From: a virus
Length of the DNA: 64,000 nucleotides
Reading direction: 5' to 3' (one strand)
Virus record (IMG/VR): IMGVR_UViG_3300047160_036265
Shown: positions 1-64,000 of the stretch, one piece after another
Numbering within the stretch: the first letter of the stretch is position 1
Layout: each line of letters begins with the position of its first letter
Program-made: the position numbers and the translations under genes
The notes under the pieces: model-generated
The model's database searches: none
Told to the model about the DNA's origin: nothing
Seen by the model: only the letters and a program-made list of their open reading frames with translations

Positions 1-156
1 CCCGGTCATCAACCCATTGCAAGTAGCGTTCTGCCGCCAGCCAGTGCGCAACCCCGTCGTTGATCGGCCTGCCGGCCTTCACCCATAGGAAATAGGCGGC
101 AAGGCGGATTTCCTTCTTCGTTGGCGCAGGCAGTTTCTTGGGGGGAGACGACTCAT
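1..156 (-). CDS. partial CDS (N-terminal part; continues past the left edge), DUF2934-like small protein
   Basis: Minus-strand ATG at 154-156 and open frame to position 1. Translation begins MSRLPPKKLPAPTKKEIRLAAYFLWVKAGRPINDGVAHWLAAERYLQW, resembling DUF2934-type proteins. Confidence 0.4.
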
Positions 157-210
157 GCCTCGGCCCGCTCCTTGCACCAATTCGTTGCCATATTCTCCGC
201 TTGGTTGCCA

Positions 211-1563
211 TTATCGTGGCCGCAGCAAGGGGAAAAGGATCACATCCCGGATGCTGGCCTGGTCGGTCAAAATGGCGACCAGGCGATCAATCCCCAATCC
301 CATGCCTCCGGCGGGCGGCATTCCGCACTTCAGGGCTTCCACAAACTCCCGGTCCATGACGTGACCGCCCAGCCCCGCCTGCGCACGGAACGCCACAAGT
401 TGCGCGTCAGGATCGTTGTTCTCGGTATATCCTGGGGCGATCTCCTGCCCGGCCATCACAAACTCGAACATCTCGGCATAACCGAAGTAGTCCTTGCTCT
501 CCTTGGCCAGCGGCACTTCGGTCATCGGCAAGTGGGTCACAAACGTGGGCTGCACCAGGGTTTGCTCAACGTGCTGCTCGTAGTGGTCGTACTTCTCCTG
601 GGGATTATTGCCCGGCAGGTCTGGAATGCGCACAACCCGAAACGGCTTTTCCAGGTCGATGACCTTCCCCTGATACTCGAACTGCATCTTGTCGTACAAC
701 AGCAAGCAGCACTTGCGCACCAGGGACGCCACCAGTTCCATCATGCGTTCGTAATTTGCAAATGCGCAGTAGGCTTCGAGGGAAGTGAACTCCGGGTTAT
801 GCTTCGGGCTGATGCCCTCGTTGCGGAAGTTGCGCCCAATTTCAAAAACCTTGTCGAAGCCGCCGATGAGGAGCCGCTTGAGATATAGCTCCGGGGCGAT
901 GCGCATGTACACGGTCATGTCCAGACCGTTATAGAACGTCGTAAATGGCCGGGCCACGGCCCCGCCGGCACTGGCCTGCATGATCGGCGTCTCAACCTCG
1001 ATATAATCCATCTCGGTGAGGTACTGCCGAATACGCCGGATTAGCAGCGAGCGGTTCTTCATAACCGCCATGACTTCTGGCGTCCACAAATCCTGGTGCC
1101 GGTTCCGGTAGCGGGTTTCCTGGTCCCGAAGGCCATCCCGCTTGTCGGGGGGCGGGAGCAGGGCCTTGGAGGCAATCTCGAACTCGTTGACCCAGATGGT
1201 GATTTCGCCGGTCTGGGTAGCACACAGGTTGCCCGTAGCGACGATAATATCACCCAGGTCCAGGTTCTTGACGAGGGTTCGCAGCGTCTCGGTAAGACGC
1301 TGGTGGTCGAAGGCCAACTGGATATTGCCGCTTGAGTCGGTGAGTGTGACGAAGCCCAGCTTGCCCATGCCACGACGCAGGAGGATGCGGCCAGCCACGG
1401 TGAAGACCGGGCCGGTTTCCTTGTCGCAGTCCTCGGCGTTATAGGCGTGGCGGACGGCGTGAATCGGTGTGAAATGAGCCAGGGGGTCAAAGGAGTACGG
1501 GTCGAGGCCCAGCCCCTTGATGACTTCCAGCTTCTTGCGACGGTCTGCTTCGTGTTCAGTCAT
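211..1563 (-). CDS. lysS: lysyl-tRNA synthetase, class II
   Basis: 450-aa ORF with an N-terminal OB anticodon-binding region and class II motifs (FRNEGIS..HNPEFT, GGMGLGIDRLVAIL); full-length similarity to bacterial LysS. Confidence 0.9.
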   Translation of the reverse strand: MTEHEADRRKKLEVIKGLGLDPYSFDPLAHFTPIHAVRHAYNAEDCDKETGPVFTVAGRILLRRGMGKLGFVTLTDSSGNIQLAFDHQRLTETLRTLVKNLDLGDIIVATGNLCATQTGEITIWVNEFEIASKALLPPPDKRDGLRDQETRYRNRHQDLWTPEVMAVMKNRSLLIRRIRQYLTEMDYIEVETPIMQASAGGAVARPFTTFYNGLDMTVYMRIAPELYLKRLLIGGFDKVFEIGRNFRNEGISPKHNPEFTSLEAYCAFANYERMMELVASLVRKCCLLLYDKMQFEYQGKVIDLEKPFRVVRIPDLPGNNPQEKYDHYEQHVEQTLVQPTFVTHLPMTEVPLAKESKDYFGYAEMFEFVMAGQEIAPGYTENNDPDAQLVAFRAQAGLGGHVMDREFVEALKCGMPPAGGMGLGIDRLVAILTDQASIRDVILFPLLRPR

Positions 1564-1870
1564 GCCCCTATTCTACCGGCGACAGGGGCAGGTTGTAAAG
1601 GAAGGGCCTGCGGTCGCGCTCACGGCACGGAGGACTCGCCTCGCCAGCCGCTTACTCCCTTATTGGTTCGGGAGGAATCCCCGCTCACGTTGCGGCCCAC
1701 AACGGGCACGCCTCCAGCCGGGTAGCCTTAATCGACCCCCTTGATCGGAGAGCCGCTGCTGAGCGCTCGGCCATTGCCGGTCGCACTGGAGGAGTTTGCC
1801 AGTCCAGCATCGCGCCGACACCCGGCCCATCTCTTGGGTGAACCACACCGTCCCCCTTCTCCCTGCTCTC

Positions 1871-2092
1871 TCAAAACAGCAACAGCCCCAGGAGGAATCC
1901 ACCAAGGGTTGCAAGCGAACCCCACAGGACACCTGCCCGGAAGCCATCCTGCTGTGCCTTGTCCCGTATTGCCGTCACAATCAACGCTGACTGCATACAG
2001 CACCGTTTGGAAGGTCGAAGGGCATGGGCAGGGGTCATGGCCTCCGAGTTTTTCGTCAGGTATTTTATTGCCGTGTACGATCCTTCGTCCAC
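1871..2092 (-). CDS. hypothetical small protein with hydrophobic C-terminus
   Basis: 73-aa ORF on the gene strand; no recognisable motif. Confidence 0.25.
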   Translation of the reverse strand: MDEGSYTAIKYLTKNSEAMTPAHALRPSKRCCMQSALIVTAIRDKAQQDGFRAGVLWGSLATLGGFLLGLLLF

Positions 2093-2102
2093 GATTCACT
2101 CC

Positions 2103-2294
2103 TTATGTTTCGTAGCCGTCGTATTTCCCGTAGGTGGGCGGGCATTCTGGACAGCGCCGGGCTTTGTGCCGCTCGAAGCGAACCTTTTGGCGCTTTAAGA
2201 ATCGGTGATAGCGGCTGCCTGACCAGCCATCGGCCTGCTCGACCTTGGCTTTACCACGGCAGTCCGCCCGGCGGGTATTATTGGCCTCGTCCAT
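2103..2294 (-). CDS. hypothetical Zn-ribbon protein
   Basis: 63-aa ORF with a CxxC..CxxC-like arrangement (CPECPP, CRGK). Confidence 0.3.
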   Translation of the reverse strand: MDEANNTRRADCRGKAKVEQADGWSGSRYHRFLKRQKVRFERHKARRCPECPPTYGKYDGYET

Positions 2295-2529
2295 GTTCCC
2301 TCACCATTTCTTTGATGGCCTCGTGGCACGTCAGCGCCAGGACAACGTGCCTCCAGTGGTTGTAGCTTTCCCGGTCGATGTCCTGCCCCGCCCATAGCCG
2401 TTCGATCTCGGCATAACGCTCGGCAGCAGTAGGCAAGGCTGCCAGGGGCGGCGGAACCCAATGATTCTCCCGGCACTTGGCACAGAAGAACATCATGCCC
2501 AGGGCGGGATCATCTTTAAGGAACGCCAT
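2278..2529 (-). CDS. hypothetical protein
   Basis: 83-aa ORF on the gene strand. Confidence 0.35.
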   Translation of the reverse strand: MAFLKDDPALGMMFFCAKCRENHWVPPPLAALPTAAERYAEIERLWAGQDIDRESYNHWRHVVLALTCHEAIKEMVREHGRGQ

Positions 2530-2776
2530 TGCGTTTTGCCTTACTGCGTTCGCGCTTTTTCAATTCCTTGTGGTGCTTGACCGTCTCCTGCAACGCCTTC
2601 GCCCGCTCCTTCTTGGAGGCGTTCTTGGGTACTATACCGTCCGCCCACCACCTGATCCAGCACTTTTCGCACCAGCGGCCAGGAGCGTCGTACTCCACCG
2701 GGCGCTTGTGACAGTTTTCACACAATTCAGCCATGTTACACCGGCTTGGCGAACAAGTCCAACCAATACTCCTCAT
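2516..2776 (-). CDS. hypothetical Zn-ribbon protein
   Basis: 86-aa ORF with CENCHK..CEKC cysteine pairs and a lysine-rich tail. Confidence 0.4.
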   Translation of the reverse strand: MRSIGWTCSPSRCNMAELCENCHKRPVEYDAPGRWCEKCWIRWWADGIVPKNASKKERAKALQETVKHHKELKKRERSKAKRNGVP

Positions 2777-3182
2777 CTACCCCCAGGGCGGAAAGGCCGA
2801 TCCAGTGGAGGACTGGTGTTTCGTCCACGTCGTCCTCGAAAATCAGGTCGGTAGGAGTGCGGTCGAAAAGATGAATGATCCCCCGTGGTCCCTCGCGCTT
2901 TAGCAGCAGCCGGCAGGAACGAATTCCCTTGGGCAGCGCCAGCTTTGGGGCGTCCTCCCCGGTTGGAACCACCCATATTTCCACCAGCAAGCTATCGCCT
3001 TCAAACCTCTTCCCCAGCAATATTCGGGTGCCGACCTGGCAGAGTTTTGAAACCCCGGTGGATACCGGCCTGCCGTCCGGCCAGAAGAAGGAAAAGCCCG
3101 AATACCGAATGCGGTCGTGGGCATGGTCAAGGCAAGCGTTCCGGCGGACCTCTAAGGTTAAGCAACGTCCATGCTCAAACAA
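2736..3182 (-). CDS. hypothetical protein
   Basis: 148-aa ORF on the gene strand. Confidence 0.4.
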   Translation of the reverse strand: MFEHGRCLTLEVRRNACLDHAHDRIRYSGFSFFWPDGRPVSTGVSKLCQVGTRILLGKRFEGDSLLVEIWVVPTGEDAPKLALPKGIRSCRLLLKREGPRGIIHLFDRTPTDLIFEDDVDETPVLHWIGLSALGVDEEYWLDLFAKPV

Positions 3183-3212
3183 TGTCCTTCATCCTTCGGC
3201 CAAGGGGCGACC

Positions 3213-3407
3213 CTACATGAGCCTCCTGGGATGGAAGTTCTCCCAGAACTCCTTGGTGGAAAGGATTTCCTGGTGGTGATCGTGGTTGAGCTTGCCGCAC
3301 CACGGGCAGTACCACTCCTTCTTATCTTCAGGGGCATCTCCGATGGCCCACCACTTGCTGCAATGGTCGCACAAGAAGTGGGCGAGGTTTTCGACAATCC
3401 GAACCAT
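3213..3407 (-). CDS. hypothetical Zn-ribbon protein
   Basis: 64-aa ORF with CDHC..CPWC cysteine pairs. Confidence 0.4.
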   Translation of the reverse strand: MVRIVENLAHFLCDHCSKWWAIGDAPEDKKEWYCPWCGKLNHDHHQEILSTKEFWENFHPRRLM

Positions 3408-3409
3408 AG

Positions 3410-3482
3410 TACCCCGTAGGGGAATTGAACCCCTGTTTTAGCCTTGAGAGGGCTATGTCCTGGGCCGCTAGACGAACGGGGC
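3410..3482 (-). tRNA. tRNA-Glu(CUC)
   Basis: Canonical cloverleaf read from the reverse complement: acceptor GCCCCGU/ACGGGGU, anticodon loop CUCUCAA, T-loop GGUUCAAUUCC. Confidence 0.75.
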
Positions 3483-3680
3483 AGTCTCCTTTCATTATAT
3501 AGTCCTCCCGCCAAGACTTGCACTTGGGTTGCCTCGGTGTAGGCGAGGAGTCGTAGCTGCTGGACCACGGGAGGAATCAACGAAACCACAGAACAGGAAT
3601 CAAACAAAACACAATGAATAGGAGGCAATATATCAAGAAAAACAGCCCAATCCTTCCCCACGACATATTGCGCCCTCTAG

Positions 3681-3769
3681 TGGACCGACAGAGGAATCGA
3701 ACCTCCTTCCCTCCTGGGAGGGGCCTTATGGCGACCCAGCCAGGCGACCTACCTCTAGTCGATCAGTCC
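3681..3769 (-). tRNA. tRNA, class II (long variable arm); anticodon uncertain
   Basis: Acceptor GGACUGA/UCGGUCC, T-arm GGAGGUUCGAUUCCUC, variable-arm hairpin CCCUCC-CA-GGAGGG; 89 nt. Confidence 0.5.
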
Positions 3770-3886
3770 AAAGAAGCAGGAGAAATTAACGATAAAGGGG
3801 TTTCTTGTTGACCACCGTGCTACTGTTACACTACATCCCTCCGAAGAGAGACGCCGGATTCGCACCGGACCAGCGGTTTGGAATTA

Positions 3887-3919
3887 GAAGTAACCCTCAT
3901 CTGCACCATCCTGCTTTAG
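3887..3919. repeat. tRNA-associated repeat family A copy (GAAGTAACCC-N4-CTGCACCATCC)
   Basis: Motif lies immediately 3' of tRNA-Gln on the gene strand. A matching GGAGAAAT...GGGGTTTC half sits about 100 nt away at 3787-3815. Confidence 0.6.
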
Positions 3920-3989
3920 CTGCCCGGCAAGGAGTCGAACCTCGATCTTCACGTTCAAAGCGTGACATCCTACCTTTAGACGACCGGGC
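3920..3989 (-). tRNA. tRNA-Gln(UUG)
   Basis: Acceptor GCCCGGU/GCCGGGC, anticodon arm UCACG-CUUUGAA-CGUGA, T-loop GGUUCGACUCC. Confidence 0.7.
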
Positions 3990-4030
3990 AACATTTTTCC
4001 ATCCTACCAACAAAGACACCAGTTGTAAAG

Positions 4031-4101
4031 CTGACCCGCCTGGATTCGCACCAGGACTAGGTGATCCAAAGTCACCTGTGCTACTGTTACACCACGGGTC
4101 A
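4031..4101 (-). tRNA. tRNA-Gln(UUG), G55-type T-loop
   Basis: Acceptor UGACCCG/CGGGUCA, anticodon loop CUUUGGA, T-arm CCUGG-UGCGAAU-CCAGG. Confidence 0.65.
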
Positions 4102-4470
4102 TCACCAGACCGGCACCCCCTCCTGGTCCAGATTTAAGAACTCGTGGGGGTCAACCGGCTCAACCCCGCCCAGGATGCCAGAGGAATACAGTACCTCACC
4201 CCGCTCCTGGTGACTGCTTTCAAACCACCAACCGTCCTCGTCTTCATAGACCTTTGTTACCAGAACAATCTGGCCCAGGCTGCGGGGGTGACACGCTCCC
4301 ACCAGGCGAACGTACTCCCTTGGCCTCGGAATGTAGCCGTTCTGTGGGTTCCAGGTGCTATAGTGCCGCATGAATGACCCGACAGTTGAAGCGTAGCTGA
4401 GGCACTTTCTTGCGGTGAATGGCCTCGGCAATGTCATTACGCATTCTACCGTAAGCCCGCTCCAACGCAA
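4102..4470 (-). CDS. hypothetical protein
   Basis: 122-aa ORF on the gene strand. Confidence 0.4.
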   Translation of the reverse strand: MRWSGLTVECVMTLPRPFTARKCLSYASTVGSFMRHYSTWNPQNGYIPRPREYVRLVGACHPRSLGQIVLVTKVYEDEDGWWFESSHQERGEVLYSSGILGGVEPVDPHEFLNLDQEGVPVW

Positions 4471-4744
4471 GGGTAGTCGCCAACTGGTCGGTTGTAACCA
4501 CCGTCACCAGCATGTGTTGTGAATCAGGGGCCGGGACAACGGATTCAACGTAAGCATCCCGCAGGCAATCGTCTGCGCAGCCGGGCAGCATCAGATTGAG
4601 GGTGTCCGCCACCTGGGCGCACAGTTGCAGGGCCTTTCGGTTTATGACCTGCTTGCGACCCGCTCCGTCCCAGCGGGGGTCTTGACCGTCACCCGGCCCC
4701 CACTGCTCGCACAACGCCTCTTTTGGCGACTTGTGGAATTTCAC
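4358..4744 (-). CDS. hypothetical protein
   Basis: 128-aa ORF; overlaps the downstream ORF in another frame, so the start is uncertain. Confidence 0.35.
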   Translation of the reverse strand: MKFHKSPKEALCEQWGPGDGQDPRWDGAGRKQVINRKALQLCAQVADTLNLMLPGCADDCLRDAYVESVVPAPDSQHMLVTVVTTDQLATTLALERAYGRMRNDIAEAIHRKKVPQLRFNCRVIHAAL

Positions 4745-5277
4745 TTTTTCCTCTTCTTCTTGGGAACCGGGAGGGGCTTGGTAGCGCTCGGCGGACCAAC
4801 TATTTCATTGGGCAGCACAACATATACCAGCCCGTTCCACTGTTCTCGAAACTTCTCCTTCGACCACTTCCTTACCTTGAGGGCGTGCGTGCCGGTGTTG
4901 TCGATCACTTTGACAAAATCGCCCTCATAATGGACCAGCACCAGCACATGCCCTGGAACGCCAATGGCACAGCCGTAACCATTCTTGCAGGCCCAGCGTA
5001 TCAGGTGTGTATTATATGTTTTCTTGGGCTGAAAATAAAAGGGAATCTTCTTCGCCATCATGGCCTGGACTGCCCGATCCGGGCCAGCGCCGTGCTTATA
5101 GGCAGGATAGAGTTTGTACCCATTCGGCACCTTATTGTGCAGGCACAGCGTCGTCAGGCTGCACCACACACAACTACCATCCTTGTTCCGAATCCTATGT
5201 TCTTGTTTTACATTTACTTGTGTATCTCCTGGGGTGGCGGCAATTGTTACCGCCAGCAGCATCGCCCACATAACCAA
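4741..5277 (-). CDS. secreted protein, possible cysteine peptidase
   Basis: N-terminal signal-like hydrophobic stretch MVMWAMLLAVTIAA; CVWCSL and GYGCAIGVPGHVLVLVHYEG suggest a Cys/His peptidase; lysine-rich tail. Confidence 0.4.
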   Translation of the reverse strand: MVMWAMLLAVTIAATPGDTQVNVKQEHRIRNKDGSCVWCSLTTLCLHNKVPNGYKLYPAYKHGAGPDRAVQAMMAKKIPFYFQPKKTYNTHLIRWACKNGYGCAIGVPGHVLVLVHYEGDFVKVIDNTGTHALKVRKWSKEKFREQWNGLVYVVLPNEIVGPPSATKPLPVPKKKRKK

Positions 5278-5315
5278 GCGATCCTTTCAAATAGAGCCTT
5301 TCTATTATAAGAGGA

Positions 5316-5501
5316 TCAATCCTGCCGTTTCCGGGTGCAGTAAAAGAAAAATCCCAGGGCGACCACCAGATAGAGAATCATGAGGAGGGCGGTGACGTAC
5401 CAAGGAGCCTGAAAGATTTGGTTGCCCGTGAAGTGTGCTGCCTTGAGGCTGACAAACGCCAGCACCGAAACTGCCACGGCCTGAAACAACCGTTGTTTCA
5501 T
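5316..5501 (-). CDS. small membrane protein
   Basis: Start moved to the internal Met (MKQRLF...) so the ORF does not overlap tRNA-Cys; two predicted TM helices. Confidence 0.35.
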   Translation of the reverse strand: MKQRLFQAVAVSVLAFVSLKAAHFTGNQIFQAPWYVTALLMILYLVVALGFFFYCTRKRQD

Positions 5502-5514
5502 CACGACCCCCAAG

Positions 5515-5583
5515 AGTCTCCGGTAGGAATCGAACCTACAAAGAACGAGTTTGCAGCCCGTCCCGCCGCCTTGACACGGAGAC
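5515..5583 (-). tRNA. tRNA-Cys(GCA)
   Basis: Acceptor GUCUCCG/CGGAGAC, anticodon loop CUGCAAA, T-arm GUAGG-UUCGAUU-CCUAC. Confidence 0.6.
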
Positions 5584-5887
5584 ATTACCGTTGACCGCCA
5601 CCCCTGATCCTTTTATATGTGTCCCAGACAAGAAACAGTGTCCAGATCACGGTCCAAAGGGCGACAGCCAACAGGTATATTACAGCATCTTCGGCCTTCT
5701 CACGCCAATGATTCCAATTCATCCTCGCCAAGCATTTGCCAAAACGGGTTTTCCCCACGCATCTGCCAGAACACTCGATATTGCCAGGTCCACCCGTTCT
5801 CAGCCCACTGCCTCTCCAATATGGTCATTTCCTTGCCGCCCCTGCGGCGCAGTGCCCGCTCGCCAATCTCAAACCTCGGCTGCGGGA

Positions 5888-6166
5888 TTATCCTCCTTGT
5901 TCTAGTTTGACAGCTTTCTGTTTCCATTGCTCTTGTTCCCACTCCTTTATGTTGGAGGTTGTGACATAGTAGCGTTGGCCACAACCTAGACACCAACATT
6001 TTTCGGGGTGGAGAGCGCCGTTTTCAAGACTCCGATACATTTTTACAATACCGGGTCCAATTTGCGGGTCATAACAGTAACGGCACTGACCCTCGTGGGC
6101 GTGAAATTCGATCTCCTCCGGGGCAGCTTTATGCCGCAACAGGGTGCCGATCTTTCGCCGCTTCAT
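5888..6166 (-). CDS. hypothetical Cys-rich protein
   Basis: Start moved to the internal Met (MKRRKIG...) to avoid the tRNA-like element; CRYCYD..CWCLGCG cysteine clusters. Confidence 0.4.
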   Translation of the reverse strand: MKRRKIGTLLRHKAAPEEIEFHAHEGQCRYCYDPQIGPGIVKMYRSLENGALHPEKCWCLGCGQRYYVTTSNIKEWEQEQWKQKAVKLEQGG

Positions 6167-6184
6167 GACATTCTCCAAGTGCGA

Positions 6185-6262
6185 CCGCCGGGACTCGAAC
6201 CCAGACTTCAGCTTCCGGTAGCGCAAAGTGCATAGCTGCGTGCTGCCTACTAGGGGTTCACG
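6185..6262 (-). tRNA. tRNA-like element (acceptor pairing unresolved)
   Basis: T-loop signature GGGUUCGAGUCCC and a D-arm-like segment; a canonical acceptor stem could not be built by eye. Confidence 0.3.
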
Positions 6263-6448
6263 GGTTGGGTACTCAACAGCCTATTTCGGACGCCTACTGA
6301 CTCCTTGCTCCCATCGGCCTGTCGGCCCTTTCAGCCGCTCACGGTTTTTAAGGTTGCCCTTTGCGCTGTTACCGATGATCCTGGGGAGGGTTCGGACGGC
6401 CCTTTACTGCTGCCTTTCGACAAACCGCTACTACCTTCGCTATTCACA

Positions 6449-7102
6449 CTACGGTCGCAACAGTTTCAATCGTCTCTTTAAGGAGGAGACGCCTCCTATG
6501 TGTTCCATCAACAACTCGCTGGGGAAATACACCGGGATACGCTCGTTGGCGATAAACAAACCCACAGCCAGGTCGTATGGAAGCGAATGTTTCTCTTGGA
6601 TCAACTTCGTCAGATCATCCACCGAAACATTCTTGCCGTACACCGCTCCATTCGTACAACACCAAACGTGATGCCCCCTTTCGTCCATGTGGTCCCCGAC
6701 AAACTTATTGTACCCCTGTCCTGCCGGGTCTGAGGCCATTCCATTCTTATTGCACAAATCCAAGACCCAAGGCGTGTCCGGCAAATCCAGGTTCAGCAAC
6801 TTATCCCACCAACCTGGCGCGAAAACCACATCGTTTTCCATCACCAGGGCGCAGGTGGCTTTGGCCTGTTGCAGACAGCGGCAGTAATTGAACGCCGCTC
6901 GCTCCCAGCCCGGACGACCCTTTGGCCTGTGGAAGTGGAACTCCACAAAGCCACGATAGCGGTCAAAGTAACTGCACTTCAGTCCGTCCATCATTATATG
7001 GATTGGACAACGTACACCGCCCAGGGCCATAGTCGCCAGGGTTTCGTGTATATATTCGGGGTTCCTCTCATATCCAGAGATTATTACTTGGTCGAGTCGC
7101 AC
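6449..7102 (-). CDS. hypothetical protein
   Basis: 217-aa ORF on the gene strand with ordinary amino-acid composition. Confidence 0.5.
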   Translation of the reverse strand: MRLDQVIISGYERNPEYIHETLATMALGGVRCPIHIMMDGLKCSYFDRYRGFVEFHFHRPKGRPGWERAAFNYCRCLQQAKATCALVMENDVVFAPGWWDKLLNLDLPDTPWVLDLCNKNGMASDPAGQGYNKFVGDHMDERGHHVWCCTNGAVYGKNVSVDDLTKLIQEKHSLPYDLAVGLFIANERIPVYFPSELLMEHIGGVSSLKRRLKLLRP

Positions 7103-7262
7103 GTTTTAACAGAGTTACCGCCGGTCGTCTTCCTCGTAAGGAAGGTAGTCGTGAGCGTCCCGGTAACGCCGGCTGGCACTCTGCTGCAAACTGGCGATGG
7201 TGTCCCTGGCGGCTTTCAACTGCCTACGCAGAGAGGCAACCAGAGCCTCCAGTTCAGCGATC

Positions 7263-7682
7263 CTAGCCTCCTTGTCGCCATTCGTCTCCATCTAAATCCT
7301 TTGTGTACATGCCATAATCACACCCAGCCGTTTCCCCGGTGTAATTGATGAAGTCCACGATGATCGCCCGGTCTACCTCGTCCAGTGCCTCCTGCAAGGC
7401 TACGACCTTGGCCACAAAAGCCATTTTACCCAGGATCGTACCTGTGTGGAAATCCCCTTCCCAAAATCCCGGACTCTCCTCGCACTTCTCGACGTACTTT
7501 TCCAGGGTGTCCCTGATGCGGCTGTCGGATGGTTGCACCCCGCCACACTCGTTCATGTGCTGGTTCCTGGCAACACCGTCGTCCCGCTGGTCGAGGTAGA
7601 CGGTTATGCGTCGTTCCAGGGCAGCAATGAGGGAAGCAAAATCATGAACCTTGTCTCTCCCTGGGGGATCAAACGGATTCAT
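7263..7682 (-). CDS. hypothetical protein
   Basis: 139-aa ORF immediately downstream of the sigma factor gene. Confidence 0.45.
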   Translation of the reverse strand: MNPFDPPGRDKVHDFASLIAALERRITVYLDQRDDGVARNQHMNECGGVQPSDSRIRDTLEKYVEKCEESPGFWEGDFHTGTILGKMAFVAKVVALQEALDEVDRAIIVDFINYTGETAGCDYGMYTKDLDGDEWRQGG

Positions 7683-8362
7683 GCCACACCCATCAGCTTG
7701 CGTAAAGTCTCCAGTGCGGAGCGGTGGGCCAACTGCGCTGCCTGGCGAGTGACCTTGCGCTTGGGCCAGCGTTCCCCGATCTGCTCAAAGGTCAGCGGCT
7801 CATTGTCCTCCAAACCATAGTGCAACCGCAATACCATTTGCTCCTTGGGCGGCAGGTGCTTCATGCCTTCGTTCAGGGCCTCAATGTCAATCCAGGTGGT
7901 ATCCAGACCCACGCTCGCCACCGCCAGGGCATCGTCCACCGCCCCCTGGACCATCTTCCTGGCCCGCTGGGCAGCTTTGGCGGTCTTCACCGTATGGGCC
8001 TTCCCGTAGGGCAAGGCTTTGCCCTGCTCCAGAAAGTTGACCAGCCGGTGGGCACAGCCGGGAATGTGAATCAGGTGACGGCCCTGGGTGATGGCACGCT
8101 CCATCCCATGACGGATGGCCTTGCCGGCGTAGGCACCGTACTTGCCCAGCGACTCATCATAGAGTTCTCGGCAGGAGCGGAGCGCCACATACCCAATCTG
8201 GATGAGATCATCGAACTCCAGACCGGGGAGGCGTCCACCCCAGACCCGCCAGTACATACGGGCCAGGGTGAACACCAGGCCCATGTCCTTACATTCGGGG
8301 TGCTTTTCCAAGTCGATCTGCCCAATATCGAGCTTGTAACCCCCAGGCTTCCGTGTTGCCAT
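7679..8362 (-). CDS. sigma-70 family (ECF-like) sigma factor
   Basis: Region 2-like DDLIQIGYVALRSCRELYDESLGKYGAYAGKAIRHGMERAI and region 4 HTH LPPKEQMVLRLHYGL..LTFEQIGERW. Confidence 0.65.
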   Translation of the reverse strand: MATRKPGGYKLDIGQIDLEKHPECKDMGLVFTLARMYWRVWGGRLPGLEFDDLIQIGYVALRSCRELYDESLGKYGAYAGKAIRHGMERAITQGRHLIHIPGCAHRLVNFLEQGKALPYGKAHTVKTAKAAQRARKMVQGAVDDALAVASVGLDTTWIDIEALNEGMKHLPPKEQMVLRLHYGLEDNEPLTFEQIGERWPKRKVTRQAAQLAHRSALETLRKLMGVA

Positions 8363-8374
8363 TTTGTCGGTCCC

Positions 8375-9151
8375 TCAGTCCGAAAGTAACTCCATTTCTT
8401 CGGGCAGAAGGCCGCAGGTGGAATACCACCATTCGGGCGACTTATCCTTGTGGCGCTTCCACATGCGCTTGGCCCGATATAACGTAACTCGCCGCTTCTC
8501 CTCTTGCTCTTTGAGCCAGTCATCAAACACGAACCGCTCCGTACCGTCGAGGTATTTCAACATGCGCCGGAGCAACCGCTGGCAAATATATTCCCTGCCC
8601 TTGCAGCCCGGTTTGATGCCGTTGCGGTACATCATTTCAAGAGTGCGTACATGATCGGCAACCACAGGATGGTGGCGGATGAAAAGAGAAGTATCGTGTA
8701 TATTTTGCTTCTGCTCCACAAGAAGATGAAGGCGTTCCCAACCAAACCCCACGTCAGTAGAATGACCAAGAGGGTTGACGAGATTGCCAATTTCCAGCCC
8801 CCGACTGAAGACTTCACAGCAATGCCCGCCGATATTCCCATCAGACCACACACAATCAGGGTCATCAACAACGGGATAACCTCGTTTAACCCAAAGCTGT
8901 TTGTGGTCGGGCCGGTCGGGGTGGACATGAATGCAGTCAACTTTAATGGCGAGGTCCGTCAGCAGGCAGTGCCAAAGCTCGACGCTGATTTCGTAGTCGT
9001 TGCCGCCAAACGAAAAATTACCAAGCATCTCGAAGTAAGTGAGATGCTGGCCGTCGCCCACAAGTTCTAAATCGTTCGTGCGGACACAGGATTGCAGGGA
9101 GCCGTGCTTGCTCCCGTCTGGATTTAAGAATCTGTTCTTGACCCTCTGCAT
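8375..9151 (-). CDS. alanyl-tRNA synthetase catalytic-core-like fragment protein
   Basis: SCVRTNDLELVGDGQHLTYFEMLGNFSFGG matches AlaRS QRCVRAGGKHNDLENVG..HHTFFEMLGNFSFGDYFK; GGHCCEVF..LEIGNLV matches GPCGPCSEI..IEIWNLVF. Lacks the FTNAGM N-terminus and all C-terminal domains. Confidence 0.55.
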   Translation of the reverse strand: MQRVKNRFLNPDGSKHGSLQSCVRTNDLELVGDGQHLTYFEMLGNFSFGGNDYEISVELWHCLLTDLAIKVDCIHVHPDRPDHKQLWVKRGYPVVDDPDCVWSDGNIGGHCCEVFSRGLEIGNLVNPLGHSTDVGFGWERLHLLVEQKQNIHDTSLFIRHHPVVADHVRTLEMMYRNGIKPGCKGREYICQRLLRRMLKYLDGTERFVFDDWLKEQEEKRRVTLYRAKRMWKRHKDKSPEWWYSTCGLLPEEMELLSD

Positions 9152-9496
9152 ACCAGAGCAAATGAAGAGGGTGGAGGGATCATCGGGAATGATATTCGAG
9201 TCGATGGTGAGGGGAAACCCGAACTGCCCGAAGCGGTCCAGAACTAATTCGTAGCAAGGCGGCGCATATCTATCCTCCAGGTTAGGGTGTTATAGCACAA
9301 AAATAGTCCGGTTCAAGTCCAATAGTCCGGCACCGAAAGCCATAGTCACTGGATTAGGCTCTCTGTCATCCTTTGTGGGACTTCCCTACTCCTGTCATTC
9401 ACCCTTGCGGGATACGGTTATTCCTGACAGTTTCAAGCCAGTGAAACCAGTCCTGTACCACCCGACCAGCGGGCGGTGCCGAACGTAGGCCCTGGT

Positions 9497-9585
9497 CGGT
9501 AGGCCAGTGGGCGGTGAGGGAGTCGAACCCTCACTGAGCCGGCAGTTTTGAACCCTGCGCTCGATCTCAGCAGGCGCAATTGGTC
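9497..9585 (-). tRNA. tRNA-like element (uncertain)
   Basis: T-arm GUGAGGGUUCGACUCCCUCAC present; acceptor and anticodon arms are not canonical. Confidence 0.3.
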
Positions 9586-9622
9586 TATGACGGTCTTGCC
9601 GGTTATCAGGCTCCTGCCCGCC

Positions 9623-9979
9623 CTATTGCACCAACTTGATGAACTGGCGCTGGAGCTTGGGTATCGGACATCCCGGAAAAGACGCCCGAACTTCATCGCT
9701 GATTTCCTGCACGGGGCCGACGCCGAAGAAGGCCCACAGCCACTCCTGCCACTCCTCCTCCGTCAAGTCACGTTTGGGCGTCACCGACAAATGCCACGCT
9801 GCCTTGGTTATTGTAGGCGTGACTCGGCAGATGTCGAAGGAGAAGACAGTCTCAACGATTTGGTCGCCGTAGGCGATATTACGGGCACAGCACTCCGGGA
9901 CAATGAAATGCTTCTCCTGGTCATGGGGGTTCTGCTGGGCGACCAAGGCCATGTCGTTGGCGATTGTGCGCAAGTCCAT
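9623..9979 (-). CDS. hypothetical protein
   Basis: 118-aa ORF on the gene strand. Confidence 0.4.
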   Translation of the reverse strand: MDLRTIANDMALVAQQNPHDQEKHFIVPECCARNIAYGDQIVETVFSFDICRVTPTITKAAWHLSVTPKRDLTEEEWQEWLWAFFGVGPVQEISDEVRASFPGCPIPKLQRQFIKLVQ

Positions 9980-9982
9980 CGC

Positions 9983-10399
9983 TCACTCCTCGTGAATCTC
10001 CATGTCTTCGGAAAGGGCGATCTCCTGTTTGGTGGGGCAGTCGGCACCAAACTCGACGTAGTAGGTGCCGCCGATGATGCTGGTGTCCAGAACGCCTTTA
10101 GCGTGCTGGACCAGAGCGCCATCCTCGTCGCTGAGGTAAATGTCGGTGGCCTTGTTCTTGGCAGTCACCTTCAGCTTCTTATATTGAACGGCGTGCCAGG
10201 CTTCCTTGATGATGTCGTAGTCCCGCTCGCCGGGATTACAGGCGGTCCCACTGCTGCCGTTGAGATACCAGTGGGTCCGCCGCCCCTCCCCCTCCTCGAA
10301 ATCAACCTGGAACGAGACATCCTGTTCCAGAAGGAGACGGATAAACTCGAACAACTGGTACTTGTTGTCGCCTTCATATGCGATGCGTGCCAAGGTCAT
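9983..10399 (-). CDS. hypothetical protein
   Basis: Start set at MTLARIAYEGD, which is preceded by a GGGAGGG Shine-Dalgarno; sits downstream of the L7/L12 gene. Confidence 0.45.
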   Translation of the reverse strand: MTLARIAYEGDNKYQLFEFIRLLLEQDVSFQVDFEEGEGRRTHWYLNGSSGTACNPGERDYDIIKEAWHAVQYKKLKVTAKNKATDIYLSDEDGALVQHAKGVLDTSIIGGTYYVEFGADCPTKQEIALSEDMEIHEE

Positions 10400-10430
10400 T
10401 TCCCTCCCAACGAATTGCAGGCAGATGAGA

Positions 10431-10898
10431 TTACTTGATTGTGACAGTCGCTCCGGCGGCAGCCAGCTTCGCCTTGATCTTTTCGGCTTCTTCACGGCTC
10501 ACGCCCTCCTTGACGGTAGCGGGCGCTTTTGTGACGGCTTCCATCGACTCCTTCAGGCCCATGCCGGTAATCTCGCGCCACACCTTCACGACCCCCACCT
10601 TCTGGGTCATGTCGAGAACGCCCTCCACCACCACCGCAAACTCGGTCTGCTCTGGGGCCTTTTCCGGGGCCTGCTCTGGCTTCTGCTGGTCGGGAACGAT
10701 AAAGCCCGACGACGCCGGCTTGATGCCGTGGACTTCTTCGAGGTACTGGCTGAGGGCCACAGCCTCGGTGAGCGTGAGATTGGCGATGGCGTCACCAATC
10801 TGCACAACATCCTCGCTCCATTCATCCGGCGTGCCAATAGCGATGGAAACCCCGCCGCCCTTGTCGCCGCTGCCCTGAACTTCTGGTTCGTTCATCAA
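10431..10898 (-). CDS. rplL: ribosomal protein bL12 (L7/L12) homolog
   Basis: C-terminal domain [55 protein letters not shown] closely matches the L7/L12 CTD; N-terminal dimerisation-like helix and an Ala/Pro/Glu hinge. Confidence 0.7.
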
Positions 10899-11128
10899 TC
10901 TTCCTCCCAGCTACAGTAGTGTTTGACGGCGACGGTGAACTTCACCAAGTCGGTGTCGGAAAATAAAACCTCGTTGCCCTCAAGCAACGTGTACTTGAAG
11001 GTTTCCGAGTCGGCTTCAATCAGAATTTTGTGGCTGCCGGCAACGAGCGGGGGCTTGTTGCACTTCTTGAGGTAGTGCAGCAAGGTGGGCCACATCTCGC
11101 CAAATTTGGGGTGTTCCAGTGGGTCCAT
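10895..11128 (-). CDS. hypothetical protein
   Basis: ORF trimmed to the internal Met (MDPLEHPKF...). Confidence 0.35.
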
Positions 11129-11133
11129 CACCG

Positions 11134-11475
11134 CTACTCCGGTGTAGGATGGGGTCGATACCGCTTTTGAAATTCCGCACAGCAATATTCTTTGCAGACA
11201 TTGCAGTGCGGGCATATGTGCTTCTCGTGCTGGCAGATGGGCCAAGCATTCATTTCACACATATTGCAGTCGTACCAGTTGCACTCTCCTTCTTTGGGGG
11301 CAACGCCTATTGGGGCCATCGGCCTGCCGCAAAACTCACAGTGGCCGGGGTCGGCCCCCAGGAAGCGCTCATACCAAAGCTTCGGTGCGTCGGCCATAAG
11401 TGCGGCATCCGGGTGCTGCCCCCGGTCCTTCTGGTTGGAAGCCAGATGTACTAGCTGGTAATACCAATGCCGCAA
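11134..11475 (-). CDS. hypothetical Cys-rich protein
   Basis: 113-aa ORF with about 12 Cys and several His (CEFCGRP..CNMCEMNAWPICQHEKHICPHCNVCKEYCC). Confidence 0.4.
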   Translation of the reverse strand: MRHWYYQLVHLASNQKDRGQHPDAALMADAPKLWYERFLGADPGHCEFCGRPMAPIGVAPKEGECNWYDCNMCEMNAWPICQHEKHICPHCNVCKEYCCAEFQKRYRPHPTPE

Positions 11476-11735
11476 TATACATCGCCGTTCTCAGCGATCT
11501 TCTTGTCCTCATACGGCGAGGCAATCCGGCGGTAATATTCGAGCTTGGCACACTCCAAGGCCCCAATTACCGCATTGGCGACCTTGTAGCCGAAGGGCGG
11601 ATGCTGCCGGACATACGCCTGACACAACTGCGTTATCAGGTAGTTCAGTGTACCCTCGGTGTCGATCCCCGCCCGGCTCATGTCCTGAACCAACTGGTTA
11701 AGGCGGTCCCGTTCCTCTTCCTTGATATAAGGCAT
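11451..11735 (-). CDS. hypothetical protein
   Basis: 94-aa ORF on the gene strand. Confidence 0.4.
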   Translation of the reverse strand: MPYIKEEERDRLNQLVQDMSRAGIDTEGTLNYLITQLCQAYVRQHPPFGYKVANAVIGALECAKLEYYRRIASPYEDKKIAENGDVYCGIGITS

Positions 11736-11742
11736 CTTGCCC

Positions 11743-11985
11743 TCATTTCTTCTTTTTCAACAACCTCGAAGTCGTCACATATGCCAGCAGATCGGTCTGC
11801 AACTGCTCCACCATATCAAGCCGCCCATCATCCAGCACGTCAATCCCTGGGTAGTTGGCCTTGCAATACTCGCTCACTTCATCATTGCTGTAGAGCGAGT
11901 GGAACAGGACGGTGGAGTTGGGCAGGTCGCATATGATGCGCCGCAGGACCATCGACAGGAAGCCGTTCTTATCCATTTTTCTCAC
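11743..11985 (-). CDS. hypothetical protein
   Basis: 80-aa ORF on the gene strand. Confidence 0.4.
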   Translation of the reverse strand: MRKMDKNGFLSMVLRRIICDLPNSTVLFHSLYSNDEVSEYCKANYPGIDVLDDGRLDMVEQLQTDLLAYVTTSRLLKKKK

Positions 11986-12067
11986 CCACGACGCATGACA
12001 GAGTTAAAGCACCATGTCAACACTACCAGGAAAACCAACAAACCCAAGGCTTCCATGTCATCTCCAG

Positions 12068-12138
12068 TGCGGAATACGGGAATCGAACCCGTGCCTCGAC
12101 GTTGGGAACGTCACATTCTACCATTAAACTAATTCCGC
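12068..12138 (-). tRNA. tRNA-Gly(CCC)
   Basis: Acceptor GCGGAAU/AUUCCGC, anticodon loop UUCCCAA, T-arm ACGGG-UUCGAUU-CCCGU. Confidence 0.7.
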
Positions 12139-12144
12139 AGCAAC

Positions 12145-12375
12145 TCACGCTGGTGGTGGCAGTTGGCGCTCTTTATCCCACAGGTGGTAGCCGTAGTAAC
12201 CTAGTAACCCTGCCACCAAAGCGCCCATGACGCTTACCCACATGGGGATGTGCAAGCCGCCGATTGTCATGTCGGCTTGGAAGGCCAACCGCACCACATG
12301 CACGAAGGCCATTACCAGAAAGATGACATAGGAAATCAGCAAATATATCCGAAGCATAGCCCTCCTTAACTCCAC
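12145..12375 (-). CDS. small membrane protein
   Basis: 76-aa ORF with two hydrophobic helices. Confidence 0.4.
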   Translation of the reverse strand: MELRRAMLRIYLLISYVIFLVMAFVHVVRLAFQADMTIGGLHIPMWVSVMGALVAGLLGYYGYHLWDKERQLPPPA

Positions 12376-12384
12376 CCTTATATA

Positions 12385-12720
12385 TCAACGACGCTTTCTT
12401 TTGCAGTGAAGTTTCCGGTGACAGTTTGAGCAGATGCACCGGCACTTCTCAATCTCCGCAAGAATCTTCTCCTTTGAAACCCGGTTGCTTATCGCTGTCG
12501 CAATTTCAAAGAGCTTGGTCTTGGGGTCTTTGTGGTGAAAGTCCAGACAGGCAGCGTCATTTTCAGGACATCGCTCGCAGGTGCGCTGGCACTTCAAGTC
12601 CCAGAGCCAGTCCTGCATTGCCTTCTTTCTGGCCCGGCCCCGCTCCCGATATATTGCCTTGTTCTTCTGGTAATGATCCTTCTGAGCCTTTAACTGTTCG
12701 GCACGTTCTTTGTATGGCAT
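12385..12720 (-). CDS. HNH endonuclease
   Basis: CERCPEND..CLDFHHKDPKTK..CSNCHRKLH fits an HNH/His-Me finger; lies next to tRNA genes, as phage homing endonucleases often do. Confidence 0.55.
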   Translation of the reverse strand: MPYKERAEQLKAQKDHYQKNKAIYRERGRARKKAMQDWLWDLKCQRTCERCPENDAACLDFHHKDPKTKLFEIATAISNRVSKEKILAEIEKCRCICSNCHRKLHCKRKRR

Positions 12721-12742
12721 ACCTACATTATAGTAGGTTCAA

Positions 12743-12835
12743 CTCGTCAGGCAGGACTCGAACCTGCAACCTGGCGGTTAAGTTAAGGTCTGTCAGGACC
12801 AACAGCCGCCTGCTCTACCATTGAGCTACTGACGA
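12743..12835 (-). tRNA. tRNA-Asn(GUU)-like with about 21-nt insertion in the anticodon arm
   Basis: Acceptor UCGUCAG/CUGACGA, D-arm GCUC-AAUGGUA-GAGC, T-arm GCAGG-UUCGAGU-CCUGC; anticodon stem GGCGG/CCGCC encloses 28 nt (CUGUUGG plus a GGUC-CUGACA-GACC hairpin). Confidence 0.5.
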
Positions 12836-13035
12836 TCATGTTCTCCTTATCATCTTCTGCCCGGCTTTTTTGTCGCAATCCACATGATGCGGTCGGTGAG
12901 CATATCAATGACCACAACCACACGGGCCTCGCCCCACAGAATCAGGGCCATGTTGATAAAGGCGATGCTCACCCCTGCAAAGAAGGGTAGGATGTTCTTC
13001 TTCTTCAGCATTCCCTACCCCTCCGTGGCGACGGT

Positions 13036-13614
13036 CTACCAGCCTAGAAACTTTCGCAACTGCTCCGCAAATTCCTTATAAATCGCGCCCTCTTCATCGG
13101 TCAGATTCGTGGTGAAAGACACGTCCTTCGTTCGCAGGTTCACATGGATCGTAACTTTGGCTTTTTCGCCACGGGGCCAGGAGAAGTAATAGCCGGTGCC
13201 CCACGCACTCTTGACCCACTCCTCGAAATCCTGGTCGTCCTGCTGCATGTTGGGCGGGGCGTGCTGCCGGGCAAACTTGATGAGGCCCGGCAGGTCGTAC
13301 AACAGAATGTCAACTGGCGGGTTTGGCAGTGGCTCGCCCTGGTGCAAGCGGTTGACGGCCTCCTTCAGCACGCAGATGAACTGACCCATCCGCATCGAAC
13401 AGTTCAGCGCCCGGTCCTGGTCCTCGGCATCCAGTTGGTCATTCTCGGCATTCTTCAGGTCATACTTGCGGTAGGCGTCCGCAAGCTCAATGGCCTTCAT
13501 TAAGCCGGGGATCAAGGCCGGATCGCCAGGCGGGTTTTTGAGCTTTTCGATCTCCTGGTGCAGACGCTCGGCACGGGCATGACGAGCTTCGGTGTCATCT
13601 TTTTCACGCTCCAT
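13036..13614 (-). CDS. hypothetical protein
   Basis: Start moved to MEREKDD... because the Arg/Pro-rich extension upstream looks like a GC artefact. Confidence 0.45.
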   Translation of the reverse strand: MEREKDDTEARHARAERLHQEIEKLKNPPGDPALIPGLMKAIELADAYRKYDLKNAENDQLDAEDQDRALNCSMRMGQFICVLKEAVNRLHQGEPLPNPPVDILLYDLPGLIKFARQHAPPNMQQDDQDFEEWVKSAWGTGYYFSWPRGEKAKVTIHVNLRTKDVSFTTNLTDEEGAIYKEFAEQLRKFLGW

Positions 13615-13825
13615 GCGTGGCCTCCTCGGCGTCAAAGAGTTTGGCCTCCAACTCCTCCAACAGCAGCCGGGTCGGGGTGCCAGGGGAAAACTCGTGCATT
13701 CCCCACGGCTCGCCAGGGGGACCGTCCTTCTCATCCCGGAAGTACACGGTCAAGTCGCCCTGTTCCCATTCTACTGACAGGAATTGGGGGTTGTCAGCCA
13801 GAAATTGCTCGATGATCGGGTTCAC
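13604..13825 (-). CDS. hypothetical protein
   Basis: 73-aa acidic ORF. Confidence 0.35.
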   Translation of the reverse strand: MNPIIEQFLADNPQFLSVEWEQGDLTVYFRDEKDGPPGEPWGMHEFSPGTPTRLLLEELEAKLFDAEEATHGA

Positions 13826-14234
13826 GGGTCAGCCTGTCTGTAAGGGTGTTCTCTTCACGCGAAATCCACGCCGCAATCCAATCTACACCTTCCAGAAGCT
13901 TCAGGCAATGGTCCATGATAACTTTCAGGCTCGCCTTGCGGCAAACCCACTGGCCGCTTAGCTGGCAGATGACCAGTTGCGAGTCGCCTTTGATCTCCAA
14001 CCGGCCCTTGTAGTCCGGGTACTTCATTTTGAAATTGTGCAAGCCCCGAAGCAACCCGTACCACTCGGCCATATTGTTGGTCGCGCCTGGCCCCCGACAA
14101 ATTTCGTCGGAGGCACAGGCGACTTCGTTACCGTCCGGCCCGACCAGCCGCCAGGCACAGCGAGCTATTCCACCTGGGTTGACCGGCTGACAGGAGCCGT
14201 CGAAAAATAAAACGAACTTCTCTTCACTCGACAT
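13794..14234 (-). CDS. rnhA: ribonuclease H (RNase HI-like)
   Basis: FFDGSCQPVNPG, TNNMAEWYGLLRGL, GDSQLVICQLSGQW and WISREENTLTDRL match the RNase H catalytic DEDD-region motifs. Confidence 0.65.
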   Translation of the reverse strand: MSSEEKFVLFFDGSCQPVNPGGIARCAWRLVGPDGNEVACASDEICRGPGATNNMAEWYGLLRGLHNFKMKYPDYKGRLEIKGDSQLVICQLSGQWVCRKASLKVIMDHCLKLLEGVDWIAAWISREENTLTDRLTREPDHRAISG

Positions 14235-14445
14235 GGGAAGGCAAACCAGGAACCTTGATCCCGTCGCCTATATTTTTGGCGATTCGGGACATATGAACCT
14301 CGGCGTTCTCCTTAATACGGCGACACTTGTTGCAGTAGCGGATGTTGCAGGGGTCGTCCGTCACGATTTTCTTGTGGCACCAGCCCAGGCAATCCACTTC
14401 GTAGACGGCGACTCCATTCTTCCATCGCAAGAAGGTTGCTGACAT
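14224..14445 (-). CDS. hypothetical protein
   Basis: ORF trimmed to an internal Met to avoid tRNA-Lys; Cys-containing (CNIRYCNKCRR). Confidence 0.3.
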   Translation of the reverse strand: MSATFLRWKNGVAVYEVDCLGWCHKKIVTDDPCNIRYCNKCRRIKENAEVHMSRIAKNIGDGIKVPGLPSHVE

Positions 14446-14450
14446 GGCAG

Positions 14451-14522
14451 TGACCCCGGTGGGACTTGAACCCACAACCTACAGGTTAAAAGCCTGTTGC
14501 TCTGCCATTGAGCTACGAGGTC
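14451..14522 (-). tRNA. tRNA-Lys(UUU)
   Basis: Acceptor GACCUCG/CGGGGUC, D-arm GCUCAAUGGCAGAGC, anticodon arm ACAGG-CUUUUAA-CCUGU, T-loop GGUUCAAGUCC. Confidence 0.75.
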
Positions 14523-14835
14523 AGCGCTTCTTCGGAAGAGGCGGCGACACGGGCAACAGATGACTGCGCTGGGGATTGCCAAATTGACGCTGGTTCAACT
14601 GACGGTACAACTCATCGCACTCCTGTTGCCGAAACTCCAATTTCTTTTTCAAATCGGAGTTTTCTTGCAGAAGCTTATCGGCTTTTATTACTGCCTGGTT
14701 GTCGTTGACCACCCTGACTTCGGGGGGCGTGGGTTCAGGAACAACCCGACACTTATAACCGATAACGCCCCCGATGGCAAGCCCAAGTACCAGGCAAACT
14801 GGATACAGTGCCTTGGAAATAATCTGCCAGTTCAT
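14521..14835 (-). CDS. membrane/secreted protein
   Basis: N-terminal TM/signal segment MNWQIISKALYPVCLVLGLAIGGVIGY. Confidence 0.4.
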   Translation of the reverse strand: MNWQIISKALYPVCLVLGLAIGGVIGYKCRVVPEPTPPEVRVVNDNQAVIKADKLLQENSDLKKKLEFRQQECDELYRQLNQRQFGNPQRSHLLPVSPPLPKKR

Positions 14836-14864
14836 GCCTTATTATAGTGTGAAGTGCAAAGAAG

Positions 14865-14951
14865 TCAGGGCGGCAGGACTCGAACCTGCATCCTCCCGGC
14901 GAAAAGGCCGGTTGCTCAGCCCGTAGGTCCGAAGACTTGAGCTACGCCCCG
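14865..14951 (-). tRNA. tRNA with hairpin insertion in the D-loop; anticodon unclear (UUU/UUC region)
   Basis: Acceptor CGGGGCG/CGCCCUG, T-arm GCAGG-UUCGAGU-CCUGC; D-stem GCUC/GAGC encloses 21 nt including GUC-UUCG-GAC; the anticodon loop folds as 6 or 8 nt. Confidence 0.45.
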
Positions 14952-14952
14952 A

Positions 14953-15315
14953 TCAATAGTCGTTCTGCGGCTTGTCGTCTTTGCCCAGCTTTTCCTCTAT
15001 TTCCTTGGCGATCTCGTCCTGGCGTTCGTCACTGACCACATTGGGTCGATATTCGTGGTCGATAAACTGCACACCCCGGTCCTCCCACTTCGCCACATCC
15101 TCCACGTCCGGGCCATAGGCGGCGTCGTACATGAAGGATGTTGGCTCGCAGAGGATTTCCTTATCGCCGTTGGCGTGGTCGAAAATACAGAAATTCCCGG
15201 TGTAGGGGCCGGTGCGCTGAACCTCGATCTGCCAGCGGTCATCCAGGCGGGACCACCACACCAGCAGAGGATGCCGGGAATTATCGTCAGTCCAGGTCGC
15301 CAAGGGCTGGGACAT
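14953..15315 (-). CDS. hypothetical protein
   Basis: 120-aa acidic ORF. Confidence 0.45.
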   Translation of the reverse strand: MSQPLATWTDDNSRHPLLVWWSRLDDRWQIEVQRTGPYTGNFCIFDHANGDKEILCEPTSFMYDAAYGPDVEDVAKWEDRGVQFIDHEYRPNVVSDERQDEIAKEIEEKLGKDDKPQNDY

Positions 15316-15892
15316 CGTTCAACTCCTCGTTGATGAGCGCACTTTTGGACGGCAGAGACAGCAGGCCCTCGCCGGCCTTGGTCCCGTAGTTACCGAAGCC
15401 CTGGGCGTTGACGGCATCCCACTCCAGAGCCGCCCGCAGGCTCATGGCATTGCGCCACTTATACTTGCAGGTGTTGGCAACCGTCAGCTTCTTCCAGTGT
15501 TCCAGATCATGGATATTGTGAATCATCCCCGACCACACCGCCAGCACCGTATTGACCAACTCCTTGGAGGAAGAAAAAGTCCGGCGGTCATAGGAGTGGT
15601 TAGTGCAAACCAAACCGTGTCGTTCGGTATCGGTGGGGCAATAGCAAAGCATTGAATCCAGGGACTCCAGCGCCTCCGTTGCCAGAAACACGCACAGGCC
15701 CTTGTCATAGACGCCGTAGTAGGTGTAGGTCTTCCCCTCGATCCCGTAGTTGAGAATGTGGATCAAATACGGAAAGGCGAGGCTAACTGGCTTGCCGCTG
15801 CCTGGGAAGATGGTGCGCATCTGGGGTGGCGTCTCCAGAACCATCTGACCACGGGCCTTCGTCTCCTGGCGATACCGGACCTTGGTGGACAT
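15287..15892 (-). CDS. hypothetical protein
   Basis: 201-aa ORF. Confidence 0.45.
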   Translation of the reverse strand: MSTKVRYRQETKARGQMVLETPPQMRTIFPGSGKPVSLAFPYLIHILNYGIEGKTYTYYGVYDKGLCVFLATEALESLDSMLCYCPTDTERHGLVCTNHSYDRRTFSSSKELVNTVLAVWSGMIHNIHDLEHWKKLTVANTCKYKWRNAMSLRAALEWDAVNAQGFGNYGTKAGEGLLSLPSKSALINEELNDVPALGDLD

Positions 15893-16048
15893 TCTGCACC
15901 TTCTCTTCCGGGCATCACGGTAGGGTGGGAAGGCGGTGGAGGTTGTGGAAATACCAGAAACAACCCAGCACCACCGCCATCCCGAACAGCATTCCCAGAA
16001 AGAACACGAACCATCGAGATTTCATCTGCCCAACGCCTGTCAGCGTAA

Positions 16049-16690
16049 TTATACGCTTGGGAGGGCGATTCCGCTGCCCCCTGGGTCTTTTCCGTGATGG
16101 AGGCCGTGTTCGTCCTGAACACCAGTGGCAGGAATGCCTGTGTTGGCCCAGGACAGGCCCGGCCCGCCGTGGAGGCTGTTATAAATGTTCTGAACCAGAA
16201 GCTCGAACGCCCCGTCCGGGATGCCGCAGTGCGTGTGGTTCTGGCCGACGTAGAGCGTGAGGGTGTTGCCGCCGAAGTCCTGCTCGAACATCACCGGGTT
16301 GTTGTCGTTGGCGAGTTCCACCACCTTCTTCAAAATCGCCTCCGACAAGCCCAACTCCCGAACCTTGTCGATGAGGAAGGTGGCCTCGGCCTCGTGGTGC
16401 TTCATCAGGGCGTTGAAGCGCTGCTCCCAGGTTTTGCTCTCGTCGTCCTTGAACCGCCTGACCTTGATCCAGCCGAAACCTTCATACGGTTTGTTCATGC
16501 TTTTCTCCCGAATAAGGATTGCCTCTTTCCAGGGGCCGTTGATTTTCGGGAAACCGTACATCCGCCAGCCACCGGCGGCAGCCTCCCGACACAAACGGCC
16601 CCAGGTTTCCTCGTCATCCTTCGGGGCCGTTATTATAGCATGTTCGTGTGCCTGAATGTAGGCAATTTGAAGTTGCGTCCACTCATCCAT
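16049..16690 (-). CDS. hypothetical protein
   Basis: 213-aa ORF. Confidence 0.45.
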   Translation of the reverse strand: MDEWTQLQIAYIQAHEHAIITAPKDDEETWGRLCREAAAGGWRMYGFPKINGPWKEAILIREKSMNKPYEGFGWIKVRRFKDDESKTWEQRFNALMKHHEAEATFLIDKVRELGLSEAILKKVVELANDNNPVMFEQDFGGNTLTLYVGQNHTHCGIPDGAFELLVQNIYNSLHGGPGLSWANTGIPATGVQDEHGLHHGKDPGGSGIALPSV

Positions 16691-18206
16691 GCGGCTGTTC
16701 CTTGCCGTTATTCATGCTGGAATATTCCTTGTAGAACCGGCCCAGGCGTTTGAAAATCTTGATGGCCTCGTCCACGTTGCGACCGTGGAAGAACCGACCC
16801 TTTTGAACGACAGCGGCGCACATCGCCAGATTTCCCGGCCCCGACTGGTCGCAGATACCCGTCACCCCCAGGTCCGACACCCAGATGCGGGGATGGCTCT
16901 GCTTATAGGCCCAGCGAAGCCCGTGGTAGTCGATGACGTTCATGCCGCCGGAAGGCGGACAACAAAGCTGGTCGAGAACCCGCTTGCCGCCTTTCGCCAG
17001 GATGCGAATAACGCCCTCGGCACCGTTGCCGGAGTAGTTGGCAACTACACAGCCAGGTGCCGCTTCCACCATCGCCTTGATGGCGGCGGGGGTCAGGCCC
17101 ATGCTGCCGCTGGAGTCGATAATAACCGTGCCACCGGGCATCTTAATGCGACGGGAGAAGACCCGTTGATCCACGGCATAGCGGTGCGGGTAGCGGGGGA
17201 ACACGCCTTCGTCGGTGGCCTTCCACTTCCGCATGAACTTGCCGGTCGCCGCCAGAGGGCGGGGTGGTTCCTCCAAACGAGGTATTCCCCAGGGCTGGAA
17301 GTTGACCGTGTGTTCCGGGCTGGTCCCACGGTGGTTTTGCAAATAAGTCTCCATCATGGCCTTCACGGCGGCTGGGAGTTCATCGGGAAGCTCGTCCCGA
17401 ACCTCGCTGGGAATATCATGGATTTTCAAATCCTCCTCGCACTCGTCCCAGGCCCACTCGAAGAAGTCTTCGAGACTCATCTGGCACTTTATACCGCCAC
17501 TGCCGGTGTGCTTGAACGCTTTGCCATCGGCTTTCATGCAGCCCTTCATCGACATCCAGGCAGGTTGAGGGGCGTCGTCAACATATTGCCGGAGCCATTG
17601 CACGACCTTCACCACGTTGGCCTTCGTTGGGTCATCCCGGATGCGCTTGCGGGCCTCGATGAAGAGGCTAATCATCGGCTCACGGGCGTTCTCGAACAGG
17701 AAGTCGGGACTCAACGCCTTGCCGGTGTAGTCGGTCATCAGCAGCATCGCCAGCGTACCAGACCGCCCGTAGCTCAGGAGAAGGCCGGCGTGCTGCTCGG
17801 TGAGGAAACCGGCTTCAAGATCAAGCCCGGCTCCATTCAAGAGGTAGCTGAGGCGGTGATCGTCCACCGCCTTAAAGAGCAGCATGTCCTCGTTGGGGAT
17901 GGCACGGTCATCCCATTTGATACGGGCGATCTGCTGAAGCTTGACGTTGTGCGAGATGGGATGATCGTCCAGGGGCACGAATATCATCTTCTCATCATAA
18001 TCGACGCCGACCCGGTTTTTATCTTGGCGAATCCGCCAACCACGGCCATCCTCAAGGATTTCCGGGATTGGATAAACCCTGGCGTCCTTATTGAGAAAGC
18101 GGTCGGCCATGATCGTCTCCGTGATCGCTGGGAAATGGGCGGCGGCGAGCATCTTCTCCCGCTTGAGCCGCATCTTCTCTTTTTTGGGGCGGGGCTTCTT
18201 GCCCAT
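16683..18206 (-). CDS. vWA-domain protein (CobT-like partner of the AAA+ ATPase)
   Basis: MIDAS motif VIIDSSGSMG; immediately downstream of and translationally coupled to the AAA+ gene, like phage CobS/CobT or MoxR/vWA pairs. Confidence 0.65.
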   Translation of the reverse strand: MGKKPRPKKEKMRLKREKMLAAAHFPAITETIMADRFLNKDARVYPIPEILEDGRGWRIRQDKNRVGVDYDEKMIFVPLDDHPISHNVKLQQIARIKWDDRAIPNEDMLLFKAVDDHRLSYLLNGAGLDLEAGFLTEQHAGLLLSYGRSGTLAMLLMTDYTGKALSPDFLFENAREPMISLFIEARKRIRDDPTKANVVKVVQWLRQYVDDAPQPAWMSMKGCMKADGKAFKHTGSGGIKCQMSLEDFFEWAWDECEEDLKIHDIPSEVRDELPDELPAAVKAMMETYLQNHRGTSPEHTVNFQPWGIPRLEEPPRPLAATGKFMRKWKATDEGVFPRYPHRYAVDQRVFSRRIKMPGGTVIIDSSGSMGLTPAAIKAMVEAAPGCVVANYSGNGAEGVIRILAKGGKRVLDQLCCPPSGGMNVIDYHGLRWAYKQSHPRIWVSDLGVTGICDQSGPGNLAMCAAVVQKGRFFHGRNVDEAIKIFKRLGRFYKEYSSMNNGKEQPHG

Positions 18207-18210
18207 AGAC

Positions 18211-19398
18211 CTAAGCCTTCTTGATTTTCAAATGGTCGAGGACCGTCTTGGCGCGATCTCCGAACACGCAGGCAGCCGCCATCGAATCCCCGATCTTGTC
18301 GCGCAGACGGGCGAACTCGTTCCAGACCCGGATGGAAATGCGCCGTTGAGCGGCTTCGATGATGCCGCTGTTCTTGGCAATGGCCTGGATGTCCTTGGGC
18401 AGTTTCGCCAGAGCCGGCGGGGCCACTTCGTCAACGTGAATGCACACAGGGAAGCGGTCACGCAGGGCCGGGAGCAAGTCCTGGTCGGGATGCCCGTTCA
18501 TCGTGGCAATAACATGGAACCCCTTCACCGGCGTGAGGGTTTCATTGTTGGGCAAGGTTTGCTGGGCAATCTCGAAGTCATCCAGAAAGCCCAGGAGAAA
18601 CGTCTGGGCATCACCGGAAGCCTTCTCCAGTTCGTTCAGGACGCAGCGACAGCCGTTCCGCCAGGAAAGGATGCAGGGGCCGTCCAGCCACTTGTAGCTG
18701 CCGTCCACGATGCCGTAGTGGCCCCGCAGTTCGGCGGCGGGCGTATCGTCGGTCAAACTGACAGAGAAGACGGGCTTGCCGTTGAGGTTATTGCGGCGGG
18801 CAGCCCAGGACTTGCCAGTGCCGCTGACGCCCCAGAGGAGGATACGGTCGCACTGGCCGACTGCTTCCTCGACAAGCTCCCAGCAAGTATATTTGTCCTT
18901 GGACTTGAATTTGGCTTCCTTGTGGATGGTCCGCACGTCCTCCACCTTCTTGCCATGTTTGGAGGCCAGCTTCGCCATAATATCATCCTCGAATTGCGCC
19001 TTGAGGTTGGCTTCAGCATCCAGCCAAAGCTGCTCGTCGGCTCCTGTGGGATGTCCCTGGGTTTCCCAGGCCGTGCGAGCGAGCAAGGCGATGGCCTCCT
19101 TGGGAACCTGCATGTTCTGCAACTCGGCAAATATCTCCTGCACCAGCAAGGCATCTGCGGGCGGCAATCCACTTGAAATCGGGGGCACGTCAATAGGCAT
19201 CACCGGCACCGCCGGCACCGCCGGCACCGCCGGCATCACCGGCACCGCCGGCACCGCCGGCATGGCCGGCATCGCCATACACTGCGCCGACCTCCTGACA
19301 GGCTCGCCAGTGGCACTGTCCATGATGGCTCTCCTTTTGCGCATCGCACGACGAAGCATTTGCAACTTCTTCCGTGCCTTGTCGCCACGCTTGCTCAT
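18211..19398 (-). CDS. AAA+ ATPase, CobS/MoxR-like
   Basis: Walker A LLWGVSGTGKSW, Walker B FLLGFLDD, arginine-finger region; N-terminus carries a (PAV/PAM)n repeat. Confidence 0.7.
   Translation of the reverse strand: MSKRGDKARKKLQMLRRAMRKRRAIMDSATGEPVRRSAQCMAMPAMPAVPAVPVMPAVPAVPAVPVMPIDVPPISSGLPPADALLVQEIFAELQNMQVPKEAIALLARTAWETQGHPTGADEQLWLDAEANLKAQFEDDIMAKLASKHGKKVEDVRTIHKEAKFKSKDKYTCWELVEEAVGQCDRILLWGVSGTGKSWAARRNNLNGKPVFSVSLTDDTPAAELRGHYGIVDGSYKWLDGPCILSWRNGCRCVLNELEKASGDAQTFLLGFLDDFEIAQQTLPNNETLTPVKGFHVIATMNGHPDQDLLPALRDRFPVCIHVDEVAPPALAKLPKDIQAIAKNSGIIEAAQRRISIRVWNEFARLRDKIGDSMAAACVFGDRAKTVLDHLKIKKA
19196..19262. repeat. in-frame 9-bp tandem repeat (about 7 units, GCCGGCACC-like)
   Basis: caccggcaccgccggcaccgccggcaccgccggcatcaccggcaccgccggcaccgccggcatggccggcatcgcc encodes PAVPAVPVMPAVPAVPAVPVMP near the N-terminus of the AAA+ protein. 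Confidence 0.7.
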
Positions 19399-19580
19399 AC
19401 AAAGAGTCTTACCAAAGAATTATGCGTATGTAAAGCCGAAAGGAGATTCAGCGTTTGATTTGCCACCGCCAGACTTTGATCCATTCCCGCTCGCCGTCCC
19501 GACCTGGCACATTTATTGTTGGGCGAAGGTTCCAGAGGTTAGCCAGCCAGGGAATGCTGACTATATTGCCACTGCGGCCC

Positions 19581-19952
19581 TTATGCGGGCCGGCTATCAC
19601 TGTTACCGGAGTCGTGTTCCTCATACATCTCCTCAAGGATACGGGCCTCGTCAGGCTGGAGGATGACGGAATATACCTCAGCCATTTCCTTGGGTTTCTC
19701 GAACATGGCGAACACGTCAAGCACCTGACCCAGCACCCAGGTGCAGTGGACCCCGCCGACGTTGAAGCTGGGGTCATATTCTTCGGGCTTGGGTTTGAAT
19801 GCTTCCTTGGCAAGACGCTCAGCGTGCGCCAGGTCGTCGGCACGAATGAGACGAATGCTCTCTTCGGCCAAACGAACTTGGCCGCTTTCGTCAAGTGCCT
19901 TCATCAGCAGTTTGACGCCGAACCAGGACATGCAACATCTCCACTTTTTCAT
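19581..19952 (-). CDS. hypothetical protein, paralog of the ORF at 28427-28768
   Basis: SWFGVKLLMKALDESGQVRLAEESIRLIRADDLAHAERLAKEAF aligns with TWFVARLLFRSVSGKRVKLAEDSFRLIQASSLKAARRKAERLG of the other ORF. Confidence 0.5.
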   Translation of the reverse strand: MKKWRCCMSWFGVKLLMKALDESGQVRLAEESIRLIRADDLAHAERLAKEAFKPKPEEYDPSFNVGGVHCTWVLGQVLDVFAMFEKPKEMAEVYSVILQPDEARILEEMYEEHDSGNSDSRPA

Positions 19953-20077
19953 CCCAGGTCATCTTCGAGACACACTCCCGGTGCATTCGGGTTACACCCA
20001 GGCGAACCTCGCCGTGCTGCTCTATTATTTGCAAGAGCCTCCTGAGTATAACCTCGCACTTCTCCCTTGTCTCCAAG

Positions 20078-20151
20078 TCGGGGCGACACGATTTGAACGT
20101 GCGGCCTTCTGGTCCCAAACCAGACGCTCTTCCAAGCTGAGCTACGCCCCG
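20078..20151 (-). tRNA. tRNA-Pro(UGG)
   Basis: Acceptor CGGGGCG/CGCCCCG, D-arm GCUCAGCUUGGAAGAGC, anticodon arm UCUGG-UUUGGGA-CCAGA, T-loop GUUCAAAUC. Confidence 0.65.
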
Positions 20152-20514
20152 CTACCACCAACCATTCGCGTCGTCTTCCAACATATATACGACCTGCTCC
20201 TTAATGTTTTGCTGCAAGCCAATTATCGTTTTCATCGGCTGGCCACCACAGCAATATAAGATCGCAGGCACGTTCATGACCTGATATTTTTTGAGGAAAT
20301 CCCACAACCCTTGATCGTCAATATCCAACTCCCCAAAGGCGAAGTCACCGACGCCAGGGGCGGTTTCGGCCTCCGTGGCGATGCGGCGGAACTGCTCGGC
20401 CAATCCCTTGTGAGCATTCCACTCGGCGTCCGCCAGCAGCAGGATATAGCGCTGGGAGGCCAGGAAGGAATCCAGGTTCTCGGCGGTGACTTTGGTAATC
20501 ATTAGAAGTCCCAC
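20152..20514 (-). CDS. thioredoxin-fold-like protein (no CxxC active site)
   Basis: Beta-alpha-beta pattern with VMNVPAILYCCGGQP..IIG resembling the Trx cis-Pro region; weak similarity. Confidence 0.35.
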   Translation of the reverse strand: MGLLMITKVTAENLDSFLASQRYILLLADAEWNAHKGLAEQFRRIATEAETAPGVGDFAFGELDIDDQGLWDFLKKYQVMNVPAILYCCGGQPMKTIIGLQQNIKEQVVYMLEDDANGWW

Positions 20515-20906
20515 TCGTCATCAAGGCTTCGATAAGGGTGTTTCTTGAGATACGCCCGGCGCTCGGCCTCGTAATGCTCGCGCACAAAGCGCACAAAACG
20601 CTCGTCCGGTGGGCCAAGCATCCACAAGATGGCGTCAAGGCGTACATTCTTATATTCAGAACTCTTCATGCCCCGGAGTTGCTTTTGCACATGGGGCGGG
20701 AGACTTTTGAAAAACTCACCGGGTTTGTGGATGCGGCGGAACTCTTGGTCCTTCTGGCCGATCCAGAAGGCCCGTTCCGCCACTTCCAGCAAAGTGTCAA
20801 TGGCTGCCATAAAGGCTTTCTTACTTGTATGCGGCGCTGTTGGGTAACTTGTCCAGCATCGGGAACACCACGTTAATTGGCAGGTAGGTGTTCGGGTCAA
20901 CAGCAT
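20502..20906 (-). CDS. hypothetical protein
   Basis: 134-aa ORF. Confidence 0.4.
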   Translation of the reverse strand: MLLTRTPTCQLTWCSRCWTSYPTAPHTSKKAFMAAIDTLLEVAERAFWIGQKDQEFRRIHKPGEFFKSLPPHVQKQLRGMKSSEYKNVRLDAILWMLGPPDERFVRFVREHYEAERRAYLKKHPYRSLDDEWDF

Positions 20907-21090
20907 ACACGGCCAGCCACAGCCCTTCGGGGAAAATCACCGGCACCGGCACATCATCGCCAAACACCAGATCGCCACGGGCGCTAACCCAGGGCTTGTT
21001 AGTGGCAGTTACAACCGCAAAGGTCGAAACCGAGACTTCGGAACGGACTTTGACGGCGTAAGTATGTGAAGTAGGATTGGGTTGGGGCAT
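20821..21090 (-). CDS. hypothetical protein
   Basis: 89-aa ORF. Confidence 0.35.
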   Translation of the reverse strand: MPQPNPTSHTYAVKVRSEVSVSTFAVVTATNKPWVSARGDLVFGDDVPVPVIFPEGLWLAVYAVDPNTYLPINVVFPMLDKLPNSAAYK

Positions 21091-21297
21091 ATGTCCTCCT
21101 TGAAAGTTTAGGTCAAGGGTATGTATGCTCCACCCCTCCTTTTTCCAGCGAAGAAGCCGTGAAGACCGGGGCCTCCAGCGCCTTCCGAACCTCTATCTCC
21201 TCTGCTGCAATGACGATAGCGGGTTCCAGATTCTTCTCGGAAATCATCCCCGCCGTGTAGAGGGCGTCCACGATCAACGCCGCCAAGTCCTCGCTCT

Positions 21298-21996
21298 TCA
21301 TTTTAGCCTTTCGACCAGGGCTTCGGCCAGCCTGTCTTTCAGTTCTTTGTTCTGTTGCGGCAGCGGCCCGCCGACGAAATGGGCGTAGAGGAAGTGCAGG
21401 TTCTCCAGGCCCGCCTCGGTTGCCGTGGCCTTGCGGAGCTTCAAGCGAACGTCGTCCGGGCTGTCATCCAGAAATACGCAGCCGGGGGGCGAAGATTTCG
21501 ACATCTTCTTGTCGGGTTCCCGCAAATCCTTGACCCGACCACCCATGAGATTTGCAACGGGGATCGGATAGGTCGTCTGGAACCGGCGGTTGCAGCGATG
21601 CAGAAGCTTTCGTGCATACTGCAAGTGCTGATGCTGGTCCTCCCCGACCATGACTTCATTATACCCGGCCACATCATGAGCCATCAACACCGGGTACGTC
21701 AAAAGGTGAGCGGTGCGGCGGTCGTCGGCGCAGGATTTGAATTGCGTCATGCGCCCCAGATCGCCCATCTTGGCCAGGACGAGGAGCCGAAAATATAACT
21801 CGGCGTCAAAAACATCCTTTTGCAACCGGATGTTCTGGACGCCGAACCTCCGCAGAGTGGCCACCGACTGACTTGTGTTTTGTTCTTCGGGTGCGTGGTA
21901 ATTTGCAACCAGCACATCCGCACCCTGTTGCCCCGGCAGAATTACCGAGAAGTAATGACCCAGGTGCAGCCGCCCCGTGGGCCTAAAGCCGCACAA
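21298..21996 (-). CDS. trpS: tryptophanyl-tRNA synthetase-like, minimal (232 aa)
   Basis: HIGH-region RLHLGHY, GDLGRMTQFKSC (E. coli GELSRMTQFKDK), YPVLMAHDV, VMVGEDQHQHLQYARKLLHRCN and KMSKS all match TrpRS; about 100 aa shorter than bacterial TrpRS, mostly in the anticodon-binding domain. Confidence 0.65.
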   Translation of the reverse strand: MCGFRPTGRLHLGHYFSVILPGQQGADVLVANYHAPEEQNTSQSVATLRRFGVQNIRLQKDVFDAELYFRLLVLAKMGDLGRMTQFKSCADDRRTAHLLTYPVLMAHDVAGYNEVMVGEDQHQHLQYARKLLHRCNRRFQTTYPIPVANLMGGRVKDLREPDKKMSKSSPPGCVFLDDSPDDVRLKLRKATATEAGLENLHFLYAHFVGGPLPQQNKELKDRLAEALVERLK

Positions 21997-22026
21997 CTTG
22001 CCAAAGACGCACCATAGTATTTCTCC

Positions 22027-22494
22027 TTAGCGTGCCCCAAAGTCCTGTATGCAGTAAGATGGCGAGTTCCCACTCTGGGACACCGCCGTACCGAAGTCCC
22101 GCACATCCTTCGCCAACATATTTGCCAGGTGCGGGGGCGAGTTGACAAGTTGTTGGAACAGCTTGTTGACGGTGGCTGCCGAGAGTTTAGCGCTGTTCAT
22201 GGCCGCATTCTCCCGCAGGGAGTACCACTCGGTATATCCCGCCCGTTCGATGCGCTTGACCCAATCCACATTGTTGGCATTGTGTGGGTCGGGGCTGTTC
22301 CAGCCATAGGTGATTAAGTCCTGAACGTGGCCGGTGGCGGCGTTGGCGAGGTTGTTATTCCACCGGAGTGCGGCTCGCTTCTTCTGTTTTCGCAGGTTGT
22401 TCACCAGGGTGAACATCTGCTGCTGGAAGGGGTCGGTTGCGGCCTGCGGCGCAGGGGCGGCTTTTTCAACTTTGCGCTCAGATATTTTGTCCAT
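22027..22494 (-). CDS. CAP/SCP (YkwD-like) domain protein
   Basis: VNSPPHLANMLAKDVRDFGTAVS..C resembles the CAP-domain conserved region; basic/Ala-rich N-terminus. Confidence 0.45.
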   Translation of the reverse strand: MDKISERKVEKAAPAPQAATDPFQQQMFTLVNNLRKQKKRAALRWNNNLANAATGHVQDLITYGWNSPDPHNANNVDWVKRIERAGYTEWYSLRENAAMNSAKLSAATVNKLFQQLVNSPPHLANMLAKDVRDFGTAVSQSGNSPSYCIQDFGAR

Positions 22495-22833
22495 ATCATA
22501 TTATAGTGCTGCACCTGCCGTTATTCTCGCCCGGTGGTGTGCTACTACGCCAAAGGCAGGCACGCCGGCTGGTCAACGTACCACGGTCATTTCCTACACT
22601 TACGGGCACTCCCCTCCCACTCCCGTCTTTGGGACCGCCAGTTCAACGCCCCTACTCTCACCTGAAGAGCATTCGGAGCGGAGGTTCCTCCGTTCTGCAC
22701 GGTCGGCTTTCTCCCAGGTCATCAGACCAGGAGCGTTTTGATGATTGCGTCCACGGCATCGCAGCCGTGGTCCGGTGCCCTGTCACTCCTTAGATGGTGG
22801 CTGCTTCTAAGCCAACATTCCACCGGGCGAAAG

Positions 22834-22904
22834 TGGCGGTAGAAGGAATCGAACCTTCTTTTCTTCCTTATGAGAGAAGCGTCTTACCAATAGACGATAC
22901 CGCC
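22834..22904 (-). tRNA. tRNA-Met(CAU) (or Ile2-type)
   Basis: Acceptor GGCGGUA/UACCGCC, anticodon arm CUUCU-CUCAUAA-GGAAG, T-arm GAAGG-UUCGAUU-CCUUC. Confidence 0.65.
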
Positions 22905-22908
22905 CAAG

Positions 22909-22991
22909 CAGAGCCGTGAGGAATCGAACCCCATAGGCGTCGAAGGCCGGTGGATTTGGAGTCCACCTGATGTCCCAGCATCACCGGCTCT
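22909..22991 (-). tRNA. tRNA-Trp(CCA)-like with extra variable-arm hairpin (83 nt)
   Basis: Acceptor AGAGCCG/CGGCUCU, anticodon arm GUGGA-CUCCAAA-UCCAC, extra hairpin GGC-CUUCGAC-GCC before the T-arm. Confidence 0.5.
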
Positions 22992-23185
22992 ATTTTCTCC
23001 TGGTCGTCGCTGAACAGAGGAAGAATAGTATCAGAATTACCAGCAGTATTAGCCAAAAATCCATTATTCGTTAAGCAACTGGTCCTTGTTGTCCTTGTCA
23101 TCAGGGCCTTTCGGCTTGTCGCCCATCGCCATTATCAAAACAAATGCGACGATGATCGCCAGCAAGGCCACTACCAAAACTTCCA

Positions 23186-23431
23186 TTATCCTCCTTCCCT
23201 GGAACCCATCCAATAGTCGTCGGAATCCAGTCCCAGATGGTGATTCTTATATTCGTCCGGTTTCAACTCCACAATGCGAAAGACAGACGGCAGGTGGTGT
23301 GAATGATGGTGCGTCACGGCACCATAGTCCTTTAACCGGGCCACATCCTCATATCTCGCCCACTCACCATGCTCATCGGTGTCCGAGTCAATAAGGCGGT
23401 GGTGTTGATTTTCAAATTCGTGGATAATCAT
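23186..23431 (-). CDS. hypothetical protein
   Basis: 81-aa His-rich ORF. Confidence 0.35.
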   Translation of the reverse strand: MIIHEFENQHHRLIDSDTDEHGEWARYEDVARLKDYGAVTHHHSHHLPSVFRIVELKPDEYKNHHLGLDSDDYWMGSREGG

Positions 23432-23445
23432 GTTCCTCCTTAAAC

Positions 23446-23685
23446 CTAGAAGCCGAACTTCGCGCGTTCATGCACTTCTTTCAAGTAATTCTTGGCGTAA
23501 TCATCCACCGGCTCATAGTTCATCTGGAAAGCCCGCTCGGTGACGAAATACTCCTCACCAGCCTGCGACGTTATCAACCAGTCGCCTGGCTTACCACGCA
23601 TGATCCCCGTTGAGCCTTTTATAATCATAGGCTGCGTGATGCAAATGGCCTCGATGATTATAGGTTTTTTGCGAAACTTCGCCAT
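23446..23685 (-). CDS. hypothetical protein
   Basis: 79-aa ORF. Confidence 0.4.
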   Translation of the reverse strand: MAKFRKKPIIIEAICITQPMIIKGSTGIMRGKPGDWLITSQAGEEYFVTERAFQMNYEPVDDYAKNYLKEVHERAKFGF

Positions 23686-23721
23686 CGGCAGCCTCCTTGC
23701 CCCGATGTATATATTCGCGCC

Positions 23722-24156
23722 TTAGATAAATTGCGACTGCGGGTAGATCGCCTGGTTGTTGAAAACAAAACCCTTGGGCAACACAGGCCGATCCGGGTCG
23801 ATGGGGGACGCGACTTCGTTCCAGAACGGCTTGTCGAGGAGGCCGGGGTCGTAGTCGATGGTCGCCCCAACCAGAAATATGGCTGAGGGCTTGTCGATGG
23901 CCAACTGCAAGCCGCCCAACTCCTCCAGGTAGTGCTTTTCGGGGTCGAACTTCCTGGTCAGCGTCATGCACCAGAACATCTTCCAGGGGCCGACCGGCCT
24001 GGCGTCAATCTGAACGTAATACTCGTCGGCAGGTAGGCCACCCATCTTGGTGATTTGATTGACGGCGGCTGGTGTGATGTCTTTGAAGATCATACCCCTA
24101 TTTATCAACCTGGGGTTCGATCTTCTTGGCGGGGAAAATCTCCTCCCACGTCTCAT
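23722..24156 (-). CDS. hypothetical protein
   Basis: 144-aa ORF. Confidence 0.45.
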   Translation of the reverse strand: MRRGRRFSPPRRSNPRLINRGMIFKDITPAAVNQITKMGGLPADEYYVQIDARPVGPWKMFWCMTLTRKFDPEKHYLEELGGLQLAIDKPSAIFLVGATIDYDPGLLDKPFWNEVASPIDPDRPVLPKGFVFNNQAIYPQSQFI

Positions 24157-24412
24157 GAATGAAATCCACTACCGGCTTCCCCACCCCAAGGCAAAGGGCA
24201 AAGATCGCAAAGAATAGCACCCCGCCCAACAGCCACAAGAGGATTGCTTTCCGTCGCTCACGGCGGCGGCGGGGCGCACTCATCTCATCGAGGCGTCGGC
24301 CAATCTCCAGGTGAAAGTCGTCGTTATCTTTCAAATCAAATCCCCGGAGAGCGCCCGAAACAGCAGGATGAGGATATAACTGGCCAGGATGATGAGCATA
24401 ATGCCGCAACAC
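24098..24412 (-). CDS. small membrane protein
   Basis: 104-aa ORF with one TM helix and a basic stretch RRRERRK. Confidence 0.35.
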   Translation of the reverse strand: MLRHYAHHPGQLYPHPAVSGALRGFDLKDNDDFHLEIGRRLDEMSAPRRRRERRKAILLWLLGGVLFFAIFALCLGVGKPVVDFIHETWEEIFPAKKIEPQVDK

Positions 24413-24564
24413 CCAGGGCCACAGCCAGGCACGTCTCCTTGTGGCGCTGTTTCAGGATGTTTTGCTTCCTCCTCGGCCATCCTGAAGGACAGTATGGCAA
24501 GGAAGAAGAGGAAGGCGACGATGGCGAGACAACCAACAGTAGCCCATACTTGTTGCCAATTCAT
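24331..24564 (-). CDS. small membrane protein
   Basis: 77-aa ORF with two TM helices. Confidence 0.35.
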   Translation of the reverse strand: MNWQQVWATVGCLAIVAFLFFLAILSFRMAEEEAKHPETAPQGDVPGCGPGCCGIMLIILASYILILLFRALSGDLI

Positions 24565-24682
24565 GGCATTCCATTGCCTCCAGAAAAAAGCAAGGGGGCC
24601 GTGCTGAGCGGCCCCCTTGCTGAGCCACGCTGAGTGCCGTGACCCTGACGTACTTCCATCTTACCACCGAAAGCCAGACTTG

Positions 24683-25861
24683 TTAAGCCAAAACTTCGGT
24701 GACAACGCCCGATCCGATGGTTTTCCCACCCTCACGGATGGCGAAGTGGCTGCCCACTTCCAGGGCGATGGGCTTCTCCAGCAGAACCTCCAGGGTCGCG
24801 TTGTCGCCCGGCAGGATCATTTCGATGGGCGGCACCAGCTTCATCTCCCCGGTCACGTCCGTGGTACGGAAGAAGAACTGCGGCTTGTAGCCGTCCATGA
24901 ACGGCGTGTGCCGCCCGCCCTCTTCCTTGCTCAAGACGTAGACTTCGGACAGGAACTTGGTCTGGGGCTTGATCGTCCGTGGGGCTGCAAGCACCTGGCC
25001 CCGCTCGATCTCGTCGTTCTTGACCCCTCGCAGGAGCAAGCCGACGTTCTGGCCGGCGACCGCCTCATCAAGCGGTTGCTTGAACGCCTCGACGCTGACC
25101 ACCACGACCTCGCGCATCTCGCCCAGGCCCAGGATTTCCACCTTGCCGCCTGGCCGGATGCTGCCCTGCTCGATCTTGCCCGTCGCCACGGTGCCCCGAC
25201 CGACAATCGAGTGTACGCCTTCGACGTACATCAGGAAGGGGCGGTCCATCTTGCGCACCGGGTCCGGGATGTACGAGTCCAGGGCTTCCAGCAACTCGTT
25301 GATGCAGCGGGTGGCGTCCGGGTCGGTCGGATCGTCCAGAGCGCCCTTGGCGTTGCCACGGACCACCGGCGTCTTGTCGCCGTCGAATCCGAACTTCGTC
25401 AGAAGCTCCCTGGTTTCCATCTCGACCAGTTCGATGATTTCGGGGTCGTTGACCAGATCGACCTTGTTGATGAACACCACGATGTCAGGCACACCGACCT
25501 GACGGGCCAGCAGAATATGCTCCTTGGTCTGCGGCATCGGGCCGTCCGCAGCCGACAGCAGCAAGATCGCCCCGTCCATCTGCGCCGCACCCGTAATCAT
25601 GTTCTTCACATAATCGGCGTGTCCGGGGCAATCGACGTGGGCGTAGTGCCGCTTGGCGGTTTCGTACTGGACGTGGCTGGTGATGATGGTGACGGTTTTA
25701 TTTTCGTCACGCACCGTGCCACCCTTGGCGATGTCCTTGTAGCTTTTGACTTTCGCCAAGCCCTTCTTGGCCTGAACCGCCAGGATCGCAGCGGTCAGGG
25801 TCGTCTTCCCGTGGTCGATGTGACCAATCGTTCCGACGTTGACGTGAATCTTCTCCGACAT
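24683..25861 (-). CDS. tuf: translation elongation factor Tu
   Basis: [17 protein letters not shown] (G1), [49 protein letters not shown] (G3), NKVD (G4); full-length 392-aa EF-Tu with domains 2 and 3. Confidence 0.9.
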
Positions 25862-25973
25862 CTAACACTCCCTGGTTGCCTACAGCAACCTATTAGGGGT
25901 TTCGGCACCCTTCCGCCCAATCGTTTGATCTTTTTACCACAACGAGTGAAGCCAGAGCGGTTGGGAACCAAAG

Positions 25974-26044
25974 AGCCACCCCTGGGAATCGGACCCAGGT
26001 TTTCGCCTTACGAGAGCGACGTATTACCACTATACGAGGGTGGC
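25974..26044 (-). tRNA. tRNA-Thr(CGU)
   Basis: Acceptor GCCACCC/GGGUGGC, anticodon arm UCGCU-CUCGUAA-GGCGA, T-loop GGUCCGAUUCC. Confidence 0.65.
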
Positions 26045-26048
26045 AAAG

Positions 26049-26121
26049 TCGGGGCGGCGGGAGTTGAACCCGCAGCTTCCAGTACCCCATACTGGCGGCT
26101 TACCATCAAGCCTTCGCCCCG
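26049..26121 (-). tRNA. tRNA-Pro(GGG)
   Basis: Acceptor CGGGGCG/CGCCCCG, D-arm GGCU-UGAUGGUA-AGCC, anticodon arm CCAGU-AUGGGGU-ACUGG, T-arm GCGGG-UUCAACU-CCCGC. Confidence 0.6.
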
Positions 26122-26126
26122 ATTAG

Positions 26127-26200
26127 CAGGTGCGGCAGGAGTTGAACCTGCAACCATCCGCTTTGGAGACGGACGCTCTGCCGGGTTGAGCTACGCACCT
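26127..26200 (-). tRNA. tRNA-Trp(CCA)
   Basis: Acceptor AGGUGCG/CGCACCU, D-arm GCUC-AACCCGGCA-GAGC, anticodon arm UCCGU-CUCCAAA-GCGGA, T-arm GCAGG-UUCAACU-CCUGC. Confidence 0.7.
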
Positions 26201-26625
26201 AGAAGATAACGATACCAGCCGAGAGCCTTGGCTGTCCGTTTTCGATGACAGTTTGAACAGCGCACTTCACATTTGGCGATTTCGTCTAAGACCTCGCTCC
26301 AAGGACTTCCATGTGTCACCAGATATGAAACCGCCGCCCGCTTCTCGCCACGCACATGATCGCATTCCAAGGTGACTGGATCGCTTTCGCCGCAGTCAAT
26401 ACACGGATGCTCCAACAGATAGGCCCAATACTTCAGGCCATTTTCGACTGCTTTTTTTCTGGCTGACGCCTTAACCTTGTTGCGACGACCTTCATCCTCA
26501 TGATACATGGTCGTCCAATAAAGACGGCGACAACCTCGGCAAACCCATCTTCGACCTGTGGGGGTTTTCTCGTATTCCTCAAGGGACTTGGGGGTGCCGC
26601 ATTTCTTGCATATTCGAGTTTCCAT
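26191..26625 (-). CDS. HNH endonuclease
   Basis: CKKCG..CRGC Zn ribbon followed by ECDHVRGEK..CEVRCSNCHRKRT (HNH/His-Me finger); abuts the tRNA cluster. Confidence 0.55.
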   Translation of the reverse strand: METRICKKCGTPKSLEEYEKTPTGRRWVCRGCRRLYWTTMYHEDEGRRNKVKASARKKAVENGLKYWAYLLEHPCIDCGESDPVTLECDHVRGEKRAAVSYLVTHGSPWSEVLDEIAKCEVRCSNCHRKRTAKALGWYRYLLGA

Positions 26626-26663
26626 ACCCTATTATAGTGGTGCAAGCGGCAAAAATTACACCA

Positions 26664-26870
26664 CTATTGCCTGGGCATGAAGCCCAGGTATCCCTCGCCC
26701 CCACAGGCATCGCAGACGCCTGCGGGGGCATCATATTTCTTGGTCTGCCAGTTGTACATGCCCTCCTCCTGCTGGCCGAAGCCGCCGCAGCGCTCGCACA
26801 AGAACCGCCGGGCCTCGATCTTGCCGGTCGTTTCCCATTGCTGGAGCAGGGCTGGAGTAATCTCGATCAT
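26664..26870 (-). CDS. hypothetical Zn-ribbon protein
   Basis: CERCGGFG..CDACGGEG cysteine pairs. Confidence 0.4.
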   Translation of the reverse strand: MIEITPALLQQWETTGKIEARRFLCERCGGFGQQEEGMYNWQTKKYDAPAGVCDACGGEGYLGFMPRQ

Positions 26871-27166
26871 GACTTCAAACGGAACCCCAACATGGCGAAT
26901 GCCTCGCGCTGGCTCTTGGCCTCGCCCTGGGTGGAGGGCGACTTGATGCGGTCGGCCAGGCTGTTACGCCAGGCAAACCCGTGCGCCGTCTTGGTGACTT
27001 CTCCGTAATAGGTGCCGTCCTTGAAAATCTTCTGCGTCTTGCCTTCCTCCCGGACTTCGATGGACATGGAAACCTCGTTACTGGTCATCAATGCTGCGAT
27101 ACCCTGGGCATCGCCAGCCGTGGAAACACTCAAGCAGCAAGCCAGGCCGCAGACGCAAATTTCCAA
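26867..27166 (-). CDS. hypothetical protein
   Basis: 99-aa ORF with a hydrophobic N-terminus. Confidence 0.4.
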   Translation of the reverse strand: MEICVCGLACCLSVSTAGDAQGIAALMTSNEVSMSIEVREEGKTQKIFKDGTYYGEVTKTAHGFAWRNSLADRIKSPSTQGEAKSQREAFAMLGFRLKS

Positions 27167-27291
27167 ACTCGCGTCGGGGGATTTTCATGAGGTATTGGTC
27201 CGGTTCGCCGGTTTGCGGGCTTACCCAGGCCACATAGACAAATTTTGGCCCGATCTTCATGACTTGGTGCATTTGTCTGCCCCTCAATCAG

Positions 27292-27364
27292 TGCGGCATA
27301 CGGGAATTGAACCCGTCCCCTCACGTTGGCAACGTGATATACTCAGCCAATATACGAATGCCGC
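27292..27364 (-). tRNA. tRNA-Gly(GCC)
   Basis: Acceptor GCGGCAU/AUGCCGC, anticodon loop UUGCCAA, T-arm GACGGGUUCAAUUCCCGUA; a near-identical copy lies at 31540-31612. Confidence 0.7.
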
Positions 27365-27420
27365 AGTTCGGCAGGAGAAAAAATCGCTTAGAGTTGGCTT
27401 TAGCATTTGTGATCGGCTTG

Positions 27421-33812: not shown

Positions 33813-34396
33813 ACACGAGTCTCACTCTCGTTCACCGGCCCAGGTTCTTTCGCCACCTGAGCCGGGTCGTGCTTCGACCGATTACGGCTCAGGGCTTGCG
33901 GGGGTATTATCCCCACAACGACGTTCGGCGGCGGGCTTGCTACCCGTCGCGCACGTCGGGCGCTGTGGCTGATGCCACTGCGCCTGTTTGCCGGTAATCT
34001 GCACGAAGTACGACACGTTCATTGTCTCCTTTACCGGCGTGACCCCTTTGGTCACTACCGGCTGGAGCCGAGTTGCCTCGGCCTTGCAAGTCTCGCTGCG
34101 GGAACCACTCCCGCTATGTACTAGATACCTGAGCCGCCAAAACGGTCAGGATTTTTTCGGAAAAAACAGGTGAGGCCCTTTCGCGCCGCCCACTCTTTCG
34201 AGTTGCCCTAGCTCCTTTCGGAGACGGGGCCTTTCGCCTACGTCGCCCCGTTTTGAGCGGGTTCGACTTCGGCGTGGTGTCGGCTTGCGATTAGCGGGCC
34301 TCACCTGTTTCTACGGCATCGGTTTGTTTTTTTCCTGAGCCTCGGTCTATCGTTTCCATAGCCTTGGCCGACAGGTTTTACCTCTGCCGCAGAAGT
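33813..34396 (-). ncRNA. large structured noncoding region, candidate ncRNA (identity unknown)
   Basis: About 585 nt with no ORF over 60 aa, many UUCG/GNRA-type hairpins (cctttcgg, ctcctttcggag, gacttcggcg), and a long-range pair aaaacaggtgaggccc (about 34160) with gggcctcacctgtt (about 34297). Confidence 0.3.
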
Positions 34397-34466
34397 TGCC
34401 GGGGCTGGAATTGCACCAGCGTCTTCAGGTTATGAGCCTGATAAGGTAACTACTCCTCCACCCGGC
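34397..34466 (-). tRNA. tRNA-Met(CAU) (or Ile2), G55-type T-loop
   Basis: Acceptor GCCGGGU/CCCCGGC, anticodon arm UCAGG-CUCAUAA-CCUGA, T-arm GCUGG-UGCAAUU-CCAGC. Confidence 0.55.
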
Positions 34467-34559
34467 GATCAGTATGGCTGTTTCCAGCCGTCTATCGTAT
34501 AGTAGTCTACCACCCCCGATTTTGTCAACACCTTTTTGAGTTTTTTCCAGATTCTTTTT

Positions 34560-36383
34560 TCAGGCCCGCCAGCCCTCAATCTTCGTGACGGTGAAGGACT
34601 CGCCCTGGCGGTGGCCTTCTCCTTCCACCCCGTCCCAAGCATCATACGCCAGCAGCCCCCGGCACGTCAAGTCCAAATAATGGCCGGTCTTGAACCCGAT
34701 GGTCAAAAAGGTGATCTCCCGCCCGCCAACCGTGTGGTGCCGCCCCGTGGCAATCAACCCCCGGAATCGTCTCCCGTCGAAGTAGCAATTTGGCATAAAC
34801 CTATTACTGATCCAGTAGTTGCGCTTACGGTACTGATGCCAGCCGTCGCCCTGGGTCTTGTCCGGCTTGCTGTTGGTGAGACGGTCGCCCTCCAGGTGCC
34901 AGAATCCGCCCTGGCCGAAGTTTTCCAGCTTCAGGCCCTCGTACTTGGCCTCCTGAACGTGGACCCAGGGCCGGTACATGCTGGCGGCGTGGTTGAGGGC
35001 GGCGAGCCAGAACTTCTGCCGCTGGCGGGTCTTTTCGTAGGCCAACGCCCAGACCAGATAGCCGTAGGCGGTCGCGTGGGCCTTGCAAAAGCTGTAGAGG
35101 GCGTAGTAGGACAACTCCTTGACGATCTTGGGCCAGTCCGGGAGATACTGGATGCGGACGGCGAAATCCTTGATGGTGTTCTCGTCCTCCTTGGCGAAAC
35201 CCCGGCGGTAAACCTCGGCCTCACTCTCGGAGCAGATCAGCAACTCCCGAATTAGGTTGATCCCGTCCTCATCAAAGACGAGATGCCCCTTGGTGGAGCG
35301 GGTTTGCCGCCAGGTTTCCAGGGCATCGAGCTTTCTGCCGTCAGCAGATGGCACGGGCCGAATCAGGGCCAGGGCGGTAATGATGTCGGAGCGGCAGCGG
35401 ACGCTCAGTGCCCCGCACAGCTTTCGCTGGGCCGGGGATTCGGCAAAGGTCACGCCCCAGGTGTCGCCCTCATTAAAGAGGCGCACCGTGTCGTCGTCCT
35501 CTTCCGGGTAGTCGAGCAAGGGGCGGGTAGCCAATGCGGTCCACTGCGCCAGGCCCCGGTTGCAGAGCAGGTCGATCTTGTGGAGGCCGGCGGCTTCTAC
35601 CTCGTCCTTGTCCAGATGGATATGGTCGTCTTTTATTTTCAGATCGGGAGGCACATGGTCATCGAATATTACGATGCCGCCGCAGTGCTGGGCATTGAGG
35701 CGAACTGTTCCTTCCAGTTCTCCGGCACGCCGCAAGATGGCTTCGGCCTTGTCGCCAGCAATCTTCTCCAGGTCGAAGCCACGGGGCAGGAAGTGATGAA
35801 AGCCAGCTTCACGGAGAGCCTGGCGGATGGCGGAATCCCGGCGGTAGCGAATCTTGGTGGAGATGCGGGCGACACGCCCAGGGTACTTTTCCTTGACCCG
35901 CTCGATCACTTCATCCCGGCGGTTATAAGGGAAGTCGATGTCGATGTCGGGCAAATCCTGGCGGCGCTCGTGCATGAAGCGGGCGAGGCAGAAACCGTGC
36001 TGGATGGGGTCGAAATCGGTGATACCCATGAGGTAGCAGACCAAGCTGCTGCCCGCCGACCCACGGGTGATATGCGGGATGTCATCGGCCAGGTCGAGTA
36101 TTTCCCGGACCTGGGAGAAGACATTTGCAAAACCGAATCGCTGGATCAACTCCAGTTCATGCTTTAGCCGACTTTCGTATTCAGGACCGGGCGGGAGTCG
36201 GCGGCGGAACGGCAACATGAGCCGGACTCCATTTTCACTGGCTGTTCTTCCAGAACTTCCGGGCGTGATGGACCTTTGCCAGCGCCTTGCCCACGTCCGC
36301 AAGGGCCTTGGCCTCATCGGGCTTGGCCCAGGCGAACGGCTTCTTATTCGGGGTTTCCTCGTACTCCCTTTGCAGGTACTCAT
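34560..36383 (-). CDS. dnaE: DNA polymerase III alpha (DnaE)-like catalytic fragment lacking the PHP domain
   Basis: GSAGSSLVCYLMGITDFDP, LPDIDIDFPYNRRDEVIERVKEKYG, HCGGIVIF match DnaE palm/fingers; the N-terminal 80 aa are Ser/Arg/Pro-rich instead of a PHP domain, and the C-terminus stops after the fingers. Confidence 0.65.
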   Translation of the reverse strand: MSTCKGSTRKPRIRSRSPGPSPMRPRPLRTWARRWQRSITPGSSGRTASENGVRLMLPFRRRLPPGPEYESRLKHELELIQRFGFANVFSQVREILDLADDIPHITRGSAGSSLVCYLMGITDFDPIQHGFCLARFMHERRQDLPDIDIDFPYNRRDEVIERVKEKYPGRVARISTKIRYRRDSAIRQALREAGFHHFLPRGFDLEKIAGDKAEAILRRAGELEGTVRLNAQHCGGIVIFDDHVPPDLKIKDDHIHLDKDEVEAAGLHKIDLLCNRGLAQWTALATRPLLDYPEEDDDTVRLFNEGDTWGVTFAESPAQRKLCGALSVRCRSDIITALALIRPVPSADGRKLDALETWRQTRSTKGHLVFDEDGINLIRELLICSESEAEVYRRGFAKEDENTIKDFAVRIQYLPDWPKIVKELSYYALYSFCKAHATAYGYLVWALAYEKTRQRQKFWLAALNHAASMYRPWVHVQEAKYEGLKLENFGQGGFWHLEGDRLTNSKPDKTQGDGWHQYRKRNYWISNRFMPNCYFDGRRFRGLIATGRHHTVGGREITFLTIGFKTGHYLDLTCRGLLAYDAWDGVEGEGHRQGESFTVTKIEGWRA

Positions 36384-37066
36384 CCACCCACTGCTTGTAG
36401 CTTTTCATCTTGCATCGCCTTCAGGTCTTTCTCGACCTGCTTCTTGGTATAGATGCTTTTCTGGCCGGCTACCCGTTTCCGCAGGTGCAGCTTGGCCCAT
36501 TTGACGGCATCCTTATACTCCTTGCGATGCCAGTGAATTAACGCCATACGGTAGCGGGCGTCATTGAGGATGGACCCCGCCTTGGAGTAGCCCTCGCCGC
36601 AAGGATCGACGGTCGCCATGTAGCGGAGGCCAAATTTCAACATTTGCCGGAAGACAATCAGGGCCACGTCCAGCGCCCATTTGATGCTCTTCTCTTCCTT
36701 GGCCTGCCGCCGGCCCCACATATCGAGGGCGGTCGCGTAATACCACATGGACAGCGGGCATTCGGGGGTGATGTCCACGGCACGCCACGCCCACCGCACC
36801 GCCAGGTCGTATCTGTATTGTTCGTAGTAACAGCAGGAGAGACAGGCCATGAGCCAGTGGCTCTTGGGGTGTTTGCGGAGGAACTTGCGGATGACTCGGA
36901 TGGCTTCCTGATACTCGTCGTCCCGGATGAGACGGCTTACCAGGGCGCTGTCATAGTGCGGTTGGTCCTCGTAGAACATGGTGTCATCGGAGTCCTCCCC
37001 GGCACCCCAGGGAGGAACCCCGTAGACATATTCCTCAGCCTTGTTCTCCGATGATGCCTTCTTCAT
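36380..37066 (-). CDS. TPR-like repeat protein
   Basis: Repeated W/Y-rich helical hairpins (AIRVIRKFLRKHP..WLMACLSCCYYEQYRYDLAVRWAWRAV..WYYATALDMWG). Confidence 0.45.
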   Translation of the reverse strand: MKKASSENKAEEYVYGVPPWGAGEDSDDTMFYEDQPHYDSALVSRLIRDDEYQEAIRVIRKFLRKHPKSHWLMACLSCCYYEQYRYDLAVRWAWRAVDITPECPLSMWYYATALDMWGRRQAKEEKSIKWALDVALIVFRQMLKFGLRYMATVDPCGEGYSKAGSILNDARYRMALIHWHRKEYKDAVKWAKLHLRKRVAGQKSIYTKKQVEKDLKAMQDEKLQAVGG

Positions 37067-37322
37067 CCCGCACCTGCGCCTTCAGCCCAGCTTCGCCCAG
37101 GTCTTTGTAGGTCATGCACTCCTCGCCGGGGTAGGTGATCTGGATGTTTCGCTCGTCCACCCGCAGCAGGCGGACCCGCTTGCCGTTGGCCATCGTCCAC
37201 GACATCTTCCAGAAGCCACCCTCGATGAACTTCTCCAGGGCCTCTTCGCATTTTTCAAAATAGCGAAGCTCACCCGTGTCGTTGCCCGCCTCGTCCTGTG
37301 CCCGCAGTTGGTAATCGCCCAT
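37035..37322 (-). CDS. hypothetical protein
   Basis: 95-aa ORF. Confidence 0.4.
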   Translation of the reverse strand: MGDYQLRAQDEAGNDTGELRYFEKCEEALEKFIEGGFWKMSWTMANGKRVRLLRVDERNIQITYPGEECMTYKDLGEAGLKAQVRDEEGIIGEQG

Positions 37323-37500
37323 CTTGCCCTCGTCGGTTTACAGCCCACAGCGCTCCTACCCCAATTATAGCGGCGACCGCCGCCGCAATAACCAGGGCGT
37401 TCCATCCGATGAAATAGAAGCCAATCCCTAGCAAAACGCTGAGAACTATAAACGCGAGGACATATTGACTGGCGATGGCCTGGCCCATTTGACGCTCGAA
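37270..37500 (-). CDS. possible small membrane protein (start uncertain)
   Basis: C-terminal part of a 166-aa frame: Zn-ribbon-like CVKCHQ..CAEC then two TM helices. The upstream part overlaps the RRM gene in another frame through the Gly-codon-rich stretch. Confidence 0.25.
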   Translation of the reverse strand, partial: FERQMGQAIASQYVLAFIVLSVLLGIGFYFIGWNALVIAAAVAAIIGVGALWAVNRRGQDGRLPTAGTGRGGQRHG

Positions 37501-37597
37501 TGCCTGGAGCCGCTTACGCTTCTCCAGGCATTCGGCGCAGATCGAGGCACCGCAATAAACGGTGACGGCTTCGCGCTGGTGGCACTTGACGCAGGGG

Positions 37598-37927
37598 TTA
37601 GTACCCGCCACGGCGACCCCCGCCCCCGGAGCGACGACCACCGCCGCCGCCGCCCCCACCGCCCCCGCCGCCACGGTCTTCACGAGGCCGGGCCTCATTG
37701 ACCGTGAGGGTACGGCCATCCACCTGGGTGCCGTTGAGGCCGCTGATGGCGGCGGACGCCTCGGAGTCACTGGTCATTTCCACGAAGCCGAAGCCCTTGG
37801 ACTTGCCAGTATCACGGTCCATGATGACCTGGGCGGACTGGACCGTGCCGTACTCCGCAAAGGTGTTTCGCAGGTCGGCGTCTGTGGTTCCATACGACAG
37901 GTTGCCGACATACAGTTTCTTACCCAC
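37598..37927 (-). CDS. RRM-domain glycine-rich RNA-binding protein
   Basis: RNP2 KLYVGNL and RNP1 KGFGFVEM with spacing typical of cyanobacterial/plant glycine-rich RBPs; C-terminal GGGGGGGGGGGGGRRSGGGGRRGGY. Confidence 0.7.
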   Translation of the reverse strand: MGKKLYVGNLSYGTTDADLRNTFAEYGTVQSAQVIMDRDTGKSKGFGFVEMTSDSEASAAISGLNGTQVDGRTLTVNEARPREDRGGGGGGGGGGGGRRSGGGGRRGGY

Positions 37928-37956
37928 TCTCAGTCTCCTTCATTTTGAGGTTTCGA

Positions 37957-38583
37957 TCACCTAACAACAGCCTTGCTGTTATATGCCTCCTCTTCCTCCA
38001 CCATCCGGTCGATCATCTCGATCACACGTTTGCGGGGAACGCCGACGCGAAGCATGGCATGGCACATCAACTCGGTTGCCGTCCGCCACGGAAGCCACCC
38101 ATCGGTTTCGCAACCCTGGTGGCCATTGTAGGTCTTGGCGGCGGTTTCCAGATAATGGCGCAAACACTGCCCATCATCCTTTTGGAAATTGTACGGTTCG
38201 GTTCGCTTATCTGTAAAGCAAATCCAGGGCATTTTCTTGTTCTTGTCGCTGGGGCCGATAACATAAAAATGCTTCACGACCCACTTGCACCGCTGGCGAA
38301 TCTCGGCGTCTGGATTATGGCGTACCTCCCATTCTAATTGCGGTACGATCTTGAGGCCGTCTTTCCCCGTCACCTTCTTCTTCAGCTTGAGTGTCGCGTC
38401 CTCGCGCACCTTGAAGCTATCATGGCCGGTGAGCTTGATGAGCTTGAGAGTGTGCTGGTCGGCGGGCGGATTTAACAGGGCGACCCACAACAATACGGAC
38501 GCAAAGGCTTCCACGATCTCTCCTCCATGAAAAAAGGCAGCCGGGGCTGTGGGTTGCCTTCCCCGCCACAGGGTCGGCATTTT
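37957..38583 (-). CDS. hypothetical secreted/membrane protein
   Basis: Start set at MPTLWRG... downstream of rpsL; hydrophobic VEAFASVLLWVALL segment. Confidence 0.4.
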   Translation of the reverse strand, partial: KMPTLWRGRQPTAPAAFFHGGEIVEAFASVLLWVALLNPPADQHTLKLIKLTGHDSFKVREDATLKLKKKVTGKDGLKIVPQLEWEVRHNPDAEIRQRCKWVVKHFYVIGPSDKNKKMPWICFTDKRTEPYNFQKDDGQCLRHYLETAAKTYNGHQGCETDGWLPWRTATELMCHAMLRVGVPRKRVIEMIDRMVEEEEAYNSKAVVR

Positions 38584-38626
38584 ACAGTCTCCCCGGCTGC
38601 CTTGCTCTCCAATTGGGAAGGCGGCT

Positions 38627-39001
38627 CTACTTGCTCTCCTTCTTGGCTCCATATTTTGAGCGGGCTTGTTTACGGTCGGAAACCTGGGCGGCGTCCCGGT
38701 TGCCACGGATAATGTGGTACTTGACGCCTGGCAGGTCACGGACGCGACCACCCCGGATCAGGACAATGGAGTGTTCCTGAAGGTTGTGGCCCTCGCCAGG
38801 AATATAGGCGGTGACTTCGAGGCCGTTGGAGAGGCGCACACGGGCCACCTTCCGCTGTGCCGAGTTGGGCTTCTTCGGCGTGCGGATGCCGGTGAACGTG
38901 ATGACGCCCTTCAGTTGCGGACGGCCCTGAAGGGAACGCACTTTGTTCTGCCGCTTCTGAGGGACACGGGGCTTGCGAACAAGCTGATTGATGGTCGGCA
39001 T
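38627..39001 (-). CDS. rpsL: ribosomal protein uS12 (S12)
   Basis: [80 protein letters not shown] is near-identical in pattern to bacterial RpsL. Confidence 0.85.
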
Positions 39002-39265
39002 TATCGCTGCTTCCTGCGCTTCTGTTTCTTCTTGGTTGGCTGTTGGTTGCGTTTGTTAAGGTTCTCTTTAGGGCGGACACGCGCCCTGTGCGCCCACTGC
39101 GCTCAGAGGGAACCCTTGAAGTGTTTATACCAGATAGGGGGAGCCTCCGACAAGACCATGTTCGGGTTAATTCCGGCTGGAAATCCCGATCAGGCTCATC
39201 GTGGTCCTCCTATATCCCCGCAGGGGTCGCCAGGGCTTCGCAAAGTTGCCTGGTCTTCCTGCGGG

Positions 39266-39517
39266 TTAAGCCAACGCACCCCTCGGTATCAGAGAATACC
39301 GGCGTTGCGTTTGAACATCATTGTCCTGCATCGCTACGAAGCCTTCTTTTATCAGCTTACGCAGCGTTTGACGCAGGCTCCTCGAAACGTCGAGGGATTT
39401 TGTTTTGTACTGACCGCTCTTGACCAATTCAAGAACACCGCCGACAATATCCACGAACCGCAACCCTTGCGGGCCAGCGTTTCCCAATACAGTCAGAATG
39501 GCGTTCTTGCTGGTCAT
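39266..39517 (-). CDS. small winged-helix-like DNA-binding protein (H1/H5-like?)
   Basis: 83-aa basic ORF with the helix-turn-wing pattern ILTVLGNAGPQGLRFVDIVGGVLELVKSG..LRKLIKEGFV; weak. Confidence 0.35.
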   Translation of the reverse strand: MTSKNAILTVLGNAGPQGLRFVDIVGGVLELVKSGQYKTKSLDVSRSLRQTLRKLIKEGFVAMQDNDVQTQRRYSLIPRGALA

Positions 39518-39704
39518 TCTTATTTCCCTGCGACTGGCCCCTCTCTGCGGGTCAAGTCAGGGGCATGAAACCGTTTCACCTGTTTGAATAACAGGCTTAT
39601 CCAGAGATTGTCAGTCGCCGGTCCCAGCCGAGTCCCTTCAGGCGAACCCGTTGGGACACTAGGCTGGTTTTGTGGCCCCCGGCGAACCAGGGGCTTTTTG
39701 GGAG

Positions 39705-39775
39705 GAAGTGATGCTGGAATCGAACCAGCTTTTCTCCGTTATAAGCGGAGTGTATTACCAGTATACTAATCACTG
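39705..39775 (-). tRNA. tRNA-Ile(UAU)? #2
   Basis: Acceptor CAGUGAU/AUCACUU (6 of 7), D-arm GUAU-ACUGGUA-AUAC, anticodon arm CUCCG-CUUAUAA-CGGAG, T-arm GCUGG-UUCGAUU-CCAGC. Confidence 0.5.
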
Positions 39776-39860
39776 CCGGCCTTTGGTGTTACCACCACTG
39801 GCGTCACAGGAGTTGCACCTGTAGGCTTGCGCCCGTTACCTCAACTCGGCCAGAGGCCAA

Positions 39861-39888
39861 GGCTGGTTTATCGTCTTAGCCCAGGACG
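39861..39888. repeat. hairpin motif family B copy
   Basis: ggctggtttatcgtcttagcccaggacg. Confidence 0.6.
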
Positions 39889-39986
39889 AGAGTAGAATAA
39901 CGCCCCACTCTCCGGCTTGCCTGTTTGTGGAGTTGGCCACCCCTCTGCGTTTTTACCTGCCGCAGACCAGGCTAGTTCCACCGAAG

Positions 39987-40058
39987 TGTGTCTGGCTCGG
40001 AATCGAACCGCCGCTACCGTCTTATGAGGACGGCGTGCTGCCTTTACACCACAGACAC
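39987..40058 (-). tRNA. tRNA-Met(CAU)-like (weak T-stem)
   Basis: Acceptor GUGUCUG/CAGACAC, D-arm GUGUAAAGGCAGCAC, anticodon arm CCGUC-CUCAUAA-GACGG. Confidence 0.4.
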
Positions 40059-40061
40059 CGG

Positions 40062-40146
40062 GGGTGGATTCTCGTCTTACCCCAGGACGGTGGAGGAGTT
40101 TAACGTCATTCCCAGGACGGGGGTGGTTTATATCTTACCCCAGGAT
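40062..40146. repeat. two hairpin-family-B copies with covarying stems
   Basis: gggtggattctcgtcttaccccaggacgg and gggtggtttatatcttaccccaggatcgg. GGGTGG/TTACCC replaces GGCTGG/TTAGCC, a compensatory change. Confidence 0.55.
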
Positions 40147-40153
40147 CGGTCAG

Positions 40154-40226
40154 TTGCGGGTGGAGGAATCGAACCTCCGTCAATGGCTCATGAGGCCATC
40201 CTGGGGCCACTCCAGTGCAACCCGCA
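40154..40226 (-). tRNA. tRNA-Met(CAU)
   Basis: Acceptor UGCGGGU/ACCCGCA, anticodon arm AUGGC-CUCAUGA-GCCAU, T-arm GGAGG-UUCGAUU-CCUCC. Confidence 0.55.
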
Positions 40227-40227
40227 G

Positions 40228-40422
40228 TCAAAAATCAAAACGATCCAGGCCGCTCTCGGCCTCGATACTAGGGTTCACCGCCTCCTCGGCCACCTGGCTG
40301 TCCATTATCGCCGCCAGGGCGTAATGGCTCATGTGTTCCCGAACCACCTGAACCTGCTGGGGCGTCAACTTGGGATCGCACTGCTCCTGAATGCGGGCGA
40401 TCTCTCGGTCGAGGAAACGCAT
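40228..40422 (-). CDS. hypothetical small protein
   Basis: 64-aa ORF with an AAGGAG Shine-Dalgarno 7 nt upstream. Confidence 0.45.
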   Translation of the reverse strand: MRFLDREIARIQEQCDPKLTPQQVQVVREHMSHYALAAIMDSQVAEEAVNPSIEAESGLDRFDF

Positions 40423-40444
40423 CCTTGCTCCTTGAAAATAAAAG

Positions 40445-40548
40445 TGCGGCGGGATGGATTTGAACCACCGACCTACGGGCTAATAACCCGTTGCTCCTTG
40501 AACACTCGCCCCGAAGGGTAGGTGTTGTCTTCGCTGAGCTACCGCCGC
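40445..40548 (-). tRNA. tRNA with about 28-nt hairpin insertion in the D-loop; anticodon loop UUAUUAG
   Basis: Acceptor GCGGCGG/CCGCCGC, T-arm GGUGG-UUCAAAU-CCAUC; D-stem GCUC/GAGC encloses 39 nt including CCC-UUCG-GGG; anticodon arm ACGGG-UUAUUAG-CCCGU. Confidence 0.45.
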
Positions 40549-40626
40549 ATATCGCCCGCACCGGCTGGCTGTCTGCTAATCCAGCGTTTATCTAATCACC
40601 CCTAGAGCGGAGCCATCCACGGCATT

Positions 40627-40663
40627 CGTGAGAGCTACTTCGCCTGCGATTGCTCGCAAGAGG
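40627..40663. repeat. repeat family C copy (GTGAGA..TCGCCTGCGATTGCTCGCAAGA)
   Basis: cgtgagagctacttcgcctgcgattgctcgcaagagg; related copies at 41481-41534 and 51385-51438. Confidence 0.5.
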
Positions 40664-40858
40664 ATAATCGCCCACGATCAGCCAGTGCATCCCCGCATTC
40701 CAGGCACCAACTTGAGGGCTTTCGCTTCACCGGGGCTTTGACCCCCGCAGCCACGGGCGAGTATCAAGCCCTGTGGCTGGGCTGCTCCTTCCGGCCTGAC
40801 CCGGTGCCACAGGTTTCTGTCCAGACAGCGATTTAACTCAACTGCGCCGGCACAGAAG

Positions 40859-40952
40859 TACGGAGGGATGGAGTTGAACCACCGACCCTTAGTGCGCTGA
40901 CAAGGTTGCCCTCGCCCCGCTTTCCAATGCTCTGCCGTTGAGCTACCTCCGC
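40859..40952 (-). tRNA. tRNA with about 22-nt extra sequence between D- and T-arms; anticodon unresolved
   Basis: Acceptor GCGGAGG/CCUCCGU, D-arm GCUC-AACGGCA-GAGC, T-arm GGUGG-UUCAACU-CCAUC. Confidence 0.4.
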
Positions 40953-41039
40953 ATAAGGCGGGTTGGGTATCCCTACCCGCCCCTTTCATGTAGAATCCAA
41001 TCTTCTCTTCTTGAGTCTTCTTCTTCACCCTCTCAGCGG

Positions 41040-41068
41040 GCTGGTTTTTCGTCTTAGCCCAGGACACC
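41040..41068. repeat. hairpin motif family B copy
   Basis: gctggtttttcgtcttagcccaggacacc. Confidence 0.6.
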
Positions 41069-41171
41069 ACTCCAGCTTATTCGGCCCGGATACCCTGTCC
41101 AGGGCGTAACAACCTCCCTGGAACATCCTGCCGTGACCCAGCAAGCTGGGAATTTCGCCTGCGTGGACTTG

Positions 41172-41200
41172 GGTTGGTTTCACCACTTAACCCAGGTGGG
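41172..41200. repeat. hairpin motif family B copy (covarying GGTTGG/TTAACC)
   Basis: gggttggtttcaccacttaacccaggtggg. Confidence 0.55.
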
Positions 41201-41480
41201 GTCTTTCACAAGCAGAATCAAACTTCTCATTCCCACAGGCAGCGGGGTTACTTACGAAGTGTCCCAATACATGGCTTGCGCCTACCTCCTGGGTTAAATC
41301 GGTGAAGTAGCCCCACGCCTGCACCGCCCAGCCCGAAGGCCGGGGAAATTAGCGGCTGGAGTTGCGGGTGGATTACCACCATGTTAGAAGGAGGGGTGGG
41401 GGCGGTCGATGGTTCGGCCTTACTGTGAAGCTCGGCTCGGTTCTCTACTGGCCCCCACACCCACGCGCCTGCGATATTAT

Positions 41481-41534
41481 GGCGTGAGAAGTGTGTCGCC
41501 TGCGATTGCTCGCAAGAACGCCTTTGCTCACGCC
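41481..41534. repeat. repeat family C copy
   Basis: ggcgtgagaagtgtgtcgcctgcgattgctcgcaagaacgcctttgctcacgcc, an imperfect palindrome GGCGTGAG...CTCACGCC with an inner GCGA-UUGC-UCGC hairpin; directly 3' of the 279-aa ORF. Confidence 0.55.
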
Positions 41535-41540
41535 ATTTTC

Positions 41541-50989: not shown

Positions 50990-51440
50990 ATATTCGGGCA
51001 GGGGTCTTTCTTTTGCGTTTGAAGTAACCCTGGCCTGCACCTACCCCCATTATGTATTGAAACCGGAGAAATATTCGGGCAGGGGCTTTCGTTGTGATTG
51101 AAGTAACCCTGACCTGCACCTTCCGGTTATGTTCTCGAATACGAGGGCGGGAGAAATAGTCGCTGCGAGTGTTTTTCAAAACCATTTTCTGAAGTAACCC
51201 GCAACTGCACCGTCCCGCCAAGTACCCCCGCCAGGAATTGAACCCGGCCTTCAACGTCCGAAGCGTTGCGTGCGATGCCGACACACTCCGGGGGCAAGAA
51301 TCTCTGGAGATATAGACGACCAGGGGCTTTTCGACATTAGTGGTGTTGAAGTAACCCTAGCCTGCACCTTCCAGAGAGTATTGGGGCGTGAGAAGTAGCT
51401 CGCCTACGATTTCTCGCAAGAACCCTCTCGCTCACGCCGA
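50990..51440. repeat. tandem array of four repeat-family-A units (about 85 bp each) with two embedded tRNAs and one repeat-C copy; candidate Y-RNA-like or tRNA-derived small RNA array next to rsr
   Basis: GAAGTAACCC-N4-CTGCACC at 51021, 51100, 51191 and 51348, each preceded by the GG(A/C)GAAATA(T/G)TCG..GGG..TTTC half; sits directly downstream (on the gene strand) of the Ro60-like gene. Confidence 0.55.
51223..51295 (-). tRNA. tRNA-Arg(UCG)
   Basis: Acceptor GCCCCCG/CGGGGGU, D-arm GUGUGUCGGCAUCGCAC, anticodon arm CAACG-CUUCGGA-CGUUG, T-arm GCCGGGUUCAAUUCCUGGC. Confidence 0.6.
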
Positions 51441-51441
51441 G

Positions 51442-51513
51442 TACCCCGTGCGGGAATTGAACCTGCTCTTTTACCTTCGGAGGGTAACGTGCTGTCCGGC
51501 ACACTCACGGGGT
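51442..51513 (-). tRNA. tRNA-Arg(CCG)
   Basis: Acceptor ACCCCGU/ACGGGGU, D-arm GUGUGCCGGACAGCAC, anticodon arm UUACC-CUCCGAA-GGUAA, T-arm GCAGG-UUCAAUU-CCCGC. Confidence 0.6.
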
Positions 51514-51569
51514 ATTGTTGCCCGACCCCCACAGTATATAGCAGGGATCGGGCAGTTGTCAAGGGTTGT

Positions 51570-53483
51570 TTAGGCGATCTTGTACTTCGCCCGCAGGACT
51601 TCCAGCGGCGGCACTTCCTTGGCCTCGCCCTGCTCCTGCTCGCCCAGGCCCTCGCAGTCAGCGATGATGTTGACCAGCTTCTCCGACCAGCCGGACAGCA
51701 GGTGGGTCTGCTTGTCGGTCGGCTTCACCTGAGCCTGGCCGTGGCCGTTCAGGTTGATGCTGTACACCTTGCACTGCGCGTTGACCTTCTGGCGGTAGTC
51801 GGCGCACATCGACTGCACGCTCATCCCCTTGAAGTGGTCCTTGCCGCCGTGGCACAGGTTGGCGTTCCCCTGCGTGTAGCAGCAGAAGTCACTCATGATG
51901 ATGATGCGGTCAACGTGGAGCTTCTTGTCCGTGATGTCCTTGAGGCCCCACCACAGACCCGTCTCCGTGCCGCCGCCCACACCACCGCCGTAGCGGTTGC
52001 TGCCCAGGCCACCGTGGGTCTTCGGGTCGTCGCTCTGGGCGCACTTCTTCACCTGCTCGTGGATCGCCAGGCAGGTGTCAGCCTGGCTGAACGGCACCCA
52101 CACCAGCATGTCACCGAACACGCCGATCTTCACGCGACGGCCCAGCTTCTTCGCCAGGACGGCCATCAGCATGTTGCCGGCGTCGGCAACCACCAGCCGG
52201 GACTTGGCGCTCGTGGCGCAGCCCGTGGCCGAACCGGAGTTGTCCGTCAGGACCACCGTGATGCCCGGCAAGTCGGCAATGTTGTTGCACGCCTGGTCCA
52301 GCTTCAGGTCGATCACCGTCTTGGCTTCCGTCGTGGAAACCTCGTTCTTGGCGGTGAACCACCGGAACGGAAGCTGCACAGAGTCTTCCTTGCCCTGAAG
52401 CTTCTCGTAGACCTTGCTCCACAGAGCATCGCTGATCTTGGCCTGCTCGAAGTTGCGCAGGTTGCGGGTAAGGGCCATCTCGCCCATCATCGGGATGCAC
52501 AGTTCCCAGACTTCCTTGCTGGAACCCAGGTGCGACAGCACGTTCTCCCAGGTCAGACCGGCCAGGCGCAGGAAGTCCGGGGTCACGCCCAAGGCCGGGA
52601 GGCCCTGCGCAGCCACGTCCTTCTTGTCGAGGCCGAAGAACTTCTTCCGGGCCTGGAGCAGCGGCGACGAGTTACCGTCCACCACGCCGTTCACCAGGAA
52701 GTCGAACAGGCTCTTGGACACGGGCCAGCCCACGTCCTTGTTCTGCTCGTGTTCGCCCTGCTCGTCCTGCACCTTCACAGTGACGGTGCTGATGCTGCCG
52801 GCCTTGGCCAGCTTCTTGTGCTTGGAGCCACGGAGCATCTTCAGCAGGTCGGCGTAGTTCGGGCGCTCCGTGGTGTCGTACTTCAGGATTTCGTATTCCG
52901 AGAACCGGGCGATGGCGGCGCACAGCGCCTTGCGCAGCGCGTGCGGCAGCGCACCCTTGTGGCGTGGCTTCGAGCGCTGGTACAGGTGGCGGAAGGCCGC
53001 AAACACCTGGAGCGGTTCATCGGCACGGTCCATGATCCGTGGGCCGTACTTGGCCAGGAACGGACGGGTCTTCTCGTTCGCCGCAGCGACCACCAGCATC
53101 ATCTGCGGGGTGGTGCGCAGGCGCAGGCCCTCCGTCTTGTCGCGTGCCCAGGACGCGATAATGAACAAGTCTTCCGGGTGATCGCCCTTGGCGACCGCCT
53201 GAGCCGTCTCGATGACTTCCTGGGCCTGCTCGGTCAAGCCGACCTCGTTGACGATCTTGGACTCGATGCGCCCGACCGTGGTAAGCTCCGTGATGAAAGC
53301 TTCATAGTCACGGTTGGAGTCGTAATACTTCGGCTCGTTGAAGAACCCGCCGCCGATGGTGTGCATCAGCTTCACGGCAGGGTCGTTGATCTCGTAGGCA
53401 ACGCCTGGAACATGCTTGTGGGCCACCTGCTCCTCAGCAGCAGCCTTGTGGACATCCTTCTTCTCGAAAGCGAACTTGGACAT
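51570..53483 (-). CDS. rsr: Ro60/Rsr-like protein (TROVE + vWA domains)
   Basis: Start at MSKFAFEK, preceded by GGAGAGGAGAG. IGGGFFNEPKYY resembles the Ro60 GSEGGTYY segment; helical-repeat N-terminal region; C-terminal vWA with MIDAS ITVVLTDNSGSATG; about 640 aa. Confidence 0.5.
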   Translation of the reverse strand: MSKFAFEKKDVHKAAAEEQVAHKHVPGVAYEINDPAVKLMHTIGGGFFNEPKYYDSNRDYEAFITELTTVGRIESKIVNEVGLTEQAQEVIETAQAVAKGDHPEDLFIIASWARDKTEGLRLRTTPQMMLVVAAANEKTRPFLAKYGPRIMDRADEPLQVFAAFRHLYQRSKPRHKGALPHALRKALCAAIARFSEYEILKYDTTERPNYADLLKMLRGSKHKKLAKAGSISTVTVKVQDEQGEHEQNKDVGWPVSKSLFDFLVNGVVDGNSSPLLQARKKFFGLDKKDVAAQGLPALGVTPDFLRLAGLTWENVLSHLGSSKEVWELCIPMMGEMALTRNLRNFEQAKISDALWSKVYEKLQGKEDSVQLPFRWFTAKNEVSTTEAKTVIDLKLDQACNNIADLPGITVVLTDNSGSATGCATSAKSRLVVADAGNMLMAVLAKKLGRRVKIGVFGDMLVWVPFSQADTCLAIHEQVKKCAQSDDPKTHGGLGSNRYGGGVGGGTETGLWWGLKDITDKKLHVDRIIIMSDFCCYTQGNANLCHGGKDHFKGMSVQSMCADYRQKVNAQCKVYSINLNGHGQAQVKPTDKQTHLLSGWSEKLVNIIADCEGLGEQEQGEAKEVPPLEVLRAKYKIA

Positions 53484-53568
53484 GATGACTCTCCTCTCCA
53501 ACTCAGCAGGGACCAGAGATAATATCGGCAGGAGTCCCGGCCCATAACAATAGGGCCGGTAAAACGGT

Positions 53569-53593
53569 GAAGTAACCCCCACCTGCACCTTCC
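53569..53593. repeat. repeat family A copy upstream of rsr
   Basis: gaagtaacccccacctgcaccttcc. Confidence 0.55.
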
Positions 53594-53770
53594 GGTCGGT
53601 CGAATGTTCTAGGCTACTTCACTATACGCAGGATGCAGCCTGTTGTAAACTACTTTTTTGAGAACCTTGGGTCTTGTCTCAATTTTCCCCAGCACATGGG
53701 CCGGGATTTATATGGTAGTGCGGGCTTTTCAAAAATTCAAGCCGACGTGCGATTATTTTGGGAAATATTT

Positions 53771-54193
53771 TCAGGTGATCTTCGACACCAGCGAATGACG
53801 GTGTTTATCGCACCACTTCTCACCGTCCGCATCTTGCCAGAGCGCCGGCTCGGAACAGCCGTGTTTATGGCAAGGCACTTTCGCTATTTCGCCCAGGACT
53901 TGACTGGTGATTTCCTCGACGCCGGAATAACCCTCCGGGTAGTTATAATGATGCCCGGTGGTGTAATCCGGCTCCAGCGTGGCCTCCACCTGCTTGCCCT
54001 GATACAGCCACACCCGCACCTGGGGAACGTAGGCGTTGTCCGCATAGGCCCCGGCCCGCACCTGCATCTTGGTGTTGGGCGGAAGCTTCTGCAATATGCG
54101 GATCAACTCGTCCGCCGTCATCTCCTCCTTGTCGAGAGGAAAATCCGGGTGGGGCTGCTTGGGAAGATCGCGCTTGCTCATAATGTCACCCAA
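53771..54193 (-). CDS. hypothetical protein
   Basis: 140-aa ORF; Cys/His cluster CHKHGCSEP..WCDKHRH at the C-terminus. Confidence 0.45.
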   Translation of the reverse strand: MGDIMSKRDLPKQPHPDFPLDKEEMTADELIRILQKLPPNTKMQVRAGAYADNAYVPQVRVWLYQGKQVEATLEPDYTTGHHYNYPEGYSGVEEITSQVLGEIAKVPCHKHGCSEPALWQDADGEKWCDKHRHSLVSKIT

Positions 54194-54347
54194 CCCCGGC
54201 GCAAGGCCGCTAGGAGTTCTTCATCGCTAACATAACCGGGGTCGGTGTGACCGGCGGCGATGTAGCAGAAGTTGGCAAATACCTGGCCGAAGGTCTGGTC
54301 GGGGCGCTCAGCCCAGCGGGTCGCCAGGAGTGCGAGGATTTCATCTT

Positions 54348-54641
54348 TCATCGTCGCTTCCCCTTCTTGGCGGCGTCCACTGCTTTTGCCCTGGCGATGA
54401 TGCCCTCGGCAATGGCAATCTTCCGCCCCAGGTTCTCGTGCATCCGCTTGGCCTCGTCCAGCGTCAGGACCATATGCTCGAAGCCCATCTGCGGGGGCAG
54501 GAAATAGCCGCTACGGATGTAGCTCTCCACCTGGCGTCGTTCCCGCAGCGGCAGGTTGAAGACCCCTGGCCGGCGGCGGTTGTTCCTGATGAGGACAACG
54601 TACATCGGGTAGGGGTTCGCTTTTTTCTTGCGTTTCGTCAC
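54348..54641 (-). CDS. hypothetical basic protein
   Basis: 97-aa ORF. Confidence 0.4.
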   Translation of the reverse strand: MTKRKKKANPYPMYVVLIRNNRRRPGVFNLPLRERRQVESYIRSGYFLPPQMGFEHMVLTLDEAKRMHENLGRKIAIAEGIIARAKAVDAAKKGKRR

Positions 54642-55021
54642 AGCGGCCTCACGAAATGCCGTACTATCGGCATGGTAATCGGATGCCCCTTCAGGCGTTC
54701 GGCCATCTCCTTGGCCTTCTGGCGGGCTTCCGGGGCGCAGAGGATTTCGTAAAAGTCGCCGCTCCCGGCGATCAACTCATGGAGGAGCCAGTACACTTCC
54801 TCGTCGCTGATCTCACTGCCGTCCCGCTTGGAGCAGGAAACGTGAACGGTTGCCGGCTGGTGTTCATTGGCCTCGTTGTAGTTGACCGTCACCTTGAGGC
54901 GGCGGAAGACATTTTCAAAACAGATGCCGTTGACGGGCAGCGGTATGCCGTGGCGGAAGACCAACCAGCCCTCGCTTATATCTGTCCGAATATACGGATC
55001 AACCTTATTGGGGATCATACG
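54638..55021 (-). CDS. hypothetical protein
   Basis: Start set at MIPNKVDPY... Confidence 0.4.
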   Translation of the reverse strand, partial: RMIPNKVDPYIRTDISEGWLVFRHGIPLPVNGICFENVFRRLKVTVNYNEANEHQPATVHVSCSKRDGSEISDEEVYWLLHELIAGSGDFYEILCAPEARQKAKEMAERLKGHPITMPIVRHFVRPL

Positions 55022-55026
55022 CCCTC

Positions 55027-55437
55027 CTATGTCACTAAAATGGGCGGTAGTTCCACCGGCTCCCCCTGTTCGTCCAACTTGACGGCGTGTTTGTAAAACG
55101 TGGTGACTTCGGGGTTGATGCGGTGGCCATCGTCCAGCCACTCCACGAAGATGCGAGACATCGCGCCCTGGGGCTTCATGGCCCGAAAGATGCCGAACCG
55201 GCCACCAATGTTGTAGTTGGGATGGGTGGGCGCACCCGGCAGCATGTAGAAGAACTCACCGTCCGTCCAGTTGGCCCGCACCCAATTGTAGAGTGCCTGG
55301 ATGTAGCGGCCCTTGCGGATTTTGTCCTGCAAGATGTCCTCGGCCAGTGGTCGGGGTGCCCTGGGACGGATCGGCTTGGTGTCCGGGTGTGCGTACCAAG
55401 GCACGGTTGCGGCGTTGAACGACTTCTTGCTGCTCAT
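55027..55437 (-). CDS. hypothetical protein
   Basis: Start set at MSSKKSFNA... Confidence 0.45.
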   Translation of the reverse strand: MSSKKSFNAATVPWYAHPDTKPIRPRAPRPLAEDILQDKIRKGRYIQALYNWVRANWTDGEFFYMLPGAPTHPNYNIGGRFGIFRAMKPQGAMSRIFVEWLDDGHRINPEVTTFYKHAVKLDEQGEPVELPPILVT

Positions 55438-55439
55438 GT

Positions 55440-55655
55440 TCACCCCACAGGGTAGCGTTTGACTACTTCCCCCTGGCGATTGACGATCTGAACTTCGTCG
55501 GCACCGTTGTATACGATGCGGGGGCCGTACCATTTCACCACTTTCCGCTCGGCTTCCTCCAGGCTGTCGGCCTCATCAACCAGGATGGTATCCTCGCCCG
55601 ACTCCTCGAAGGTATCCCAATGGTAAATACCGAACGCCTTTTTATGCTCCATCAT
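55440..55655 (-). CDS. hypothetical protein
   Basis: Start set at MMEHKKAFG... Confidence 0.4.
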   Translation of the reverse strand: MMEHKKAFGIYHWDTFEESGEDTILVDEADSLEEAERKVVKWYGPRIVYNGADEVQIVNRQGEVVKRYPVG

Positions 55656-56037
55656 GGGTAGCCGTCTCCGGCCACGACTGTTCCAGGTCCGGTCGTGGCG
55701 AAAATGCAAAAAACCGCCCGTCAAATAAGCCGAACCGCACCTGGATGCCCGGCAAATTGGCAAACGTGCAGACATACACTCGGCAAGGCACGGGCGAATT
55801 CGCCAGCCACCACTTTAACATTTTGTAGCCGATACCCATGAAGGTATCGTGATAGGTTTCGCTGTCAGCAGCCCCGTGAACCGTGCGAATCAGCGAATGC
55901 TCAATGTACATCCACCGGCCCGACTCCGGGTGAACCCACAGCGCCCAATCATTCTTGTCCGTTGGAAATGGCAAAATCGACGTGGGCCACTCCAAAGCAT
56001 CATGTATCGCCGCCTGCACCGTTGGGTCGCTTGCCAT
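55642..56037 (-). CDS. hypothetical protein
   Basis: 131-aa ORF. Confidence 0.45.
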   Translation of the reverse strand: MASDPTVQAAIHDALEWPTSILPFPTDKNDWALWVHPESGRWMYIEHSLIRTVHGAADSETYHDTFMGIGYKMLKWWLANSPVPCRVYVCTFANLPGIQVRFGLFDGRFFAFSPRPDLEQSWPETATHDGA

Positions 56038-56105
56038 GATAGTCGCCCAAGGGAAAATGGTAGTACCTTGCGACTATGCTACGGAAAACCGTCAACCATT
56101 GTAAA

Positions 56106-57320
56106 CTACCGAGTGACGTAGACCGACGCCTTCCCCTCCATGTTGCTGTCCTGCACCTGCCAGCCCTGGGCAACGATCTGATCCCGCACCGCATCGGCCT
56201 CGGCCCACTTCCGTTCGTCCCGTAGCGCAGCCCGCCGTGCGGCCAGTTCCTTTATGTCCTGCGGCACTTCATAATGTTCGACCTTGAATCCCAGCACGTC
56301 CGCCATCATCTTCGACGGCTCCCGGTGCAACTCGGCCAGGGCCACCGGCGTATTCAGGTCTTCGTCCATCGCCTCGATAAAGCCCTTGGTCATTCCCTCG
56401 GCGGGGGCGTTCAGAAGTTTATTGCGCAGGCTGCGCCACTGCAAATAGCACTGGTGGAAGCCGTACTGGTCGAGCGGCTGGCGATAATGGGCCTGAAGAA
56501 TCCAAAATCGCAGCATGTTCGGGTCGATCTGCTGCGCCCGCAGGTCGCGCAAATAAATAGCGTTGCCCTCGGACTTGCCCATCTTCTTGCCACGATTTTC
56601 AACAAAACCGTTGTGCAGCCAAATGGCGGCGAGCGGCTTGCCAATCAGCGATTCGCTAATAGCGATCTCGTTCTCATGGTGGGGGAATATCAGGTCGCAG
56701 CCACCGCAGTGAATATCGACGCTGCCGCCCAGCAACTCCTTGATAAAGACGGCGCACTCGGTATGCCAGCCTGGCCGACCCGCCACGAACATCTTCTTGT
56801 CCTCCTGGTTATTCTTCCAGAGGTAGAAGTCCTCGCAGGTCGTGTGGCCGGACAACTGGCCGTAGTTTTTGAAATTCTGACCGTGGAAGCGCACTCCATC
56901 CGCAACTTCGTAGGCCAGGCCCTTGACCAGCATCTCATTGACCCAGCCGGCCATCGCCCAGAAATACTTGGTCACACGGGGGTAGGCGTCAGCCCGCTGG
57001 ACGTTGAGCCAGTCGAAGTCCTCGAAATAAGAATCAATGTACTTGTCGCCCACCTGCTCGCAGGTGCAATGGTCCTGGCGGGCACGCTCGATGATCTTGT
57101 CGTCAATGTCCGTGAAGTTCTGGACGTACTTCACGGGGCGACCACGAAACTCCAGCCACCGACGCAGCACGTCCCAGGTGATGTACGACCGGGCATGGCC
57201 AATATGGCAGTAGTCATACGGTGTTACACCGCAGGCGTAAACCTGGAGCGCCCCATTGAGGATGCCGATATTGGGCAGGAAGTCAAGTTGCTTGGTCAGC
57301 GTGTTATAAAGCCGGATCAT
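56106..57320 (-). CDS. cysS: cysteinyl-tRNA synthetase
   Basis: YACGVTPYDYCHIGHARS (HIGH), DIHCGGCDLIFPHHENEIA, KMGKSEGN (KMSKS), FIEAMDEDLNTPVAL match CysS throughout; 404 aa. Confidence 0.85.
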   Translation of the reverse strand: MIRLYNTLTKQLDFLPNIGILNGALQVYACGVTPYDYCHIGHARSYITWDVLRRWLEFRGRPVKYVQNFTDIDDKIIERARQDHCTCEQVGDKYIDSYFEDFDWLNVQRADAYPRVTKYFWAMAGWVNEMLVKGLAYEVADGVRFHGQNFKNYGQLSGHTTCEDFYLWKNNQEDKKMFVAGRPGWHTECAVFIKELLGGSVDIHCGGCDLIFPHHENEIAISESLIGKPLAAIWLHNGFVENRGKKMGKSEGNAIYLRDLRAQQIDPNMLRFWILQAHYRQPLDQYGFHQCYLQWRSLRNKLLNAPAEGMTKGFIEAMDEDLNTPVALAELHREPSKMMADVLGFKVEHYEVPQDIKELAARRAALRDERKWAEADAVRDQIVAQGWQVQDSNMEGKASVYVTR

Positions 57321-57559
57321 TCCTGCACCATGAATAAACGAGGGCCATGCCCGTAGCCCAGCTTGCGAATGTTGTCGGCCTGCGTCCAGGCATTGCCCAG
57401 CGCCAGGTCTGTCACACCCTCATCGGAATAGTGCAGCCGCACCCCGACGTAGCCATTGACTTCTTCAAGTTGGAGAGCGGCAAGGTCATGCCGCCTCCAA
57501 CCTACCGAATAAGCGTGACGCTCAAGTTCCTTGATCGCCACGCCGATAAAGAGGATCAT
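57317..57559 (-). CDS. hypothetical protein
   Basis: Start set at the internal Met MILFIGVAIKELE. Confidence 0.35.
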   Translation of the reverse strand: MILFIGVAIKELERHAYSVGWRRHDLAALQLEEVNGYVGVRLHYSDEGVTDLALGNAWTQADNIRKLGYGHGPRLFMVQE

Positions 57560-57858
57560 GATGGTCCCTTCTTCTCGAACTTCGTGCCGACCTGCCAATC
57601 GCCGGTGAAACGGGGCGAACGGCGCACCAGGGTGATGGTGTTGCCGTCGCGTTCCCACACTGCCCGCTCGCCCTGTTCATCCAGCAGGACGTACCGAACA
57701 GTGGGGTACGGGGCATCGAGGGGTTCCTCAATATCCTGTACCCACTGTTCGGCTTGGTAGTCGTAGTCAATATCATTGACCCGACCCGCCAGAGTGTTGC
57801 CCGGTTCATTGTCGTGGATTTCGAGAATCATGGGGTTCCTCGTATTCCGGCGGCACAA
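57556..57858 (-). CDS. hypothetical protein
   Basis: 100-aa ORF. Confidence 0.4.
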   Translation of the reverse strand: MCRRNTRNPMILEIHDNEPGNTLAGRVNDIDYDYQAEQWVQDIEEPLDAPYPTVRYVLLDEQGERAVWERDGNTITLVRRSPRFTGDWQVGTKFEKKGPS

Positions 57859-58057
57859 ACTCCTCGCCGGTCAGGTAAAAGATGGCAGACTGCAACACCC
57901 GCAACTGACTTTCTTCCACGGTGACATATTCCTCATGTTCGAGGACAGTGCCTTTCAGGCCGTGCTTGCGGATATGGCCCAAGGACAGGGCCTTGTACGC
58001 AGCCATGTACTTCAAGCCATTGACGCAATCTTCCTTGCTTTGCCGTTGTTCGTCCAT
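57806..58057 (-). CDS. hypothetical protein
   Basis: Start set at MDEQRQSKED... Confidence 0.35.
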   Translation of the reverse strand: MDEQRQSKEDCVNGLKYMAAYKALSLGHIRKHGLKGTVLEHEEYVTVEESQLRVLQSAIFYLTGEEFVPPEYEEPHDSRNPRQ

Positions 58058-58065
58058 GTAGCACC

Positions 58066-58203
58066 CTACCGGGTCAGAAAATAGAGGGCGACGAAGAACA
58101 CCGCCAGCACGATCATGGGAATGTACCAGTACCGGGACAGCCACTTCTGCCAGGCGGGTAGCTTTTCCCACTCTTCGGGGGTCATGGGGTCGATGAGCCT
58201 GCC
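58066..58203 (-). CDS. small membrane protein
   Basis: MGRLIDPMTPEEWEKLPAWQKWLSRYWYIPMIVLAVFFVALYFLTR with a single TM helix. Confidence 0.35.
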   Translation of the reverse strand, partial: GRLIDPMTPEEWEKLPAWQKWLSRYWYIPMIVLAVFFVALYFLTR

Positions 58204-58205
58204 CA

Positions 58206-60281
58206 TCACAGCATCCTCTTCAGGTCGTCCAGGGAAAGCTGCGGAATGCCCAATTCCTGGGCCTTCTGCTGCTTGGAACCGGCGTCCGTGCCGACCACAA
58301 CGTAGTCGGTCTTCTTGGACACGGAGCCGCCGCACTTGCCGCCCAGGTCTTCCACGGCCTTCTGCCAGTGGTCCTTGCCCTCCGGGAAGCCGCCGGTGAA
58401 CACAAACGTCTTCCCGGTCAACTTGCCGGTCTTGGGCAGCACCGGCTCGACGTGCTGGAGCAGGTCATCGACCAGCCGCCCGTGCCGGCGGAACCAGTCG
58501 TAGAGAATCTGGGCAGTCTTCTCGCCCACTTCCTCCACGTCCTCCAACTGCTGCACCGTGGCGGTGCGAATATAGTCGAGGCTGCGGAAGTGACTTTCCA
58601 GCGCCCGCCCGGCGCTCTTGCCTGCCGTGGGGATGCCCAGGCTGGCGAGGAACTGCCACAGCGGAACCTTGTGCTTCTGCTTCGCCGCCTTCTCGATGGC
58701 GTCCGACAACGGCTGCTTCCCCTTGATCTTGTCCGGGGCGTCGATCATGTGGATACGAGCCACGACAAGGAACTGCGAGCGAAACTCCTTCTTGGTGTTG
58801 TGCGGGTCTTCGCCATCCAGCTTGATAAGGTCCGCCACCTGCAAGGTGTAGAAGTCCGCCGGCCCCTTGACCAGCTTGGCCTCATATAATTTGCCCACCG
58901 TCGCGTCCGACAGACCCTTGACGCCGAAGGTGGTCAGGTAATGGCACAGGCCCGCCACCGCCCGCTCCCCACAATAGTCGTTGGGGCAGAACAGCGATTC
59001 CTTGTTGTCGTCGCCGGTGCGAACACTGAGCGGATAGGCACAGGTCGGGCAGTTCTTGGGCCAGGGGAAGGTGGTCTGGCCCCGGACGACCTTGTGGCAC
59101 TTGGGGATGATCTTCCCTGACTTGATGACTTCGATCTCGGTGCCGACACCGATCTTGTTCTCGTTGATATATCCGTAGTTGTGGCCCGTGCAGCAAGTGA
59201 CACTGGTGCCGGCCAACTGGACCGGATTTTCAAAAATCAAAACCGGGGTCACATGGCCGGTCCTGCCGACGTTCAACTCGAACGCCTTGATACGGGCGAT
59301 AGCGATTTCCTCGGAGAACTTCCAGGCGATCTTGCCCTTGGGGTTGCCGTTGGGGGAATTGCCGTGGGTGCCAAGCTGCTCCTGGTCCTCCAACTCCGAC
59401 ACGGACACCACCACGCCGTCCACTTCGTAGTCCAGGGTCGGGGCCAGCTTCTCCATCATGGCCAGGTCTTCGTAGCGGAAAGGGCGAACCTGGACATAGG
59501 GAATGCCCAGGGTCTTGGCGCACCACTTGGCCCGCTCGATCTCGTTCTTGTAAGGCGGGTTGGCGAGGCCGAAGATGGAGTAAGCGCTGAAGGACAGCTT
59601 GCGGTCCTTGGTGATGGTGGGGTCGGTGAACTGGCGGATGCTGCCGGTGGCGTAGTTGCGTGGGTTGGCGAAGGTCTTCTCACCCCTGGAGGCAAGCTCG
59701 GCGTTCAACTTTTCAAAAACGCTCTTCTTGCAGACGATCTCGCCCCGGATGCAGCAGGAAATACTGATGGGCAGGGTGGTAGGCACGCCCTCGACGTACT
59801 GGATATTTTCCGTCACGTCCTCGCCGTTGATGCCGTCACGAGGCCGTAGGCCGGCGCGAATCAGCTTGCCGTGCTGATAATAGATGGCGACGGCCACGCC
59901 GTCCCACTTGAATGCCTGGACATATTGCCGGCCCCGGCGCTTCTCGTCATAGGTCAGAGCGCTGTCGCAGTTGCCCAGCCACTCGTTCAGGGCCTCCTCG
60001 CGCTCCTCCAGCGGCCCGATGGCCTTGGAGATGCTGGTCATGGGCGGATAGTGCTTGACCTTTTTGGCCGCACCGTCGAAGTCCGCCGATGAAGGCTTCT
60101 TCAACTCCTTGGAGTCGGGGCGAATCGTGGCCAACCGCTTCACCAGCAGGTCATATTCCGGGTCTGCGACCACCACCTTGGTGTCGGGGTGGATGCAGGG
60201 TTCGCCCTGCTCGTAGAGGTTGTCCAGGTGACGCTTGATGCGCTCCAGGTCGTTCGCTTCTTGGGCCAGGTCAACGGTCAT
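58206..60281 (-). CDS. ligA: NAD-dependent DNA ligase
   Basis: Adenylation motif FKWDG (KxDG), OB fold, Zn finger CPTC..CPNDYC, HhH repeats, and a C-terminal BRCT (KTFVFTGGF..GGSVSKKTDYVVVG); 691 aa. Confidence 0.85.
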   Translation of the reverse strand: MTVDLAQEANDLERIKRHLDNLYEQGEPCIHPDTKVVVADPEYDLLVKRLATIRPDSKELKKPSSADFDGAAKKVKHYPPMTSISKAIGPLEEREEALNEWLGNCDSALTYDEKRRGRQYVQAFKWDGVAVAIYYQHGKLIRAGLRPRDGINGEDVTENIQYVEGVPTTLPISISCCIRGEIVCKKSVFEKLNAELASRGEKTFANPRNYATGSIRQFTDPTITKDRKLSFSAYSIFGLANPPYKNEIERAKWCAKTLGIPYVQVRPFRYEDLAMMEKLAPTLDYEVDGVVVSVSELEDQEQLGTHGNSPNGNPKGKIAWKFSEEIAIARIKAFELNVGRTGHVTPVLIFENPVQLAGTSVTCCTGHNYGYINENKIGVGTEIEVIKSGKIIPKCHKVVRGQTTFPWPKNCPTCAYPLSVRTGDDNKESLFCPNDYCGERAVAGLCHYLTTFGVKGLSDATVGKLYEAKLVKGPADFYTLQVADLIKLDGEDPHNTKKEFRSQFLVVARIHMIDAPDKIKGKQPLSDAIEKAAKQKHKVPLWQFLASLGIPTAGKSAGRALESHFRSLDYIRTATVQQLEDVEEVGEKTAQILYDWFRRHGRLVDDLLQHVEPVLPKTGKLTGKTFVFTGGFPEGKDHWQKAVEDLGGKCGGSVSKKTDYVVVGTDAGSKQQKAQELGIPQLSLDDLKRML

Positions 60282-60768
60282 CGTCTTCTCCCACGGGTTT
60301 TAGTTTCAAGCCCAGGGCCTTCGCCCTTTTTTCAATTTGCCGGCGGGCTTCCTCGGTTGCCTTATTGCGAGTCACTGCGGCCCACTCGGCAAATTCCTTC
60401 TTCGTTGCTTCCGGCAAGAAGAGTTTCTTCGGCACCCAAAAATGGTGACAACGGCTTCGCGCCGGCGCACCCGGACACCCCTCTGATTCGTCAAAGCTGC
60501 TGACTTCCGCACCCTTCCAGTCGGTGGCGATGGTCAGCATCACATATTCATCGGAGCGGACGAAGGCGGATTTGACATCCATCTTGTGGCCGGTGCCACG
60601 GTAGCAGCGCAGGCGTGGATATTCCTCGTCAAAGTCGTCCGGCCCCAGGGGGCTTTTCCCTGGCTTGTCCAGAACCTCGAACAGCCAACGGACGAACGGC
60701 GATTTCCGCACCGCATCCTTGGCTTCCTTCTCGGCCTGGTTCCATGCCTGGATTTTCTCAAGGATCAT
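60271..60768 (-). CDS. hypothetical protein
   Basis: Start set at MILEKIQAW... Confidence 0.45.
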   Translation of the reverse strand: MILEKIQAWNQAEKEAKDAVRKSPFVRWLFEVLDKPGKSPLGPDDFDEEYPRLRCYRGTGHKMDVKSAFVRSDEYVMLTIATDWKGAEVSSFDESEGCPGAPARSRCHHFWVPKKLFLPEATKKEFAEWAAVTRNKATEEARRQIEKRAKALGLKLKPVGEDDDR

Positions 60769-60769
60769 A

Positions 60770-61183
60770 TTAGTTCCTGCTCTCGCCCCACCGCCGCAGC
60801 TTTTCCGGCCACTTGCTCTGGTCACGGTTGCGCTGGAAATATTCGTGCATCTTCACCAGCAGGTCGCCGTCGATGAGGAAATTGCCGCCCTTCACGAGAT
60901 CATCCAATGCCTCCGGCGTGCGGGCGGGTTCCTCCAGGTAGATCACCCGATACCCCACCTTTTCAGCGCAACGCTCGGTCAGGATGGCGATTTCCCCTTC
61001 ATGGTCGTAGAGGGGATGCTCGACCACAGCCGTCAGGGTGTGCGCCTCCTTGTCCACCTGATAGGCGACCCCGCAGTTGGGAAACACCATCACCCCGCCG
61101 TTGGTCAGCAGGGCGATGGTGTTGCGCATCCAGTTGATCCAGCCCGGTTCAAGAGGCTGGATGCGGTAGGGATTGGTTTTCAT
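60770..61183 (-). CDS. hypothetical protein
   Basis: 137-aa ORF. Confidence 0.45.
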   Translation of the reverse strand: MKTNPYRIQPLEPGWINWMRNTIALLTNGGVMVFPNCGVAYQVDKEAHTLTAVVEHPLYDHEGEIAILTERCAEKVGYRVIYLEEPARTPEALDDLVKGGNFLIDGDLLVKMHEYFQRNRDQSKWPEKLRRWGESRN

Positions 61184-61224
61184 ACTCCTACCATACCGGC
61201 GATGGAGTTGGGTTGTAAAGGAAA

Positions 61225-62382
61225 CTAAATCCCGCCGTGGGGCTTTTCCGGTTGGGCGCAGCGCTGGAGATATTCCTTCCAGCGACCCCGCTCGAAGAAT
61301 TCCACGGCGTCACAGAACATGACGCCGCAGCGAGCGGCGAAGGTCTTGTCGGTGGTCATATCGCCCACCATGACCACCCGCCGGGGGTCCAGCTTGTATT
61401 TCTCGATCCAGTGGACGCCCATGCCCGGCATGGGCTTGCGACAGTAACAGGTGATGGGGGGAACACGGTGCGGGCAGTAGCCGATCTCGATGTCCACCCC
61501 CAGCATGTCGTTGGTGCGCTCGAAGCAGGCTACGGCGTCTTCGTGGGACAACTCGCCCTTGGCGATGGCCGACTGGTTGCTGGCTCCCAGGAGGCGGAAG
61601 GCGTGCCTCTCGAATTCCTTGAGGACTTCGCTGCGCCCGTTGAGGGTTTCCACGTCGTCGGGGTGGGTTGGCCATTTGTTGCCGGCGCGAGAGCGGCGCA
61701 GGCAGCCGTCGTAGTCCAGCCACAGGCCCTTGTTGTTGTAGCCGGTGGGGCGGCGGACGAAGGGCACCGTGGTGATGTCTGTGAAACCTTCGCTCTTTTC
61801 CGGCTTCTGGTAGTCCTTCCGGTAGGCGAAGAGGACGGCGGGAGGGAAGAGGTTGGGATCACGAGCCGCCTTGATTTCCTCTGGCGAGAGAATCTTGCCC
61901 TTCTTCTCCATCATGCGGGTGCAGGCGTTGTACTGGCTGTCCTCGATAGAGGTTCCCATGACCACAGCGTTGACTGCGAGGCCGTGCTTCCTGCCCAGGT
62001 CGATGAAGGGCTTGCGGCTGGCCCTGGTAGCGAACAGGTTGTCGAGAACGAACGTACCCTGCCCGCCCATGATATAGTTTTCCAGCGGGTGCAGAAGGTC
62101 GTCCACCTTGCCGCTCATCACGTCCCGGTTGAGACGGACGTAGCCCCGTTTAACGTAGTCCTGGGTCACGGTGGTCTTGCCGCTGGCCGGGTAGCCCAGG
62201 ACCAGGACGATCTCGGAGGGCAGGTGCCTCGACTTGGGAGCGGGGGAAGCAGCCATTTCGGTCTTCTTCTGGACGGTGGTGGTGGGTTTCGCCATGATGG
62301 TCCTTTGCAAAGTAAGAGTTGATGCTACTCGTCTTCCTCGTCCTTCTTGGGCGGCAGGGGCTTGGGCTGGACCTTCTGCCAC
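61225..62382 (-). CDS. polynucleotide kinase / 3'-phosphatase (Pnkp-like)
   Basis: N-terminal P-loop kinase VLGYPASGKTT; C-terminal HAD phosphatase motifs WLDYDGCL (DxDG), GASNQS, VMVGDMTTD. Confidence 0.6.
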   Translation of the reverse strand: MAEGPAQAPAAQEGRGRRVASTLTLQRTIMAKPTTTVQKKTEMAASPAPKSRHLPSEIVLVLGYPASGKTTVTQDYVKRGYVRLNRDVMSGKVDDLLHPLENYIMGGQGTFVLDNLFATRASRKPFIDLGRKHGLAVNAVVMGTSIEDSQYNACTRMMEKKGKILSPEEIKAARDPNLFPPAVLFAYRKDYQKPEKSEGFTDITTVPFVRRPTGYNNKGLWLDYDGCLRRSRAGNKWPTHPDDVETLNGRSEVLKEFERHAFRLLGASNQSAIAKGELSHEDAVACFERTNDMLGVDIEIGYCPHRVPPITCYCRKPMPGMGVHWIEKYKLDPRRVVMVGDMTTDKTFAARCGVMFCDAVEFFERGRWKEYLQRCAQPEKPHGGI

Positions 62383-62747
62383 TCCTCGAACAGATATGTC
62401 TCCTGGTTCACACCCCCATCGTTCTCGGCCACCCAGCGTTCCCCCAGAGTCAACATGACGCTCTGTGCTTCGGGCAACTGGCTTTTGGAGTAGTCGTAGC
62501 CCGCCAGCAGGTCTTCGCTGAGGGGCTTCTCGCTGTCGGCGTACTCATCGTGGGAAATACCGAGTAAGACCCGGCCTTCCCAGCGGCGACCGCTATATTT
62601 CAGGCCCAGGTAGTAGCGGTTGCGGCCCTCCACCGTGAGGTAGGCGCGTGGCGGGGTTCCCAGATCAATATACAGCCCATAAGTTTCCCATCGCCCACGG
62701 ACCAGCACACAGCCGTAGAGCTTGTCGTGCCGTTCCAGACGCTTCAT
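62325..62747 (-). CDS. hypothetical protein
   Basis: 140-aa ORF with a Lys/Glu/Asp-rich tail. Confidence 0.4.
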   Translation of the reverse strand: MKRLERHDKLYGCVLVRGRWETYGLYIDLGTPPRAYLTVEGRNRYYLGLKYSGRRWEGRVLLGISHDEYADSEKPLSEDLLAGYDYSKSQLPEAQSVMLTLGERWVAENDGGVNQETYLFEEWQKVQPKPLPPKKDEEDE

Positions 62748-62749
62748 GA

Positions 62750-63127
62750 TTACTGCTCGCTTGCGTGTTCGGCGTCGGCCTTGTCCCGGAGAATGTAGCC
62801 CAGCTTGTCGGCCAGCATCTTGAGAAGTTGATACTGGACCGGCTCCGTGTTATGGCGAAAAGCCAGCACGCTGCCCAGGACGGTGACGCAGTTGCCGCCG
62901 ACCGCACAGAGTACGGAATAGTCGGCGTGATGCTGCTCGACCACCGTGGCGGCGTTGGCGTTGTTGCCAGAGGAAATGTCAATGCCCCGCCCGTCATCGG
63001 GGCGCAGGTTCAAGTCCCTGATCGCCTGAGCGACCTTCTTGCCGAAGTCCTTGTCGTTCTCAATGGCGTGTAGGGCGTCATTGAGAACGATCATGGTTGT
63101 GTTGAAACCCACGTCATCGTCCCTCAT
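62750..63127 (-). CDS. hypothetical protein
   Basis: Start set at MRDDDVGF... Confidence 0.4.
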   Translation of the reverse strand: MRDDDVGFNTTMIVLNDALHAIENDKDFGKKVAQAIRDLNLRPDDGRGIDISSGNNANAATVVEQHHADYSVLCAVGGNCVTVLGSVLAFRHNTEPVQYQLLKMLADKLGYILRDKADAEHASEQ

Positions 63128-63328
63128 TGAGAAGTGCCTCGACAATTTGCGGGAGGCGAACGACCTTGACGATCTTGCCTGCCCGCTCCTTTCCATCTTC
63201 CTTCAGAGCAGCGGCGAACGCCTCCTCCTGAGTCTCAAAGTCCATCGAATAGATGGTCCCGGACATGAGGTTGAGAATGCGGAACACCTTCCGTGCCCCG
63301 CAATAAACGACGGTTTCGTAGATGAAGT

Positions 63329-64000
63329 TCACGGGGTTATTTCCGGGCCAGTTTTCCGCTGGGACGGGCGACGATCCTCGTCGGTCTTTTTGTGGGCCTC
63401 GGTCCAACCGGGCATCTTCTTCGCCATCCACTTGCGAAGGTCATCCATGCTCCACGGCTTGAAGTCGTGCTTGTCCACGCCGATGTCGAGCGTCAGGTTG
63501 TCGCCCCGCTCGTCCTCGTCAAAGTACAGGCCGTGGACATGGCCGTACAGCATCCAACTTCCCTTGTGGGAGCGGTCCCAGGCCCGCATCGGGTAGTGGT
63601 TGAGGAAAATCCACTGCCCATCCACGTTGATGAGGGTCTGATCCTGCACCTGATTGAACAGGGGCCGGTACGAAGAATCGTCGTGGTTGCCCCAGATCAG
63701 GTTGATGGTCTGGCAGTTGATGCGGTCACGAAGCTCACGCGCACGCCGGAGATCGTGGCCCCAGAAGGCATCGCCGCCGTGCCACAGGATGTCATCCCGG
63801 CCCACGCGAGCGTTGATGTTGTCGATCATGACGGAGTTCATCCAGTCGATGGACTCCGGGGAAATGCGCACCTTATGCGGCTCGATCCGCCCAGCATCCG
63901 CCATCGCCATGAGTTCGATTTCACGGCTGTTGACGAAGGGACGACGGCAATATTTGATGATATTGCCGTGGTCGAAGTGCGTGTCTGCGATAAACCAAGT
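63329..64000 (-). CDS. calcineurin-like metallophosphoesterase (partial; N-terminus lies beyond the right edge)
   Basis: The frame stays open upstream of the annotated Met to the window end: ..TWFIADTHFDHGNII (motif I), WHGGDAFWGHD (II), GNHDD (III), GHVHG. Confidence 0.6.
   Translation of the reverse strand, partial: TWFIADTHFDHGNIIKYCRRPFVNSREIELMAMADAGRIEPHKVRISPESIDWMNSVMIDNINARVGRDDILWHGGDAFWGHDLRRARELRDRINCQTINLIWGNHDDSSYRPLFNQVQDQTLINVDGQWIFLNHYPMRAWDRSHKGSWMLYGHVHGLYFDEDERGDNLTLDIGVDKHDFKPWSMDDLRKWMAKKMPGWTEAHKKTDEDRRPSQRKTGPEITP

Follow-up and report, generated by a model that had tools for sequence, protein, structure and literature searches.

What does a phage encode in the largest stretch of its genome window that holds neither a tRNA gene nor a minus-strand open reading frame of at least 70 amino acids? 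The window is a 64,000-nucleotide stretch of viral DNA that appears to come from a huge soil phage. All of its long open reading frames lie on the minus strand, as do its 48 tRNA genes, which were predicted by ARAGORN and confirmed by Rfam. The encoded proteins include EF-Tu, two aminoacyl-tRNA synthetases, ribosomal protein S12, a Ro/TROVE protein, an RRM protein (37598-37927), an NAD-dependent ligase, a MoxR ATPase, and a DnaE fragment without a PHP domain. A 669,797-bp contig on record carries a protein identical to the DnaE fragment over the matched stretch, and the best match in the phage collection comes from a 484-kb uncultured phage (39% identity).

The stretch in question covers 655 nt (33740-34394) and includes a region of ~585 nt with a GC content of 59%. 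The longest minus-strand reading frames inside it encode only 57, 56, 52 and 49 amino acids, and the gene caller left the region empty in L016, an independent ENA assembly of the same phage (99.98% identical). This bears out a first-pass annotation that had described the region as free of minus-strand frames above 60 amino acids. We find that the structured RNA element here is real: it is conserved, measures ~600 nt, is fused to an initiator-type tRNA and has a promoter and a terminator to itself. It is most likely a stand-alone non-coding RNA of a new class, occupying the niche of the GOLLD and ROOL RNAs.

Transcription unit and flanking tRNA genes

Positions 33775-34528 of the minus strand appear to make up one transcription unit, composed of a promoter, a leader hairpin, tRNA-Met, the ~585-nt RNA and a terminator (Table 1). 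Read in the sense of the transcript, DnaE is followed by the promoter, tRNA-Met, the ~585-nt region, the terminator, tRNA-Cys and the remaining array, with a run of ~40 tRNAs downstream of the terminator. The terminator and tRNA-Met reported initially as flanks are both real, with a correction of the strand, as they are on the minus strand. The placement of the region upstream of DnaE was reversed: it lies downstream of DnaE and tRNA-Met and ends at the terminator.

Table 1. Features of the transcription unit and its surroundings, in the direction of transcription.
Feature	Position	Strand	Description
Sigma-70-like promoter	34499..34528	minus	TTGACA-N18-TACTAT; 31 nt upstream of tRNA-Met; consensus score 10/12
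Leader hairpin	34476..34489	minus	GGCUG-GAAA-CAGCC; between promoter and tRNA
tRNA-Met(CAU)	34396..34467	minus	ARAGORN; Rfam 56.9 bits
RNA domain 1	34310..34395	minus	Long bulged hairpin enclosed by the paired 5' end (UCUGCGGCA / UGCCGUAGA); GAAA loop; A-rich linker
RNA domain 2	34165..34309	minus	145-nt multi-helix domain closed by a long-range helix of 14-17 bp
U6-CCG-A6 (candidate hinge)	34152..34166	minus	Directly after the domain-2 closing helix; kept in all three lineages
RNA domain 3	33884..34137	minus	Series of hairpins (~250 nt) with closing strands GCGGCUCAGG / CCUGAGCCGU (A, B); includes the 44-46-codon open frame
Hairpin of strands C and D	33835..33865	minus	CCGGCUCAGG-loop(GAAA)-CCUGGGCCGG; consensus fold
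Intrinsic terminator	33775..33812	minus	14-bp stem, 3-nt loop, U7; stem and U-run at 33812-33782
Motif CTCTTTGACAATTTG	33753..33767	minus	Between terminator and tRNA-Cys; conserved in all three lineages
tRNA-Cys	33739-33655	minus	

Both promoter hexamers are kept in the homologous contigs L018 and L019, with a spacer that varies. The leader hairpin keeps its position and differs in stem sequence by lineage (GACGA/UCGUC in L018, GGCAA/UUGCC in L019). At the other end of the unit, the terminator is the only strong terminator-like site on the minus strand in 25800-34700, an 8.9-kb tRNA array, and its hairpin and U-run are kept in L018 with a different stem sequence. The conservation of promoter and terminator argues, at the level of sequence, that the region is transcribed.

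The tRNA-Met has a C1xA72 mismatch, and Rfam flags its first acceptor pair as non-canonical. From what is generally known of bacterial tRNA-fMet, we take this mismatch to mark it as initiator-like. The bases that follow the tRNA are CUU and CCA is not encoded, so that both 3' endonucleolytic processing and CCA addition are presumably needed. The first bases 3' of the tRNA are already paired within the domain-1 helix. In the homologous contigs L019 and L020, a 21-nt insertion separates C34 from A35 in the anticodon loop and the Rfam match is lost. Because the acceptor and T arms, and the large RNA, are kept despite this insertion, we infer that the tRNA part serves, at a minimum, as a handle for processing, by which the large RNA gains a free 5' end.

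Fold and conservation in three lineages

Four metagenome contigs (L017-L020) carry the only homologues found. The search translated stop-free RNA stretches into pseudo-protein and scanned six codon-degenerate patterns at once. Across the RNA, L017 is identical to the window and L018 is 89.5% identical; L019 and L020 appear to be identical to each other and are 76.8% identical to the window. Three lineages are therefore known (window/L017, L018 and L019/L020), all of them related soil phages. In every homologue the RNA lies between a tRNA-Met-type gene and the same tRNA run, with tRNA-Cys present or absent, followed by His, Asp and Pro.

No homologue was returned by the pseudo-protein pattern scan of viral and genome contig collections, by exact RNA 18-20-mers in viral contigs, by blastn against phage and plasmid collections, or by a covariance model of domains 1-2 run over the loci collected. 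One 19-mer had two matches in AT-rich coding DNA, which we judged to be due to chance, and a conserved RNA 20-mer had no match in genome contigs. Anchoring on the flanks gave a similar outcome: a 21-mer of tRNA-Cys led to 11 viral loci, none of which has the RNA, and the large protein encoded upstream in L018 matched only an uninformative 1.1-kb contig. The relatives of the DnaE fragment extend this picture. In LR756508.1, the closest relative in the phage database (39% amino acid identity in DnaE), a small open reading frame, a tRNA-Met and a gene for an EF-G-like GTPase follow DnaE, and no such RNA is present. In L002-L004 (DnaE 86%), collinearity at ~83% nucleotide identity ends with DnaE, a different gene comes next and the contigs end there. 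P0014, P0042 and P0043 (DnaE 55-57%) present unrelated contexts, with no nhmmer or covariance model match.

Conservation is unevenly distributed along the RNA. The 5' 232 nt are 86-93% identical among lineages and the 3' part 65-77%, with helices still kept. Domain 2 is 93% identical to both homologues, compared to 79% nucleotide identity for the adjacent DnaE gene. L018 and L019 are 95-96% identical to each other over the 5' 232 nt and ~73-79% identical further 3', and the high identity of the 5' segment could partly reflect recent recombination instead of selection.

The region is predicted to fold far better than expected from its composition. The minimum free energy on the minus strand is -313 kcal/mol, compared to -232 +/- 4.6 for dinucleotide shuffles (z = -17.7), and the plus strand of the region has z = -11 against shuffles. 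In a scan of all 19 gaps of the window, the gap containing the RNA was an outlier (z ~-12), with the next best at z = -6.3, and each sub-domain has z values between -4 and -14 in all three lineages. GNRA loops (GAAA or GCAA) are abundant on the RNA strand. The tetraloop hairpins noted at first are thus present and of another type: what looks TTCG-like on the plus strand is GAAA/GCAA in the RNA.

Folding the three sequences together with RNAalifold gave a consensus of 191 pairs with several multistem junctions. In this consensus, which was derived from the same three related sequences so that the covariation figures lean its way, 95.6% of cells form standard pairs and 18 of the 191 pairs changed on both sides. 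When the 3' partners were slid by 1-3 columns as a control, 34-44% of cells paired and 0-2 double changes were counted; none of 500 column shuffles, a test that relatedness inflates, reached the observed values. The double changes are spread over at least 9 separate helices. For example, CCGAG/CUCGG is replaced by CCAGG/CCUGG, GUGACC/GGUCAC by GAGGCC/GGCUUC, CCCG/CGGG by CCUG/CAGG, and CUCC/GGAG by CCCC/GGGG, and the GAAA loops on covarying stems are unchanged. Two long closing helices are invariant in all lineages, and covariation is silent on them because they never vary. These 18 compensatory pairs, the two further lineages that reveal them, and the conserved promoter and terminator uphold the core of the first-pass annotation, a large structured non-coding RNA. 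The specific RNA classes that it named find no support (below).

The consensus resolves into three domains (Table 1). Domain 1, whose helix is taken from the consensus fold, has z = -5.1 and 86-88% identity with the homologues. Domain 2 (z = -7.6 to -9.9) contains several GAAA loops, an invariant 7-nt loop (CUCAAAA), and compensatory C-G to U-A changes in two hairpins. Its closing helix confirms a long-range complementary pair recognized from the outset: 34309-34296 pairs with 34178-34165 over 14 bp, extendable to 17, enclosing 145 nt and invariant in all homologues. Domain 3 is variable in sequence (73-77% identical to L019) and conserved in structure, and pairs changed on both sides occur in each of its helices 16, 17, 18, 20, 21, 22 and 25. 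The U6-CCG-A6 segment marks the point where the pattern of resemblance among homologues switches, and its candidate roles are a weak internal terminator or a hinge.

Conserved or covarying helices beyond the consensus, sought among the three sequences as signs of pseudoknots or kissing loops, were not convincing, and neither self-complementary loops nor pseudoknots hinting at multimerization were found. The structural model, drawn from three related lineages, is provisional. Among the points that count against a stand-alone RNA are the small number of distinct sequences, three in all and closely related, which makes the covariation statistics thin; the invariance of the closing helices; the possible recombination in the 5' segment; a small frame open in all three lineages (below); and the repeated strands, which permit alternative folds and thereby leave room for a cis-regulatory role.

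Competing explanations

Could the region instead act in cis? The repeated strands invite this question. Strands A (34137-34128) and C (33865-33856) share the 9-mer CGGCUCAGG, and strands B (33893-33884) and D (33844-33835), along with the terminator's 3' strand (T3'), are near-copies of its complement. The consensus fold closes domain 3 by A:B and also contains C:D and the terminator. Folding the 3' part by itself favours B:C, and folding a transcript that stops short of T3' yields a predicted helix of D with the terminator's 5' strand (T5') in both the window and L018. Moreover, D changed in parallel with T3' at two positions in L018 (A to G and G to A), which keeps D:T5' at 8 bp. These observations would fit a mainly cis-acting leader, in which the strong terminator would gate read-through from the tRNA-Met promoter into the ~40-tRNA array through the exclusive pairings A:B, B:C, C:D, D:T5' and T5':T3' among five similar strands. 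Formation of A:B would lead to C:D and the terminator, with release of the RNA; were A unavailable, B:C and D:T5' would form and transcription would continue. It also fits a gate of this kind that our scan found no complete sigma-70-like promoter between the terminator and tRNA-Cys, and that the next promoter-like site on the strand is at 30575.

Several considerations weaken the case for such a switch. In a single sequence, chance alone would yield a 7-bp match between D and T5' about half the time, and its recurrence in L018 has p ~0.06 by a rough estimate. When the whole RNA is folded, the terminator greatly exceeds the alternative in stability. The motif beyond the terminator (Table 1) contains TTGACA and is not a complete sigma-70 promoter; it recurs with 2 mismatches at 30611-30625 (minus strand), and may belong to an unrecognized phage promoter. 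With attenuators and T-box leaders, the RNA shares a structured leader running up to an intrinsic terminator, a possible competing anti-terminator helix and a tRNA-related context. However, it is ~3 times longer than known leaders, a tRNA array is downstream instead of a protein-coding gene, and the evidence for switching is only suggestive. No T-box or riboswitch model of Rfam matches within the RNA, although a helix that competes with the terminator can be drawn, and no ligand or sensing element was identified. A conserved multi-domain structure of ~600 nt also far exceeds what known attenuators need. We consider a switchable terminator unlikely, and rank it below the stand-alone RNA as a rival or an added role.

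A different possibility is that the conserved element is at least partly a small protein gene, with the structure being that of an mRNA or UTR. A frame of 44-46 codons runs from GUG at 34016 (AUG at 34022 in two lineages) to UAA at 33884-33882, preceded by a Shine-Dalgarno-like GGAG at 34029-34026. It is open in all three lineages and ends at the same stop codon, GGAG and GUG are conserved, the only indel is 6 nt long and keeps the frame, and dN/dS is 0.40-0.73 compared to 1.0-1.6 in the +1 frame. An open frame of 44 codons nevertheless weighs little, because the frames of this GC-rich region, on either strand, are almost all open for 50-87 codons. Substitutions between the window and L019 number 9, 12 and 14 by codon position, with no clear third-position excess, and at the protein level the N-terminal half shows hardly any conservation. 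The changes instead compensate RNA helices: for example, where the Cys codon UGU is replaced by the His codon CAU, the facing side of helix 25 changes from GCA to AUG. Domains 1 and 2, the most conserved part of the element, are outside the frame. None of the reading frames within the RNA has a Pfam or PHROG match, a search of 5.8 billion predicted proteins for spurious reading frames over homologous RNAs found none, and, as noted, no gene was called in L016. Taken together, a small protein gene is decidedly improbable.

The U6 run raises the prospect of two independent RNAs, one of ~235 nt (domains 1-2, ending with the closing helix and U6 at 34165-34160) and one of ~385 nt (domain 3 to the terminator). 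U6 is conserved directly after the domain-2 closing helix, and both conservation and the pattern of relatedness shift there. Nonetheless, a 145-nt 'loop' would be atypical for an intrinsic terminator and the terminator scan calls none at this site, the second module has no promoter-like site before it, and the modules co-occur in all three lineages. We regard two separate RNAs as very unlikely.

Known RNA classes fared worse. The comparison with Rfam proposed at first pass came back null for the locus and both homologues: Rfam 15 at gathering score returned only tRNAs over the whole window, and with permissive filters at E<=10 only tRNAs and sub-threshold chance matches over the locus and both homologous lineages. 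The early candidates RNase P-like RNA, 6S and group I intron remnant find no support in this result. No bacterial, archaeal or other RNase P model matches at E<=10 and no P4-type strands were seen by eye; ARAGORN finds no tmRNA in the window or the homologous loci, nor is there an Rfam tmRNA match. Intron_gpI has no match at E<=10, and the upstream tRNA-Met is complete in the window and L018. Group II intron, 6S and OLE models also have no Rfam match. An element integrated at the 3' end of the tRNA is not indicated, as a direct repeat of the tRNA end is absent. The idea of an origin-like region was not sustained either, given that cumulative GC skew falls monotonically, with no inflection at the region, and that iterons and tandem repeats are lacking, with short two-copy repeats only.

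A very divergent RNase P RNA, tmRNA, 6S RNA or remnant of a group I intron with tRNA-fMet is highly improbable when none of the three sequences matches an Rfam model for any such class at E<=10, even though RNase P would suit a genome with at least 48 tRNA genes to process. An intron has some contextual appeal, as a gene of a PD-(D/E)XK homing endonuclease family (PDDEXK_5) adjoins tRNA-Met in L019, and I-Ssp6803I, also of the PD-(D/E)XK family, is encoded in the group I intron of a cyanobacterial tRNA-fMet (PMC1995217). Here, however, the RNA follows an intact tRNA and does not interrupt one.

Relation to GOLLD and ROOL and a possible role

So, is this a stand-alone RNA? Its fold is conserved in three lineages with compensatory changes, the promoter hexamers and terminator are conserved, and it matches no known protein or RNA family. 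We judge it rather probable that this is a multi-domain structured non-coding RNA of ~585 nt (~620 nt with the terminator) that is released by tRNA processing and has a GOLLD- and ROOL-like habit. To our knowledge, few non-coding RNAs of bacteria and phages exceed ~400 nt and have a complex conserved fold; examples are rRNAs, RNase P RNA, group I and II introns, OLE, GOLLD and ROOL. Searching the literature turned up no account of this kind of RNA from huge phages.

GOLLD and ROOL RNAs occur in phages and prophages, often near tRNA islands (PMC12286853; PMC5737381), and both form RNA-only nanocages whose function is still unknown (PMC12286853). The resemblance to GOLLD is considerable. The present RNA is likewise large, multi-domain and GNRA-rich, phage-encoded beside tRNAs, and composed of halves of unequal conservation, and it is located just downstream of a Met-tRNA, as is GOLLD env-38 (PMC12286853). 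However, the Rfam GOLLD model has no match at E<=10 in the window, L018/L017 or L019, many GOLLD RNAs exceed 800 nt compared to ~585-620 nt here, and GOLLD conserves its 3' region whereas the present RNA conserves its 5' part. With ROOL it shares its length (~585 nt compared to a ROOL mean of 581 nt; PMC5737381), a phage or prophage location near tRNAs, and the lack of a known protein partner or function. Unlike ROOL, which spans several phyla, it is known from three related soil phage lineages only, and the Rfam ROOL model has no match at E<=10 in any of them. By analogy, the RNA appears to work like GOLLD and ROOL in its genomic habit without being a detectable member of either; we do not assign it to these families because the covariance models fail and the polarity of conservation is opposite to that of GOLLD.

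How might such an RNA be made and used? It would be transcribed from the minus strand as the 3' part of the promoter-tRNA-Met-RNA-terminator unit. Host RNase P would cut at the 5' end of tRNA-Met, and a host 3' endonuclease would cut after the discriminator base, since the tRNA has no encoded CCA. This second cut would give the large RNA a defined 5' end, locked at once into the domain-1 helix, and the terminator would set its 3' end. The freed RNA may then act in trans as a folded scaffold. Invariant GAAA loops on covarying stems fit a scaffold with tertiary or quaternary contacts. Its target would probably be the translation and tRNA machinery that the phage has imported: at least 48 tRNAs, EF-Tu, aminoacyl-tRNA synthetases and ribosomal protein S12.

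We propose, tentatively and at slightly less than even confidence, that the RNA is the founding member of a new class of large (~600 nt) ornate phage RNAs. This class would be unrelated to GOLLD and ROOL in sequence and fold, share their niche, and be co-transcribed with an initiator tRNA that heads a tRNA array. Its repeated strands would either gate the ~40-tRNA array as a switch or assemble RNA particles that engage translation. The narrow distribution, with three related lineages known, is a caveat. If true, this would be a third unrelated large RNA in the tRNA-island niche of phages, suggesting that the niche selects for a function and not for a lineage. Here the RNA is physically attached to an initiator tRNA, and it would also provide an independent system for finding that function. 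The locus allows direct tests of whether tRNA processing is used to release such RNAs, and of whether the imported tRNA set of a huge phage is switched on through a large RNA element.

Mosaic relatedness within the large RNA

Along alignment A2, which compares the large structured RNA across the window and the homologous metagenome contigs L018 and L019, the closest pairing changes partners. Over the 5' 232 nt the window stands apart, with L018 and L019 matching each other at 95-96%. Starting with domain 3, the divergent sequence is L019 (73-79%), and the window shares 89-94% identity with L018. The breakpoint lies near window positions 34165-34115. Such shifting relatedness points to recombination or gene conversion inside the large RNA, perhaps driven by cleavage at the adjoining tRNA gene.

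The tRNA-Met ahead of the large RNA carries, between C34 and A35 of its anticodon loop, a 21-nt insertion, UUUGGCCUGACAGCCAUCAAG, in L019 (3845-3939) and likewise in a further homologue-bearing contig, L020. Both contigs also encode a PD-(D/E)XK endonuclease immediately upstream of this tRNA, on the opposite strand (L019 3322-3717; Pfam PDDEXK_5, E = 1e-32). A cyanobacterial tRNA-fMet group I intron encodes I-Ssp6803I, a PD-(D/E)XK homing endonuclease (PMC1995217). The gene in L019 and L020 could be a free-standing homing endonuclease directed against the tRNA-fMet gene, with the 21-nt insertion shielding its target.

The interval between DnaE and the tRNA-Met/large-RNA unit is a variable cassette, vacant in the window (34468-34560) and occupied in L018 (1-1516) and L019 (2011-3844). 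In the relatives it holds a gene for a large Gly/Asn-rich protein, intact or decayed, accompanied by a DUF1579 gene in L018 and by one more ORF and the PDDEXK_5 endonuclease gene in L019.

Domain 2 of the large RNA contains a hairpin (window 34270-34249, minus strand) whose 7-nt loop, CUCAAAA, is invariant and whose stem covaries, from CCCG/CGGG to CCUG/CAGG. In form this loop resembles an anticodon loop, and it is one base off the CUCAUAA loop of the neighbouring tRNA-Met.

A second ORF-free stretch with tandem elements

Two tandem paralogous elements of ~270 nt each occupy a second ORF-free stretch on the minus strand (49395-49945), ~2 kb downstream of the Ro/TROVE gene in the minus-strand sense. 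Each opens with a GUAAACCAGCC-GNRA hairpin and ends in a GC-rich hairpin, and the blocks CCUUAAACCCCC, GUCGCAC, AGCUCGUCA and CACUACCCC are common to both. Five GNRA hairpins fall within 49501-50000, and the fold-versus-shuffle scan of the window's gaps gave z = -6.3 for 49131-49613. Rfam returned no match for these elements (the top score, 21 bits, falls short of the gathering score, 59), and we consider them a candidate second ncRNA pair of no described family.

Possible partners and other features of the tRNA array

The RRM_1 protein, ribosomal protein S12 and the Ro60/TROVE protein (see table) are possible protein partners of the structured RNAs, and a Y-RNA-like system may exist around the phage Ro60/TROVE. 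The motif CTCTTTGACAATTTG, which recurs after a tRNA-Arg, does not amount to a complete sigma-70 promoter; it could act as a promoter specific to the phage, as a site for a regulator or as a site of processing. From the second copy of the motif it is ~40 nt to a weak promoter-like site that follows at 30575. The table also collects unusual tRNAs of the array and two further short gene-free gaps.

Coordinates of candidate protein partners, unusual tRNAs, short gene-free gaps and motif copies in the window
Feature	Position	Strand	Remarks
RRM_1 RNA-binding protein	37598-37927	minus	E = 5e-24
Ribosomal protein S12	38627-39001	minus	
Ro60/TROVE protein	51570-53588	minus	two tRNA-Arg genes directly downstream
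tRNA-Asn, anticodon AUU	40444-40512	minus	also found in L002-L004 (relatives with 86% identical DnaE)
tRNA-Cys	33655-33739	minus	85 nt, long variable arm
tRNA-Gln	12743-12835	minus	93 nt
Motif CTCTTTGACAATTTG	33753-33767	minus	3' of the terminator; kept in 3 of 3 lineages
Second copy of CTCTTTGACAATTTG	30611-30625	minus	2 mismatches; 30 nt after tRNA-Arg
Short gene-free gap	26646-26866	minus	folds better than shuffles, z = -4.8
Short gene-free gap	39518-39703	minus	folds better than shuffles, z = -5.4

Follow-up and report, generated by a model that had tools for sequence, protein, structure and literature searches.

What is a gene for a small glycine-rich RRM protein doing in a virus, from which lineage did it come, and what might it contribute? 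The gene in question lies in a 64,000-nucleotide stretch of viral DNA (IMGVR_UViG_3300047160_036265, hereafter the window). We think it probable that it encodes a functional Rbp that was horizontally acquired from a Planctomycetota-type copy and that would now serve as an accessory ssRNA chaperone in a phage-like element of about 670 kb.

An Intact Gene for a Single-Domain RRM Protein

The RRM gene (table 1) encodes a protein of which exact copies are found on four ENA contigs. Its start codon is well placed, since the N-terminus that it gives, MGKKLYVGNL, lines up with the beginnings of dozens of homologues. In the orthologue of L005, GGAGGAG stands at the matching Shine-Dalgarno place. The gap from the stop codon of the upstream gene, h207, is 29 nt; neither a long 5′ UTR nor a conserved RNA element adjoins the gene, and a search for a sigma-70-type promoter or an intrinsic terminator of its own found none, the counts of both being near the shuffle expectation. 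Two other ORFs that overlap this region were rejected as genes. A 166-aa minus-strand ORF (37270-37770) results for the most part from reading the Gly codons out of frame, with conservation confined to its distal ZnTM part, and a 128-aa plus-strand ORF (37562-37948) is an antisense read through the same GC-rich codons.

Table 1. Coordinates of the RRM Gene, Its Motifs and Other Features of the Window
Feature	Position	Strand	Remarks
RRM protein CDS	37598-37927	minus	109 aa; GTG start 37927-37925; TAA stop 37598-37600
Shine-Dalgarno AAGGAG	37940-37935	minus	7 nt 5′ of GTG; read from sequence
RNP2 LYVGNL	37898-37915	minus	residues 5-10, strand beta1
RNP1 KGFGFVEM	37775-37798	minus	residues 44-51, strand beta3
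Gly/Arg tail	37601-37684	minus	residues 82-109; AlphaFold2 pLDDT <50; ends RRGGY
12-Gly run	37637-37672	minus	residues 86-97, longest Gly run
uS12 gene	38627-39001	minus	Pfam 5.3e-35; TIGR00981 193 bits; first recognisable gene of block
h207	37957-38580	minus	207-aa hypothetical; upstream neighbour, left cassette flank; gene call in L001
ZnTM	37270-37611	minus	~113 aa; downstream neighbour, right cassette flank; CxxC...CxxC zinc ribbon and two hydrophobic helices
PolIII alpha	34560-36383	minus	protein family scan
tRNA cluster, upstream of RRM gene	39704-40952		
tRNA cluster, downstream of RRM gene	25973-34467		
LysRS	211-1563	minus	protein family scan
AlaRS-like fragment	8375-9151		protein family scan
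L7/L12	10431-10898	minus	protein family scan
TrpRS/TyrRS-like protein	21298-21996		protein family scan
EF-Tu	24683-25861	minus	protein family scan
ThiF and JAB	43049-44996		protein family scan
TROVE/Ro60 protein	51570-53588	minus	protein family scan
CysRS	56106-57320	minus	protein family scan
NAD-dependent ligase	58206-60281	minus	protein family scan
Pnkp-like kinase/phosphatase	61225-62382	minus	protein family scan

The profile matches, whose weakness or absence would have told against the original prediction of an RRM protein, are strong and far beyond chance. Pfam RRM_1 (PF00076) matched with E = 4.9e-24 and 84.4 bits against a cutoff of 20.7, with residues 5-74 aligned to profile positions 1-69 of 70. 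NCBIfam NF058537 ‘Rbp_regulator’, an equivalog-domain model curated by NCBI for bacterial RNA-binding regulators, matched with E = 8e-36 and 122.2 bits against a curated cutoff of 100 (residues 5-82 aligned to positions 2-79 of 79). Bacterial small Rbps have been described as single-domain proteins of <150 aa with a disordered C-terminus (10.1101/2021.04.27.441718), and the protein, with 109 aa, one domain and a short disordered C-terminus, agrees with this description. The RNP2 and RNP1 motifs and the Gly/Arg tail that had drawn attention to the ORF are all present in it. Both motifs conform to their consensus sequences ([ILV]-[FY]-[ILV]-x-N-L and [RK]-G-[FY]-[GA]-[FY]-[ILV]-x-[FYM]), with the aromatic residues in place; the final RNP1 position is Met, which is invariant in the bacterial subfamily to which the protein belongs. 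In an alignment of 40 sequences (A2), Y6, V7, G8, N9 and L10 are invariant, as are all residues from K44 through M51. The tail, REDRGGGGGGGGGGGGRRSGGGGRRGGY, contains 18 Gly and 6 Arg among its 28 residues, and is thus as glycine-rich as had been noticed, with the correction that its longest run is 12 rather than 13 Gly.

An AlphaFold2 model built on this alignment of 40 relatives shows the fold beta1(3-8)-alpha1(16-24)-beta2(29-36)-beta3(43-51)-alpha2(54-64)-beta4(75-78), with pLDDT of 89-94 for residues 1-80 and <50 for residues 82-109. When the model was compared with BFVD by Foldseek, RRM proteins were recovered with a probability of 1.0. We conclude that the RRM gene is real, intact and probably functional, and that its product is a new, phage-borne representative of a bacterial family that is already known and common. 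As a textbook member of a large curated family, the protein adds little by its identification. PADLOC gave no match for the RRM protein or its neighbours, and a defence or anti-defence role was set aside on that ground.

Origin of the RRM Gene

The homologue search with the RRM protein returned at least 8000 candidates, all of them significant. The best match (P0001) is 91% identical and lies on metagenome contigs, and because the gene order on these contigs matches that of the window, we take it to be the orthologue in a related element (L005). The matches that follow are cellular-looking proteins, 74-84% identical. Taxon names are attached to four of the top RRM matches only; among the matches listed, the close relatives so named are ‘Planctomycetes/Planctomycetota bacterium’ and ‘Planctomycetaceae bacterium’, at ~79-80% identity (P0006, P0082). 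The tails of Planctomycetota homologues end in ...GGGRRY, in the manner of the window protein. The assignment of the RRM gene to Planctomycetota is indicative rather than proven. The EF-Tu of the element (P0121), which is 76-80% identical at most to any cellular copy, independently points to Gemmataceae, in that its sole taxon-named matches are EF-Tu proteins of ‘Gemmataceae bacterium’ (76-77% identical). Both genes thus point to a Planctomycetota (Gemmataceae-like) host of the element, a group with few known phages.

This outcome differs from the original prediction, according to which glycine-rich RRM proteins typify cyanobacteria and plants and seldom occur in other groups; a cyanobacterial Rbp as nearest homologue was expected to hint at the host lineage. 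Among the matches listed from a scan of GTDB genomes, relatives with 39-69% identity occur in about 20 phyla, and the groups represented include Burkholderiales, Bdellovibrionales, Planctomycetota, Phycisphaerae, Patescibacteria, Verrucomicrobiota, Bacteroidota, Myxococcota, Acidobacteriota, Chloroflexota and others. The PDB relatives likewise include bacterial proteins (Helicobacter pylori 2ki2 and Acinetobacter baumannii 7qzp, and 7jly) together with plant and animal Gly-rich RRM proteins. The cyanobacterial copies are 54% (Microcoleus, L070) and 47% (Synechococcaceae, L075) identical to the RRM protein, as opposed to ~80% for Planctomycetota, and on these identities we rejected an origin in cyanobacteria or plants. 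The family thus has a wide distribution among bacteria, and Planctomycetota rather than cyanobacteria are its closest source for the window protein, which corrects the assumption that proteins of this type mark a cyanobacterial host.

The Surrounding Element

At least 49 tRNA genes are present in the window. ARAGORN identified 48 in the 64 kb, and an Rfam gathering scan identified 45, four of which are outside the ARAGORN list. No RNA family besides tRNA was found by the gathering scan of the whole window, and neither a Y-RNA nor YrlA turned up in a permissive scan beside the TROVE gene. The original view of a phage full of tRNA-like and structured RNA elements therefore holds for the phage-like and extremely tRNA-rich character of the DNA, while tRNAs alone make up the Rfam gathering matches. 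Essentially all real genes lie on the minus strand and have a GC3 of about 0.76, and the plus-strand ORFs represent antisense shadows. In addition to the genes listed in table 1, the window encodes two sigma-70-like proteins and a MoxR-type ATPase; most of the remaining ORFs have no family match in protein scans.

The RRM gene, flanked on both sides by tRNA clusters, sits in a region dense in translation genes. The content of the window agrees with that described for huge phages, in which tRNAs and synthetases occur with EF-Tu, ribosomal proteins, TROVE and RNA repair (PMC7162821, PMC7824862). Exact copies of EF-Tu (P0121) and h207 (P0241) are recorded on one contig of 669,797 bp. An exact 50-mer used to trace this contig matched nothing in IMG/VR or among the JGI metagenome contigs, and EF-Tu led only to an ENA contig of 13 kb. 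No capsid, portal, terminase or other virion or packaging gene was found among the ORFs scanned in the 64-kb window, and a 507-aa PHROG-33218-like protein and PolIII alpha have no relatives in IMG/VR or INPHARED. Gene content, which is the only evidence bearing on this point, strongly suggests that the window is part of a huge phage of ~670 kb. The element itself, with its ~670 kb, ~50 tRNAs, EF-Tu, S12, L7/L12, synthetases and Ro60, is more remarkable than the RRM gene.

An Optional Cassette in a Conserved Gene Block

The RRM gene is part of a tight block of same-strand genes, S12-h207-RRM-ZnTM-h95-TPR-h57-PolIII alpha (34560-39001, minus). Neither of its immediate neighbours could be assigned to a family: h207 has no match in Pfam, NCBIfam, PHROG or PADLOC and falls in three clusters only among 5.8 billion proteins (P0241), and ZnTM has no significant family match. 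The probable GTG start of ZnTM at 37611 implies a 14-nt overlap with the 3′ end of the RRM gene; in L005, the ZnTM ATG follows 1 nt after the RRM stop codon. The gene order of the L005 type is ThiF ... S12 - hypothetical - RRM - Zn-ribbon membrane protein - 97-aa protein - TPR - small protein - PolIII alpha, and the synteny of the block is kept in L005, L006 and L167.

Between the window and L005, the RRM domain has accumulated 16.5 synonymous and 10.5 nonsynonymous differences (dN/dS = 0.18, dS ~0.32); for S12, dN/dS is 0.08 in the same comparison. The RRM protein is 91% identical, as against 63-69% for h207 and 76% for ZnTM, and the GC3 of its gene (0.76) equals that of the neighbouring genes. 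Both lineages that carry the RRM gene have an intact reading frame, Shine-Dalgarno sequence and C-terminal RR..Y end. The low dN/dS, the conservation in excess of that of the flanking genes and the neighbour-like GC3 argue for purifying selection on a functional and long-resident gene.

Variants of the clade were sought via the TPR neighbour in metagenomes and via h207 in a protein database, and three are known. In one of them, represented by four contigs from four samples, the order is S12-h182-ZnTM-h96-TPR-PolIII; the stop codon of h182, a homologue of h207, overlaps the start of ZnTM, with nothing between. This RRM-less sister is the most diverged of the three variants (S12 89% and TPR 83% identical). 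Because it joins the flanking genes directly, the RRM gene can be regarded as dispensable, and the comparison identifies it as an optional cassette of ~360 nt, with its own ribosome-binding site, between the h207 and ZnTM genes. Given the h182/ZnTM overlap in the RRM-less variant and the altered ZnTM N-terminus in the RRM carriers, we favor a gain of the cassette before the lineages of the window and L005 separated, in their common ancestor, a direction that three taxa can make preferable rather than provable. The RRM gene is an accessory fitness gene and not a core component, and given its dispensability it may contribute little, or only under some conditions.

RRM Genes in Other Viruses

Curated phage resources contain few genes of this kind. 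PHROG has no family that matches the RRM protein, and BFVD yielded no phage match, its matches being to giant eukaryotic viruses and baculoviruses only. A tblastn search of 50,697 INPHARED phage records gave three records, of which one is a genuine phage: the Microcystis jumbo phage PhiMa05/MaAM05, whose ORF168 (MW495066.1) is the match and which encodes six ribosomal proteins (PMC13157829). The two records of ‘Acinetobacter phage MD-2021a’ were discounted as phage evidence, since with topA, rep, rpmG, rpmB and rpsL aboard they are probably Acinetobacter chromosome. A comparative review of jumbo phages mentions RegA as the sole RRM-fold RNA binder (PMC7824862).

In IMG/VR, single-protein patterns detected no close RRM relative, and an alignment-based scan detected at least 129 contigs with RRM_1 relatives (43-71% identity), several of them 200-480 kb in length and none from the phage lineage of the window. 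Each viral copy resembles cellular copies at least as closely as it does other viral copies, which suggests that viral RRM genes represent repeated independent captures. A canonical RRM protein is therefore near-absent from curated phage resources yet recurrent in metagenomic viral contigs, which provides a lead on how large phages manage RNA. Among 80 IMG/VR RRM loci that were fetched, six have at least three tRNAs within 10 kb, compared with none of 75 bacterial RRM loci, a baseline of bacterial loci rather than of random large-phage genes. The six represent four lineages of very different GC content. In three unrelated lineages (L109, L142 and L146/150/151) the RRM gene lies 42-140 nt from a same-strand tRNA, and in the fourth (L092) a tRNA array lies ~4.6 kb away. 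The proximity of viral RRM genes to tRNAs is suggestive.

Comparison with Known RNA-Binding Proteins

The closest known counterparts are Planctomycetota entries annotated as ‘RNA-binding protein’ (MBM4089498.1 and HET6325001.1), which consist of one RRM_1 domain of ~80 aa within 100-125 aa, share RNP1 and RNP2 with the window protein, and have a Gly/Arg tail that ends in RR(x)Y as it does here; identity over the domain is 79-80%. Unlike these entries, the window gene is carried by a phage-like giant element, as an optional cassette in the S12-to-PolIII block.

The studied members of the NF058537 family are the cyanobacterial Rbp1-3 and the Bacteroides RbpA-C. The cyanobacterial type I Rbps (Synechocystis Rbp1, Anabaena RbpA1) share with the window protein an RRM followed by a Gly-rich C-terminus and a near-identical RNP1 (GFGFVEM/L); they differ in their 47-54% identity and in that the window gene, with its 29-nt gap, has no separate regulatory 5′ UTR. 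Members of this type, including Synechocystis Rbp1, are required for cold adaptation (PMC9333190), and Synechocystis Rbp3 co-immunoprecipitates with ribosomes and associates with mRNA 3′ ends (PMC12232666). The best functional analogy is provided by Bacteroides RbpA/B/C, which are, like the window protein, small single-domain RRM-1 proteins with a disordered C-terminus, although their tails are not poly-Gly/RGG and they are cellular, multi-copy and autoregulated. Bacteroidota copies are about 50-63% identical to the RRM protein among the matches listed. Bacteroides RbpB binds ssRNA, with a disordered C-terminus like that of RNA chaperones (10.1101/2021.04.27.441718; PMC11697453), and the Bacteroides Rbps are ssRNA binders by experiment, for which chaperone-like, global post-transcriptional and cold-shock roles have been described (10.1101/2021.04.27.441718; PMC11697453; PMC13370968).

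Beyond bacteria, the combination of an RRM with an RGG/Gly-rich tail recurs in tobacco GR-RBP1 (4c7q), Arabidopsis GRP7, human CIRBP (1x5s) and RBM3 (7eb1), with PDB E-values of 1e-14 to 1e-18 against plant and animal Gly-rich RRM proteins. These are eukaryotic proteins with longer tails, and the similarity is one of family level, not of orthology. Their RNA-chaperone activity depends on both the RRM and the tail (PMC4117745, PMC3134357), and the tobacco protein acts as a chaperone (PMC4117745). Plant GRPs have also been assayed for complementation of the cold-sensitive E. coli BX04, a quadruple csp mutant (PMC1802614). Among phage proteins, T4 RegA is a small RNA binder with a beta-alpha-beta-type RRM-like fold and acts as a post-transcriptional translational repressor; it bears no sequence relationship to the window protein, lacks RNP1, RNP2 and the Gly tail, and no RegA family appeared among the Pfam matches of the RRM protein. 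PhiMa05 ORF168 and the IMG/VR copies are canonical RRM_1 proteins on large phages, some of them translation-gene-rich or with the RRM gene inside a tRNA array, but these copies are only 45-71% identical to the window protein, and PhiMa05 ORF168, at 217 aa, has extra sequence.

Proposed Role and Alternatives

We infer that the RRM protein binds ssRNA, and its most likely role is that of a general ssRNA-binding chaperone or stabiliser in phage RNA metabolism or translation. According to this proposal, a Planctomycetota-type copy would have been taken up horizontally into the S12-to-PolIII-alpha block of the translation and tRNA region. In the course of infection the protein would be produced alongside the S12, EF-Tu, tRNAs and synthetases of the phage and would bind single-stranded stretches of phage mRNAs or of long tRNA-array precursors. 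On the beta-sheet, Y6 of RNP2 and F46 and F48 of RNP1 would stack on 2-4 nucleotides, while the disordered Gly/Arg tail could add non-specific electrostatic contacts and an annealing or melting (chaperone) activity, such that the bound transcripts might stay unfolded, stable, and translatable or processable.

More specialized roles have to be weighed against this general one. The original suggestion, an RNA chaperone for the tRNA-like and structured RNA elements of the phage, is a reasonable guess. That the protein is a dedicated chaperone or processing cofactor for the phage tRNA arrays, acting on polycistronic precursors or tRNA-like RNAs, is suggested by the position of the gene between two tRNA clusters, by the 6 of 80 viral as opposed to 0 of 75 bacterial loci with tRNA clusters nearby and by the short distances to same-strand tRNAs in three viral lineages, with L092 as a more distant fourth. 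We nevertheless consider this dedicated role unlikely: tRNA clusters are missing from the neighbourhood of the gene in 74 of the 80 viral loci, accessory genes of host origin may merely gather in the same regions as tRNA arrays, the RRM-less sister retains the S12-to-PolIII block, and the family members that have been studied bind mRNAs and ssRNA, not tRNAs (PMC12232666; 10.1101/2021.04.27.441718). Alternatively, the protein could associate with ribosomes as a takeover factor that, together with phage S12 (and L7/L12 and EF-Tu), favours phage mRNAs on host ribosomes. The RRM gene is two genes downstream of S12 in a tight block whose arrangement is kept in a relative, Synechocystis Rbp3 was recovered with ribosomes as mentioned above (PMC12232666), and RRM proteins are ribosomal components in chloroplasts (cS22, PDB 5x8p_v, E = 5e-28) and mitochondria (mS86). 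This role seems quite improbable to us, since the sister variant lacks the RRM gene but retains S12 and all the rest of the block, which implies that S12 does not depend on it; moreover, S12-RRM adjacency occurs in 0 of 75 bacterial and 0 of 80 IMG/VR loci, the similarity to cS22 is that of RRM proteins in general, and Bacteroides RBPs seem to have no part in ribosome assembly (PMC13370968). Both the tRNA-precursor and the S12-partner roles are thus weakened by the RRM-less variant and by the majority of loci in which RRM genes have no tRNA or S12 linkage.

Two further alternatives would deny the gene a role in a phage altogether. A recently captured host gene that rides along as a neutral passenger, with no part in the phage cycle, would be in keeping with presence and absence among close relatives that share samples and with the identity of about 80% to cellular copies. 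Such a passenger would not be expected to show dN/dS of 0.18 at dS ~0.32, an intact frame, Shine-Dalgarno sequence and RR..Y end in both carrying lineages, a conservation of 91% where h207 (63-69%) and ZnTM (76%) have diverged further, or fully ameliorated GC3, and the divergence of ~20% from any known cellular copy argues against recent capture; we hold it to be rather improbable. It is also conceivable that the element belongs to a chromosome or megaplasmid of a bacterium and that the gene is an ordinary cellular rbp, as the lack of virion and packaging genes in the 64 kb and of this lineage in IMG/VR and INPHARED might indicate. A variant of this idea would have the protein bind ssDNA and serve replication with PolIII alpha, with which its gene shares a block; some bacterial RRM proteins have been described as ssDNA binders (H. 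pylori 12RNP2, PDB 2ki2). A cellular origin of the element is nonetheless very unlikely in view of the at least 49 tRNA genes amid mostly orphan ORFs on one strand of 64 kb, the scarcity of family matches among the ORFs, an S12 gene that is not followed by S7, EF-G and EF-Tu as in the cellular str operon, and an EF-Tu that is just 76-80% identical to any cellular copy, and the gene content fits that described for huge phages (PMC7162821, PMC7824862).

Our preferred reading, a general ssRNA chaperone, could also be one instance of a broader pattern. Large phages might recruit small RRM_1 proteins recurrently and independently into the toolkits that they use for RNA and translation, as suggested by the at least 129 IMG/VR contigs, several of them 200-480 kb long, by PhiMa05 with its six ribosomal proteins, and by RRM genes in or beside tRNA arrays in the lineage of the window and three or four others. 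In that case the window protein would act as a chaperone for tRNA-array precursors or as a tether between phage mRNA and ribosomes remodelled by phage S12, L12 and EF-Tu. We assign this extension a small chance; if it is true, these proteins would constitute a new class of host-takeover factors, outside those covered by jumbo-phage reviews. The RRM-less and the L005-type RRM-carrying variants occur together in two ENA samples and in one JGI metagenome, and these co-occurring variants offer a ready comparison for the contribution of the gene.

A Bacterial-Type S12 Gene within a Translation Module

The S12 gene of the window encodes a full-length, bacterial-type protein, and the element that carries it is phage-like. 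In cellular str operons S12 is followed by S7, EF-G, and EF-Tu, an order that the window does not share. We found no PHROG family for S12. The phage collection gave 15 S12 matches, which seem to be either contaminating bacterial sequence or fragments lacking annotation. Neither the list of huge-phage ribosomal proteins in PMC7162821 nor that for PhiMa05 includes S12.

The window (1-64000), encoded throughout on the minus strand, is a module of translation and RNA genes and appears to come from a contig with a recorded length of 669,797 bp. Its tRNA genes comprise 48 called by ARAGORN and four recovered by Rfam only, and they are accompanied by several protein-coding translation genes (see table). 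Many isoacceptors occur in duplicate, with at least six tRNA-Pro, five tRNA-Gln, and four tRNA-Glu. Among the unusual tRNA calls, that of tRNA-Gln(ttg) is 93 nt long.

Features of the window and RRM loci of other viral contigs
Feature	Coordinates	Strand	Remarks
LysRS	211-1563	-
Sigma-70-like proteins	7679-8362, 47105-47668	-	Weak region 2 and region 4 matches
AlaRS-like fragment	8375-9151	-	258 aa
bL12	10431-10898	-
Unusual tRNA calls	12743-12835, 39704-39775, 40444-40512	-	tRNA-Gln(ttg), two tRNA-Ile(tat), tRNA-Asn(att)
TrpRS/TyrRS-like protein	21298-21996	-	232 aa
EF-Tu	24683-25861	-
Rfam-only tRNAs	29738-29809, 30830-30900, 32245-32306, 40859-40952	-	Rfam
PolIII alpha homologue	34560-36383	-	Just 607 aa; NTPase and finger domains
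Zn-ribbon protein	37270-37611	-	Small, conserved; CxxC...CxxC, two hydrophobic helices
uS12	38627-39001	-	TIGR00981, 193 bits
ThiF (E1-like), prokaryotic JAB (deubiquitinase-like)	43049-44996	-	Neighbouring genes
Two tRNA-Arg	51441-51513, 51222-51295	-	Directly after TROVE/Ro60
TROVE/Ro60	51570-53588	-	672 aa
CysRS	56106-57320	-
NAD-dependent DNA ligase	58206-60281	-
Pnkp-like kinase and HAD phosphatase	61225-62382	-
Metallophosphoesterase	63329-63910	-
tRNA-array-associated RRM loci	L109:1821-2200; L142:2606-3011; L146/L150:9786-10231; L092

Neighborhood and Distribution of the RRM Gene

The Zn-ribbon gene, whose product we could assign to no family, is the downstream neighbor of the RRM gene. 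Its probable GTG start lies within a 14-nt overlap with the RRM stop region, and in a relative its ATG is found 1 nt past the RRM stop; this overlap and the 1-nt spacing suggest that the two genes are translationally coupled. A sister variant (L168, L169, L170, L171, and a 16,993-bp contig in ERZ27275469) lacks the RRM gene, and there the Zn-ribbon gene directly adjoins h182, the counterpart of h207. This variant and the RRM-carrying variant typified by the related element L005 are found together in samples ERZ27275469, ERZ27264556, and JGI 3300012971.

Small RRM genes are also present within or alongside same-strand tRNA arrays in unrelated IMG/VR contigs (GC 29-57%); in three separate lineages, the nearby gene is a tRNA-Met 42 nt downstream of the RRM gene, a tRNA-Asp 82 nt upstream, and a tRNA-Arg 140 nt upstream, respectively. 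Matches to 'Acinetobacter phage MD-2021a' records in INPHARED (CAKLQH020000005.1, CAKLQF020000005.1, and others) were discounted as phage evidence, since their gene content (topA, rep, ybaL, rpmG, rpmB, and rpsL) makes them appear to be bacterial chromosome contigs.

Other Genes of the Window

The two sigma-70-like proteins are divergent. In line with this, we recognized no promoters of the sigma-70 consensus type in the vicinity of the RRM block, the same-strand genes from S12 to PolIII alpha. The PolIII alpha homologue shows 83-86% conservation in relatives; no PHP or OB parts are recognizable in its ORF, and it may represent a split or truncated replicase. The ThiF and JAB genes, which are kept in related elements, possibly form a ubiquitin-like conjugation pair.

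Bacterial Ro60 has tRNA-like Y RNAs as its partners; a permissive Rfam scan gave no Y-RNA or YrlA match at the TROVE/Ro60 locus. The genes at 58206-63910 look like a nucleic-acid repair cluster, which may serve as a counter-measure against tRNA-cleaving host defences.

What the first reader, a model, noticed from the sequence alone, without database searches (positions are those of the whole stretch)
50990..53593. Ro60/Rsr-like protein flanked by a tandem array of tRNA-associated repeat elements, a candidate Y-RNA-like module
The ORF at 51570-53483 has a helical-repeat N-terminal region and a C-terminal vWA MIDAS (VVLTDNSGSATG), consistent with TROVE+vWA Ro60 orthologs. Immediately downstream are four tandem ~85-bp units (GG(A/C)GAAATA..GGG..TTTC ... 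GAAGTAACCC-N4-CTGCACC(A/G)TCC) interleaved with two tRNA-Arg genes and a repeat-C element, and one more unit lies just upstream at 53569. Bacterial and phage Y RNAs (YrlA) sit next to rsr and contain tRNA-like domains. The most intact unit, 28872-28948, has tRNA acceptor and T-arms plus a UUGACC segment.
Basis: inference. Interest (0 to 1): 0.8.

Follow-up and report, generated by a model that had tools for sequence, protein, structure and literature searches.

The report
Phage Ro60 gene with Y RNAs
A giant virus-like genome carries its own copy of the RNA-quality-control protein Ro60, plus ten small structured partner RNAs (Y RNAs) wedged between its tRNA genes; this kind of system is already known, here in an unusually multi-copy, tRNA-embedded form.

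Summary
ORF 51570-53483 (-) is a genuine Ro60/Rsr ortholog. It has a Pfam TROVE domain (E=4e-23) and a DNSGS MIDAS motif. Its AlphaFold model matches full-length Ro60 structures (E~1e-15), and all 13 significant hits are Ro60.

The repeat is a real structured RNA family. There are 10 copies, all on the gene strand, against 0.19 expected by chance. Two helices covary: 13 of 17 pairs carry compensatory changes, and 97.6% of cells pair versus about 50% in shifted controls.

- Seven copies are 68-87 nt hairpins ("minis"). Five of these flank the Ro60 gene.
- Three copies are 137-157 nt. Two of them carry a T arm, acceptor-like hairpin and D arm, which is the YrlA tRNA-mimic layout. The third keeps only a T arm.

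The same RNA module flanks TROVE genes on the same strand in every relative examined. In bacterial genomes it co-occurs with TROVE genes in 26 of 28 loci, against 0 of 52 motif-only loci.

Six copies start 1-6 nt after a tRNA, which suggests maturation by tRNA-processing enzymes. No copy reaches Rfam's YrlA threshold.

Phage Ro60 with Y RNAs is already documented, so this is a new member of a known kind, with an unusual copy number and tRNA-operon embedding. Binding, expression and function are untested.

The parts
53621..53649 (-). Sigma-70-like promoter site (TTTACA-17-TATAGT) upstream of the leader Y-like RNA and the Ro60 gene
   Evidence: consensus match only, 10/12
53511..53597 (-). Mini Y-like RNA (87 nt, with an extra apical hairpin), 28 nt upstream of the Ro60 ATG. 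A mini occupies the same leader position in L016, L017 and bacterial L019.
   Evidence: (58.4 bits, E=6e-12)
51570..53483 (-). Ro60/Rsr ortholog, 637 aa: TROVE HEAT-repeat ring plus vWA domain with MIDAS DNSGS (residues 414-418)
51533..51562 (-). Sigma-70-like promoter site (TTGACA-18-TATACT, 11/12) between the Ro60 stop codon and the tRNA/Y-RNA array
51441..51513 (-). tRNA-Arg(CCG), first gene of the downstream array
51377..51440 (-). 64-nt stable hairpin ('repeat C'). It belongs to a different repeat family, with copies near 41481-41530 and 40640-40661. It is absent at the syntenic site in L016, and its role is unknown.
51302..51376 (-). Mini Y-like RNA (75 nt); ends 6 nt before tRNA-Arg(UCG)
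   Evidence: (68.8 bits)
51222..51295 (-). tRNA-Arg(UCG)
51146..51219 (-). Mini Y-like RNA (74 nt); starts 2 nt after tRNA-Arg(UCG)
   Evidence: (78.7 bits)
51061..51128 (-). Mini Y-like RNA (68 nt)
   Evidence: (72.9 bits)
50981..51048 (-). Mini Y-like RNA (68 nt), last of the array; the next ORF's RBS and ATG follow at about 50955
   Evidence: 72.2 bits
32635..32708 (-). Mini Y-like RNA between two tRNA-Gln genes (spacers of 1 and 3 nt)
   Evidence: (76.5 bits)
32169..32238 (-). Mini Y-like RNA between a tRNA-like gene and tRNA-Glu (spacers of 6 and 5 nt)
   Evidence: (75.8 bits)
28789..28945 (-). Long YrlA-type Y RNA (157 nt): closing helices 1 and 2, V stem, T arm, 7-bp acceptor-like hairpin, D arm and one extra hairpin. 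It starts 2 nt after tRNA-Ile.
   Evidence: (Rfam YrlA 28.2 bits, E=0.0016)
27370..27506 (-). Long Y-like RNA (137 nt) with a T arm but no clear acceptor-like hairpin or D arm; lies between tRNA-Thr and tRNA-Gly (spacers of 2 and 5 nt)
   Evidence: (60.8 bits)
3775..3915 (-). Long YrlA-type Y RNA (141 nt) with a T arm, 8-bp acceptor-like hairpin and variant D arm; starts 3 nt after tRNA-Gln
   Evidence: (52.7 bits)

Best explanation
The window comes from a ~670-kb phage-like genome that carries a complete Ro60-Y RNA module, probably acquired from a Planctomycetota-type host.

Shown:
- The 637-aa protein is a ring-shaped Ro60 (TROVE HEAT repeats plus a vWA/MIDAS domain).
- Ten genes on the same strand encode RNAs that share one conserved module. 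Helix 1 is formed by the 5' and 3' ends (NNNNGGA / UCCNNNN). An internal loop follows (5' W-GGUGCA, 3' CGAYUWUUUC). Then comes an 8-bp helix 2 (G-N4-GGG / CCC-N4-C), and then UUACUUC.
- In three copies the apical part holds tRNA-like elements. Two have a T arm, acceptor-like hairpin and D arm, which is the YrlA layout; the third keeps only a T arm. In seven 'minis' the apical part is a short A-rich loop, as in the hairpin-type second Y RNAs (YrlB, Yrn2).

Inferred:
- The shared module is the Ro60-binding site. It is the only part common to both size classes, and it is conserved across phyla next to TROVE genes.
- The RNAs are transcribed together with tRNAs. One copy lies in the Ro60 leader. 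Four lie in a tRNA-Arg operon with its own promoter-like site directly after the Ro60 stop codon. Five lie in distant tRNA arrays.
- The RNAs are cut out by the enzymes that mature the neighbouring tRNAs (RNase P at the downstream tRNA 5' end, a 3'-end endonuclease at the upstream tRNA), because spacers are only 1-6 nt.
- By analogy with characterised systems, the RNAs gate Ro60's cavity and tether it to an exoribonuclease such as host PNPase. That would give the phage its own structured-RNA surveillance and turnover machine alongside its large tRNA and translation gene set.
For: Protein:
- TROVE E=4.4e-23; PHROG 'RNA-binding protein' E=1.3e-22.
- Best PDB sequence hit is Thermus phage phiLo Ro60. 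That alignment pairs the query's DNSGS with phiLo's DVSGS, and a separate, non-significant stretch aligns the C-terminal GWS motif.
- DNSGS is invariant in 32 homologs.
- The model (pLDDT 82, pTM 0.84) matches 13 Ro60 chains at E=1e-15 to 5e-10; TM normalised to target is 0.63-0.76 for the 12 best and 0.55 for the 13th.

RNA reality:
- 10 copies versus 0.19 expected.
- Short copies: 13/17 pairs with compensatory changes, 97.6% paired versus 46-57% in slid controls, 0/500 shuffles.
- 33 long copies from window, phage and bacterial loci: 25/31 pairs compensatory, 93% paired versus 41-54% slid. These include the T arm, acceptor-like hairpin and D arm.

Link to Ro60:
- Relatives at 89%, 70%, 49% and 54% protein identity all carry 4-5 elements flanking the TROVE gene on its strand. 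L016 repeats the exact order Ro60, tRNA-Arg(CCG), mini, tRNA-Arg(UCG), mini, mini, mini.
- Viral contigs L001 (elements, then Ro60, then RtcB), L005, L006 and L010 have arrays directly upstream of TROVE genes.
- In 80 genome loci that carry the 21-nt core, 26 of the 28 with a full structural match have a TROVE gene within the 8-kb locus; 0 of the other 52 do (Fisher p=5e-19).

Link to the known family:
- Rfam YrlA hits at E=0.0016 in the window, and at 60.4 bits (E=1.8e-11), 43.1, 38.7, 36.1, 34.0, 32.1 and 27.1 bits in relatives, coinciding with the long copies.
- Cultured Ro-encoding phages score in the same sub-threshold range, 36-44 bits.
- UUAC matches the published YUAY motif. GGUG(C/A)AG resembles the published GNCGAAN0-1G motif (PMC4201824).

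Processing: six copies begin 1-6 nt after a tRNA 3' end, and four end 3-6 nt before a tRNA 5' end. M. smegmatis YrlA and YrlB come from one precursor, and YrlA is an RNase P substrate (PMC4201824).
Against: - No expression, end-mapping or binding data exist for these RNAs or this protein.
- No copy reaches Rfam's YrlA gathering score (28.2 versus 69).
- The 5' motif is not literally GNCGAAN0-1G.
- All five copies next to the gene lack the tRNA-like domain that defines YrlA.
- Five copies lie 19-48 kb from the Ro60 gene, outside the 4-kb criterion used in the literature.
- The mini loops are A-rich, not the small pyrimidine-rich loop described for YrlB and Yrn2.
- No PNPase, RtcB or other known Ro60 partner was found in the window.
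- The TROVE-association statistic counts related genomes, so the events are not independent.
- That the genome is a phage rests only on its gene content and on related IMG/VR contigs; no structural gene was seen in the window.
Confidence: 0.82

Rival explanations
1. The elements are punctuation or processing signals of tRNA operons, or a selfish repeat that spreads in tRNA arrays. On this view they have no functional tie to Ro60, and their presence next to the Ro60 gene follows only from the two tRNA-Arg genes there.
For: Six of ten copies abut tRNA genes with 1-6 nt spacers. L008 has three copies between tRNA-Phe genes with no TROVE gene in the 13.7-kb locus. Five window copies lie 19-48 kb from the Ro60 gene.
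Against: - The bacterial locus L019 and the 669-kb contig locus L018 have 4 elements each flanking the TROVE gene. ARAGORN calls no tRNA in either; Rfam finds one tRNA in L018, plus a marginal tRNA-like hit inside a long copy in L019.
- 26/28 structural matches in bacterial genomes sit in the same 8-kb locus as a TROVE gene, versus 0/52 controls.
- A mini sits 28-37 nt before the Ro60 ATG in the window, L016, L017 and L019.
- Long copies have YrlA architecture.
Confidence: 0.04
2. The minis are not trans-acting Y RNAs. The leader copy would be a cis-regulatory element through which Ro60 autoregulates its own mRNA. The array copies would be decoys that soak up the host's Ro60, which recognises the same module, and so disable host RNA surveillance.
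For: The leader position is conserved from bacteria to phage. The phage and Planctomycetota host-type RNAs share the same module. High copy number suits a titration role.
Against: The phage encodes its own Ro60, which argues for use of the system rather than only sequestration. Upstream Y RNAs co-transcribed with rsr and then processed are already documented in M. smegmatis. Nothing in the sequence separates cis from trans action.
Confidence: 0.1
3. The minis are decaying remnants of YrlA genes that lost their tRNA-like domain and no longer function.
For: Copy 27370-27506 looks intermediate, with a T arm only.
Against: - Both helices of the minis keep pairing through compensatory substitutions (13/17 pairs).
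- 18 columns are invariant across window, phage and other loci.
- Minis recur at the same positions in bacteria and phages whose Ro60 proteins are only 49-57% identical to the window protein.
Confidence: 0.04

Closest known systems
Bacterial and mycobacteriophage YrlA/YrlB Y RNAs with Rsr (Chen et al. 2013, 2014; Rfam RF02553)
   Same: - The RNAs are encoded beside a Ro60 ortholog and on its strand.
- The 5' and 3' ends pair to form the closing stem.
- The long form has V, T, acceptor-like and D elements in the YrlA order, with YUAY (here UUAC) at the start of the V region.
- A second, hairpin-only Y RNA type is present in the same genome.
- Upstream copies are probably co-transcribed with the protein gene and processed.
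- Sub-threshold but significant Rfam YrlA hits.
   Different: - The 5' motif is GGUG(C/A)AG rather than GNCGAAN0-1G.
- No copy passes the Rfam gathering score.
- There are ten copies in 64 kb, against about 1.3 YrlA per genome in the 2014 survey (355 in 276 genomes).
- Half of the copies lie far from the Ro60 gene, inside tRNA arrays.
- The copies next to the gene are all hairpin-only.
- Mini loops are A-rich, not pyrimidine-rich.
Thermus phage phiLo Ro60 with Yrl1/Yrl2 (NAR 2025, PMC12135203; PDB 9KOP, 9L5Y)
   Same: It is a phage-encoded Ro60 with Y-like RNAs next to the gene. It is the best sequence match in the PDB (E=2.6e-09) and a structural match. The RNAs have a stem, internal loop and stem, with a CGA-containing loop.
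   Different: - The proteins share only about 18% identity.
- phiLo has two upstream Yrls and no reported tRNA linkage.
- The window protein is about 140 residues longer.
- Binding and PNPase recruitment are shown for phiLo and untested here.
Deinococcus radiodurans Rsr-Yrn1-PNPase (RYPER) complex
   Same: It is the source of the mechanistic model used here: Y RNA binds Ro60 through its stem and tethers it to an exoribonuclease through its apical module. The predicted fold matches 2NVO.
   Different: No PNPase gene lies in the window. The host enzyme would have to be recruited, and that is untested.
Ro/TROVE genes of cultured jumbo and actinophages (Bacillus phage G, Streptomyces phage Quantum, Gordonia phage Neville)
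   Same: TROVE genes lie beside tRNA clusters, with sub-threshold YrlA hits just upstream of the gene (36-44 bits). The jumbo-phage review notes TROVE proteins as part of RNA-repair sets.
   Different: - Protein identity to the window is only 24-26%.
- The covariance model for the window's module gives at most a faint hit there (21.6 bits in phage G).
- No tRNA-interleaved multi-copy arrays are annotated in those records.

Membership tests
Ro60 / Rsr (TROVE + vWA) | TROVE (HEAT-repeat ring) domain detectable by profile | tested here: met
   PF05731 E=4.4e-23, 82.6 bits against a cut-off of 23, residues 85-389; phrog_850 'RNA-binding protein' E=1.3e-22
Ro60 / Rsr (TROVE + vWA) | C-terminal vWA domain with MIDAS DxSxS | tested here: met
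   D414-N-S-G-S418 is invariant in 32 homologs and aligns to DVSGS of phiLo Ro60. The model shows an alternating strand-helix (Rossmann-like) fold from residue 409. The Pfam vWA_Ro60 profile alone is weak (12 bits, below cut-off).
Ro60 / Rsr (TROVE + vWA) | Overall ring fold like solved Ro60 structures | tested here: met
   Foldseek against the PDB: the top 13 hits are all Ro60 (9NFA, 2I91, 1YVP, 9KOP, 2NVO and others), E=1e-15 to 5e-10. TM normalised to target is 0.63-0.76 for the 12 best and 0.55 for the 13th, over about 570-650 aligned columns. This is a predicted model, not an experimental one.
Ro60 / Rsr (TROVE + vWA) | Binds Y RNA and misfolded RNA ends | not testable with these tools
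   Needs EMSA, CLIP or a structure of the complex
YrlA (tRNA-mimic Y RNA; Rfam RF02553, Chen 2014) | Encoded within about 4 kb of a Ro60 ortholog, on the same strand | tested here: met
   Five copies lie 28-522 nt from the ORF on its strand. The other five are on the same strand but 19-48 kb away. The three copies with a tRNA-like module are among these distant ones.
YrlA (tRNA-mimic Y RNA; Rfam RF02553, Chen 2014) | tRNA-like module: T arm, acceptor-like hairpin, D arm | tested here: met
   Met for 28789-28945 and 3775-3915, partial for 27370-27506 (T arm only), and absent in the seven minis. All three arms covary in the 33-sequence alignment.
YrlA (tRNA-mimic Y RNA; Rfam RF02553, Chen 2014) | 5' motif GNCGAAN0-1G | tested here: not met
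   The window copies have GGUGCAG (one has GGUGCAU), and some relatives have GGUGAAG. That is one or two differences from the published motif (motif).
YrlA (tRNA-mimic Y RNA; Rfam RF02553, Chen 2014) | YUAY at the start of the V region | tested here: met
   UUAC is invariant in all 10 window copies and nearly so in 33 long copies
YrlA (tRNA-mimic Y RNA; Rfam RF02553, Chen 2014) | Reaches the Rfam gathering score (69 bits) | tested here: not met
   The best window hit is 28.2 bits and the best relative 60.4 bits. There was no hit at gathering threshold in the window or in 26 loci. Cultured Ro-phage loci also score only 36-44 bits.
YrlA (tRNA-mimic Y RNA; Rfam RF02553, Chen 2014) | Bound by Ro60; carries tRNA-type modifications; substrate for RNase P and the CCA-adding enzyme | not testable with these tools
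   Biochemical features
Hairpin-type second Y RNA (YrlB / Yrn2) | Long hairpin closed by the 5' and 3' ends, with an internal loop and no tRNA-like module | tested here: met
   Seven minis; consensus of two covarying helices separated by a conserved internal loop
Hairpin-type second Y RNA (YrlB / Yrn2) | Small pyrimidine-rich apical loop | tested here: not met
   The apical region reads UUACUUC, a variable stretch, then an A-rich GAAAAACA; the published description is
Hairpin-type second Y RNA (YrlB / Yrn2) | Shares the putative Ro-binding motif with the YrlA of the same genome | tested here: met
   The same helix 1, loop and helix 2 module occurs in minis and long copies; one model finds both

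The most novel reading that the evidence does not exclude
Huge phages may have spliced Y RNA genes into their tRNA operons. Y RNAs would then be made in step with phage tRNAs and released by the tRNA-maturation nucleases. The hairpin-only minis would form a high-copy pool with one of two roles. They could programme the phage Ro60 to police or recycle the phage's own large tRNA set. Alternatively, because the host's Y RNAs carry the same module, they could titrate host Ro60 and take over the host RNA-surveillance and PNPase machinery. The conserved mini in the Ro60 leader would add autoregulation.
Probability: 0.25. Interest if true: 0.65.

Novelty: new member of a known kind. Interest (0 to 1): 0.45.

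Why it matters
Ro60-Y RNA particles are conserved from bacteria to humans, and Ro60 is a major lupus and Sjogren autoantigen. Their function in bacteria and phages is still poorly understood.

This locus, with the related loci found here, defines a well-supported Y RNA subfamily that the current Rfam model does not annotate. The subfamily has a shared GGUGCAG/GGGUUACUUC module, two size classes, and members in Planctomycetota, Acidobacteriota and huge phages.

The spacing gives a concrete, testable biogenesis model: Y RNAs released from tRNA operons with 1-6 nt spacers. It also gives a natural pair of RNAs, with and without the tRNA-like domain on an identical putative Ro-binding platform. That pair could be used to separate Ro binding from effector recruitment.

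It also adds RNA surveillance to the list of translation-related functions carried by huge phages.

Tried and rejected
- Rfam at gathering threshold on the window and on 26 related loci gave only tRNAs and no Y RNA family. The link to YrlA appears only with E-value thresholds.
- A protein-based search of IMG/VR for close relatives found nothing, and megablast against GenBank phages found nothing. Relatives came from a DNA-motif scan and from the protein database.
- Nine near-identical IMG/VR contigs carry the 21-nt core in another context (L002 and others). The model scores them at E=0.2 only, so I treated them as one chance match. Likewise 52 of 80 genome hits to the core are chance; about 70 are expected for 17 fixed bases in 596 Gb.
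- I considered reading the repeat as a promoter (TTGNCN ... TTACTT). I rejected it because the -10 is poor and the bases lie inside covarying helices.
- 'UUGACC' as a Ro-binding motif is rejected; it is a tRNA trailer plus the variable helix 1.
- The CobT-like vWA reading is rejected.
- The first alignment, A1, used wrong coordinates for two copies and was discarded.
- The supplementary tables of Chen 2014 and two Wolin reviews are not held. I could not check whether Planctomycetota YrlAs of this subtype are already listed.
- Pfam and PHROG scans of about 30 neighbouring ORFs found no RtcB, PNPase or RNA ligase. About 8-10 kb upstream there is a polynucleotide kinase/phosphatase-like ORF and a metallophosphatase.


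Full report
**Observation**

All genes in the region lie on the - strand. ORF 51570-53483 encodes 637 aa from an ATG preceded by GGAGAGGAGAG. Its N-terminus agrees with that of 31 homologs.

ARAGORN and Rfam place tRNA-Arg(CCG) at 51441-51513 and tRNA-Arg(UCG) at 51222-51295, directly downstream of the stop codon.

The repeat core GGTGCAG-N4-GGGTTACTTC occurs 10 times in the window, always on the - strand. Shuffles give 0.19 on average and a maximum of 2. Four copies follow the ORF, interleaved with the two tRNA-Arg genes, and one lies 28 nt upstream of the ATG.

**The protein**

- Pfam gives TROVE at E=4.4e-23, and PHROGs gives the phage 'RNA-binding protein' family at E=1.3e-22.
- The best PDB sequence match is the Ro60 of Thermus phage phiLo (9KOP/9L5Y). 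That alignment pairs the window's DNSGS with phiLo's DVSGS; a separate, non-significant stretch aligns the C-terminal GWS motif.
- DNSGS is invariant across 32 homologs.
- An AlphaFold2 model (pLDDT 82, pTM 0.84) matches full-length Xenopus, human, Deinococcus and phiLo Ro60 at E=1e-15 to 5e-10. TM normalised to target is 0.63-0.76 for the 12 best hits. The first 13 hits are all Ro60, and the next hits are unrelated vWA proteins at E>0.005.

It is a Ro60/Rsr ortholog, not a CobT-like vWA protein.

The identical protein sits on a 669,797-bp contig. Homologs at 50-58% identity are mostly from Planctomycetota MAGs.

**The RNA**

Read on the - strand, every copy has the same layout:
1. A 5' strand NNNNGGA, then W-GGUGCAG.
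2. Four variable bases, then GGGUUACUUC.
3. A variable middle.
4. CCC plus four variable bases, then CGAYUWUUUC, then UCCNNNN.

An unguided MAFFT alignment of seven window minis plus three minis from viral contigs gives an RNAalifold consensus of two helices. Of 17 pairs, 13 carry compensatory double changes. 97.6% of cells pair, against 46-57% when partners are slid by 1-3 columns. No shuffle out of 500 reaches the observed values on any measure.

A covariance model built from this alignment (R1) recovers exactly ten copies in the window:
- Seven minis of 68-87 nt: 50981-51048, 51061-51128, 51146-51219, 51302-51376, 53511-53597, 32169-32238 and 32635-32708.
- Three long copies of 137-157 nt: 3775-3915, 27370-27506 and 28789-28945.

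The long copies insert tRNA-like elements between helix-2 strands. Copy 28789-28945 folds into a V stem, T arm (GCUGGGUUCGAUUCCUGGC), 7-bp acceptor-like hairpin, D arm (GCUCAGUGGUAGAGC) and one further hairpin. That order is the published YrlA layout (PMC4201824). Copy 3775-3915 has the same arms in variant form, and copy 27370-27506 keeps only a T arm.

In an alignment of 33 long copies from window, phage and bacterial loci, 25 of 31 consensus pairs show compensatory changes. 93% of cells pair, against 41-54% in slid controls. Every arm contributes.

**Association with Ro60**

This is the key test of the Y RNA reading, and it is positive throughout.
- All four relatives of the protein that I fetched carry 4-5 R1 elements flanking the TROVE gene on its strand. 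They are L016 (89% identity), L017 (70%), L018 (49%, another 669-kb contig) and L019 (54%, a Planctomycetaceae MAG).
- L016 reproduces the window's order exactly: mini, Ro60, tRNA-Arg(CCG), mini, tRNA-Arg(UCG), mini, mini, mini.
- A motif scan of IMG/VR found independent contigs in which arrays of 2-6 elements lie directly upstream of TROVE genes (L001, L005, L006, L010). L001 continues into RtcB, the classic rsr-rtcB arrangement.
- A scan of 185,579 species genomes returned 95 motif hits, 80 of them fetched as loci. Of these, 28 have a full structural match, and 26 of the 28 have a TROVE gene in the same 8-kb locus. None of the 52 motif-only loci has a TROVE gene (Fisher p=5e-19). The genomes are phylogenetically related, so this p-value overstates independence.
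- The module accompanies both the long (~630 aa) and the short (430-490 aa) Ro60 subfamilies. The short-subfamily proteins match the window protein only locally, at 22-31% identity over 120-160 residues.

**Relation to the known family**

No copy anywhere reaches Rfam's YrlA gathering score of 69 bits. With E-value thresholds, however, the long copies are significant YrlA matches:
- 28.2 bits (E=0.0016) in the window.
- 60.4 bits (E=1.8e-11), then 43.1, 38.7, 36.1, 34.0, 32.1 and 27.1 bits in relatives.

Loci of cultured Ro-encoding phages (Gordonia Neville, Streptomyces Quantum, Bacillus G) also score only 36-44 bits just upstream of their Ro genes. Sub-threshold scores are therefore normal for phage YrlAs.

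The invariant UUAC matches the published YUAY motif. GGUG(C/A)AG is one or two substitutions from the published GNCGAAN0-1G motif. The R1 module itself is subfamily-specific: it gives only a faint hit in phage G (21.6 bits) and none in the actinophages.

**Genomic organisation and likely biogenesis**

Six of the ten copies begin 1-6 nt after a tRNA 3' end, usually after a CUU trailer. Four end 3-6 nt before the next tRNA.

A strong sigma-70-like site (TTGACA-18-TATACT) sits between the Ro60 stop codon and tRNA-Arg(CCG). A weaker one precedes the leader mini.

I infer that the RNAs are transcribed within tRNA operons and released by tRNA-end maturation. This fits the report that M. smegmatis YrlA and YrlB derive from one precursor and that YrlA is an RNase P substrate. 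L008, a 343-kb viral contig, shows the same wedging between tRNA-Phe genes.

**Function**

By analogy with D. radiodurans, Salmonella and phage phiLo, the shared module would bind Ro60, and the apical part would recruit or gate partners such as PNPase.

The window is a translation island. It holds at least 48 tRNAs, EF-Tu, three aminoacyl-tRNA synthetase genes, an NAD-dependent ligase and a polynucleotide kinase/phosphatase-like ORF. An RNA surveillance or turnover role tied to the phage's own tRNA pool is therefore plausible, but it is inferred, not shown. No PNPase or RtcB is present in the window.

**Novelty and verdict**

Ro60 with adjacent Y RNAs in phages has been known since 2014 (22 phages), and it was studied structurally in 2025. 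TROVE proteins in jumbo phages have been noted in a review. The held literature contains nothing on Y RNAs embedded in phage tRNA arrays.

I rate this a new member of a known kind. The noteworthy twists are ten copies, two size classes on one platform, tRNA-operon embedding, and a subfamily that Rfam does not annotate. Interest is moderate.

Noticed in passing
It is a stable 64-nt hairpin (MFE -27.6 kcal/mol, z=-3.4) between tRNA-Arg(CCG) and the first downstream mini. Copies elsewhere in the window are 87-91% similar. It is absent at the syntenic site in the 89% relative L016. Function unknown.
   Followed up: partly
window 1-64000: The window is a translation island of a ~670-kb contig. It holds 48 ARAGORN tRNAs plus 4 Rfam-only tRNA hits, all on the - strand. 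It also has EF-Tu (24683-25861), CysRS (56106-57320), a class II Asp/Lys/Asn-type synthetase (211-1563), a TrpRS/TyrRS-like ORF (21298-21996) and two sigma-factor-like ORFs. Several tRNAs are oversized, e.g. tRNA-Gln of 93 nt at 12743-12835.
   Followed up: partly
window 61225-62382 (-) and 63329-63910 (-): A polynucleotide kinase / HAD phosphatase-like ORF and a calcineurin-like metallophosphatase lie 8-10 kb upstream of Ro60. These are candidate RNA end-healing enzymes. No RNA ligase or RtcB was found in the window.
   Followed up: no
window 43049-43783 (-) and 43983-44996 (-): Adjacent ThiF/E1-like and prokaryotic JAB deubiquitinase-like ORFs, i.e. a ubiquitin-like conjugation pair.
   Followed up: no
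window 58206-60281 (-) and L018 1708-3837: An NAD-dependent DNA ligase lies a few kb upstream of Ro60, both in the window and in another 669-kb contig whose Ro60 is only 49% identical. This is conserved synteny between two huge elements.
   Followed up: no
window about 3690-3765 (-): A sequence just downstream of the long Y RNA 3775-3915 has a T arm (GGAGGTTCGATTCCTC) and complementary ends (GGACTGA / TCGGTCC). Neither ARAGORN nor Rfam calls it. It may be an aberrant or intron-containing tRNA.
   Followed up: no
L008 2112-2754 (343-kb IMG/VR contig): Three Y-like elements are wedged between tRNA genes (two of them tRNA-Phe), with no TROVE gene in the 13.7-kb locus. This is a second huge phage that embeds Y RNAs in tRNA arrays.
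   Followed up: partly
window 53511-53597; L016 2374-2458; L017 2299-2381; L019 4890-4971: A mini element sits 28-37 nt before the Ro60 start codon in the phage, in its relatives and in a bacterial MAG. The conserved leader position suggests co-transcription and possibly autoregulation.
   Followed up: partly
L117 2688-2759 (Bacillus phage G): A weak hit of the mini model (21.6 bits, E=0.0017) lies about 240 nt upstream of the phage G TROVE gene, in an unannotated gap. It may be a distant relative of the module.
   Followed up: no
L002-L004, L007, L009, L011-L013, L015 (IMG/VR): Nine near-identical small viral contigs carry the exact 21-nt core in a different conserved context (gtcacaGGTGCAGACTTGGGTTACTTCttctc) without the rest of the structure. 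I judged this a chance match in a single lineage.
   Followed up: partly
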